Origin: Lampris incognitus
Taxonomy: Eukaryota
Direction: 5' to 3'
DNA length: 64,000 bases
Assembly: GCF_029633865.1 (NCBI RefSeq)
Contig: NC_079220.1
Coordinates: forward strand, 16,850,216-16,914,215
Part shown: positions 1 through 64,000 of the stretch, piece by piece
Position numbering within the stretch: the stretch's first letter is position 1
Layout of the letters: each line of letters opens with the position of its first letter
The notes under the pieces: generated by a model
The model's input: the letters and a program-made list of their open reading frames with translations, nothing else
The model's database searches: none
What the model was told of the DNA's origin: nothing
Made by a program: the position numbers and the translations under genes

Positions 1-479
1 TCCCGAAAGTTGCTGTTGGTGGACAACTTGGAGCTAGGCAAAGCAGCACGGACGTGCAAGGGGAACTGACGGAGGAACAGCTGGCCGAAAAGGAAGGCGG
101 GGTCGCACGAACCCAGCATACTCAGCATCTTGTCCATTAGCTCCGATGGCTTGCCGTCTCCTAAGCCTTGCAGCGAAAACAACCAGTCTGCCTACTCCAC
201 CTCTGCTAGCTCAAAAGCCTGCAGCAAGTGTCTTTTAATTGTACCGTACTTATCCACGGGCGGCGGGGCTTGCAGCAGGCCCAATGTCCGTGACGCCGTA
301 GATGTTCCGAGTGCCACCACGACGTAGTAGTACTTGCTCTCATCCACGGTGATGTTCCTAATAGTGAACTGGGCTTCGATGTGAGTGAACCATGCTGCCG
401 CAGCTGTTTCCCAGAAGTCGGGCAGTTTGAGCGTGACGGCATTAGTCACTGCTGCTGCACTGGTAGCTTCGTTCTCCAT
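1..479 (-). mobile_element. LTR-retrotransposon gag-like ORF fragment (Retrotrans_gag-type), truncated at window edge
   Basis: minus ORF 192..479 with motif LPDFWETAAAAWFTHIEAQF...SKYYYVVVAL typical of retrotransposon gag N-terminal domain; ORF runs off the window start. Confidence 0.3.
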
Positions 480-988
480 GGCATTACGTCGGGGTCACCA
501 ATGTGGAGGATGAAAGAAAGGAGACGAGACCACTTCTCCTTTTGACCATACAGCCGTGGGGTCGTTTATGTCCTCCAACTCAAACTAAGTCAGCAGCTCA
601 TTCTGCTAAACCTCAGCCTCGTGTCTACCCACAATACCCTTTGCTAACCCCCGCCCACTGTCTTAAAGGGACCTTCTCTGGCCCGCATGGTGAATACGTA
701 ACCTGAAAGTAGGTCACTACAATATATTATTTTTACCTATACAGCATTTGCTTTTTTTGCCTATAGTGGCACCTAACAAACACCGGGGGGTTGGGGGGGG
801 GCACTCCATTTACAAATTGTAGCCACCAGGGAGAGCACTGCAAAAACCCATGTACAAGTGGCTTCATCTATATCATCTCAGTGAACCGCTTTCAATAAAA
901 TTAACTATCTCTTTTTCATCCCTTTTAGAGAGAGTCCCCCTGCCTTCTCTTCAACAGCTAGACGGTACAGCTTTCTCTGGGTTTCACA

Positions 989-1220
989 ATGGCCACCAGT
1001 CCAAGTACCACCCAGCCCCCTAGTGGAATGGAGGAGGCACAGCAGCTGAACCAACCAACCCCACAGCCAAACAGTGAAGCAGATCCCGCCCCGGTGATGT
1101 CCCAACCGGCCAATGCAGATCAACAAACTGCCGCCCAGACAGAAACCATCGAAGCCAACCATGTGGAGGAGAGCAACACTAAGGACCATCTGACGGTGAT
1201 CAGTGAGCAGATGGAGACCA
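989..1220 (+). CDS. prrt2: putative first coding exon of the PRRT2-like dispanin gene (S/T/P/Q-rich N-terminus); acceptor for 5'UTR at about 917, donor GT at 1221
   Basis: ATG at 989 in good Kozak context (cacaATGG) preceded by in-frame stop at 959; polypyrimidine+AG acceptor at 909-917; donor ACCA|gtaaat at 1220/1221 leaves phase 1, exactly matching the phase of the acceptor at 4509/4510; low-complexity proline/glutamine-rich like the PRRT2 N-terminus. Confidence 0.45.
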
Positions 1221-1852
1221 GTAAATAAAGTTTATAAAACAGTTTTCTGTCTGCTTCCCCATTCCACTGCATTAAATATTGTCCTCTACTCTGTGATCTC
1301 ACGGTGCTATCATTTTCAAATACTGGGTGCTGTGTGTGCATAATATAAACAGGCAATTGTTAAAGCTACAATCCTGAAGGTTGTTATTTTTTTTATTTAA
1401 TTTATTTTTTATAATTACTGACACCAATGGAAATCTTGTTGATTGCAGCAGTTTTTGAGCCAGCTGGATTCTAGAGATTGATTTGAGATGAAGAGTCGTT
1501 GGTGGTATTACATCAGCACCTTCTCTACTGCCAAGTAAAAAAACAAACAAAACACGGTTGAACCAGGGTTTTATTTTTTGATGTTGTAGTATCTGTTGCA
1601 CAGGTCTTCTATATGCTAGTCCTGTCATATCTTTTTGTTAGCCATGACAGTTTTGCCTCTTTCTTATTAAAGCTTGACCCTACTGGCCTTCTCCTGATGC
1701 ATTTTGCCGCTATGTTGAAGATGTAAAATGCTAACGTAATCTTTTTCCCTCCAATGTCTGACCCAACAATAACCATTAAAATGACCAACGACTAACACAG
1801 TCAAGATTTGGATAGTGGTGGAATTGCTATTGTCTTAAATACGTCAGTGATC

Positions 1853-2190
1853 CATCCATCCATCATCCAAGCTGCTTATCCCAACCGGGGTCATGGGATG
1901 CTGGAGCCTATCCCAGCAGTCATTGGGCAGGCAGGGAGACACCCTGGACAGGCTGCCAGACCATCACAGGGCTGACACATTCACACCTAGGGACAATGTA
2001 GTATGGCCGATTCACCTGACCTACATGTCTTTGGACTGTGGGAGGAAACCCATGCAGACATGGGGAGAACATGCAGACTACACACAGAGGATGACCCAGG
2101 GCGGCCCCCAAGGTTGACTACCCAGGGGATCGAACCCAGGACCTTCTTGCTGTGAGGCAACCACGCTAATCACTGTGCCACCGTGCCACC
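1853..2190 (-). mobile_element. tRNA-derived SINE (family 1; body ccatccattatccaaaccgcttatcc...; tRNA-like head at right end), full-length copy with about 11 bp TSD
   Basis: tRNA-like segment ggtggcacggtggcacagtgattagcgtggttgcctcacagcaagaaggtcctgggttcgatcccc on minus strand; direct repeat tacgtcagtga at 1841-1852 and 2191-2202 flanks the element; further copies at 29697, 49098 and 56446. Confidence 0.8.
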
Positions 2191-3595
2191 TACGTCAGTG
2201 ATAGGATGTATAAAAAAAAAAGTTTGTTTTCATGTAAATCTTCAGGATTGTACCTTTAAAGATGCACTTCCTGTTTTCCGTTTGGCCTAGTCACACCCTT
2301 TATTCTTCAAAATAGTCCATTTCACTTACTCATGATGTCCTTCCACATAACATTTTCCTCCCTTGTTTTCTTATCTGATGGTGATGTAACATACAAATAC
2401 TTATGGCAACTGCAGCAGTGCATTTTTTTTTCTTAATGTTTTGCTTTTATTACTTTTTTTTATTACTTTTGGTCCCGAAAATCCCAAGACTATAGATTTA
2501 TCTGTATTGTTTTTACCCACTGTTCTTCTCCTCTACCTCGGCTCATGGCTGTAAAGAACGATTGCCATACTTACTGTCATATTCTGGTTCTTTGAATCTG
2601 ACACAATAAGAGTCAGGAGAAACCGGAAAGTTGGGGGCGCTTCTTTGATAATAACCTACACACCTTTTCTGGTCATTGTTAGTGATGGGCAGTACAAGTC
2701 TTTTTCTCTAAATTTATTTCTGATTTTTCCCTTTTTTCTCCCAATTTAGTGGCCCATCGATCCCTATTCTAGTTCAAACACCCACGCTCGTACTGCATGC
2801 GTTCACCAACTGCATCTCTCCGGCCGGTAGTCTCGAAGGAGATGCCTCGCCACTTTTGTGACAAGGCGAATCCAGGCCGAACCACTGCTTCATACAAGTC
2901 TTTTTACTGTATTTGTATTTTCGAGTTAGTTCATTTAAATGAATTGAATTTTTCAAGATTTTCATTTCTTTTAAAAAATTCCTTTAACCTCTAGTGAGTC
3001 ATCAGTCGTGCATGTAGGCAGGAGCAGCCTTTAGCTTTCACCCCAAATGAGTGACTCATGAGAATTCAATACATTTGTTTAGCTTTCTTGGTATACTGAA
3101 AAGATTTGTTCAGAAAGATTAGTTCGTTCATTTTTGCCCAACATAACTGACTGAATGAGTGAAAGTCATGGAGAGTACACAATGGTGATGTTGTACTCTT
3201 CTTGGCCAATAAAGGCTCATACAAACTATGTGATTTTAGCCAATTTAGGGCTGTCCCAGGCAAATTTTTCAAGTCATGGACAACATTGTTCATTGTGAAC
3301 AAGATTCACTTGTATTGGGTGGTTCATTGTGACAGGGTTAAGCACAGCCAACAGAGAGCTGATCAACAGCTTTGAACAAGATGGCCAAAATTAGTGTACG
3401 GCGGCCCTAACTTTAAAGCAATGTTTCTTAATCTGGTTGTTAGGTATCACCAGTAATGCTGATTTTCCATTCTGCCAAGTACTTAATTACATTCACTTGG
3501 TGTGTCAAGTATTTCAGCTATTTAATCTATTTAATCTGTTCAATCAGGTTTTTTTTTAGACCTGGAACAGGTGAATGTACATAGTGTTGGACAGC

Positions 3596-3940
3596 ATGGT
3601 GGCCCAGTGGTTAGCGCTATCACCTCACAGCAAGAATGTCCTGGGTTCGAACCCTGGGATTGTCCAATCTTGGGGGTCGTCCCAGGTCGTCCTCTGTGTG
3701 GAGTTTGCAAGTTCTCCCCCTGTCTGCCGTGAGGTTTCTCCGGGTGCTCCAGTTTCCCCCACCATCAAAAAGACATGCATGTTAGGGTTAATACTCCTGC
3801 CTACACCCCTCTGACCAAGGCATGGCAAGACAAACTGAAGTTGGTCCCCGGGCGCTGCACAGCGGCTGGTCACTGCTCCTAGCTACACAGCTAGGATGGG
3901 TTAAATGCAGAAAGGAATTTCCCCACGGGGATCAATATAG
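3596..3940 (+). mobile_element. tRNA-derived SINE (family 1, second subfamily with different 3' body)
   Basis: head ggtggcccagtggttagcgctatcacctcacagcaagaatgtcctgggttcgaaccctggg (A/B box-like) then shared body; inverted copy at 47944-48312. Confidence 0.75.
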
Positions 3941-4085
3941 TATATATAGATATATAGGACAGGAACAGTAACATATAGGACAGGAACAGTTTTGATAGGG
4001 GAAAAAAATTAGGAGCTGATAAGGGCGAGATGCACGAAACAGGCCTATACTGCAATGTATTGAACTTTTTTTTCCCTGTATCAGT

Positions 4086-4087
4086 AT

Positions 4088-4128
<41 letters not shown>
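4086..4128. repeat. (TA)n microsatellite, about 20 units
   Basis: tatatatata run seen directly. Confidence 0.95.
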
Positions 4129-4132
<4 letters not shown>

Positions 4133-4475
4133 GTGTAACCCTTTCTTAGGCACTATTTATAGTGTATTTAGTGGAGCTATACTACAAATGTAGTGACCTA
4201 CCTGGCAGAATAGAAATCTAGCCTTACTGGTGGTACCCGAGGAGCAGGATTTAGAAACACTGCCATAAAACAATGGTTTGGGCTAATTTGGTTTAAATTT
4301 AAATATGCAACAGTTGCCCATTTATTCCTTTAAGACCAGCACAGCAAAAGTAGTGGCTAAAATTTGCAGCTGTTTACGTGTCAGCTGTTCCAGTTCTTCT
4401 GGTTTCTGGACCACAGGCCTGCTAAAGAACCACAGGGTTTTCAGATGACAATGAAAAATCAAAGCGAAAAGTTAA

Positions 4476-5731
<1,256 letters not shown>

Positions 5732-7435
5732 AAATTGCGAAAGACAGGACAGAAGCTAGCTAAGCTAGCAGCTAGCTAGCTAAGCTAGTTAGAACAACTA
5801 ACGTTAGCCTACAGTACGGGGCTACTACACGAGGTTAACACCAAAAATGCAAATATAAAGATGAACAATAAAGTTGAACAATAAAGATCTGAACAGATTA
5901 ATTATCATAATATTTACAAGAACCACCAAAAACTACTGTAGTAATCACTATTTTATCTTAGGCTAATCTCTTTTTCTTAGCTTTCTCATCTTTCACTGCG
6001 CCTCGAATACCAAAAGGTATGATCAAGGATCGGAAAGGCTGAACTGGTGTTCTCTGATTGGTTAGACGGGTGTCAATCATTTTCAGGTCGAGGAAAGACT
6101 GGGTCACTGGGTGGGCATTAAAACGCGTCATAAACCATAACTGTCCAATCAACAAAGTGTAAGGTACTTCTTCAATTTACATTCACTTACATTGGATTAG
6201 TTAAACGGAACGTTCCCCTGTGTCACCTGAAGAGGACGCTGTGTTGCACAAACCCCACGACACTTTTTTAACAGTGACACTGATTCACAGAGGAAACAGT
6301 CATTCTAATGAAATGTTGGCATCTAAAAAATGTTTTATGTGATATGTGTGTTATGTTTTTTGTTTATTTATTGGTGCAGCACTGCTTCACCTGTTAGCTT
6401 ATAGAAACCTCATCTGGTTTGTAGGTGTGTGTGTTGTGTGTGTTTATTTGTGGTGCTGCAAAGTTCTGCTGCTTGGCTTAAAGGAAAATTCTGTGTTTTT
6501 TACAACTTCGGTCTTACTTTCATAGTTTTTAGCCATTGTGCACATCGGTTATGATCATTTTACTCAACGGCTTCGTTGTGAAGATTTTGGATACGGGACC
6601 ACGATTGGACAGAGCTTTACATGTGCCTCTTACGGGGCAAACGAACACAACGGCCAGACATGTCTCAGAAAGTTCTGTTTAATCCGAAACGATCTAAACC
6701 CCACATCTGGAAGTAAAAACAAAAAGTGAAATATAAAAGTTAGTTATGACTCAAAATGTCCAATATTACCAACGGTCTGATTGCTGAGCTACTTCCTGGT
6801 TCAGCTTGCGGGAATAACCTGTACTAACCACGGATATATACATACATCCGTTGATAGACCACATGGCCAGCGCAATTGACCCTTCGCTAAGCCCCCCCCC
6901 CCCCTTAGTTACTGTTGTTACTACCTTAACTACTGACCGTCAAGCTTTACCATTATTTTACGGTTAATAAAAGCAATTACTTACCTTGGAGCAGACAAAG
7001 CTGTGCTGGTTGATCTTTGAGGGGTTCAACCGGATTTGAGGACGTCCACGTAGCTTATCCACAGCCTACACTTCTCAGGGTTTAATTTTGGTTTTGGAAA
7101 GGGAAAAACGTATATTGTGGCGGACACTGGGGGTTGTGCCTCTCACCCACAATATCTCCTTCCAACCTCTTCAGGTAACGAGTGTCACTGTTACAAGTGC
7201 CCCAGGCACAACGTTTAACCACCTATCTAGCTAAAAGTCCACAAAACCAGCTCGAAAATGAAGAAAGTCTGAAACTTTTGTATCGGAATCAACGGAGCGC
7301 CGCCATGGAAGTGTCGGACCTCTGTAGGCGCCTGTCCTATGCTGCGCTGTGACTGGCCAGTCTGCGTTTCGGGGGCATGGCTTATCGAAGGGGTTTCCGC
7401 CTTTATTAGCTAGCGAAGGCAGGGGAGAGAGGGGA

Positions 7436-7590
7436 TGACATGCGGCAAAGGGCCGGATTCGAACCAGGCCGCTGCGGTAAGGACTCAGCCTTATGTGGTA
7501 CGTGCTTTTTTTCCCTCATTTTTTTTATTGTTTAACATTTTTATGGGGTACATGCTCTACCAAATGAGCCACCAGGGCACCCCCCTATTG
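7436..7590 (-). other. tRNA-like sequence (D-arm and T-arm-like halves) split by an A-rich insert; probable SINE head or tRNA pseudogene
   Basis: minus strand reads GGGGGTGCCCTGGTGGCTCATTTGGTAGAGCATG ... GCAGCGGCCTGGTTCGAATCCGGCCCTTTGCCGCA with GGTTCGAATCC box-B-like motif. Confidence 0.25.
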
Positions 7591-8319
7591 AGAAGATTGA
7601 AGGACTGTGACCATAGCAGACTCCACTGTAAAGCTGTGTCCAGTGGTGATCATGTCCAAAATCTTCAAAATGAAGCTGGTAAAATGGCATCATAATTTAT
7701 GTGCACAATGGCAAAAAAAAAAACAAAAAAAAACTTTTAAGACTGACAGAAAAAAGTTTGTAATGACCAGAGCGTCATCTTCCTCTCACTTTGGCTGAAG
7801 ATCAATCTAACACCACATAATCATTTTGGTCAGGACTTCATTCATTCATTTTCATTTAATGTCCTGTCTTCATCTTTATCCTCAGCCTTGCTAGTCTTTA
7901 ATCCAAATGAACTCATTAAGACTTAAGTAACACTGCGCAAAGACTCATTGCCTTCCAGTGACACTGATAGAGGATGGACCCTCGCTGACCTCTTCATAAA
8001 CCTCAAGCCGAATGAAGAAAAATGTTTGAAGGCTTTTATAGTTTAGAGGTACATTTATGAGATGGAGCACATGATGAATGAGCTCACGGTAAATTATCAA
8101 GCACATCTTTAAATGTTGCATTCGGCCTTATGAGGTTACCGTGTTGCTGTGGCAATGTGTACACACGGCATGGGTGTCACTGAACTCCACAGAAGTGAAA
8201 GTGCCAAAAACTAGGCGGCCTTGTGTGTACACCAGTTCAGCGCCACAGAAGAAGAGTGGTTGCATCATTTTCTTCATCCTGTTTACTGTTTTTCTTCTTC
8301 TACTTCTTCTTCTTTGCAG

Positions 8320-8452
8320 TCACGGAACAGTTTGCAGCAAGGCAACATCGACGGAGCACGGCGTTTAGGCCGCAACGCCATGTTGCTGTCAGTCGTCTCG
8401 CTAGTGGGCGGGATTGCCATCATCGCCGCAGCCATCGCCCTCAACTGGGGAT
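8320..8452 (+). CDS. prrt2: PRRT2-like dispanin coding exon: [18 protein letters not shown] motif plus second transmembrane helix; may read through to stop at 8571 or splice at GTGAGT 8453
   Basis: acceptor ttcttcttctacttcttcttctttgcag|TCA at 8319; translation [44 protein letters not shown] closely matches human PRRT2 [44 protein letters not shown]; phase 0 join with exon ending 4802 gives ...FSVM|SRNSLQQ as in PRRT2. Confidence 0.8.
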
Positions 8453-8584
8453 GTGAGTACACCCCTTCACACACTTCTCCCGTTGTGTGTTTTTCTGTCA
8501 CGCCTGTGAAAATACTCCTTATTTGCGGTGTTGAGACAAAATCACAACGGGTGAGATTTTACCGAGGATAAGAATTAGCTTTAA

Positions 8585-9035
8585 GGGGGCGTCCGGGTAG
8601 CGTAGCGGTCTATTCCGTTGCCTACCAACGCGAGGATCGCTGGTTTGAATCCCCGTGTTACCTCCGGCTTGGTCGGGCATCTCTACAGACACAGTTGGCC
8701 GTGTCTGCAGGTGGGAAGCCGGAAGTGGGTTTGTATCCTGGTCGCTGCACTAGTGCCTCCTCTGGTCGGTCGGGGCACCTGTTCTGGGGGGGCGGGGGAC
8801 AGCGTGATTCTCCCACAAGCTACTCCCCCTGGGGAGGCTCCTCACTGTCAGGTGAAAAAATGCGGCTGTCGACTCCTCATGTATCGGAGGAGGCATGTGG
8901 TAGTCTGCAGTCCTCCCCAGATCGGCAGAGGGGGTGGAGCAGAGACCGGTATGGCTCAGAAAATAGGGTAATTGGCCAAGTTCAATTGGGGAGAAAAAGG
9001 GGGAAGGATAAAAAAAGAAGAAAAAAGTTAAAATG
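8585..9035 (+). mobile_element. tRNA-derived SINE (family 2; head GGGGGCGTCCGGGTAGCGTAGCGGTCTATTCCGTTGCCTACCAAC...GGTTTGAATCCCCG)
   Basis: tRNA-like head with box A/B, conserved body ...gtaattggccaagt.caattgggga, A-rich tail; five copies in the window (8585, 9531, 10018, 24204, 63085). Confidence 0.8.
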
Positions 9036-9530
9036 GTGGATGGGGTGGATGTATAGAAAGCATGAGAAGTGGCTGAATTAAATCTTAGAGGTGACGTTTT
9101 GATGTTTGGATTTGAGAGGAGATCTGAGGGAAAGAGACTCCATGAGGAGGATATGTTTCTACCAGACAAGACAAGACAGGGTCTGGGGTGGGTTGGGGGT
9201 AGCTGGGTGGGGTCTGACTTCAAACAGACTGGTGATGGGTTAGGCAGGAATGAATAAATCAGTCACTTAAAGCTGCAGTCTGCGACATTTCTCCATCAAA
9301 CCTCTCAATGGGCCGTTATCTAATCCATTTGGAACATGATGATGATGTTGTGGTGATCAGTTGGCCCCACAATCAGTTTTCCGGTGGAACAGTGTTGTCA
9401 TGTGGTTGGATGTAGGAAACAGAGAAACAGACCTGATAACAGACTACAAACAAAGTGTAGCAGCAATTATCGCTGGTGTGTGGTCAGCTAAGCAGAAAAC
9501 AGTTCCCACCCTTATAAAAATGGATCCCCG

Positions 9531-10015
9531 GGGGCGTCCGGGTAGCGTAGCGGTCTATTCCGTTGCCTACCAACACGGGGATCATTGGTTCGAATCCCCG
9601 TGTTACCTCTGGCTTGGTCAAGCGTCCCTACAGACATAGTTGCCCGTGTCTGTGGGTGGGAAGCCGGATGTGCGTATGTGTCCTGGATGCTGCACTAGCA
9701 CCTCCTCTGGTCAGTCAGTCAGTCAGTCAGTCAGTCAGTCAGTCAGTCAGTCAGTCAGTCAGTCAGTCAGGGCGCCTGTTGGGGGGGGGGGGACTGAGGG
9801 GAATAGCGTGATCCTCCCACATGCTACATCCCCCTGGTGAAACTCCTCACTGTCCGGTGAAAAGAAGTGGCTGGCGGCTCCACGTGTATTGGCATGTGGT
9901 AGTCTGCAGCCCTCCCCGGATCGGCAGAGGGGGTAGAGCAGCGACCGGGACGGCTTGGAAGAGTGGGGTAATTGGCCATATGCAATTTGGGAGAATAAAA
10001 AAAAAGGGGGGGGGA
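9531..10015 (+). mobile_element. family-2 SINE copy carrying an internal (CAGT)n expansion
   Basis: same head/body as 8585 copy; (cagt)15 at 9706-9767 replaces the short ggtcggtcgg segment of the other copies. Confidence 0.8.
9706..9767. repeat. (CAGT)n tetranucleotide microsatellite, about 15 units, inside SINE
   Basis: cagtcagtcagt... run seen directly. Confidence 0.95.
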
Positions 10016-10017
10016 GG

Positions 10018-10470
10018 ATCCCTGGGGTGTCCGGGTAGCATAGCGGTCTATTCTGTTGTCTACCAACACGGGGATCCCGGTTCGAATCTCTGTGTTGCCT
10101 CCGGCTTGTTCGGGCGTCCCTACAGACACAATTGGCCGTGTCTGCGGGTGGGAAGCCGGATGTGGGTATGTATACTGGTCGCTGCAATAGCGCCTCCTCT
10201 GGTCGGTCGGAGCGCCTGTTCAGGGGGGAGGGGGAATAGCGTGATCCTCCCATGCACTACATTCCTCTGGCGAAACTCCTCACTGTCAGGTGAAAAGAAG
10301 CAGCTGGCGACTCCACGTGTATCGAAGGAGGCATGTGGTAGTCTGCAGCCCTCCCCGGATCAGCAGAGTGGGTGGAGCAGAGACCGGGATGGATCGGAAG
10401 AGCGGGGTAATTGGCCAAGTACAATTGGGGAGGAAAAGGGGGGAGAAAAAAAAAGAAAAGCAAAAGCATC
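10018..10470 (+). mobile_element. family-2 SINE copy, head-to-tail tandem with the 9531 copy
   Basis: starts 2-3 bp after the A-rich tail of the previous copy; same orientation. Confidence 0.8.
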
Positions 10471-10920
10471 TCCAGCTGAGTTGGTGACCTCCATTTTGCG
10501 AGTACAGCACCATAGCGCTGGCCTTGTGCCCTTTGGGAAGGGTATGCATCAGTACAAGACATTTTTTTTCTGTTTTCTTGTATTGTTGTTCTCATAATAC
10601 CCCCCCCCTCTGTAAACTGATTTTAAATAAAAGGAACACACACTTCTCCCTGAACATCTTTTTTTCCCCCCTCTCCTAGTGATATTAAAATCCTGATAGG
10701 TTGCCGTGGCAACCAGGATTTGGGATGGCAAGACCGACTTCACGACATCTGACCACCAAGACATTGTGACGCTCCTCATGTAATCACGGCTGTCCTCCAT
10801 CCAAGCACCTACAACCAAGGGGGGAAATAGAAGAAAAAGGAAAGAAATTGTTCCTATTTTTGCTGTTGTTTCTTGCTGCACGAGCATTGTCGGCTTGACC
10901 CCCCCCCCTCCCTCACATCA

Positions 10921-10950
10921 CCAACACACACACACACACACACACACACA
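10921..10950. repeat. (CA)n microsatellite
   Basis: direct. Confidence 0.9.
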
Positions 10951-11629
10951 GATTGCAAGGCACATGCAAGCTGTCTACCTCCCAACACAAGCTTACTACA
11001 ACCCTAACTGTTTGGATACTGCAGAAGAAAAGGACAAGACGCGTGATTGGCAACACGTAATCCCAAAAGAACTGTTCTCCCCCCCCCCCCATTCCCCTTG
11101 CAGCCTCCCACAAGTTGTTTCTCCTCCCCGCGCTCCTCCTTCAGTGCTGTTCATCGATGCTCTGCCCTGCGTGGCTGCTCGTCGCCCAACATCGGGTGTG
11201 CTCATCTGTTTGTTGAGGAAAAGAGACACCCGCCTCTCTTTTTCTGATGGGATTCTGCCGAGTCTCCACAACCGGAGGGACTGGAGGGACCGTTTCACTT
11301 TTAACGCCAAAAAAAGAAAAGAATAAATGAATGAATAAATGAAAAAAAGATAATTGACTTGAACTTTGCTCAACTTGGTTGTGTGGGATGGGATGGCGGC
11401 AGTGAGTCATCACCGGACTACAAGACAGATGGACGAGAACATGGTGGACTTGTTGGATTGGACTGTCTGATTCTTCTCTCTTCTTCTGACTGTGTGGGCG
11501 AGAGATGGCACAAAACAAACCAGAAAAGAAAAAAAGACTATAGACTGTACTTGGAAAAAGTGGTGGGCTGTTCATTATGACATTGTTCCTGTCCATGCTC
11601 ACTGCTCAGAGACCAACCAAGATGCAAAG

Positions 11630-11632
<3 letters not shown>

Positions 11633-11674
<42 letters not shown>

Positions 11675-11830
11675 TACTTCTTGTACTACAATCTTTGTGA
11701 GGACCCCTCATTGACTACATTCATTTCCTAGCCCTTAAACTAATCCCTATTCTGACCCTAACCCACAATCCCAAGTCTTTACCCTAAAATTGACCCGTAA
11801 AGAAGTGAGGACTGGCCAAAATGTCCCCCC
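11633..11830 (+). repeat. (CA)n microsatellite joined to a conserved about 160 bp unit (...ggacccctcattgactacattcatttcctagccctta...gaagtgaggactggccaaaatgtcc); interspersed repeat family
   Basis: same unit in inverted orientation at 19500-19772 attached to (TG)60, and partial copy at 31260-31440 next to (CA)47. Confidence 0.6.
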
Positions 11831-13009
11831 TTTGCAAAAACGCAAACACACAGACACACCATGACACCATCATAGAGAAAGCTGGGTTGTACATCAGTGA
11901 TGTTTTCTGTCTGACAAATAGAAAGAAAGATTTTGATCAAGAAAGAGAGAGAGAGGGAGTACATTAGAGAGGGTGTGTGTGTGTGTGTGTGCGTGCGTGC
12001 GTGCGCCGGTGTGTGGTGGGTTTGGAAGTGCTGGGTTGCAGTCGTTGTTTTTGCACACACTTGCGGGTGTCTGAAAGGGGTTGGTGTACTGATCTCTACT
12101 ACGACCCTCAGATTCAGAGTCCCCTCCCGTGTTTACGGCACTTTTCACTCAAAAACATGCAGCCTTTGACAGTTAAACAGGGAGGTTTACCCCGTAACAC
12201 TGAAAATACATTGTGGTCAAAGTGATTTTTCTGGTGTAAAAATATACACCATATGTTATAACCAGCACCCAGCAAGCAACTTAAATGAGCAGTTAAAGAG
12301 GATTTTACTTAAACATCAGCGTTGTTTTTTTTGGTGGGATGAATATTTTATTTTTCAACAGCAGATCTCTACCGCTGGATAAAACTGCTATGATATAAAG
12401 TGCATGCATATTTTGCAGTTAAAGTCAGAAGGTATTTCCATGTCTACAATGAAAAATGGTGACCAGTTTTCGACTGTTTTGATGGAGGTATCCCTGACGC
12501 ATTTAGGCAGTGGCAGTTCTAGCTTGTATGATGCCCTGGGCGAACCCCCCCCCCATTCAGCCCCCCGCCAACAAAAATTGTGTCTACCCCCCCCCACAAT
12601 GCCAACAAAAAAAGCACCGTTCTGAAATAACTGTAATTCTTATTCAGACATTTGCGGCAACACAAATAAATAATCATAACATTTAAACTATATAAATATA
12701 AAAACATAAGGCTCATAGATATCAAAAGGAAGAATCAAAGACAAATATAAACAAATTGTCCCAAATACTAATAAAGGAGAATTGAATTATTACACTATTA
12801 ACCCTATTGTTAACAAAAAACACAAATAAAACGAAATTGTACAAATCATATATCACACAAATACACAAACAGTATAACACACTTATAAAGAAGAGAACCT
12901 AATTATTACACTATTGCACTTCAAACAAGAAACACACAAACTGCACAATCTAAACCCTGACCTTTCTTGCCTCGCTTGATGGAAAGTCATCACTTCCGTC
13001 ATCATAAGT

Positions 13010-13225
13010 CAAGTCAAGTCAGTTTTATTTGTATAGCACAATATCACAAATTACAAATTTGCCTCACAGCAACACAACATCCTGCCCTTAGACCCTCGCA
13101 TTAGATAAGGAACACAACAAAAACAAACTTTAACAGGGAGAAAAATAGGAAGAAACCTCAGGGAGAGCAACAGAGGAGGGATCGCTCTCCCAAGACGGAC
13201 AACGTGCAGTGGATGTTGTGTTTAC
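13010..13225 (-). repeat. about 215 bp interspersed repeat with terminal (AAGTC)n/(AAATC)n pentamer tract (SINE or LINE-tail derived), copy 1 of 4
   Basis: near-identical units at 13010, 16207, 20672 (partial) and 37366: (aagtc)n-aattttatttgtatagcccaatatcacaaattacaaatttgcctcagtgggctt.acagcaacacaacatcctgtccttagaccctc..ggataagga...aacagggagaaaaaataggaagaaacctcagggagag.aacagaggagggatc.ctctcccaagacggaca.cgtg; flanks differ between copies. Confidence 0.6.
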
Positions 13226-14511
13226 ACAATTTACAGAAATCTGCCCAGCAATTGCATGGTCAATACTGATGACAGGAGGGCCACTAAAGCGTTCCTGTGA
13301 CCTGGTGGACCTCAGACTGGATTCGATCAGCTTCACCTTTGAAAAGCTCGTCTCTGCTTCCGGTCACTGGAAAAGAGTAAGACACATTTTGAGAGCAGTC
13401 AGCAAATTTGGATAAATTTCTGAGAGCTCCCTTTTCTGTATAAATATCAGCACCTCAAGCAGGGTCATAGTCACGAACAGCACCGGCGCATGCACTTTTT
13501 CCGCTCTAGGCGAAAAAACAATTATGCCGCCCCCCTATTGCACCGTACCATAGCAACAACAACATCCAAAGGCCAATATGCCAGACACATAAAGCAAAAA
13601 CCAGAAACAACACATCACGCAAATAGTCTAGTGCAACGCTACTGTAGCCAAAGTGTCAACACTATGCATGATGCAATATGTAGGCATTTTGCAGATCCAT
13701 ATGCTAATAGTGCACCAAACAGATCTGCATAACTCCAGTAACCTGGTTCCAAACCATTTAAAGCAGAGTCACGTACAGGCACGTGCAGCTATTTTCCAAA
13801 TAATCCACTTTCAGCTCCTCAAACTAAATAATACCAGTAAAAATCTCTCCTTTACACCACGTCCTCATGTGCATCAAACACACACATTTAAAACAACAAT
13901 TAGATGGTGAATAAGGCTTACCTTCAGAAGTGTACACGGCGGGTTTATTTTTCTCTCTCGAAGACAATTGAATTTGGTGTCAGTAGGCCCGGCTACCATT
14001 GGCTCGTGAGCAATGGGGGCGGGAGGCCGGGTAGGGAGGCAGCTGCAGGTGCAGCGTGATTGACACATCCCCCAGCAACTTTAACTGTGTGTATAGAATG
14101 CATAGCCGAGCCGAGTGAGCCTGCAGTTACTGCTGTTGGCCACTCCGCGATTTTGCTCATGAATAGTTGGCCCACATTTTGCTGCCCTTGCTGATTGCCT
14201 AGTTTGCCTATTGGGACGCACTGGCAGTGGTTGCGAAACCGATCATGCAAATGTCACCATTCTGAATTTTTGTGTGTGGGCGCCCTGTGCCACCCCCGGC
14301 AAGATGCAGCCCAGGGCGGCTGCCCATACCAACCATACCTAAATCTGCCACTGCACTTAGGCCTATCAGCTGAGCGCTGGATCCTGTCTAGTTTGTATTC
14401 TCTCGGCATTTTAGTGTCATTGTGTGTGTGCCAGAGACTGGACCGTTTGCCAAGTTGCATAAGAAGGTTACTCTCTTTCGACCTGTCTCCCCATCTAACC
14501 CGGTAAAGGCA

Positions 14512-14513
<2 letters not shown>

Positions 14514-14591
<78 letters not shown>

Positions 14592-14596
14592 TGTGT
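14514..14596. repeat. (TG)n microsatellite, about 40 units
   Basis: direct. Confidence 0.95.
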
Positions 14597-16206
14597 TTCT
14601 GTGTCTACTCATGACAGTGTGTACACGCAAACCGAAGACTTTTGAGGCCACCGTAACAGAACTGAATAAATACTTCATTTCTTACGCCTAACCCATGCAT
14701 GTTTACAGAAGTTATCAAAGAATGCGTTTACATATTATTGTAGCCTCAGTTAGCAGGAAAGCTAACTGAGTAGCACTCTGTAAATAATGGTATGAGATAT
14801 TGTAATATACTCCCCCTTGAATATCCCCTAAATATTCTCTTCCCATCTTCACTGAAACAGAACTAATCCACCATCAGCTTGGTGCCAAATAAGCATGCTG
14901 AGATGAACCATAATGTCAGAAGATGTTCTTGCTTTGAACCTTTGGGTTTAGTTGTCCCATTGGGTATGATGAGTGACAGTACGGTGCACCAATCAGAGTG
15001 CGTCGGTGGGTGTAGGCGTGAGGTGACATAAGGCCGGGAGGAGGAAGAGTCCCAAGCACCGCCTTCCATTTTGCACCCTCACCGACTATGTAGCATGCCT
15101 GTTTACTAATCACATTATGCAGAAATGGCTCTCGGCTCAGTGTCAATGCAAGTGCTAGCTTTCATGACTTTTGCTATTGTCGTACGTGTACACTATTTTA
15201 TATGGTATCTGCTTGCGCTACCTCTCGAAGTTGCCTCAACCTATGAGTGTTTGATAGAATAATGCCGCACATTAGTTTCACATCGACTTAGCTGATTTTT
15301 GACAGACTGTTAAATCTCTTGTGATATTGTTTTTATTTTGTTCTGCTGTGACACTACTGCTACTGATACTACTGGAGTTACTGGGTCTCCACCATTTCTT
15401 TAGTTGATATGGTGTAATTTTGATATAACTGCAGTTTTTTTATTGTACAAACTTAAAGAGTTACTGCATAGCACCAATATATGGCTTCTGTTCAATGAAA
15501 GGTATCAGTCCTGGTGGAAATCTCAGCACTCTGTGCGAATATGGTAATATCCTCATAGCAAATCTTCCAACAGTGCGCCCCTGCTGGTTGAAATCTGCCA
15601 CAGGCATGCAGTCCCTAACGCTTATGTGTCCAAGTATTTGAAGAATAACAATCTACTGTATATGCTGCGTAGGTATTGCATTTTGTGAGGTCAAGTTCAC
15701 GTGATCTAGACAAGAAGTTCAGTAGTGCTAGCTGGAGAAACACCGTTCTCTCTCATCAAATTTATTTGTGGTTACTCAGGTTTTCCTTCACTTTTTATTT
15801 TCAATCTTTTATAAAAGCACCTAAATATCCACTCTTGTATTTTTGTATCTCAAGTCTCATTGTGTGGATCTCCTTTCTATCTATGATACTCTTCTGTTTG
15901 TAATGCTCGATAATAACCTGCCTCCTCTTCCTTGTCTCGAGATGAGGAGGAGGATGCTGTTAGCATGAACAACCACAGACCACAGCCAGTTTCATTGTGT
16001 TGTCCTCTACTTATATTGATTGCTGCCATTTTGAATCCGAACTTTTTTTTTGGTGCCTGTGCATGCCTTAAAATGACCCTTTTGGAACAAATATGGGTGT
16101 TCACAACATGTTTATCAAAAGCACTGTTGATCTTGCCTACTGATATTGAATATTCTGATTGTGTTTGAAGGGAATAAACCCCAATTGAATACTATCAGGG
16201 TTGTAC

Positions 16207-16440
16207 TAGTCAAGTCAAGTCAATTTTATTTGTATAGCCCAATATCACAAATTACAAATTTGCCTCAGTGGGCTTAACAGCAACACAACAACCTGTCCTT
16301 AGACCCTCTCGTCGGATAAGGAACTCCCTGTAAAAAAAACCCTTTAACAGGGAGAAAAAATAGGAAGAAACCTGAGGGAGAACAGCAGAGGAGGGATCTC
16401 TCTCCCAAGACGGACAACGTGCAATGGATGTGTTTACACA
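16207..16440 (-). repeat. same 215 bp repeat family, copy 2
   Basis: as above. Confidence 0.6.
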
Positions 16441-16959
16441 ACTTACACAATACAACATTAAAAGAGGATAACAGAATTATAATGGACTTATACATTTTAT
16501 GAAGAATATGATGCGCAGGATGCCAAGCAGAGTCCAGTCACCACTGGAACAGTCCAGGACCCAAGCCACGCGACCAGCATCATTATGTAAATAAATAAAT
16601 ATATATATATGGATTTATAAGGTATATAAAATGTGATGAGGGGAATGCCAGGCAGCATCCAAGTGGCGACCACCATCACCACAGAGACCTGGGAGGAGCC
16701 CTGACAGCACGTGCACACAAGGGAGACTGACATCACACCATTCACACACAGAAAAAGAGAAAGGAGAAGACATCATTCAGAGAGAGAGAAAAGACATGTG
16801 AGAGAAGAGAACAGTTTGCATTAGTCATAATCAATTAAGTCATCAATTAGTCATAATCTATACGCTATAATCTCGTCGGCAGAACAGTGGTTGGTAAATT
16901 CATTGAGACAGAAACAGAACCGCCATGCAGTACAGGTTGTGAAGCACTCAACTTAAAGG

Positions 16960-17740
16960 CAACTAATTGTAAGGTAAGGCAAAAAGATGAGTTTTAAGTT
17001 TGGATTTAAAGGACTTAACAGACTCTGATTGTCTGATGGCAGCAGGCAGGTTATTCCACAAGAAAGGGGCCTGACAGGAAAAGGCCCTCAGAAAAAGCCG
17101 ACTTCTTTTTAACTTTGGGTACACACAGGAGCCCGGTATTTTAAGAGGGAAGAGCTCGAGATGGACTGTACGGTTTAAGATCAGATATGTAAGATGGGGC
17201 AAGCCCATTTAGGATTTTATAAGTCAGCAGAAGTACCTTGAAGTCTGATCTAACATGGATAGGAAGCCAATGGAGGGAGGCAAGAATTGGTGTAATATGG
17301 TCAGATTTCCTAGATTTAGTTAGGATTCTAGCTGCAGCATTCTGAACCATCTTAGTACCAGCATGTGGCAGACCTGAAAACAACATTACAGTAATCAAGT
17401 CTGGATGAAACAAATGCATGTGTTAGAGTCTCTGCGTCAGCCATGGACAGGAAAGACTGAATTTTAGCTCTGTTACGTAAGGGAAAAAAGGCAGTCTTGT
17501 TGATTACTTTAATGTGCTTATCAAAGGAAAGGCTGGGATCAAATGTAACACCAAGATTGTTGGCTGCCACATTTTGTGAAACCACAGGGTTGTCGATTGT
17601 TATCGTTACTTGATCAAATTGGTGTCTGTGTCTAGCAGGGCCAATGACCAGCATCTCAGATTTACCTGAATTTAAAAGCAGCAGTTTTTCACAGTAGCCA
17701 AGCAGGCCTCTAGCCAGTGAATACATACTGTGCATGTAAA
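16960..17740 (-). mobile_element. L2/CR1-clade LINE 3' fragment (RT C-terminal region), frameshifted
   Basis: minus ORFs give ...LGVTFDPSLSFDKHIKVINKTAFFPLRNRAKI...LTHAFVSSRLDYCNVVF / ...LFSGLPHAGTKMVQNAAARILTKSRKSDHITPILASLHWLPIHVRSDFKVLLLTYKILNGLAPSYISDL...SRALPS, the characteristic L2-type RT tail. Confidence 0.65.
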
Positions 17741-18138
17741 GTTGGACGTCGTTGCAATGGACCGATGCCCGTAATGATTACACTGACATTCTGTTGAATT
17801 TAGCAAGTATTTTTTCAGTATATCTGTTTAACAGAAGCACATTATACAATGAAGGTAGTAGCCCCTGTGTAATGTTTATACCCCCCCCCTTTTGTATACA
17901 CTGTACCCAGTTGTTTGAAAAATACCCATCGGCTTTCATCGCAAGAATCCGACACTTTCAAGCATCTCAAATTCTTAAAATAACACAAAATGTAGGATTT
18001 CATAAGTTAACGTTGGTCACAAAAATTGTTTTGTGCAAACGGGAAATGTGTTTTTGCTTTGGCTCCACATGCACGCCTCTTGCAGGAAATGTCACACCAT
18101 GATGTTTGCCATCATAAGGCTGGGCTTTACAAGCAGAT

Positions 18139-18171
18139 GTCTAAGCACGCACGCACGCACGCACGCGCACG

Positions 18172-18200
<29 letters not shown>
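18139..18200. repeat. (CACG)n/(CA)n compound microsatellite
   Basis: direct. Confidence 0.9.
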
Positions 18201-18202
<2 letters not shown>

Positions 18203-18373
18203 AGACAGTCTTGTTTTGTAGACATATTTGTGTGAGATGAAAGAGGGAGAGCAGTGGAGAGGAAGATGCAGAGAGTAGGCTTCATGTTTTTTTTTTGCAC
18301 CGTTTTCAGGACATTCAGGTTGTCAGGGCAACGGTTGGCAGGGAGGGAGACCAACTGGAGAAACTGGGATAGG

Positions 18374-18406
<33 letters not shown>

Positions 18407-19107
18407 AGGGGGTCTGGCTCCTCACAGTTAATAAAAAAAACCCTCTCTCATTTGAATTTTAAATTCAGATAAATTATTAAGAGACTCTCCCACTGTGGCT
18501 CGACGAGCGCAGGGCGAGCGAGAGACAGAGAGCGGGACATCAAAAGGAAGAGGAAAAGCAGGGGAGCTCAAGGAAGGAGGAGGACGGGTAGAGTCTATAG
18601 GAAGAGGAACGACAAAAAGCCTAAACAATGGCAGAAAAGAAAAGGACGTTTCCAAGACTGAACAGCAGCGTGTGTGTCGCGCTGCGTGTGTGGAGGGGGC
18701 AGATGTACCGTTGGTCATTGACAAAATGGAAGCAAACAAAAGGAGAACACACCACCGGCGTTCAGCACAGTGTCACGAAAAGACTGGACACCAAAGCACC
18801 AAGTGAGCCGCACACACCCCGTACAGGACAGAGCGGTGCCGTGACCAACAGGACATATACACACAGATAGGAGGCAAAGAAAAATACAGACAGACAGGTG
18901 GACAAACAGGCAGACAGGCAGGCAGACAGGTGGACCAGCAAGAGAGAAACCCAAAGAGGGAGAGAAACAGAAAAAGAGGAAGACATGAAGACAGAGATGT
19001 AGATAAAGGATGTGTGGGGGGGGCAGTGTGTCATAATGCAGTTGAGCGTGGTTAGAGAGGAGAAGCGAGGAGGGGGGGGTCACACTGTAAAATGTTAGGT
19101 AGGCAAT

Positions 19108-19228
<121 letters not shown>

Positions 19229-19662
19229 AAATGACTGTATCAAAGCCTCACACAGATGGAGAAATGTGTTCACCATGCTTCTCTGTGTGGAACTGGGCGT
19301 GACTGCATCGGATGTATTTGGAAAGTCGTTGGTTTGATGTTCCTGGCAAGTTCATTTAAGGATATAAAGCCATATTTTAATATATTTTCACGCCAATTCC
19401 TCTTCCCTCGCTGTTCTCTGGTGTGTGTGTGTGTGTGTCTGTGTGTCTGTGTGTGTGTGTATGCCAGGTTTTCCTGTCAAATGCCTCCATTAGGATAGAA
19501 AAACCTGAAACTACCTACCCTGTGGGCACATTTTATGGGTCCCCATGAAGAAAATGGCCCCATTTTAGGGTTAGATTAGAATTAGGATTGGGTTAAGGTT
19601 AGGGCTAAGGGCTAGGAAATGAATGTAGTCAATGAGGGGTCCCCACAAGTACAGGGTGACAT

Positions 19663-19773
<111 letters not shown>

Positions 19774-20995
19774 AAGGCCAACCAGCCCCTCCATCCATCT
19801 GATGGGAGGTAAACACTCCACATTGTGGCGTTTCTCTGGGAGAGCATAATCGGCTGGTTGGTTGGTTGGTTGCTTGGCTTGTTGTGTGGGGGGGGGGTAA
19901 GAGGGGAGGGGGCTTGAGGCAGAGAAGGGCTCTCCGGAGAAAAGGCGTTTCAGAGAAAGTGATGCACACAGCCACTTTGCGGTGAAAAAATGCTCTGTAA
20001 TGACATAGCCACATAGCACCGCTCAGGAAAAGCTTCTCTCTGTGTGTGCAAGGGTTACTTGATGCAACACGCAGGAAAGATGATGAGAAGTTTTTGTTGT
20101 TGTATTTTTTTAATCTTAATTAAACCAGATAAACATCTGTGCTTTTTTCCCCCCAGCACTCCCCGGTGTCACATTTGCATTGCTGCATCCCCCCCCCCCC
20201 CCCGGCCGGAGACCTGCCCAGTAGTAAATGCCTTTTAAAGTGACTTTCTGTTGCTTCTGCTTGTGTTAAACAGCTTCTTTCCAAAGGCGCTGTATGAATA
20301 AAGTTTATTTTCATTATTATATTATTATTAAAACCACAACCTCCTGCTGCCGGGCGGCCTCAGCAGATCCGAGGAGGGCTGGGTGCCTTGCTCATGGGTG
20401 TCTCAGTGGGATTTGTACCATGAGCATGAAGTGATATGAAAGATATCGTGTGCGTATGTAAAACGCCCCGAACTTTTAATGATTTCCCCTTTTATTTCTG
20501 TTATTTATCCACATATTATGCAGCAGAAACGACACGACTATTTTCCTCTGCCTTTTTTTTTTACATGTATTTTTCTTACTTCTTCCATTCTACTGCCCCC
20601 CCCCCCAAGCTGGCGGCAGACTTACTACAGAATATAACATCCCTCCACCTCTTGTGGAGTATAACCATTAAGTCAAGTCAACTTTATTTGTATAGCCCAA
20701 TATCTCAAATTACATTTTTGCCTCAGTGGGCTTTACAGCAACACAACATCTTGTCCTTAGACCCTCTCATCGGATAAGGACAAAGTAAAGACATGTCATT
20801 GCTTTGACATAAACTCCCGTGAACACTCACAGATGAGTAAATATGGGTCTAACCAAATAACATCATGTTCACTGAAAGAACAACATAAAAGCAGCTAACT
20901 CAAGAGTGGGAGTAGACTGCCCCAGCTCTGACCTGACCTATCCCGTAATCTCTCGAGAGGTCATTGGGGCACTGCTGTTGAATCCGCAACCAGTC

Positions 20996-21358
20996 CTAGC
21001 CATCTCTGTCTGTCCTCAACTGCCTCTGTAAGCTGGCAAAGTCAAAGCCTGTCCACTCTCTGATGTTACATAGCCATTGCTTCTGCTGTCTTCCTTGTCT
21101 TCGCCCGCCCCTCACTGTGCCCTGCAGGATGGTCTTGGTAAGGCCAGAACTTCTCGAGATGTGACCATACCATTTCAGTTTTCTCTTCTGGACGATTGTC
21201 AACAAGTCTTCATGTGCTCCAATAGCTTGTGTAATGCTTCTTCTCACATCTTCATTCGTAATATGGTTTCTATATGAGATGCCTAGAATCTTTCTGTAGC
21301 ACCTCATCTCCATTGCGCTTATTCTTCTTCGGAGATCTGCTGTGTGTCCAAGTTTCAC
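20996..21358 (-). mobile_element. non-LTR retrotransposon RT C-terminal tail fragment (RTE/L2-like ...LKWYGHISR...GGRRQGRQQKQW... motif)
   Basis: minus ORF MRCYRKILGISYRNHITNEDVRRSITQAIGAHEDLLTIVQKRKLKWYGHISRSSGLTKTILQGTVRGGRRQGRQQKQWLCNIREWTG; same motif type as 35676-35885. Confidence 0.55.
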
Positions 21359-22215
21359 AAGTGTATAAAAAGATGGAGATGACTAGTGAGTGCATCACTA
21401 GCTCTGGTGGACTCAAAACTTAAAACACTCATGGGTCACGGCACCAAAGATGTAACCCTGTCTTTCAGGCGGTGAGCCCCAGAAGGTCCCTGCGTTGTGT
21501 TAGGTGATGTGTACCAGGGCCGGGAAGACAGACAGGGAACAGGACTCCATGTGGCAGTTGGGGCAGAACAGATTGCTCTCATTTATTTTCTTAAAAACGC
21601 AGAAAAAAACTTATCAGTTTAAACATAATATAAAATAAACTTCAGCTGCCTCTATCAAGACGTTAGTGATTAGCCAGCCACAACACACTTTTGGCTTTTT
21701 TAGCGATGCCAAGATAAGCTAGCTCACCCATACCACACAATTAGCGATTAGCACAAACATCTTTTCAACATAAAATTTACAAAAAATGGTTCCATCCTGC
21801 ACATAATAACACTTGGAGCAGGTGTGCTGCATAAGGTTATAACATATACAGGGATCTTAACGGTTTAAACTTTAGTGTTTTCAGTCGTACAGCGCTCAGA
21901 AAACCTCCTTACCTTAAACACAATGAACAAAACTAATCTACGGTGGCTGTGGAGGACCAAAAAAACTCAAGACTATGGCAGAGCATAACAGAAACATATA
22001 GAAAAACACACGAACGTGGACTCAAAACAGGGATTACTGTGCCCCAACAAGTTCTGGCCACTCTAACTACAAATCAAGTTTTTTTTGGGGGGGGGGTTTC
22101 CTTGACCTACAGGAAAGGCAAGGGCCCTCGTACCCTATTTCCTCCTCCCTAATGTCAGGCTCAGTATTGGATGGCTGAGGTGGCTGCTCAGCTCCCCCCC
22201 CCCGACAGCTTGTGG

Positions 22216-23788
22216 TCATTGTGCCTGGTCCTCAGGCTCTGTATATGGTGGCTGAGTTGATTGTTCAGCTCTGTAGCCATCAGCGTCCCAGTTGGCCTTG
22301 GGGTTTTGCCGCTGGTCTTCACTCAGCGGGTGGTGCCTGTCTGGCTCTCTTCTTAGTAATAGGTGGTCCACATGATGTCTAAGCACCTGGCTTTCCACCT
22401 TCACTCTGTAGGTGAGAGGACATGTGCTGGTGACCCAAATGTGACCCAAATGTACCCATTTCTTATGGCTTGTGAAATCTCTTACCCATACTTCTGCACC
22501 TGATGCCAGTGTTCTGGTTGGCCTGGTGCTGTTTTTTCTACAGATCATGCGCTCTTGGTTCTGGAATACTTTAGCATGAGCATGCAGTCTTAGCAGGTCA
22601 AACCTGGTTCTGACAGGACGGCTGAATAAAATCTCTGCTGGTGAGCTGTCTGTTGCTGCATGTGGTGTTGATCTGTATACCGCCAAGAACCTTGATATGC
22701 GCATCTTTAGTGATCCTCCTGATCCCACGGTTTTCTTCAGGGCCCTCCTAACTGTTTGAACAGCTCTTTCAACTAACCCATTTGTGGAAGGCTTGTAGGG
22801 GGCAGATGTTATGTGTTTTATGCCATTGGATGTCAAAAATCCCTTAAACTCAGCACTCGTGAAAATTGCTGCATTGTCTGACACGACAGTATGGGGAAAG
22901 CCATGAGTGCTGAACATCTCCCTTAGGTGCTCAACTGTTGCTGCTGACATGGTTACTCGGACAGGGCAAACTTCAAGCCATTTCGAATGTGCGTCTACTG
23001 CTATCAGGAACATCTGCCCCAGAAATAGACCTGCATAGTCTATGTGAATGCGCGTCCATGGTTTACCAGGCCATTCCCAAGGTGAGACTGTTGTATACCT
23101 ATTGACACGTGGTACAGGCTTGCACTTTCAATTCTATTTCATTATCCAATCCAGGCCACCACATATGAGCTCTGGCTGTTGCCTTCATTCTCGAGATTCC
23201 TGGCTGTGGTTCATGAAGCTTCTCCAGCAGTATTTCACGAGCATGTGGTGGCACCACAACACAGAGTCCCCAGAGCAGAATGGCATCTTCTACACAGAGC
23301 TCAGCCTGCCTTCTGAAGAATGGACGTAAAACCTCAGCTGGGAAGGTGGCAGGCCATCCCTCTTTGACAAAGCGACACACTTTAGCAAGCAAAGGATCCC
23401 TACAAGTCCACTGCTTCAGCTGATGACTAGTAATAGGAGCAGTCTGAAGCTGTTTCAATAAGTATGTCAACTTGGTTGGCCTGTGTGTGTCCATGGGCAT
23501 TTCTGGGAGGGGAAGCTTGCTCAGGCAATCAGCGTTTGCAATGGAGGGTCCTAGCCTGTATCTGAGGACATACTGATATTGAGCAAGTAGTAGTGCCCAG
23601 CACTGAAGGCACGGTGATGCAGCTGGCTGAATGTTTTTAAGCTCACCTAGTAGACCCAGTAGGGGCTTGTGGTCAGTTTGGATGGCGCAGTTACAGTCAT
23701 AAACACATTGGTGGAACTTCTTCACAGCAAAAATTCCGCCTACACTCGAGTGATGTACCTTTGCCTTTGCGTCGCTCACGTAGTTCAC
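22216..23788 (-). mobile_element. LTR-retrotransposon pol fragment: RNase H end, integrase HHCC zinc finger and DDE core (Gypsy or BEL/Pao-type), frameshifted
   Basis: ORF 23099..23788 contains IQTDHKPLLGLL and ...HMWWPGLDNEIELKVQACTTCQ; ORF 22216..23013 contains IAVDAHSKWLEVCPV...TVVSDNAAIFTSAEFKGFLTSNGIKHITSAPYKPSTNGLVERAVQTVRRALKK (integrase core); no LTRs identified. Confidence 0.7.
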
Positions 23789-24203
23789 AATATGGTAAGT
23801 TATTTCTTACTGTTGCTTTTACCTCGTCGCTAATGTTATTCATCCACATACTATTATACAGCAGAAATGACACAACTGTTCAGTAACCGTCCACATCAGC
23901 TGTTTATTTTCCTGTCTTTTTTACGTCTTTTTCTGACTTCGCCCTTCTACTGCCCCCCAGTGGGCCGCAGACTAACTACAGGATATAACAATTTCATTGA
24001 AGGTACAACATACGTCCTATTTTGACAGAATTCAACTTAAGACTTGGGTTAAGAATGATAAAAAAGGACAAAGCTCAAGGCCAAAGACGAGCTTTCTGTT
24101 TAAATTATAGCCATACCCGTACTAATTTACTTCACTACATGACATGCTAAGGCAGGAATAGATTGATTAATAAGTCTGGTAAGATAATAATTACTTTCTT
24201 TTG

Positions 24204-24975
24204 CGGGGGCATCTGGGTAGGGTAGCGGTCTATTCTGTTGCCTACCAACACAGGGATCGGTGGTTAGAATCCCCGTGTTACCTGGTCAGGCGTTCCCACA
24301 GACACAATCGGCTCTGTGCATAACTGTAGTCCACTGACTTCCGGTTTCTACTGCAGCGGTCATACCAGTTTCCTGTTTGTTGCCGTGTGCTATTGACAAT
24401 GGCATATTTTTCGCGATGCCTGCAAGATTTACCATGGATAAATGTCAACGACATGCACAGAACCAGGAAATGGGTGAAAAGTTTCAAGTTGTATCAAGTT
24501 ATGACCGGACAGACAGACGGACATAAAAGTTTGTCGACAATTCTGTGCATGTCGTTGACATTTATCCATGGTAAATCTTGCAAGCATCGCGAAAAATATG
24601 CCATTGTCAATAGCACACGGCAACAAACAGGAAACTGGTATGACCGCTGCAGTAGAAACCGGAAGTCAGTGGACTACAGTTATGCACAGAGTGGATTGCC
24701 TGTGTCTGCGGGTGGGAACCCGGATGTGGGTATGTGTCCTGGTCGCTGCACTAGCGCCACCTCTGGTCGGTCGGGGCGCCTGTTCAGGGGGGAGGGGGAA
24801 CTGGGGGAAATAGCGTGATCCTCCCAAGCGCTACGTCCCCCTGGTGAAAGTCCTCACTGTTAGGTGAAAAGAAGCGGCTGGAGACTCCACATATATGGAG
24901 GAGGCATGTGGTCGTCTGCAGCCCTCCCAGGATCAGCTGAGGGGTGGAGCAGCGACCGGGACGGAGAAAGAGGTA
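24204..24975 (+). mobile_element. family-2 SINE copy interrupted by a 390 bp foldback MITE
   Basis: SINE head 24204-24300 and body 24691-24975 are contiguous in other copies; intervening sequence is a hairpin element. Confidence 0.75.
24293..24690. mobile_element. foldback / MITE-like insertion: about 155 bp near-perfect terminal inverted repeats around a 78 bp loop
   Basis: left arm ctctgtgcataactgtagtccactgacttccggtttctactgcagcggtcatacc...catgcacagaa (24293-24447) and right arm 24540-24690 are reverse complements with one mismatch; generates the mirrored ORFs 24278..24487(-) and 24387..24818(+). Confidence 0.7.
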
Positions 24976-25087
24976 ATTGCAGCCTCGGCTCCAAGGCAAG
25001 CAATTTTGTTAGAGGGGCATTGTGAATAATGAGGGGGAGGGGAATATTAACATGGAAAATTACCAATCTGACCACTGTCAAAGGCAC

Positions 25088-25088
25088 C

Positions 25089-25158
<70 letters not shown>
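25088..25158. repeat. (CA)n about 26 units then (TA)8
   Basis: direct. Confidence 0.95.
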
Positions 25159-25789
25159 GTAGACAAATAAAGGCTTGCAATCTAATTGGCACAAAACATA
25201 GCAACTTGTTCCCAGCTTATGCATCTTAGTACAACCACTTCCCATACAGAAAAGGTAGGGCCTATAGCCATCAGTCCACATCCACTAGGGCGAGTGGCAA
25301 TAATATCTCTCATGCGCATTCTCGCTTAACCCACTCACAAATAGGGTGGGTCTTGGCAGCCAGTCACACAACTTTAAATGGCACAACAGATACCTTCCAC
25401 AATAATTTTGCTAAATAGAACAGAATATTGAACTCACCGATTAGTAGAGTTGAAGGCGGTGATTCCGCTGCGAGTTGACTCTCCGCATGACATCATCTTT
25501 CCACTTGCATCTGCACATCAGCAGTCTCTGCACTGGCTATGGTCAACAGCCGTTCCCTCACCTCATAATTATCTGCTACAAATCGCAGAACAATGGAAAT
25601 ATTCTCAACCCGTTGGGTCCCGTGTGCCGTCCGCTTTAATAGCACACCAGGACTCGCCAATTTCATCAACAATTTTCTCTGTCAGTATATCACTCATTAT
25701 GCTAATCAACTCGTTTTATCTGGTGTGTGAAGTATATCGTGCATTTTCGGGTATCATCATCAATATTTTCTGTAATACTTGATCTTTCC

Positions 25790-26160
25790 TTAGAGTGTAT
25801 TCAAATAAAGAGAGAAACAGGCCACAACTGTCCCCCTTTTGTGACTGAAACCAATGATAGCAGAGAGATAATAATGATTTCTCGCTAACTGCTCTGTGTT
25901 GACCATTGTCAATACCTCTTTGCCAGTGTTTGCTCGTTTTATCCCTCTATTTCCATATTCACCATGTTGTGGGAGTGCAGGAAAACAACACCGATACAGC
26001 ACAATCTCTCGTGGCAACAAGCTAACGGCTAGGCTGTTAAAAACATGGTTCCGCTTTCTGGGAAACTCTAAACCGTGGCTCCGTCATAACTCTGAACGTC
26101 TTCTTTAAAGGAGCAGCAGCCCCTGGTGAATCTATCCTCCATTGTGTATCACCACACAGC
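25790..26160 (-). mobile_element. LINE fragment (EN/ORF2 N-terminal region) of the same family as the LINE at 37.6-42.7 kb
   Basis: about 200 bp nucleotide identity 25950-26160 vs 40935-41170 and shared peptide LPREIVLYRC / VDSPGAAAPLKKTF vs RVDSPGAAAPLRQTF. Confidence 0.55.
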
Positions 26161-26479
26161 CCCCCCCCACTCCCCCAGAATTCACCATCACGAAAAAATG
26201 CAAAACAGTAATGTAACACAACAGTACTCAATGAAACACAAACAGCCAACAGACGAACAGTCCCCAGTGAAACAGTCAACGTCTCGGGGGGCGGACCAGG
26301 CGGCCAAAATGGCTGTGCTGAAAGGGTATGGGGGCAGGGGCGGGGGCAAGGGCAGGGGGAGGGGACAGAGCTGGAGCCCTGGTAGGGGCCGAGGCTGGGC
26401 CGGTGGCCCGAGATGGGGGCAACACCGCCATGGGGGCAGGGCTAGTTCGACTGGCCCACCCAGGTCCAAATGGCCAGGC

Positions 26480-29280
26480 TTGAGATGGTCTACCGAGACC
26501 CGCTCCGGCTTGCCCCCCATGTCCACCACAAAGTTCTGAGGCCCCGCTTTCAGGACGCGGGGCCCTGCAGCCCCCCTATGATGGGGGGCTGCAGGGTTGT
26601 ACAGTGGCTGTCATGGCGGATGAAGACCTACCTGGCTGACAGCAGATTCTTGGTCACACAGGACTGAGGGACGCAGTGGTGAGATGTAGGGATCAGAGCG
26701 AAAGCGTTGGCACTGTCCCAGGCCACAGCCCGATGAGAAGCTGCAGAACAGGGGGCCACAGTGTCCGGGAAAAACTACCCCGAGACACGCAGCGGCTGGC
26801 CGTAAACCAGCTTGGCAGATGAGGACTGGAAGTCTTCCTTGGAGGTGGAGCGAAGGCCGAGCATGACCAACGAGAGGCGGTCAATCCGTGAGGCTGGCAC
26901 GAAGAGCGGCCTTCATAGACTGATGAAACTGCTCACAAAGTCCGTTGCCCTGTGGGTTTTACGCCATGGTAGAGTGGAGCTTCACCCCCAGCCCCGTCGC
27001 GACTGCAGTCCAGAGCTCGGACATGATCTGTGGGTCCCTGTCGGAGTGGAGGTCAGCTGGCATGCCAAAACGGGCCACCCAGGACCCAATGAACGCCCGG
27101 GCCACTTCAGTAGACATGTTCGATGACAGGGGAACAGCTTCCGGCCACCTGGTGGTCCTATCCACCATGGTGAGAAGGTGAGTGAACTCGTGGGAGGGGG
27201 ACAGGGGGCCCACCAGGTCCACATTCATATGGTCAAAACGCCTCTCGGGCACAAGGAACGGTGCCAAGGGGGCTTTGGTATGACAGTGTACCTTGGAACG
27301 CTGGCACGCCACGCAGAAGTCAGCCCAGGTCTTGACGTCCTTGCTGAGGCCGGGCCAGGCAAACTTGGCCCCCATCAGCTTAGTGAATGCCTTCACACCC
27401 GGGTGGGATAGGCCATGGATACCATCAAAAACACAGCGTTGCCAGCCGGTGGGCACCATGGGGCAGGGCTGGTCCATGGAAACGTCGCAGAGGAGCGTGG
27501 CATTGGCGCTGTCAAACACCATATCCTCCAACCGCAGTCCGTAGCAGCCATCCGATTGGCCTGGATGTCCGCATCAGTGGCTTGGTCTGCAGCCATGGCA
27601 GCGTAATCGAGTCCCAAGTGAACGGACCCTGCCACCCCCCGGGAGAGGCAGTTGGTGACCAAGTTGTCCTTGCCAGCCACGTGCCGGTTGTCCGTGGTAA
27701 ACTCCGAGATGGCAGAAAGCTGACGCTGTTGGCACCCAGACCACGGCTCGGAGGACTTGGCCATGGCAAATGTCAGTGGGTTGTAGTCGACGAAGGCAGT
27801 GAAACGGCAGCCTTCCAACAGGAAACTGAAGTGTCGGGTGGCGAGGAAGAGACCCAGGAGCTCCCGGTCGAAAGTGCTGTACTTCCTCTCGTTCTCTTTG
27901 AGCTGTTTGCTAAAGAAGGCAAGGGGCTACCAGGCACCGCCCACCCACTGCTCGCACACCGCCCCGACCGCATAGTCAGAGGCATCGGTCATGAGGGCAA
28001 TCAGGTCGGTGGGGGATGGGATGCGCCAGCTCAGCGTTGGCCAGCGCAGCCTTGGCATCATCGAAAGCTTCATCCATCCCTGAGGACCAGTCTACCTCGC
28101 CCTTGGTTTCCTTGCCCCGCAGGGCCTCGAACAAGGGCCGCATGCGGTGAGCTGCGCGGGGAATGAACCTATTATAAAAGTTCACCATGCCCAGGAACTC
28201 CTGCAGGGACTTCACGGTGCGAGGGCGTGGGAAACTGGCAACGGCGTCCACTATAGCGGGAAGCAGAACGACTCCTTACTGGGAGATGCTGTGGCCGAGG
28301 AAGTCAATGGACAACAGGCCGAACTGGCACTTGGCTGGGTTGACTGTGAGTCCATGCGTACTGAGCCGCTCAAACTGCCGGAGGTGCATCAGGTGCTCCT
28401 CCGCAGACGCGCTGGCCACGAGAATATCGTCCAAGTAAACAAACAAGAACGGCATATCCCGTAGCACAGAGTCCATAAGCCGCTGGAACGTCTGCGCTGC
28501 CCCCGTGAGGCCAAAGGTTATCTGCAGGAACTCGAAGAGTCCAAACGGTATGATGACTGCTGTCTTGGGCACGTCCCAAGGGTGGACCAGTACCTGGTGG
28601 TAGCCCCGCACCAAATCCACTTTGGAAAAGATGTTGGCCCCTGCCAGGTGAGCGGAGAAGTCCTGTATGTGTGGGACAGGGTACCGGTCGGGGTTGTGGC
28701 GTTGTTTAGGTGATGAAAATCGCCACAGGGACGCCAACCGCCGTCAGCCTTAGAAACCATATGCAGGGGGGAGGCCCAAGGGCTGTCTGAGCGGCGCAGA
28801 ATGCCGAGGCGTTCCATGATGGCAAACTCCTCTCTGGCAATCGCGAGCTTAGCAGAGTCGAAGCGCCGAGCACGTGCGTAGACCGGGGGGCCATCGGTGG
28901 CAATATGGTGCTCCACGCCGTGCTTGGCCACCGCTGATGAGAATGTAGGTGTGGTGAGGTCAGGGAACTCTGCGAGCAGTCGTTGATACGTATCTCCGGC
29001 AGCGAGCATGTTTGACAGGCCGAGTGTTCCTGCACCTCCCAGTGTGCATGGGTATGTACCGAAAGAGACAGCATCGATCAAGTGACAGTTCGTAACATCC
29101 ACCAGCAGAGTGAAGGCACACAGGAAATCTGCGCCCAGGAGGGGAACCGACACCGCGACCATAACAAAGTCCCAACCGAAACGCCACCCGCCGAAACACA
29201 CCTCCATATACTTGGTACCGTAGGTATGTATGGGCGTGCCAGTGGGTGCAATGCTGGGTTGGAATGAAAACCTGCATACA
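26480..29280 (-). mobile_element. Ty3/Gypsy-like LTR-retrotransposon pol (RT-RNaseH-integrase), frameshifted/degenerate; LTRs not identified
   Basis: minus ORFs: 28518..29207 RT N-term (VEHHIATDGPPVYARARRF...SPWASPLHMVSKADGGWRPCGDFHHLNNATTPDTY-type), 28276..28737 RT core with FVYLDDILVAS, 27976..28251 connection (LQEFLGMVNFYNRFIP), 27393..27818 RNase H (FVDYNPLTF), 26959..27531 integrase HHCC+DDE, 26188..26529 integrase C-term GKPERVSVDHLKP. Confidence 0.75.
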
Positions 29281-29696
29281 CATGGCTGAATACAGCTGAT
29301 GATACTTTTTGGGCTTCAAACTGGTTTTGGTTTGCTTTAAGGTGCTCTCATTATTTTAACACAGTGATACTCAATCATGTGCCATGGATGGCCAGGGCCA
29401 TGTGTATGCAGAATGTCATTCCAACCATAATGTCAGATTATAGTCTAGAAATGGTTTTCTAGGTCACGGAGAGCCATGTGTACACAGGGTTTTTCTCCAG
29501 CCAAACGTGACACCAGCTGATTTCACTAACTGCCATACTATTGATCAGACAGCGAAGGACTGACAAGAGAAGTCAGATGGTGTAAACGCTGGATTGGAAA
29601 GGAAACCTACACACATATGGCTCTTCATAGCACATGATTAAATACCAGTTTTCGAAACCATTTCTAGACCAGTAGTTCTCAAACAGGTCCTTGGGT

Positions 29697-30075
29697 TGGT
29701 CCATCCATCCATCCATTATCCGAACCGCTTATCCTGCTCTCAGGGTCACGGGGATGCTGGCGCCTATCCCAGCAGTAATTGGGCGGCAGGTGGGGAGACA
29801 TCCTGGACTGGCCGCCAGGCCATCACAAGGCCGACACACATGCGTACAAACATTCACGCCTAGGGACAATTCATTACGGCCGAGTCACCTGACCTGCATG
29901 TCTTTGGACTGTAGGAGGAAACCAGAGCACCCAGAGGAAACCCACGCAGACAAGGGGAGAACATGCAAACTCCACACACCGGGCAAGCCCAAGGCTGGAC
30001 TACCCCGGGGCTCGAACCCAGGACCTTCTTGCTGTGAGGCAACCGCGCTAACCACTGCGCCACCATGCCGCCCCA
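29697..30075 (-). mobile_element. family-1 SINE copy
   Basis: catccatccattatccgaaccgcttatcctgctctcagggtcacggggatgctgg...gcgccaccatgccgcc. Confidence 0.8.
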
Positions 30076-31054
30076 GTACCAAAGGTTTTCTACTTAATTA
30101 CATTCACCATGTTGTTCCAGGTCTAACAGCTCCCTGATGGGGGCTGGACCAACTGGAATAACATGGTGAATGTAATGAATGAACTACCTGATGGAACAGA
30201 AAACCAGCAGTACTGGTGGTACCTGAGGACCTGATTGAGAACCACTGATCCAGACCAGCCTTACACTCCAGGTCCACTTCTGTACTATCTTCATACATTT
30301 CAAACCTTAAATGCATGCTAACGCATTAAGAGGCACTCTTTGAAAACTGGCAGCACATTCAAGAAAAGCCCACTGTGAAATAAAAAAAGATGCAGTTATC
30401 GCATACTCCATATAAGCAACCTTAAAATGCTGGCAAATTTTCTCTAAAAATAAAGCCACTACTTTCTAAAATGGGACTAATTTGTCATTGTGACCGGGGC
30501 AGTTATCACAGCCATTTATCTCACGCTATCTACGTCAGGACTCCATTGGGGGTACACATATCGTCAATTGACTTTGGCCAAGCAGATGCAGATCATGAAA
30601 GGAGAGGCGGCTCCTCCTTTAATTCAATTTATTGATTAGATAATTCAGTCAAAAAGGGTTAATGAAATCCCCCATGGTTGGCTGTAATTCTCTCCAGCTG
30701 TCTCCTTCAATGCAGTTCTGTGTCCATCTTTTATAATCTCTCTTGCTCTCTTTCCGTCTGTTTTTTCTATCTGTCACTCATCGCTCTCTCTCTCTCTGTC
30801 CATCCCCCTTTTGTCTCTCTCGTAAATGTCCATTTAGATCATATGGGGTTTTGTTTTTTGCCCTCTCCAGAAGTAATTGATCCAAATCTAATTTTAAAAT
30901 TGTTGCTTGACAAGCAATCCATAAGATAAAAATAAATAAATCATGGTGTGAAAATAATCTTAACTGGAAGGACATTATGAGATTGCGCCAAGAAAGCAAG
31001 TAATTTTGTAAAAAAAAAAAAGTCTCCCTTTATCTCCCCAGTTGTATCCAGCCA

Positions 31055-31058
<4 letters not shown>

Positions 31059-31116
<58 letters not shown>
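31059..31116. repeat. (TG)n microsatellite
   Basis: direct. Confidence 0.95.
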
Positions 31117-31118
<2 letters not shown>

Positions 31119-31437
31119 CCTGGCGGCCTGTCCAGGGTGTCACCCCGCCTGCCGCTCAATGATTGCTGGGATAGGCTCCAAGTTGGACCGGCGGGTGTAT
31201 TACATGCTTTGGCGTGATACCGGGCTGGGAGAGGACTAATCATAAAATCAGCAAGTGTTGTGTTGTGTTGGAATCCCAATTCTAACCTTCAACTCCAAAC
31301 CCAAGTACTAACCGTATAATAGACCGTTGAAGAAGTTAGGACTGACCAAAATGTCTCTCTGTTGGTCCTCTCAAAAATCTTCTTTAGTGTTGTTTTGCGG
31401 CGGTTGGAAAAGTCATATCGAACACACCTCGCTGTTC

Positions 31438-31438
<1 letters not shown>

Positions 31439-31530
<92 letters not shown>
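31439..31530. repeat. (CA)n microsatellite about 46 units
   Basis: direct. Confidence 0.95.
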
Positions 31531-31535
<5 letters not shown>

Positions 31536-31750
31536 GTAATTATGTTTGTGGCTACTACCACCTTGTGGCAGGCAGTTTCTCTTAGAGAAAGCTGTCGCCA
31601 TCCAGCAGATGGCGACACTTCTTCTTTTGCGTCTTCTGCTTCTTCTTCTGCGTTTTCTGTTTCTTGTTCTGCTTCTGCATCATTTTCCATATATGTGTTG
31701 CGCGTCCTCTTTCCCTGTGATAGCTACTGTACCATTTATGGTTTCTCAGA

Positions 31751-31937
31751 ATGACAAAACTACAGCTGTTGAACGCTTATTTAACGGAGCGTTTGGCGGA
31801 GGTGGTGAGGGAGATCCTGGACGTGGTGGGAGACACGGTGACGGAGTACCAGGAGGAGGCGGCCCGGACTCAGCGGGAGAACGAGAGCTTGAGGAAACAA
31901 CTCCGGGATCTTCTCCTGCTGGGGGACGAGACAGACT
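31751..31937 (+). CDS. first coding exon of a fish FiNZ-type zinc-finger gene (N-terminal FiNZ-like domain), donor GTGAGT at 31938
   Basis: MTKLQLLNAYLTERLAEVVREILDVVGDTVTEYQEEAARTQRENESLRKQLRDLLL matches the conserved teleost ZNF N-terminal pattern M..LQ.L...V.ERL.AA.EEI......T..EYEEE; ends at consensus donor (phase 1). Confidence 0.5.
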
Positions 31938-32384
31938 GTGAGTAAAAACACAGCTAGCGTTAGCATAGCTGGCTAACCAACGCTAACTTTCAAAATACCA
32001 ACAATAAAGTCAGGCAATCAATGTTTAGGAAAATTCTTCATGAACTCTAATCAACTAGAGATTAATGCTGAAATCCGCTGTCCCACCATCTGGCAGCAAT
32101 AGCTACAAACAAGTTTTTTCTTTTTCCTTTATTTAATTTTCCAAAGACGTAAACATACTGTACAAACATTTAAAACCCTGAGAGCAGGATAAGCGGTTTG
32201 GTTAACGGATGGGTGGAAACTTATAAAAAAACAAAACACAATTGCCAATCCAAATACGAATCTTAAGTATCGAGTACCGATCTGATCTTTTAGTTTTCCT
32301 GAACAGTCCAGACATAGACGTTAGTTTGGGGTCGATAGGCAAAATAATTGAGATAAAGTCAGTGCCTTTATGCATGCTTAATAA

Positions 32385-32650
32385 TCTAGGTAAGAAAATC
32401 ACAGAAAGGTGAATCAGTTCATTTGGACACAACGTTTAGTGGGAGAAACGTTTCTTCACTTACTCAAGTGACCTCGCACGTCTCAACTGACTGCAGGTAT
32501 CCCCGCCCTGATAAACAATACAGTTGCGTAACGGCCGAAACCGATGATTGGTTTCGTATGCAAATAGGCGTGACCACCAACTAGAGTTTCAATGGCCATG
32601 TGTACTACTCACGGAGGACTGGGGAATGGTTGCGACTAGAAAATGCATTT
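32385..32650 (+). repeat. interspersed repeat family (...gttcatctggacaca.gtttagtgg.agaaacgtttc...ctgactgcaggtatcccc.ccctgataaacaatacagttgc.taac.gccgaaacc...), copy 1
   Basis: further copies at 56380-57200 (split by a SINE), 58010-58080 (minus, partial) and 59560-59965. Confidence 0.55.
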
Positions 32651-34039
32651 CCTGCAGAAAATGGGTCTGAATGCTGATAGCTGAAGGAAATTGCCGAAGC
32701 AATGCTGAAATTTGCTGTAAAAACAGCTGAATTGTAAAAGTAAAACGAGGAAGCTGAAAGCTGAAGGAAATTGCTGAAGCAATGCTAAAAAATTGCTGAG
32801 TGTTATCAACTGAAAAATCACAGTTGAAAAAATGTAGGTGAAACAGCTGACAGGAAAAATTATATACTGCCTAGCTGGGAGTAGAATTGAAATACATTGA
32901 AACTTTTTAAAAGGAAATTATGTGTATTAATATCAGACGTATGAAGTGTACCATGAAAAAGATGAAGGTTTGAATTTTTTAACATTTGAAATGGAAAGAT
33001 TAAGTCTCAGTTGTGTGTGTGTGTGTGTTTGTGTAAGTGTTTGGTGTGGGTGTGTAAGTGTAGAATCGGCTAGAAGAAACCGAAAGTAACTGCCAAATGT
33101 CTCCTGACTAAATCTGTACAAAGACATATTTTCTGTGAAATCTGTTGAAATGTGTGTAAATCCACGTGGCTTGTATGTCATGTGGAAACACTGTAGCAGG
33201 ACTTTGACAAGAAATGTCAGTCAAGTGTTTGATCCAAACCAGACATCAGAGAAGTCATTTAATCAGCTGTGTGCCACACTGCACTCAGAGGTTGCCATGG
33301 CAATTGTCAGTGCTTAGTTTCTCCTGAGTGAGACAGAGACAAAAGTGAGAAGTTGCTCAGTGGACCCCCTCAAAAGTCTTCCCTCAAGTAAAAAACCATA
33401 ACTCGTGTCAGCAAAGTTACGAGACCAACAAAACCACAAGAGTTTCCTGCATGTCTTTTTCAAGATTGGTGTTCCTGGTGTCAAAAATGCGGCCGCATGA
33501 ACGAGTTGAAGACGGGGGAGTTTTCAGTTTTTCCCTGAAAATGCGCTCCTCAATTTGTGTTACAGTCTATGGAGCAGCTGAGGCTCCTCTTGTTGCTTAA
33601 AGCGCCAGTTTTCAAAAACCGTAAGTCATACAGTTTTAGGAGTCACACTGTGTGACACAGCACTTATTTGTCTATATTTCTACTTAAAATTGAGTGTTAG
33701 AAGTGAAAGATGTAGAAGCAGGAAGAGCAGAAGCAAAAACATTTTAAGGGAGGCAGAACAGCTGAAGACCTCTCAAATACACACCCATTATTAACTCAAA
33801 AACTGTCAGAAAAAGCATAAAACTTAAACTGAGATAAATGAAAAACTATAAACGATATCAAAAATCTCAATGTAAGCTTCATAGCAGAAAGTCGTGACCT
33901 GTTTAAATGACGTTACTAGGTGAAAGTATGCCAACGTAGTTACATTTCAAAGAGCAGAAGGTTTTTGAGGATTTGAACATTCTCTCCATTCATTTGAATG
34001 AGAAAAAAATTCATAAAAAGCTTAATGTTTTGAACGTAT

Positions 34040-34705
34040 ACACTACCGTTCAAAAGTTTGGGATCACCCAAACAATTTTGTGTTTTCCATGAAAAGTCAC
34101 ACTTATTCACCACCATATGTTGTGAAATGAATAGAAAATAGAGTCAAGACATTGACAAGGTTAGAAATAATGATTTGTATTTGAAATAAGATTTTTTTTA
34201 CATCAAACTTTGCTTTCGTCAAAGAATCCTCCATTTGCAGCAATTACAGCATTGCAGACCTTTGGCATTCTAGCTGTTAATTTGTTGAGGTAATCTGGAG
34301 AAATTGCACCCCACGCTTCCAGAAGCAGCTCCCACAAGTTGGATTGGTTGGATGGGCACTTCTTTGAGCAGATTGAGTTTCTGGAGCATCACATTTGTGG
34401 GGTCAATTAAACGCTCAAAATGGCCAGAAAAAGAGAACTTTCATCTGAAACTCGACAGTCTATTCTTGTTCTTAGAAATGAAGGCTATTCCATGCGAGAA
34501 ATTGCTAAGAAATTGAAGATTTCCTACACCGGTGTGTACTACTCCCTTCAGAGGACAGCACAAACAGGCTCTAACCAGAGTAGAAAAAGAAGTGGGAGGC
34601 CGCGTTGCACAACTGAGCAAGAAGATAAGTACATTAGAGTCTCTAGTTTGAGAAACCGACGCCTCACAGGTCCCCAACTGGCATCTTCATTAAATAGTAC
34701 CTGTT
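34040..34705 (+). mobile_element. Tc1/mariner 5' half (long TIR + transposase N-terminus), left arm of a head-to-head palindrome
   Basis: terminal tacactaccgttcaaaagtttgggatcaccc; ORF 34420..34707 MARKRELSSETRQSILVLRNEGYSMREIAKKLKISYTGVYYSLQRTAQTGSNQSRKRSGRPRCTTEQEDKYIRVSSLRNRRLTGPQLASSLN = Tc1 transposase HTH region; antisense of 34200-34330 encodes Tc1 C-terminal-like LWELLLEAWGAISPDYLNKLTARMPKVCNAVIAANGGFFDESKV. Confidence 0.75.
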
Positions 34706-35243
34706 AGAGCCTGTTTGTGCTGTCCTCTGAAGGGAGTAGTACACACCGGTGTAGGAAATCTTCAATTTCTTAGCAATTTCTCGCATGGAATAGCCTTCAT
34801 TTCTAAGAACAAGAATAGACTGTCGAGTTTCAGATGAAAGTTCTCTTTTTCTGGCCATTTTGAGCGTTTAATTGACCCCACAAATGTGATGCTCCAGAAA
34901 CTCAATCTGCTCAAAGAAGTGCCCATCCAACCAATCCAACTTGTGGGAGCTGCTTCTGGAAGCGTGGGGTGCAATTTCTCCAGATTACCTCAACAAATTA
35001 ACAGCTAGAATGCCAAAGGTCTGCAATGCTGTAATTGCTGCAAATGGAGGATTCTTTGACGAAAGCAAAGTTTGATGTAAAAAAAATCTTATTTCAAATA
35101 CAAATCATTATTTCTAACCTTGTCAATGTCTTGACTCTATTTTCTATTCATTTCACAACATATGGTGGTGAATAAGTGTGACTTTTCATGGAAAACACGA
35201 AATTGTTTGGGTGATCCCAAACTTTTGAACGGTAGTGTATATA
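34706..35243 (-). mobile_element. inverted, shorter copy of the same Tc1 5' half (right arm of palindrome)
   Basis: reverse complement of 34040-34575 almost base-for-base; identical ORFs on opposite strands (34304..34516 + vs 34762..34974 -; 34420.. + vs 34664..34858 -). Confidence 0.75.
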
Positions 35244-35675
35244 TTAGAAAAAAAGTTGAATGGAAGCAGAAATGTCCTTAAAAAGCGGAACATTTGATAG
35301 TTGAATGGTTTCTGTAGCACAAAGTATGCAGAAGTAGTTAGACGCCGAAAAACGTACGGAAGAAGAATAAGAAATAGAACAATAGTGTGAATGCTGAATC
35401 AGCACTGCTTTTATTTGATATGTTACACATGGCTTTGGGTAGCAGATTTTAGTCTTTGGTAAAATCTCTGATACCTATACTCCATTTTAGCCTGGTATCG
35501 ACCAACTATCCAATAACAGTGTAGGTATCAGTGCATTCCTAAAAAAACCCCACTGAACTTCGGGATTTTACAGACGTTACACAAGTAAGGAAACAAGGTA
35601 GAGCTGGGTAATATTGACATGAAATATGAGATTAGATATGGTCTGGGATTTTTATCATTAATAACATGATTTAAC

Positions 35676-35884
35676 TTAAATGTTGTCATTCCCTGGTCTT
35701 TGCTGGACGGGTTTGGAGACAAAGCAAGTGAGGCAAGATTGAGATGGTTTGGATATGTGCAGAGGAGAGATATTGGGTATATTGGAAGAAGGATGCTGAA
35801 TATGGAACTGCCAGGGAAGAGGAAAAGAGGAAGGCCAAAGAGGAGGTTTATGGATGTGGTGAGAGAGGACATGCAGATGGTTGG
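35676..35884 (+). mobile_element. LINE RT C-terminal tail fragment (left part), interrupted by the LTR element; continues at 46399
   Basis: ORF 35700..35912 ...ASEARLRWFGYVQRRDIGYIGRRMLNMELPGKRKRGRPKRRFMDVVREDMQMVG then after the LTR element 46399.. reads VTEEDAEDRKMETDDPLWPPLTG, reconstituting a continuous LINE tail. Confidence 0.65.
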
Positions 35885-36160
35885 TGTTACAACCCTGGCT
35901 CAAGGGATGTAACAAAAGAGAGACAAGACGAGGGTTGCAATAGCAATCAAAATATTTAATAATACGGAAAAAAAAGATGAATAAAGTTCAAAAAACAATG
36001 TGCTGGTCGGAGAGAGGAAGCGGTGGGATCCGGAAGTCTCAGGAAGTGCGCAGATCCCCTGGAAGCCTCCCCAGAGCGCGGGAACAACAAAGTGCAAAAC
36101 ATGCCCACCTGGAACTGAAACAGAGACAAAGCCAGCAGGCAGGAAGAGGAGGCCGTAACC
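35885..36160 (-). repeat. 3' LTR (276 bp) of Gypsy-like element; termini TGTTAC...GTAAC
   Basis: about 85-88% identical to 46123-46394; polypurine tract GGGAGGGGGGG immediately internal (36161-36172 minus strand). Confidence 0.75.
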
Positions 36161-37365
36161 CCCCCCTCCCAAAAAAAAAATCGGGGACCTTAAAGGACCC
36201 GAAACTAACAGGCACAACAACAAAACAAGCAAGACACAAACAAATCAAACCAAATAATTTTTTTTTAAAAAAACCAAAATACTAGCCTGACCTGGGACAA
36301 CCTCCGCCTCCTCCGGTCACCTCCCCTAACGGACCCCCACCCCTCAGCAACCAAGGGCCCTAGGAAGCAAATGTAAGAGAGGCGAGAGAGCCAGAATGAC
36401 GGAGACAGAGGAGGTACGGAGACAGAGACAGAAGGACAGTACAAACACCACACGGAACACAAATACTAGCCGTACCCTAACCCAACTCAGGGAGCAGGGG
36501 CACGGGAAAGAGCATCTGCCACAAAATTGTCTAGCCCCCTAATGTGACGCATGTCCAAGTGGTATGCCTGCAAAAACAGGCACCACTGCATGACCCTCTA
36601 ATTTGGGCACAGCATGGACCTCAGGAACACAAGAGGGTTATGGTTTGTATAAACCACTAACGGAACGACCCCTGACCCCACATAAATCTAAAAGTGGATC
36701 AGCGCCCAGATCAACACAAGCGCCTCCTTCTCGATCACCGAGTAGTTTAGCCTGGTTGGTGCTGAGCTTTTTAGAGAAAAAACTAATGGGTCGATCCACC
36801 CCCGAACCATCTGCCTGCAGCAGCACAGCACCAGCCCCAACGTTGCTGGCGTCTACCTGGAGTGAAAACAGAACATCGAATCTAGGTGCAGCTAGAACTA
36901 GACCCGAGGTCAAAAGTTGTTTAACATTCTCAAATGCCAGCTGACATGATCGATCCCACTCAAATTTGGCCTTAAACTTAAGCAAACTAGTCAGGGGAGC
37001 CACAACCATGGAAAAGTTCCGACAAAACCCACGGTAGTAACCCACCAACCCTACAAAGCATTGAAACTCTTTGTTGGTCGATGGGACAGGGTACAATTCA
37101 ATTCAAAACTTTATTGCAGACTCAGGGTCCAAGACAGACAAAGACAAATAGATAAAAGACAAACCCTGGACAATACACAGAGTAAACACACTAAAATCAC
37201 ATAAATGGAACAAGTCAGTGTGTTATAAGAAGGCAGCTATACCAGTGATCCCACTGCCGGGATTGGTAGCGTGTGGCACTGAATCTTATATTAGTTAAAC
37301 TCTTGATGATTACATTATTAGAGTCACTGAGCCGGTAAATACATTTATACATGAGCTTTCAAATC

Positions 37366-37575
37366 AAATCAAATCAATTTTATTTGTATAGCCCAATATC
37401 ACAAATTACAAATTTGCCTCAGTGGGCTTAACAGCAACACAACATCCTGTCCTTAGACCCTCTCATCGGATAAGGAAAAACTCCCTAAAAAACCCCTTTA
37501 ACAGGGAGAAAAAATAGGAAGAAACCTCAGGGAGAGCAACAGAGGAGGGATCTCTCTCCCAAGACGGACAGCGTG
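37366..37575 (-). repeat. 215 bp repeat family copy 4, abutting the LINE 3' region
   Basis: as 13010 copy; tract here is (caaat)n. Confidence 0.6.
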
Positions 37576-37579
37576 TAAT

Positions 37580-49932: not shown

Positions 49933-51419
49933 GGCCCACCCTAGAGCTCTAAAATATGGTTTACCTAAAAGTCAATTTTACAGATTAATTTGCCATTCTG
50001 ATGAAGACAATAGAGAAGGCCCTGGAGATGAAACAGTGCTTCCTGGAAAGGGTTTATTCTATTCAATGTATAGACGAGGCTTATGATATTGCTCCACCCA
50101 AGCCTTAGTCTGACCTATTGGGGAAAAAGTTTAAAAAAGAAAAACGTTAGAAAAACTCAGTGTCTTGTATTATTATTTACTATCCTCAGGCTCACATTGT
50201 TAAGAACACCATCCATTGGTATATCTTGGCTAGAGTTGGGTCCAATCCAATATCGATTTCGGATGCTGATACTGACGTAACTCACTCATTGCCTATCAGA
50301 CTGACAATACCAAGGCACGGCAGATCCAGATTCCATAGTCTGCTGTTTTTATGAATTATAAATATGTAATGTAATTTTAAGCCCATAGCCAAAGTGGTAT
50401 ATCTAAATTCAGGTAGTATGACGTGTTTTGAGTGTGGGGACATGGGACACAAGTGAAAACCCACAAAAAGTAAACCTGGAGTCTCCTAAACTCCATAGTA
50501 ATTCGGAGAAAGATAAAATGGCCTTCGATGACGTAGTAACTGTATCAGAGGGACCCATGGTTTGTGGAGTTAGTGGCGCTGCTGCAACCTGTCACCAGGA
50601 GGCAGCAGGAGGATGACGATGAAATTGAGTATGATTCTGATTCAGATGGTCCGGTAACAGATTCCCAGCGACCAACAAGTGAACTGTACACTTTGGAGGA
50701 AATCAATATCTTTTTTGGGTGAAACTTGGCAAATCTGTCACAGTAATTATTTCCAGACAACTAAATTTCTCAAAACTGTCACAGCACTGCAAAAGCTTGT
50801 GGGGTTTGATTTATTAGATACAAAAAAAAAAAAGCATTTAAGAAAGCATGTCACCACCTTAAGAAAAAAATCACCTGTTCACAAGAAAGGGAAGGAAACT
50901 AAAAGACGACGAAACTAAAAGATGTTATTATTGGCTGGGCCGCAACAGCGGGGCTAGCCGTACTCATGCTGTTGTCCGTGAGTGAGCAACTGAGAGATGG
51001 AGTTTCACCATTGGTCGACAGCCGAGTTGGAGTTTCCCCGGTGGCTCTTTCAAAATGAGTCGACGTGAACAGTTTTCTATTGCATCGTCAGCAATAGAAC
51101 ACTGCAACCACGTGGTCTGAATGAGGATTTTGAAATTAGGCTTTTGCTATGAATAAATTATGAAAGATTCTATATGTTCTATGTCAGTCATCCCCAGAGA
51201 CTGGATCGCCACCCACAGGGTTGCTGGAGATTTTATTTGGGTCGTCAAATAAAATCTCACACGATGAGTTTTCAAATTTGCAGAATTTCTTTGCAAGTCT
51301 TTTATTCTAGATTTATATCTGCAGTACACCTTTGAGCCACATGAGGGAGCTTGTTGGTATTTCTACAGCTCATGGTTTCTGTATGGTGGCCCTGATCCGT
51401 AGTATGGTGGCCCTGAGGG

Positions 51420-51510
51420 TCAAAACACTACAACATTTCAGAAAACACTACATTTCAGAAAACGCAACGACATTTCAGATTACGGAAAGGGTAGGACCAT
51501 AAACTGTGGG
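51420..51510 (+). repeat. about 90 bp inverted-repeat arm (partner 53470-53560); possible non-autonomous DNA transposon termini
   Basis: atttcagaaaacacaacatttcag...cggaaagggtaggacc vs reverse complement 2 kb downstream. Confidence 0.4.
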
Positions 51511-54384
51511 TAGGACAACACTTCTCGTTTGTGATTGGACAGAACCCAAGCCCCTCAATGACACAAATTTTGAATGTAGTTTGCAAGTATGGAAGAGGAG
51601 ATTGAATTTATACAGGATTATTTTAAGAAAGGACACTCATATGATGTAATTCTGGATATGCTTTCAACATATTGTAACGTGCATGGATAAATGGACTCAC
51701 TAGCCCTTGGCTAACGGGTCGGACTCTTTAGTTGACTGGTTAACGTAGTCGCCCGTGGTGCAGGAGACCTGGGTTCGCGCCCTGGCTGCGGCGGTTCCTG
51801 GACTGCCCCCTGAATTCGCTATAATATCATGGCATTAAAATGTCCCGGTCAACCCTGAAATCACGTTTGAAAGAATTCGTACTGAGGAGATGGGGGGGGG
51901 GGCTACTCTTCAACAGGTGACATCAGAAGGGCCATCTTATCAGAGCTGTGCGGACCTGGACAGCTGTTTGGATACAGCTGTTTTTGATGAGATGAAGGTA
52001 GTAACCCTAGCTCCACTACACATCCCTGATATTATCCTGATATGATCCCCGACGTTCACATACAATGTAAGCATGCATAATGATGAATAAAAATCAATAA
52101 ATACCAATAACTGCTCACTGTAAATAAGCAAGTTTGATCAGCAGTGCAAAAAATACAAGGCAACAAACTGCATTCAAGAAAACAATCGTAATATGTTACA
52201 GCCTGGCTGGTGAGCCTGCAAAATAAAAGGGAGGCTGACACAAGCTTAGGTTTCCAATAAATAGAAGAATTTATTTAATGGTGTGGCAGTGTAAACATGA
52301 CAAGGCAAAAGTGAGTGTGAGTACGGTAAGGGTAGGTCTCCATGTACTGGGCACACCATACCAGGTGTGACTAACTAACAACTCCTCCCTGTTACCACCA
52401 TAGCCTAAAGAATAAGAGAGGGATACTGTGGGGAAATGAAACAATGAAACTGTAAAAACAAAAACAAAACCAATAAATATTACGAGTAAATAACCCTGCT
52501 CTCACAAAAAATGTCAACTGAATAATACACAATGACCATGGCAACCTCTCTCAACATATGCAATGTTCACCACAAATTAATTACGAAAAAGATGGTAATG
52601 AAATGTATTCCGGAAAGAACACATTCTCGGTTTACCTCTTACCTTGTCATATGGTGTGTTTACCTTGTTCACCAGCTGAACGCCCTACCGATATTAAAGA
52701 CCTTGAAAGGGGAAATTTACTGAGAGCGCAGAGTTCACGAGTTCTGTACACGACTGGGCATGTCCTGATCATGAGCTCACGAGTTCCATTTCAAGGCAAC
52801 TCAAAACTACGCTAGCAAGCTAACAAATTAATAACAGGTTAGCCAAATATAGTAACATTAATTTCATTCAAGTGTAACGATATATGGTAGCAGTACAGCA
52901 AACTGCACAGACCTGTTGATAACCAGTACACCGTAATATATAATGTTCCCCAATGGAAATAACTGAATTAAATATGTTATATATAGTGTAGGATTTTCCT
53001 CATAGTTTGTCTAAAACTAGCGAGCTAACTAGCAAGTCCTACTTGTCCATACATTTTATTCATACAATAATTTCATTCAGGTGTATTAACAACCTGTAAT
53101 CATTAACAACCTGTAATCATAAACCTACATTCCTACTTAACGTTAACCTTCATTCCTTGATGTATTAAAAACTGATTTGAACGAAATTCATCAAACATAC
53201 TAGCCCGGTAGCTGACCTAGTTCGGTCATTACGTTAACAATAATTAAGTTAAAATATTGAACAGCTAATGTTTAGCACACATACAAATAACAGTACTTAC
53301 TATACTAATGACAGGTAATACAGTAAATGGAGTGAATTATCAAAAATCTTACCTCCTACCTTATCAACTTATCGCTGAAATGGCTCGATACATAATAGAA
53401 AGCAATGCTGTGAATATCAATGTTTGGAACTATTCATGGTCCCCATAACCTGGGAGTGTTGCCACTCTGTTTTTCAACCGCTCTGGTCCTACCCTTTCCG
53501 TAATCTGAAATGTTGTGTTTTCTGAAATTTTGTGTTTTGTGAAATGTCGTTGTGTTTTGTGAAAAGTCGGTGCCCGACTCTCACTTTAGCAAGTTGTAAG
53601 TAAAATTAATATGCAAAATTGGACGTTTGGTGTAGGCCTAAAAAAATAATATTCAGAATAAGTGAATAGCACATGATGGGCCTAATGGGATTTGACATGG
53701 AGTAGACCTGATGTGGTTAACGAATCGATTGTTGACTGTTTGATAACAACAGCTGCACGTAAACATGAGCCTTTTTGTTCTGATGATAGGCATGAGCATT
53801 TCAAAAAACTTTCAACAAGAAGCATGTTTTTGATGATAGTGAATGTTTGTATTGTTCTGGTAATTGTATGTATAACATTGAACCTAATATGAAAGGCTAG
53901 TATACATTCTGTTTGTTTTCTGATGAGAGGGAAAAAAACGAACCTGTTCACACCGCCTTTCATTTATAAAACGTTTAAAATGTATATATTGTTTTACTGA
54001 TGAGAGGAAATAAAAACAACGAGAGCCTGTTAACTCCACCAATAATGTATTTATTTGGTCTCATTTATAAAGTATTTAACATTTGTATAAGTTTTCAGTA
54101 GCACATATAAAAGTTGTGATTTATCAACGTATATTTCTCTGAAATGGCTGGTTTACCTATTCAAGATAATATAAGGTGATGTGGAAATGGCAGGAAAAAT
54201 GCTCAGGAATTTGTGTTATGCACAAATTCGTTCTTACGATTTATAGATAAGGCCTGTTGTGAATTGTGTCGCGATGGTTTGTCATTTTTAAAAAGTGGGT
54301 CCTCAGAAATAAAGTTTGGGGAAATATTCTGTTATATGACGGCTATAGGCCTGATGTTTACATAACATTTATCTCTATTGTTAT

Positions 54385-54620
54385 TTTGTTGTGAATATTG
54401 TAAATAATGTAAATTCAATATGCTTAGTGTTTCTTGGCCGCCTTTAAACGCTGTCTTTAATTTATAGTCCACTATATCTAGGAGTACGATTCCCTTGGTG
54501 TTTAGTCACACAAATCCAACTGATTGGCACAAGTGTTCTGCATTAAGGCCAAGGCTAATCAAGTGACGTTCTCTCAGCCCTTTATACTGCTGCATTCACT
54601 TGCTATCTGTTCATGCCTTG
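54385..54620 (-). repeat. inverted-repeat arm, partner of 48862-49095
   Basis: see 48862. Confidence 0.6.
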
Positions 54621-54841
54621 AAGGACTCTGACCGAAAGCTCGCAAATAAGACTCTTACACTAATATGAATTTGCAGATTCTCTTTTTATTCAGTTAGATT
54701 TAAAAAAAATTTTTTTTTAGCTCCAGCAACCTAGGCTAAGTCAGTTACTCATGAGCAGTGTATTTTTCTCTATTTATTATTAATGTTAAAATGATGTTAA
54801 ATCAGTGCGTCCTGTTAAAATTGTTGTTATTGTTATTACAG

Positions 54842-55941
54842 GGGCTACCAGGTCCACTATCCTTTTGGAGGCTCCTGAACAGCAGCAGTCCAGTAAACAA
54901 GAGGTGAGGTCTTCTTTAGCGGAGCCAGACTCGACTCTGAGCCAGCTCAATGAGGCACCGGGAAGGGCAGTTTGTCATTCTCATGAACAGGTAATGACTG
55001 TTAAACCGCTTCCAACGGAGAGCGAGACACCATCTGCACAGCTCCCCCTGGACCCCGAAGATAGACAGGAGCAAAATGACCAGCCACAACCGAAGCCTAA
55101 ACCTGAGCCTCAGCAGCAGGCTTTTGGAAATGTCCCATCTTGCTCCTATCAGACCTCTGTAAATACTGTCTCTGCCTCCGACCCTGACATACACACTGAC
55201 CCTCAACAGTGCATGGTTCAAACTCCACCTTTTCCCATAGTTCAAACACAGATAAAAGCAGAACCAGAGGAGTATGAGGTGTTGGCAACTAATGCTGAAA
55301 GTCACACAGACTCTGTATTCTCAGGCTCTTTGCCAAATCCTGGTCCCACACACAACCTCTTGGAGGTTTCTGGTTTTGGAAATGTACTGGATGCAGACAG
55401 AGAGGGGGCTGCCTGTGTAGAACGTGAAGTTCATCAAACCACGAAGAAGAGCACTTCGGATAGATTGCCTTTGAACACTGCTGTTGACAGTGACGTAGTA
55501 GCTGGTCAGAGGTGCGAAGCCAGTCATTCCTGTCCCCGCTGCAAGGAGACATTCGGCCTCGCTTCTAGCCTCCGACTGCACTTGGAGCAGAAGCGTTACG
55601 CCTGCGACTGGTGCTGCAAATCCTTTGCCCAGGTGACTGACCTACGGCGCCACCTGCGCACCCACACTGGGGAGAGACCCCATCGCTGTACCTTCTGCTA
55701 TAAGAGCTTTAGCCAGAGAGGCAATCTGAAGAGACACCTGCGCATCCACACAGGGGAGAGACCGTACAGTTGTCCTTACTGCTATCGGACTTTCAGTGAT
55801 GGGGACACCATGAAGAAGCACAAACGCACTCATTTTGGAGAGAGGCCCTACCGCTGCTTGCATTGCTCAAAGACATACGCTAGTGCCAGTGGATTGCAGG
55901 TTCATATAAAGAAAGATATGTGCTTCGTGTCCAACACGTGA
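54842..55941 (+). CDS. C2H2 zinc-finger protein, large 3' coding exon (acidic/SUMO-motif linker + 5-6 C2H2 fingers), acceptor AG at 54840-54841
   Basis: ORF 54805..55941; fingers [105 protein letters not shown] with TGERPY linkers; no in-frame ATG at a plausible start, polypyrimidine tract + cag acceptor at 54839-54841; motif IKAEPEE. Confidence 0.75.
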
Positions 55942-56379
55942 TGAGCCGATTCAGGACAGGGCAGCAAATTCAAGCAAGGTGGGACAATAGTTGTGTTACA
56001 GAGCAAATATGCGTCACAGCTCCAGCTGTATCCATGTCTCTAAATGTATTTATTTTTTCTATATTTCCTGTGTGTTTTGAATTCAGAGAAAAGGGAACCT
56101 ATAAGACTGTGATGTTCAGCGGCAACATTTGAAACCAGACCTACCCATGTTAAGAGACTGAGGACCGTTAGGTCCATCATAGTCCGGGTATAACATATAC
56201 GCAGGCGTATGTCCACTGTCTCTGCAGATAAAAATGTACAAGGCATAAAAGTGGACCACTGTAGCCATCCGCATATGTGCACCACACAAATTTTCTGTCT
56301 GCACATGTACATAACATTTGGGTTTTTCTTAGAAGTGCATTATGTCACACACCCCCAATATGGCTTACAGTGTCTTGAT

Positions 56380-57200
56380 GCATGGTGAATAATCCAGGTA
56401 AGGTAATCCAAGAAAGTTGAATCAGTTCATCTGGACACATTCATTCATTATCCAAACCGCTTATCCAACTCAGGATTGTGGGGATGCTGGAGCCTATCCC
56501 AGCAGTCATTGGGCGGCAGGCGGGGAGACACCCTGGACAGGCCACCAGTCCATCACTTGGCCGACACACACACACATTCACACCTAGGGACAATTTAGTA
56601 CAGCGATTCACATGACCTACATGTCTTTGGACTGTGGGAGGAAACCGGATCATCCGGAGGAAACCCACGCAAACATGAGGAGAACATGCAAACTCCACAC
56701 AGGACGACCCGGGACGACCTCCAAGGTTGGACTACCCCAGGGCTCGAACCCAGGACCTTCTCGCTGTGAGGCGACTGCGCCAACCACTGCTCCACCGTAC
56801 CGCCATCCGGACACAACGTTGGGGAAATGTTTCACCGTTCATCTAAGGGACTTCGTCAGTCTAAGCTGACTGCAGATATTCCCAGCCTTATAAAGAGCAC
56901 AGTTGCATAACTGCCGAAAACCAGTGCAGTTGCGTCATAACCCAAACCAGTGAACAGTTTCATATGCAGATTACCGTAACCATTAATTAGTGTTAAAATG
57001 AACCCTGTGTACTAGTCACAGAGGATTGGGGAATAGTTGCAATCACAGCATTGTAAGATAGTGACAGATGTACTCTCAGCCCCCCTCCCTCGATTCAGGG
57101 ATGGTCGTTAGTCAGGCTTCATTCTTGAAAAGTGGCCACTGGCCTGTAGATGGGTGTAGACTGTGGAGTCCTGGCCTGATGTGTTAGCTCTCCTGTGTTG
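56380..57200 (+). repeat. copy of the 32385 repeat family, split by SINE insertion
   Basis: repeat resumes after the SINE with duplicated (c/t)ggacaca target. Confidence 0.55.
56446..56804 (-). mobile_element. family-1 SINE with about 10 bp TSD
   Basis: atctggacaca / atccggacaca flank the insert. Confidence 0.8.
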
Positions 57201-57372
57201 GAGAGGTGTAAAAACCAGGTCCAGAAAGTAAAAGTCCAAACCATGTATTTGCTCTATTCATGCACTACACCAGCAGATTCTAGTCAACACCACTCCTCAA
57301 CTAGGTAGGGAAAACTAGCTAATGAAATGAGCTGGTTTAGTAACATGATTGGAGCAAATACAATTTGGACTA

Positions 57373-57876
57373 TTACTTTCTGGACCTGGTTTTTACACCT
57401 CTGCTGTGTTGTGCCATCCTCTTGGCCAGCGTCTGTTTAGTTTCCCCGATGGACAAGTCATGGCAATCCTCCCGGTACTTAATAGCAGACACTATATTGC
57501 TCTGCTTGTGCCGGGGGACCCGGTCCTTGGGGTGGACACATTTCGGGTGCAACGTGTTTTGGGGTTTGAAAGCAACTGAGATGCGGTGCTTGGAAAATAC
57601 GCGTCTCAGCTTTTCTGACGCTCCTGCCACATACGGAATCACCACTGGTTTATGTTTAGACAGCTGTTGTCCTTCTCCTCTTTCCAATTGGCTGGTGCAC
57701 TGTTTGGGTGTCTTCCTGGCTTTGACAAACGCCCAGCTAGGATAACCACACTTAACCAAGGCCGGTTTAATGTGGGATTTTCCCCCTTCCCTGGCCGCTG
57801 TGTCCGTGGAGGCGTTGTCAGGTCCAGTCCTCTGCACATAGTATAAGTGGCCATTTAAACTGTAATTAATGGTCAT
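57373..57876 (-). mobile_element. Penelope-like element (PLE) 3' fragment: GIY-YIG endonuclease domain
   Basis: minus ORF ...KPVVIPYVAGASEKLRRVFSKHRISVAFKPQNTLHPKCVHPKDRVPRHKQSNIVSAIKYREDCHDLSIGETKQTLAKRMAQHSRG = PLE linker (IPYV.G.SE...F.P..TL...L...KD) followed by GIY-YIG (V..I.C.DC...YIGET...L..R..EH). Confidence 0.6.
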
Positions 57877-59559
57877 GGAAATTTGTATATTTGCATATGA
57901 AACCGATCAATGGTTTGGTTGTGACCTAACTGTGCTGGTTTCGGTCATCATGCAACTGTGCTGTTTATGAGGTTGGGGACACCTGCAGTCAGCTGAGACT
58001 CACAGACACTTAGACGAGTGATGAAACGTTTCTTCCACTAAACATTGTGTCCAGATGAACTGATTCAACTTTCTGGGATGGCTTACAAAGATTGTGGGAA
58101 ATGTAGGCTTTAAGTACCTGTGGTATGCTATGAATTTGAAAGGACTGCAGACTGTATCCACAAACGTGTGTTTACACTGTACTTTGTGAGTATGTGAGCA
58201 CCTTTGGGGATACTGTGACAAGTTGCATTTTGTTTTTTTGTCTTCACATTAGAAACATAGTGAGGAATAGAGTTTCTGTATTTGCGCTTAAGCCCATCAA
58301 TAAGTGGCTCCAAACATTCCTTATTCACATCAAGTAGTACTATAAGTTCAAACGAACTAGCTATACTCCTTTTCTTCAGTAGTGAATACTAAATTTGCCA
58401 AGAGGCCATTTTCTTTAGCTCAGCTAAAAAAAATGTAGGCATGCATCGCTAATTCGTGTCATGTATTGGGTGCAGAAAAATGTTGAATGTCAACTAATCC
58501 CTCTAGCTTTTGCAAAACCAACTGTACCATATGACGAAAATGGCATATTTTCACCGAAATTGTCTCTAATGCAAGCACACTTGCCTCTTGATGCCGTGCT
58601 GTGATAGAGTAGTTGTTCTCAATCTGGAGGTCGGGGGGACCCCCCGGTGGGTCCGAAGATGATGTCAGTGAGTCATAAGAGGATTTGTGGGCTAAGCAAA
58701 ACAATATTTCTAATACAGGAACACGGGACCATGTCTCATGTCTTATGTCATGAAATGACGTTGTTTCTTGCTCAAAGCATGAAATTGTGAGAGGGGATTT
58801 TTTTTTTGTTTTTTTGTTTTTGGTGTCACAGTTCACCCTTCCATGCCTGCATGCCTGAGTCAGGAGGCTGCCAGCCAGTTCAGCCAGTTACTGTGTTGAT
58901 GGGGATCATAAGCCTGAAAGGTTGAGAAACACTGCTGGACAACGTTGGTATGGACCATCAGACTAAGCAACAGGTGTGTTGCACATACAGTTTACTTTGT
59001 GCTTTGTACTGTATAAATACCCAAAATCCTTATGGGTAAATATTCACTAAACTGTCTTCAAAAAAGTTATCTTAAAGTAATATATGAAATTATTTATGAC
59101 TCAACCCTTGAATTGAGAAAAAACATGTTTAAGATTTCATTCACTTCTTTAAAAACAGGAGTTTGAAGTCTTACCCTTTTTCCTGGGACCAAAGTGCAAG
59201 TTACTGTTTGAATATAAACTACTATGGTTGTGTGTTTTGTTTTTTGCTCTGATATCCATTAGGTAAAATATTAAATTTAGTGTAATTGTGGGTATCTGGC
59301 ACTCAGCAAATCTTTTCCGGTGTGGCAAGCAGAAATTAATCCATGTGTTGGATATTATTCTGATTAGTCCTGTTTTGTTTACTTTGGTTTGAATTAATAA
59401 AAGCCAAAACAAATCACTTGACTTTTTTTTTTTGCTGACAATTTTGTTTAAATGTGGCTAAATTGGTTGAGTGAATGCAAATTAAAAGTGAAATGTGTTG
59501 AAGGTGAGACGGCATGAGCAAGCTGGCTTCAGGGATGCATCAGCCAGGTGCAATAAACT

Positions 59560-59965
59560 CATTCACTTCTTCAAAGAAGGTTGAATCGGTTCATCTGGAC
59601 ACAGCATTTATTGACAGATACGTTTCATCACCCAACCAAGTGACATCTTCAGTCTAAACTGACTGCAGGTATCCCCACCCTTATAAGCAATACAGTTGCA
59701 TAACGACCAAACCGACCAGCCTCATGCAAATATGGATGTGACCATTAACTAGAGTTACAGTGTGTACTATTAACAGAGGATTAGGGAATATTTGTAATCA
59801 CAACACTGTAAGATGGTGACAGATGTACTCTTAGCGCCCCCCGGTTCAGGTGTGGTCGTTCCCTCTTCACATAGGTGGCCTCTTAGACTCCCTGTTCAAA
59901 CCAGCGTTCCTCCCTATCATGGGTCATCCTCATCCTTGAGAGTGGCCACTGGCCTGTAGATTCTT
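59560..59965 (+). repeat. copy of the 32385/56380 repeat family
   Basis: nucleotide similarity including terminal agtggccactggcctgtagat. Confidence 0.55.
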
Positions 59966-60790
59966 TGTTTTTGTTAGCTGGATTATTGAGTGTGCATAAA
60001 GACACGTCACTCAGTTAAACTCGGATGTGTTTTTTTAAAAGCCTGGATGACGTGAATTCAGATGAATCCCTGACCTCATTTGTTCTGAAAGCTTTATTAT
60101 CCACTTTCTATTATTCCCCATCTGACATTCCAATGCAAAAAAAAAAAAGCATAGTAGGCTCTGCAAGGCTATGAAAACCTCCTTATTAAGGGTTAAGGGT
60201 TACGTGAGCAAAGGAGGCAGGTATCAGGAATCAGGAACATTTATTTGTCATTTCATTTAATGCGCTTGCACACATGAAATGAAACGAAATATGGTTTCCC
60301 CCAGCCCACAGCAGTGCAACACAAACACAAAAACACATCCAAAAACTACAAGAACACACACATATATATACAAACTACAAAAACACATATCCAACTTATA
60401 AAAAAAGCAGTGGTGATGCATTATTTTCCCAATAAGTTCCCAAAAAGTAACTGTATGCTGGAATAAACATCATAAGTTCCTAAAAAGTAACTGTATGCTG
60501 GAATAAACATACACATGGGAGTTAAATTTAATTTGTAGTGATGCTAATTGATAATTAAAACCAGCTTGTTGATATCACACTTCCAAATAGACTGCTTTGC
60601 TCTGTAGAGCTGAAAAAGATCTTACCCCTTGCAAATTTTTTTTTGTAACAGTGAAAATTCAAACATTTTTTAAGACATTTTAAAATAGCTAAATGTTTTG
60701 GGAAGACTGAATTGTAGAAATTGAGAACAGACTTGTTACATTTTATATTGTGTTCAACCAAGGTCTAGAAAAAGCAGTGCAAAGCATATA

Positions 60791-62006
60791 CACTCACCGG
60801 CCACTTTATTAGGCACACCTGTCCAACTGCTCGTTAACGCAAATTTCTAATCAGCCAATCACATGGCAGCAACTCAATGCATTTAGGCACGTAGACATGG
60901 TCAAGACGATCTGCTGCAGTTCAAACCGAGCATCAGAATGGGGAAGAAAGGTGATTTAAGTGACTTTGAACGTGGCATGGTTGTTGGTGCCAGACGGGCT
61001 GGTCTGAGTATTTCAGAAACTGCTGATCTACTGGGATTTTCACGCACAACCATCTCTAGGGTTTACAGAGAATGGTCCGAAAAAGAGAAAATATCCAGTG
61101 AGCGGCAGTTCTGTTGGCGAAAATGCCTTGTTGATGCCAGAGGTCAGAGGAGAATGGCCAGACTGGTTCGAGCTGATAGAAAGGCAACAGTAACTCAAAT
61201 AACCACTCATTTACAACCGAGGTATGCAGAAGAGCATCTCTGAACGCACAACACGTCGAAGCTTGAGGCAGATGGGCTACAGCAGCAGAAGACCACAACG
61301 GGTGCCACTCCTGTCAGCTAAGAACAGGAAACTGAGGTTACAATTCGCACAGGCTCACCAAAATTGGACAATAGAAGATTGGAAAAACGTTGCCTGGTCT
61401 GATGAGTCTCGATTTCTGCTGCGACATTTGGATGGTAGGGTCAGAATTTGGCATCAACACATGAAGGCATGGATCCATCCTGCCTTGTATCAACGGTTCA
61501 GGCTGGTGGTGTAATGGTGTGGGGGATATTTTCTTGGCACACTTTGGGCCCCTTAGTACCAATTGAGCATCGTGTCAACGCCACAGCCTACCTGAGTATT
61601 GTTGCTGACCATGTCCATCCGTTTATGACCACAGTGTTCCCATCTTCTGATGGCTACTTCCAGCAGGATAACGCGCCATGTCATAAAGCTCGAATCATCT
61701 CAGACTGGTTTCTTGAACATGACAATGAGTTCACTGTACTCAAATGGCCTCCACAGTCACCAGATCTCAATCCAATAGAGCACCTTTGGGATGTGGTGGA
61801 CCGGGAGATTCGCATCATGGATGTGCAGCCGACAAATCTGCAGCAACTGCGTGATGCTATCATGTCAATATGGACCAAACACTCTGAGGAATGTTTCCAG
61901 TACCTTGTTGAATCTATGCCACGAAGGATTAAGGCAGTTCTGAAGGCAAAGGGGGTCCAACCCGGTACTAGCAAGGTGTACCTAATAAAGTGGCCAGTGA
62001 GTGTAT
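60791..62006 (+). mobile_element. second copy of the compact Tc1-like element (same family as 38043-39268), transposase with about 2 frameshifts
   Basis: TIRs tacactcaccggccactttattaggcacacc / ggtgtacctaataaagtggccagtgagtgtata; ORFs 60938..61243, 61224..61514, 61448..62050 together span a 346-codon Tc1 transposase. Confidence 0.85.
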
Positions 62007-63084
62007 ATTGTGTGTTTGTCCTTTGTGCAACACGGAGTATTTGTTATTGAAGTGCAGTTTAAGGTCTACTGCACGTTTGCGTTTTCAAAGGCATTTTTCC
62101 ATTATGTAAAGTAGCAGAATCAGTGGTTCGTATGAAATACTAAACAGCTATTTGGTTTTTCAAGGTCATTTCGCTAATTTTCCAAATCAGACAATGATGC
62201 ACTAGGAGCCAGTAGGAAATGTCTGTCATTAGTCTTCTATTTTTTTTCCTGATACAAATACTGACAGGCATAACACTTTTCTCTCCAAATAAAGATTTAT
62301 GCCAATCAACTGAAATTAGTTCTGCGTACGAAAGTTAAGAATACTCTGTTTTCTCTGAATCTGCATGACTGAGTGGAGATCACCTTGGCCCAAATGCAGA
62401 ATAATAACCAATACAAAAAATACTCAGTCATCTCTGCATTAAAAGGTTAAGACATTTTCTGCTATCTTCTCTAAAAAGCATTAAATGTTTTATTCAAAGT
62501 CGAGTTTTTCAGATTAAAGTGGACACAATTATTCCCTTTTTTTAACGTTTCAATGCGAGAGAAAAAAAGCTACACAACAAGGAATTTAATGATGACACAT
62601 GATAAGAGGATCTGGAATTGGCAACCAGTAACACAGTATTCACAAAACAGGGTTATGCCACTATTCATTTCCCTTAACGCCATAGTTGATACACTGAAGG
62701 GTGTGTAAAGGGTCAGAAGGTGTCTTACCTCTATATATCAGGAGATGGCAGTAGACATATGCAGTAACATTGTACTAGCTCGAGTCGCCCATCTTCTGTG
62801 CTGACATTTTAATATGCTTACAGAATTAAGGATCAGGCGCTGCCTTTAATGTTGGATTTGTCTGCGGTGAAAATGAACATGGCAGTGGTTTAGCAGCTGG
62901 ATAAAATCAGGTAACGTGTCTTGAACAAAATTCACTCCGACTGAATTCCACTAAAGAAAAACTCTGACTTAACTTTTAATGATGAGGTGGTTACCAGGCT
63001 GTTTTTGGGCCAGTAAAGTGTTCGGTTTTGAATTACAGTGGGTTTGCTAATGTCAAAGTCTAGGTCAGTGTGGCATCTACTGTA

Positions 63085-64000: not shown

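Follow-up and report, generated by a model that had tools for sequence, protein, structure and literature searches.

Two questions are raised by the start of this 64,000-nucleotide stretch of the opah (Lampris incognitus) genome, hereafter the window: does it encode a complete dispanin protein, and to which member of that family does the protein correspond? We give a probability of roughly 85% to the reading that positions 989-10696 of the forward strand hold an intact, functional gene of four coding exons, whose product is a 224-aa dispanin subfamily B (CD225) protein of PRRT2 type. The gene is an ordinary, known and already annotated one of L. incognitus, with nothing unusual about it.

Coding exons, introns and the C-terminus

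The original prediction was a PRRT2-like gene of three exons that ended at 8571. All three exon intervals were exact, but a fourth coding exon of 17 nt had been omitted (Table 1). The initiator ATG does lie in Kozak context, as had been claimed (cacaATGG; -3 is A, +4 is G), 10 codons downstream of an in-frame stop; orthologous proteins begin MATSPS. Exon 1 encodes an S/P/Q/T-rich N-terminus and ends in phase 1 at ACC A^gtaaat (^ marks the splice point), and the predicted AGT codon is completed across the intron by exon 2, which follows the acceptor cttcccag^. Exon 2 encodes a GSRSGS motif and the first hydrophobic segment, closing with LTFSVM at the phase-0 donor GTG ATG^gtactt. Exon 3, preceded by tttgcag^, encodes the second hydrophobic segment as far as NWG and leaves in phase 1 through a strong donor (GGA T^gtgagt) without having reached a stop. 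The junction phases are thus 1/0/1 and every intron is GT-AG, in agreement with the phase-consistent junctions of the original prediction.

Table 1. Features of the opah gene and its surroundings, in window coordinates
Feature	Position	Strand	Remarks
Coding exon 1	989-1220	+	232 nt; from Met1 into the Ser78 codon (first base); phase 1 out
Intron 1	1221-4509	+	3289 bp; GT-AG
tRNA-derived SINE, intron 1 copy 1	1850-2190	-	~340-bp interspersed repeat; antisense tRNA-like head
Intron 1 copy 2, same ~340-bp repeat family	3593-3937	+	orientation opposite to copy 1
(AT)19 microsatellite	4090-4127	.	intron 1
Coding exon 2	4510-4802	+	293 nt; phase 1 in, phase 0 out
Intron 2	4803-8319	+	3517 bp
Decayed transposase-like remnant (hAT/ZMYM1-like)	4865-5731	-	intron 2, antisense; ORFs 4865-5332 and 5426-5731
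Coding exon 3	8320-8452	+	133 nt; phase 0 in, phase 1 out
Intron 3	8453-10679	+	2227 bp
~450-bp SINE with tRNA-like head, three copies	8585-9019, 9522-9998, 10016-10457		intron 3
(GTCA)15 run	9710-9770		intron 3
Terminal exon 4, coding part	10680-10696	+	17 nt; completes Leu220, then ILKS and TGA
Conserved block, presumed 3'UTR element	10836-10883	+	~140 nt past the stop
RefSeq terminal exon (model P0001)	23196-23329	+	encodes YSWLWFMK...EEWT and a stop

The 219-aa product of exons 1-3 is 100% identical over all 219 aa to a RefSeq L. incognitus protein (P0001), and its residues 146-212 match positions 1-67 of the 68 in the Pfam CD225 profile (PF04505; E=6.8e-24, 84.2 bits against a cut-off of 27.1 bits). 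Chance can therefore be excluded for the exon 1-3 model, and the translation of the CD225 core quoted in the original prediction holds.

The phase-1 end of exon 3 is explained by the conserved 17-nt micro-exon at 10680. Preceded by a long pyrimidine tract, it reads tag^TG ATA TTA AAA TCC TGA, which completes a split codon (T^TG) and extends the product by LILKS and a stop to 224 aa. The same 232/29x/133/17-nt architecture, with the same junctions and phases, is found in the annotated Anabas and stickleback orthologues, whose exon 1 junction is identical (ET^SNG, donor GTAAAT). A homologue search gave 517 matches at E<=1e-3; the best 120 have identities of 55-100%, with 69 of the 120 covering 100% of the query, and about 90 of these 120 end in xILKx. 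Such conservation supports the putative junction 8452^10680. The block downstream of the stop shares 88-93% identity with the sequence equivalently placed in Anabas (L001) and stickleback (L002) and would lie in the 3'UTR, and non-coding blocks further downstream are also conserved in this comparison.

Two other C-termini were considered. The gene end at 8571 is just the stop (8569-8571) that is met when translation runs on past the exon-3 donor; the resulting 39-aa extension (CEYTPSH...) is not conserved and was rejected, and relatives with read-through models stop about 9 aa on with a different sequence. RefSeq instead joins exon 3 to 23196, which gives a product of 263 aa. On the strand opposite its terminal exon runs a Ty3/gypsy-type pol ORF at 23099-23788 (RT_RNaseH and Integrase_H2C2), a Pfam search of the ORF that holds the exon gave no match, and the C-terminus of P0001 is found in no other of the best 120 of the 517 homologues. 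This exon is probably wrong or spurious, or belongs to a minor isoform, and the choice of 8452^23196 was possibly drawn from real reads. A by-product of the analysis is thus a corrected 224-aa model ending LILKS, which replaces the 263-aa RefSeq product with its retrotransposon-antisense last exon.

SINEs and decayed transposons are what fills the large introns, and here the original prediction was accurate in both introns that it described. Intron 1 holds the two SINEs and the (TA)n run. On either side of copy 1 stands a 10-bp target-site duplication, tacgtcagtg (1840-1849 and 2191-2200), and the repeat recurs in the window at 29703-30072, 56438-56804 and 47955-48295; copy 2 is 85% identical to 48295-47955 and 81% to 2186-2054. 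Because ARAGORN and Rfam found no tRNA and no RNA family over window positions 1-12000, leaving the degenerate SINE head uncalled, the SINE calls rest on copy number, the target-site duplication and tRNA-like boxes read by eye. Intron 2 holds the antisense hAT remnant, of which the first ORF matches DUF4371 just below the Pfam cut-off (E=1.6e-7, 31.9 against 32.1 bits), a domain of ZMYM1-like hAT-derived proteins; the second ORF has no Pfam match.

Repeat-filled introns 8-40 times as long as those of Anabas, together with a RefSeq model that lacks the conserved last exon, could be taken to mean that the locus is decaying or non-functional and that its ORF looks intact by coincidence. This is barely credible, given that the ORF has no frameshifts or stops and that all splice sites are canonical, that identity between the protein and its closest relatives is 74-76% and the C-terminal domain hardly varies, that the 3'UTR block and the non-coding blocks beyond it are conserved, and that intron expansion is common to the entire repeat-rich window.

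Assignment among PRRT2, TRARG1 and TMEM233

An intact gene being the preferred reading, its place in the dispanin family can be judged from several features. Kyte-Doolittle peaks centred at 159-165 and 200-215 mark two hydrophobic segments, with a short basic loop containing G-D and GxxxG between them. A phase-0 intron (intron 2) falls just ahead of the SRNS codons (FSVM^SRNS), and human PRRT2 presumably has an intron at the same position. A splice site at this point of the loop that separates the hydrophobic segments is conserved throughout the dispanins and places the helices in separate exons (PMC3282796). The first helix carries the C-F-C motif (LSCFCPLWP), a trait of dispanin subfamily B (PMC3282796). 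The N-terminal ~145 aa, rich in S/P/Q/T, are predicted to be disordered and, by homology, presumed cytoplasmic; after them would come a re-entrant hydrophobic hairpin (~150-175) and, beyond a short basic loop, a single transmembrane helix (~196-219) with a tail of 5 residues. In the 2012 description of the dispanins, subfamily B was considered tetrapod-only and lost in zebrafish (PMC3282796). Judged by present database matches, that view is outdated.

Subfamily B comprises TRARG1/TUSC5 (DSPB1), TMEM233 (DSPB2) and PRRT2 (DSPB3), and the first two share with the opah protein a two-helix CD225 core, the CFC motif and GxxxG. Using profiles each built from 8-15 named sequences, the opah protein scored 213.7 bits with non-teleost PRRT2, 170.1 with the second teleost clade described below, 141.7/138.5 with TRARG1 and 104.2 with TMEM233. 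It is likened to human and mouse PRRT2 by the best profile score, by a CD225 domain with CFCP in the first helix and ~70% identity over the 74-aa core, by the SRNSLQQG-x-[VI]DGA-x-RLGR loop with its central Arg and GxxxG, and by the EK-x-ENG and pre-membrane GSPR-x-SLSR-x-PS motifs. The pre-membrane GSPRPSLSRQPS is common to the opah protein and to tetrapod, bichir and ray PRRT2, and its VISEQMETSNG aligns with the V-x-E-K-x-E-x-NG motif of the same proteins. It differs from human and mouse PRRT2 in its N-terminal region (~145 against ~265 aa), which cannot be aligned beyond two short motifs, and in its C-terminal tail (LILKS against VYK). TMEM233, at ~100-140 aa, is almost without an N-terminal region and has a loop of SLNSYN/ALNSYN type, whereas the opah protein has 224 aa, a 145-aa N-terminal region and the SRNSLQQG loop; the TMEM233 profile scores 110 bits lower.

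RefSeq names the gene TRARG1 ('trafficking regulator of GLUT4 1'), which would make it the opah TRARG1 (TUSC5) orthologue and a regulator of GLUT4-type vesicle traffic. P0001 and many members of the clade bear this name in RefSeq/UniRef, and the core is 70% identical to bird TRARG1, a value close to that for mammalian PRRT2 (70%). We nevertheless consider this assignment very improbable. Names inside the clade are inconsistent (PRRT2, TRARG1, TMEM233 and 'uncharacterized'), and the TRARG1 profile scores 72 bits below that of PRRT2. The N-terminal E[TM]EKLL and the pre-membrane SPSR-x-S-x-x-RASS, present in TRARG1 of mammals, birds, a lizard and bowfin and in teleost trarg1a/b, are both absent from the opah protein, and separate genes bearing ETEKLL exist in fishes (trarg1a and trarg1b in teleosts, one TRARG1 in bowfin). 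In neighbour-joining trees, built and bootstrapped with our own code and weak at deep nodes, PRRT2-type sequences, those of tetrapods, cartilaginous fishes and non-teleost ray-fins included, separated from TRARG1 plus TMEM233 in all three cases, though with bootstrap values of only 55-72%, and the opah clade grouped with TRARG1 in only 0-0.2% of bootstraps. A best match to a different paralogue, which the original prediction held would speak against it, was thus found in name only, as profiles, motifs and trees disagree with that name. The analysis supplies evidence against the RefSeq name for this clade, and both the name and the RefSeq C-terminus are probably annotation artefacts.

Two PRRT2-type clades in teleosts and their origin

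The description PRRT2-like therefore stands at family level, on profiles, motifs and trees; it does not extend to positional orthology. Teleosts have two PRRT2-type genes, one in the clade of the opah gene and one in a second clade that adjoins kif22, in the same species on another chromosome. Members of the second clade (e.g., P0146 of Pangasianodon, P0383 of Dicentrarchus and P0369 of Polymixia) resemble the opah protein in family, in length (~215-235 aa), in the NGR-x-R-x-GSRSGS motif and in the terminal x-[IV]-[LV]-K-S tail. They differ from it in core sequence (65-69% identity), reading SRNSLEQGN, RLGRVAK and NIVGFVYS where the opah clade reads SRNSLQQGN, RLGRNA and NIVALTFS, and in a one-residue gap in the last helix seen in our own alignment.

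The neighbours differ as well: KIF22 and a C2-domain gene for the second clade, against a zinc-finger gene, a METTL23-like gene and JMJD6 for the opah clade. In sea bass and Gouania the second-clade gene lies directly downstream of a Kinesin+HHH_3 (KIF22-like) gene and near the C2-domain gene, and two catfish gene models run it together with 'KIF22' as a fusion. The second clade, which carries the symbol prrt2, is the positional counterpart of human PRRT2 and has kept the ancestral 16p11.2-like position. Because this KIF22-adjacent slot is held by the second clade, the opah gene is not the positional orthologue of human PRRT2. The KIF22-(MAZ)-PRRT2 neighbourhood is not present at the opah gene, where the window shows a C2H2 zinc-finger gene downstream only; judged by the MAZ sequence this gene is probably not MAZ, and its N-terminal exon appears to resemble the fish-specific FiNZ domain. 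Flanking the Anabas and stickleback orthologues are this same zinc-finger gene, a Methyltransf_16 gene and JMJD6. As these neighbours are not 16p11.2 genes, synteny neither establishes nor excludes an origin by genome duplication.

The two teleost clades are likely copies kept after the teleost whole-genome duplication, because gar and bowfin have one PRRT2-type protein each among the best 120 matches of a single search, seeded with bichir PRRT2; tarpon, Aldrovandia and Arapaima have two each. These 120 matches likewise include one protein each from bichir, reedfish, lungfish, the sharks and two sturgeon species, and two from each basal teleost lineage. The neighbour-joining trees give no well-supported sister relation of the two clades (monophyly 32-47%; opah clade joined to basal-teleost 'type 2' genes 21%), and in one tree the opah clade falls outside all other PRRT2-type sequences. 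These trees, and METTL23-like and JMJD6 neighbours in stickleback of human 17q25 and not 16p11.2 type, would fit an opah clade older than the teleost duplication, for instance a fourth copy left by the two vertebrate rounds or a duplicate that arose early in ray-finned fishes, in either case lost in tetrapods and non-teleost fishes and no teleost-specific co-orthologue of PRRT2. We regard that history as unlikely in view of the counts, among the best 120 matches, of one protein per listed non-teleost and two per basal teleost lineage, and of the gar and bowfin endings (I[IM][LV]KS), which already resemble those of both teleost clades; faster evolution of the opah clade (e.g., RLGRNA against RLGRVA) can account for its basal pull in distance trees. 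We lean towards the view that teleosts keep two PRRT2 co-orthologues from the duplication, of which the opah clade is the less recognised, has moved from kif22 and may have divided or changed the ancestral role. If this is true, the copy left out of a loss-of-function or Nav-channel study on one fish 'prrt2' gene could buffer or confound its results.

Presumed function

The opah gene itself matters little beyond annotation hygiene, since gene and family are known and the locus is already in RefSeq. For fish models of PRRT2 disease or Nav regulation, it is of use that teleosts carry two PRRT2-type genes as well as separate trarg1a/b and tmem233. Human and mouse PRRT2 is a neuronal regulator of SNARE assembly and of Nav channel slow inactivation; its C-terminal region is necessary and sufficient for control of Nav1.2 slow inactivation, a property conserved in a zebrafish PRRT2 (PMC13568701). 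We infer function in the opah clade purely by homology, as this zebrafish protein may belong to either paralogue. By analogy with mammalian and zebrafish PRRT2, the opah protein would oligomerise via GxxxG, would bind Q-SNAREs such as SNAP-25 and so restrain vesicle fusion, and/or would act as an auxiliary subunit promoting slow inactivation of voltage-gated sodium channels.

The functional residues compared were taken from the PRRT2 literature (PMC7665892, PMC11730294), in which GxxxG and G305 drive PRRT2 oligomerisation (PMC7665892). R295, G301 and G305 of human PRRT2 are all conserved, as R177, G183 and G187 of the opah protein, and human A320 is replaced by another small residue, Ser (S202).

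Gene model and annotation

The dispanin gene examined here is real, ordinary and previously annotated, and what our analysis adds is only a corrected gene model and a paralogue assignment. The original prediction of a three-exon PRRT2-like gene was sound in its observations and in its family-level interpretation, but not in its gene model, which lacks the last exon. Its three exons have exact coordinates, with junction bases and phases as described, and the proposed initiator ATG does lie in Kozak context (caca/ATGG, with A at -3 and G at +4), with an in-frame stop ten codons upstream. The dispanin identity is upheld by the Pfam CD225 match of the 219-aa conceptual product (E=6.8e-24). Among 517 homologues, the best 120 are 55-100% identical, and a chance origin of the match is excluded. 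The 219-aa product is matched over its full length, at 100% identity, by the RefSeq protein P0001 from Lampris incognitus; therefore the window is opah genome and the gene was already annotated.

The three-exon model is incomplete, as no stop codon occurs in exon 3, which runs to a consensus donor in phase 1. Position 8571, where the model had ended, is merely the stop met on reading through this donor, which in opah would append a 39-aa tail that is not conserved. Most orthologues end in NWG-LILKS, and a six-frame search located ...ILKS and a stop at 10682-10696; the leftover T of exon 3 joined to the bases of a fourth exon encodes Leu (TTG), Ile, Leu, Lys and Ser before the stop. Exon chains were obtained by an exhaustive GT-AG search that required exact reproduction of the window, Anabas and stickleback proteins, and the annotated orthologues have exons of 232, 290, 133 and 17 nt (Anabas) and 148, 290, 133 and 17 nt (stickleback). 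All three genes share the junctions ET/SNG (phase 1), FSVM/SRNS (phase 0) and NWG/LILKS (phase 1). In addition, the ending xILKx occurs in about 90 of the 120 homologues listed, and a block 140-190 nt past the stop is 88-93% identical in Anabas and stickleback. On this shared architecture, the gene is predicted to comprise four coding exons encoding a 224-aa product. In models of several species (P0002, P0006, P0007, P0087 and P0097), short tails read through the exon-3 donor (such as CEYLPHLAF, CKYFQHQAV or RKCAQHLAF) replace LILKS; either the 17-nt exon was overlooked repeatedly, or intron 3 is genuinely retained in one isoform.

P0001 itself is 263 aa long, with exons 1-3 as in our model followed by a terminal exon antisense to a Ty3/gypsy-type pol ORF. 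A neighbouring ORF matches rve, so that the pol region (22216-23788) holds RNase H, integrase zinc-binding and core domains. Since the C-terminus of P0001 is found in no other of the 120 listed homologues, an annotation error or a minor isoform derived from a transposon is the most likely explanation of its terminal exon.

Features of the window (a slash marks a splice or start boundary)
Feature	Position	Strand	Details
DUF7041 ORF	192-479	-	E=1e-13
Exon 1	989-1220	+	232 nt; ends ACC A/gtaaat, phase 1
Intron 1			3289 bp; ~340-bp repeat twice, in opposite orientations
Intron-1 repeats	1850-2190, 3593-3937
(AT)19	4090-4127
Exon 2	4510-4802	+	293 nt; preceded by cttcccag/; ends GTG ATG/gtactt, phase 0
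Intron 2			3517 bp
DUF4371-like ORF	4865-5332	antisense	E=1.6e-7
THAP-like ORF	7082-7222	-	starts MVKRCAWGTCNSDTRY...
Exon 3	8320-8452	+	133 nt; after long pyrimidine tract and tttgcag/; ends GGA T/gtgagt, phase 1
Intron 3			2227 bp; three ~450-bp SINE copies and a (GTCA)15 run
Intron-3 SINE copies	8585-9019, 9522-9998, 10016-10457		same orientation; tRNA-like head; 73-86% identical
Further copies of this SINE	~24205-24979, 63093-63483
Exon 4, coding part	10680-10696	+	17 nt; ttttttcccccctctcctag/TG ATA TTA AAA TCC TGA
Conserved downstream blocks	10836-10883, 14696-14787, 15087-15236, 15818-16192
rve-matching ORF	22216-23013	-
pol ORF	23099-23788	-	RT_RNaseH and Integrase_H2C2
P0001 terminal exon	23196-23329	+	ctcgag/AT TCC TGG..., encodes YSWLWFMK...EEWT and stop
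Conserved inverted block	30577-30706
Zinc-finger gene, first exon	31746-31945	+	encodes MTKLQLLNAYLTERLAEVVREILDVV...
Zinc-finger gene, last exon	about 54880-55956	+	after ~23-kb transposon-filled intron

Paralogue assignment and predicted function

A 2012 dispanin study described subfamily B (PRRT2, TRARG1 and TMEM233) as restricted to tetrapods and lost in zebrafish (PMC3282796). Contrary to that report, genes of PRRT2 type, TRARG1 type and TMEM233 are now found in databases for fishes throughout the ray-finned and cartilaginous groups, and hagfish has a related protein. Names from RefSeq and other sources disagree across the window clade, i.e. the teleost orthologues of the window gene (TRARG1, PRRT2, TMEM233 or 'uncharacterized'), and we therefore tested the membership of the gene directly. 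When 1.84 billion cluster representatives were searched and names taken from cluster members, four kinds of subfamily-B gene emerged in teleosts: the window clade; a second, kif22-linked PRRT2-type clade, marked by SRNSLEQGN...RLGRVAK and an INVKS tail; trarg1a/trarg1b, which start with MAINTDA... and carry the ETEKLL motif common to bird, lizard, mammal and bowfin TRARG1; and tmem233.

Against profiles built from named sequences, the window protein scored highest with non-teleost PRRT2 (213.7 bits), followed by the second teleost clade (170.1 bits), TRARG1 (141.7 bits for tetrapods only, 138.5 bits for all) and TMEM233 (104.2 bits). It shares with PRRT2 a pre-membrane motif, whose counterpart in Marmota PRRT2, our mammalian reference, reads GSPRGSLSRHPS, and it has the V-x-E-K-x-E-NG motif of PRRT2, whereas the ETEKLL motif of TRARG1 is absent. 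Neighbour-joining trees were computed three times (on 96, 173 and 206 columns, with 300-500 bootstraps): 0-0.2% of replicates joined the window clade to TRARG1, and PRRT2-type proteins were split from TRARG1 and TMEM233 (with hagfish) at 55-72% support. Profiles and motifs thus bear out the name 'PRRT2-like', and profiles, motifs and trees all speak against the RefSeq name TRARG1.

By genomic neighbourhood, the positional counterpart of human PRRT2 is nevertheless the second teleost clade, to which recent NCBI annotations assign the symbol prrt2. Two catfish gene models fuse the second-clade gene to 'KIF22'. Its sea bass and Gouania copies immediately follow a Kinesin+HHH_3 gene of the same orientation, and in sea bass the next gene downstream encodes a C2 domain. 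In alligator, one model combines MAZ and PRRT2. The window-clade gene is flanked by a C2H2 zinc-finger gene in Anabas and stickleback. Its other neighbours in stickleback are a Methyltransf_16 gene and JMJD6, the latter recognised by 115 exon-encoded residues that match JMJD6 structures at E=1e-63. Among the best 120 matches to bichir PRRT2, one PRRT2-type protein each was found in gar, bowfin, bichir, reedfish, lungfish, sharks and two sturgeon species, and two each in tarpon, Aldrovandia and Arapaima, whose 'type 2' copies carry the NIV[GA]LTFS and INWGLILKS features of the window clade. This pattern fits an origin in the teleost genome duplication, from which the two clades are probably retained copies; neighbour-joining support at the deep nodes bearing on this origin is 21-47%.

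Two hydrophobic segments of the window protein, with centres at ~159-165 and 200-215, enclose a loop that retains the central arginine R177 (human R295) and the GxxxG motif G183/G187 (human G301/G305); Ser202 takes the place of human A320. G305 drives PRRT2 oligomerisation (PMC7665892), and the C-terminal region of PRRT2 is necessary and sufficient to promote slow inactivation of Nav1.2, an effect that holds for a zebrafish PRRT2 and that TRARG1 and TMEM233 also exert under heterologous expression (PMC13568701). Given these conserved residues and published results, the window protein would most likely be a neuronal membrane adaptor restraining SNARE assembly and/or Nav availability.

Introns and surroundings

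The counterpart introns in Anabas and stickleback measure about 80-670 bp, and those of opah are simply inflated by repeats. Two SINEs and a (TA)n had been proposed in intron 1, and all are present: the label 'SINE' is justified because the first repeat copy is flanked by a 10-bp target-site duplication (tacgtcagtg) and has a tRNA-like head on the minus strand, although ARAGORN and Rfam did not call this head. More copies of this repeat occur elsewhere in the window. For the antisense hAT remnant proposed in intron 2, an antisense DUF4371-like ORF does exist, but its match (31.9 bits) falls just below the 32.1-bit cut-off; DUF4371 is a domain of ZMYM1-like hAT-derived proteins, and the ORF can reasonably be read as such a remnant. 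Another antisense ORF in this intron looks by eye like a THAP-type zinc finger, which suggests a second transposon fragment. In intron 3, missing from the original prediction, the (GTCA)15 run lies inside the second SINE copy.

Most of the remaining window consists of transposon debris, with ORFs of gypsy-type pol, Tc1/mariner and LINE-like elements. The first and last exons of its C2H2 zinc-finger gene are orthologous to the zinc-finger gene beside the Anabas and stickleback loci (L001 and L002), and the product of the first exon presumably resembles the fish-specific FiNZ N-terminal domain. In Anabas and stickleback this gene is upstream of the PRRT2-type gene, head-to-head, whereas the opah copy shares the strand of the PRRT2-type gene and follows it at a distance of 21 kb; this difference indicates a local rearrangement (inversion or transposition) in one lineage. 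The block at 30577-30706 is inverted in opah relative to both loci. The four downstream blocks are 68-97% identical to and colinear with both loci, and because their tblastx matches fall in several frames on both strands, we read them as putatively non-coding, either as enhancers or as a long 3'UTR. The DUF7041 ORF, a short way upstream of coding exon 1, probably belongs to a retroelement that inserted close to the promoter or 5'UTR.

Follow-up and report, generated by a model that had tools for sequence, protein, structure and literature searches.

The window, a stretch of 64 kb analysed as a whole, carries at 34041-35237 an element of 1197 bp (CACTACCG...CGGTAGTG) that is built as a near-perfect palindrome and is flanked by TA on either side. 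Its parts are given below in window coordinates, with J1, J1' and J2 naming the internal junctions.

34039-34040, no strand: TA target-site duplication, left; TA stands before all 17 family termini
34041-34364, minus strand: left outer segment, the canonical 3' end reversed (3' TIR, 3'UTR, stop and the last ~52 codons in antisense)
34362-34364, no strand: J1, chimeric junction of the inverted 3' end with the 5'UTR, microhomology CTT (3 bp)
34362-34701, plus strand: left inner segment, the last 58 bp of the 5'UTR and transposase codons 1-94
34420-34707, plus strand: truncated ORF of 95 codons with ATG at 34420, the N-terminal helix-turn-helix DNA-binding region of the transposase
34576-34702, plus strand: unique central loop, 127 nt of the left arm that lack a mirror copy, from the repeat search and base comparison
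34702-34702, no strand: J2, the centre junction, where the arms meet bluntly with one orphan T between them
34703-34916, minus strand: right inner segment, the mirror of 58 bp of 5'UTR and transposase codons 1-52
34914-34916, no strand: J1', the mirror copy of J1 at the symmetric position
34914-35237, plus strand: right outer segment, 3' end oriented as in the canonical element (last ~52 codons, stop, 3'UTR and 3' TIR)
35238-35239, no strand: TA target-site duplication, right; likewise TA as before all 17 family termini

An inverted-repeat search paired 34028-34575 with 34703-35250 (548 nt each, 99% complementary, 127 nt apart), and base-by-base comparison set the true symmetry at 34037-34575 against 35241-34703, complementarity being gone directly outside and inside these limits. 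The arms with their TA (34039-34575 and 34703-35239) differ at 1 of 537 bp, a T at 34079 against a G at 35199. TA directly precedes 17 of 17 family termini, namely the two ends in the window and those of loci L001-L012, and the element is therefore delimited at 34041-35237; the two extra symmetric bases outside each TA are owed to a target site of the TATATA type (predicted sequence of the empty site ...GAACGTATATTAG...). The terminal 22 bases, CACTACCGTTCAAAAGTTTGGG, occur exactly twice in the window, at the two element ends and in opposite orientation (0.00 expected from shuffles), and are identical at both ends to the termini of L001-L006, L011 and L012. The preliminary description of a near-perfect 1.2-kb palindrome was thus accurate, as was its account of an asymmetric centre with a right arm some 125 bp shorter, the left arm extending 127 nt further; the centre junction that it quoted, ...taaatagtacct-gttagagcc... 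(hyphens mark joints here and below), is right to the base. The end coordinate that it gave, 35243, lies 2-4 bp too far, the last base being 35237 for the element and 35239 for the TA duplication. As single-stranded DNA, the inner 1001 nt fold into a single uninterrupted hairpin (-573.5 kcal/mol), and Tandem Repeats Finder reported no tandem repeats in 33900-35400, so that the arms are without tandem subrepeats. The flanks hold a 20-nt direct repeat (33923-33942 and 35321-35340, 85% identity), 116 bp before the element and 82 bp after it, which is probably due to chance.

The window is dense in transposable elements, with fragments of retrotransposon integrase, reverse transcriptase (RT) and RNase H, a second Tc1-like family, repeats and microsatellites, and the palindrome, lying in this TE-rich stretch, is not obviously within an exon. 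Retrotransposon pol fragments (rve, Integrase_H2C2, RVT_1, RT_RNaseH) are found on the minus strand at 22216-23788, 26959-29207, 36638-37096, 39205-39633 and 42802-43287. The second Tc1-like family is present as two inverted copies, 38030-39269 and 60786-62018, which lie ~21.5 kb apart and are 96.9% identical over 1.24 kb, with DDE_3-bearing ORFs at 38077-38586 (minus strand) and 61448-62050 (plus strand); this inverted pair could mediate inversion of the intervening segment. Another self-complementary stretch, 24295-24712 (436 bp), matches its own reverse complement at 85% identity; the repeat family of which it is a member is also present as three tandem units of ~470-500 bp at 8585-10457 and as a further copy at 63100-63483. 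A tandem duplication of a 258-bp unit lies at 49420-49939 (49420-49677 and 49682-49939, 98.8% identity), and long dinucleotide microsatellites at 18715-20019 and 31362-31754 appear as SLSL.. and HTHT.. runs in ORF translations. A 378-codon ORF at 54805-55941 ends in a cluster of C2H2 zinc fingers; its best match, at only 63% identity, is a 'zinc finger protein 768-like' of Centroberyx affinis, with other acanthomorph fishes next in line, and this assigns the window to an acanthomorph teleost.

What are the arms of the palindrome made of? DNA of relatives was taken from the regions around protein matches and from a scan of metagenome contigs, which yielded full-length or nearly full-length copies (L001, L003, L005, L007 and L008) besides several partial ones. 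L003, a complete canonical element at 97-1718 of the JGI metagenome contig Ga0208618_1013911, is 98% identical and has an uninterrupted ORF of 340 aa with HTH_Tnp_Tc3_2 and DDE_3 domains; its Tc1 family is possibly young or, in some fish, still active. The stretch L003 97-1718, flanking TAs included (1622 bp, 97-98% identical to the arms in the window), serves here as the canonical reference, and every segment of the palindrome maps onto the canonical relatives L001, L003, L005, L007 and L008. With RC for reverse complement, the layout in canonical coordinates reads TA - RC(1622..1298) - J1 - (357..696) - T - RC(570..357) - J1' - (1298..1622) - TA. At the left, window 34039-34363 is the reverse complement of canonical 1622-1298, the outer segment with its TA being 97-98% identical to the minus strand of L003 1394-1718 and L001 1187-1512 and reading ...KKCPSNQSNLWELLLEAWGAISPDYLNKLTARMPKVCNAVIAANGGFFDESKV* in the reverse frame; the inner segment is 98.2% identical to canonical 357-696 (L003 453-792). 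At the right, the inner segment matches canonical 357-570 on the minus strand (98.6% identity), and 34915-35239, the outer segment with its TA, matches canonical 1298-1622 (96.9% identity), with the stop codon at 35073-35075. Each arm is accordingly a chimera, in which an inverted but otherwise ordinary 3' end is fused to the tail of the 5'UTR and the N-terminal codons. Both ends of the element are of the 3' type, with the subterminal sequence GATCACCCA and without the 5'-type GTCACTTA/ATT, so that a layout with one 5' and one 3' end is not what is found. The element is without a genuine 5' terminus, ~355 bp of the 5'UTR and canonical 697-1297, which, judged by eye, comprises the whole catalytic region.

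This composition changes the picture drawn in the preliminary description, which had taken the arms for Tc1 5' halves. The Tc1 origin is upheld by the matches to canonical Tc1-like relatives, and the antisense piece of transposase C-terminal coding sequence that had been placed between terminus and ATG is indeed there, as the reverse-frame translation shows. The outer ~324-326 bp, however, are the 3' end, lying on the opposite strand in five relatives; the attribution to the 5' region holds for the inner part, with its 58 bp of 5'UTR and N-terminal codons, and fails for the outer part. That antisense coding sequence sits between the terminus and the ATG of the arm would also be expected if the family had very long TIRs, as had been suggested; these would measure ~380 bp and reach into the end of the transposase gene, and the arm would simply be a normal 5' end. 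The canonical copies leave this idea with next to no probability. Their 5' and 3' ends have ~27 bp in common (29 bp with the flanking TA) and then diverge, the 5' ends continuing with GTCACTTA/ATT and the 3' ends with GTCACCCA; in L002-L004 and L006-L008, the ~27 bp of the 5' end that are as in the 3' end give way to an unrelated 5'UTR of ~410 bp. The terminal motif has no internal copy either, the terminal 18-mer not recurring inside L003 at up to 3 mismatches. The family differs in this from Tc1 elements of the Sleeping Beauty IR/DR type, whose inverted repeats of ~200 bp or more hold an inner second transposase-binding repeat.

The truncated transposase N-terminal ORF reported earlier is present: it runs for 95 codons from the ATG at 34420, is ended by a TAG created at the centre junction, and matches the Pfam models HTH_38, HTH_29 and Sigma70_r4_2 at or above their cut-offs, with matches to HTH_32 and HTH_SB (the Sleeping Beauty HTH model) below cut-off. 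A protein search returned 289 relatives of this ORF, the best of them, P0001, at 97% identity. On the minus strand, an ORF at 34858-34667 runs through J2. Pfam gave no match to DDE_3 in the palindromic copy; since only codons 1-94 (1-52 in mirrored form) and the last ~52 codons remain, the copy is non-autonomous.

At J1, the window reads GGGCACTTCTT-TGAGCAG, and its two templates read GGGCACTTCTT-GCG (canonical 3' piece, reverse complement) and CCTTCCTT-TGAGCAG (canonical 5'UTR), so that they overlap by the 3 bp CTT; with a one-base bulge permitted, the overlap grows to 6 of 7 bases. At J2, the sense template reads TACC-CGCAAA and that of the mirror arm CTCTG-GTTAGAGCC, and the window reads TACC-T-GTTAGAGCC: the left arm ends in ...AGTACC, the right arm starts with GTTAGAGCC, and the T at 34702 fits neither template. 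Either one nucleotide was inserted here, or a C at a CpG later changed to T. J1 and J2 are both free of transposon ends and of TA. The chimeric junction J1 occurs in both arms, which bears out the earlier proposal of an internally rearranged progenitor.

Furthermore, the arms share 13-14 differences from L003 and L001, 4 of them genuinely private substitutions, and differ from each other at 1 of 537 positions. From the shared J1 and the private substitutions it follows that one arm was copied from the other or that both were copied from one template. Either this copying was very recent or the arms were homogenised later by gene conversion; the near-identity of the arms could thus come from gene conversion between them instead of from youth. 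With these features, the recent origin by aberrant repair or template switching that had been put forward gains support. In a window so dense in transposable elements, the palindrome might instead consist of two independent truncated copies inserted side by side, head to head. This has hardly any probability left, as the rare chimeric J1 and the private substitutions are common to both arms, which differ at that single site, and the centre has neither a TA nor a terminus where one insertion would meet the other.

Long perfect inverted repeats assemble poorly, and a foldback chimeric read, or two copies wrongly collapsed or joined, might also produce a palindrome of this kind. Such an artefact is very unlikely here. 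A foldback read would ignore element boundaries, whereas the symmetry ends exactly at the transposon termini and their TA, with unrelated unique flanks on the two sides; J2 offers no homology that could mislead an assembler, the arms differ by one base, and similar structures occur in independent assemblies, as described below.

The feature is a foldback derivative, non-autonomous and internally rearranged, of a Tc1-like (Tc1/mariner) transposon of ~1.62 kb in a teleost genome, and it probably arose by abortive gap repair. We infer the mechanism solely from junction anatomy. An element would have been excised, leaving a double-strand gap that was filled by error-prone synthesis-dependent repair. 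A nascent strand may have been primed on the 3' TIR and copied inward, and J1 would have been picked up by a template switch at the CTT microhomology, unless it was already present in the template. The second arm could then have formed in two ways. It is possible that both broken ends were primed on the 3' TIR of a J1-bearing template and that end joining then linked the two nascent strands, which are not complementary. Alternatively, a single nascent strand may have switched at J1, snapped back at J2 and copied itself outward, with a final annealing in the TIR. J2 would represent a homology-free joining of strands that left one extra T. Gap repair fits because microhomology is short or absent, a single nucleotide is inserted, the centre is asymmetric and both ends derive from the same TIR. 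The single-event model needs three template switches, and an intermediate element with J1 only was not found among the collections searched. The product has intact termini and is predicted to be movable in trans by the intact transposase of the family.

Excision of hAT elements and MULEs passes through a hairpin intermediate. To our knowledge, excision of Tc1/mariner elements has no hairpin stage. Aberrant self-transposition is a further way in which a transposon can rearrange itself, and autointegration by transposase is known to yield internal inversions of Tc1-family elements (PMC3952818). In that reaction, a transposon end is joined to an internal TA, the TA is duplicated, and the products are circles (PMC3952818). 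Joints of an end to an internal TA, and circles, would thus be expected, but J1 and J2 contain neither a transposon end nor a TA; this anatomy is inconsistent with autointegration, which was rejected and, like other forms of aberrant self-transposition, is barely credible for this element.

Did the palindrome form at this locus, or did it arrive ready-made? It may have formed elsewhere and transposed whole into a TA site, as one copy of a multi-copy palindromic non-autonomous family. This reading competes over the place of formation only and shares the same mode of formation. The perfect family termini with their TA duplication, the TATATA-type site that holds the element, and a different palindromic derivative of the same lineage that has clearly been mobilised, with the same junction between different flanks (L009 and L010), speak for it. 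Against it, a second copy of J1 or J2 was not found, a weak negative as the collections do not include the source genome, and the 64-kb window holds no further copy and no other piece of the palindrome's Tc1 family. We regard arrival from elsewhere as possible but rather unlikely.

The look-ups behind this negative covered the junctions as DNA and as protein. Exact look-up of the junction-dependent ORFs (95 aa and 64 aa) gave none on record in collections without the source genome. A protein search with a 56-aa ORF spanning J1 returned no candidates, but it missed the canonical halves of the ORF as well and so carries no information. Of the k-mers drawn from J1 (GGGCACTTCTTTGAGCAGATTGAG) and J2 (AATAGTACCTGTTAGAGCC), the J1 24-mer has no match in the JGI metagenome contigs (which do not include the source genome) and the J2 19-mer none in viral contigs. 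The J1 18-mer has 68 matches in prokaryotic genomes, where ~17 are expected by chance under uniform base composition, and 4 in viral contigs; none of these 72 loci is Tc1-like, and the matches in prokaryotic and viral contigs are due to chance.

The lineage contains other foldbacks. Among 120 listed homologous ORFs, 15 run from sense N-terminal sequence into antisense element sequence, and ~10 of these share one junction. In L009 (637-1751) and L010 (403-1443), copies of an amplified palindromic Tc1 derivative from ENA sample ERZ14207152, canonical 1-764 is joined to the reverse complement of canonical 849 downward. The two copies have the same junction, which is also the one found in ~10 of the 120 ORFs, but unrelated flanks and a mutual identity of 86.5%; it follows that this derivative was mobilised and became amplified. 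The head-to-head joins of L011 and L012, from the same ENA sample, are different ones and bring at least two further independent junctions. All of these derivatives have in common with the element in the window the terminal sequence, the TA duplication, the head-to-head inverted duplication and an asymmetric, homology-poor centre inside the N-terminal coding region. They differ from it in that they consist of two genuine 5' halves, with 5'-type ends, and are without J1, whereas the element in the window has two 3' ends; they are also older, being 75-86% identical to the canonical sequence with arms 91-95% complementary. The combination of two 3' ends with an inner J1 is found in the window element alone among the foldbacks seen in this lineage. 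The structure of two 5' halves assumed in the preliminary description is that of L009 and L010, L011 and L012. No description of a palindromic derivative of the L009/L010 type was found in the open-access literature, nor anything relevant on fish Tc1 foldbacks or on the terminal sequence; a salmon GH paper mentions a palindromic Polinton, which is not a Tc1.

The closest described counterpart is the MITE Goblin of Aedes aegypti, derived from the Tc1/mariner element Ozma (Yang et al. 2013, PMC3814204). Both subterminal regions of Goblin are the right end of Ozma in unequal lengths, the junction shows microhomology and a single inserted T, and it was proposed to have arisen when SDSA gap repair switched template between TIRs and was completed by end joining (PMC3814204). 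Goblin and the element in the window are alike as TA-flanked Tc1/mariner derivatives with inverted subterminal regions from the same right or 3' end, unequal arms, and microhomology or a single inserted T; in the window, these features take the form of same-end subterminal regions, a 127-nt asymmetry of the arms, CTT at J1 and the orphan T at J2. In contrast to Goblin, which is miniature and multi-copy with TIRs of 54 bp, the element in the window measures 1197 bp, has arms of 537 bp, and possesses a second junction, J1, at which a stretch of 5'UTR with N-terminal coding sequence is attached in inverted orientation. The presence of the same junction at several loci, the mark of a multi-copy family, is seen for the L009/L010 type; for J1 and J2, no further loci were found in collections without the source genome.

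With its 1197 bp and a single copy in the window, the element is not a MITE in the usual sense of a few hundred bp and a high copy number. It has the whole-element hairpin and the non-autonomous state in common with foldback-type MITEs of nematodes and others, such as PALTA1_CE and CeleTc2, some of which have been linked to Tc1/mariner-type transposases (PMC3814204). Those MITEs are short, high-copy and without recognisable coding remnants, whereas the element in the window keeps such remnants. Of the features of Tc1/mariner elements, it has the TA duplication and the family TIRs and lacks a transposase with a paired-like HTH domain and a catalytic DDE_3 domain. As in the Foldback (FB) and Galileo elements of Drosophila, long inverted arms make up most of the element. 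The arms of FB and Galileo consist of tandem subrepeats, and these elements have other transposases and longer target duplications. In the window, by contrast, the arms have no tandem repeats and the target duplication is TA.

Mu killer of maize, an inverted partial duplication of MuDR, belongs to another superfamily and another kingdom (PMC3440606). The likeness lies in an inverted partial duplication of a transposase gene that closely resembles canonical copies, among them one with an intact ORF; the identity of the 537-bp arms to these copies is 97-98.6%, and a read-through transcript of the element would form a long hairpin matching active elements. For Mu killer, transcription, small RNAs and silencing have been demonstrated (PMC3440606), whereas the present element is known from its sequence and is without most of the Tc1 promoter region. 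It is improbable that the element silences its family through hairpin RNA in the manner of Mu killer, or that the product of its ORF stub rivals the transposase at element ends, as might be supposed by analogy.

The feature is ordinary transposon debris with a well-precedented origin, and represents no new system. Its interest lies in being a clean and young case, with both junctions intact, of the passage from cut-and-paste transposons to long-armed foldback derivatives, the proposed precursors of hairpin-type MITEs, the origin of which is poorly documented in vertebrates. The other foldbacks in the same Tc1 lineage, one of them amplified, suggest that fish Tc1 elements repeatedly undergo same-end priming or snap-back in the course of gap repair. 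Locally, a 537-bp near-perfect inverted repeat is likely to cause assembly trouble, hairpin extrusion and instability; the predicted side effects are extrusion as a hairpin or cruciform and, upon transcription, long double-stranded RNA. In the improbable case of action in the manner of Mu killer, read-through transcription entering from outside the element would yield a perfect hairpin RNA of 537 bp over the 5' and 3' coding ends of the transposase, and such an RNA could seed small-RNA silencing of a possibly still active Tc1 family in the vertebrate germline.
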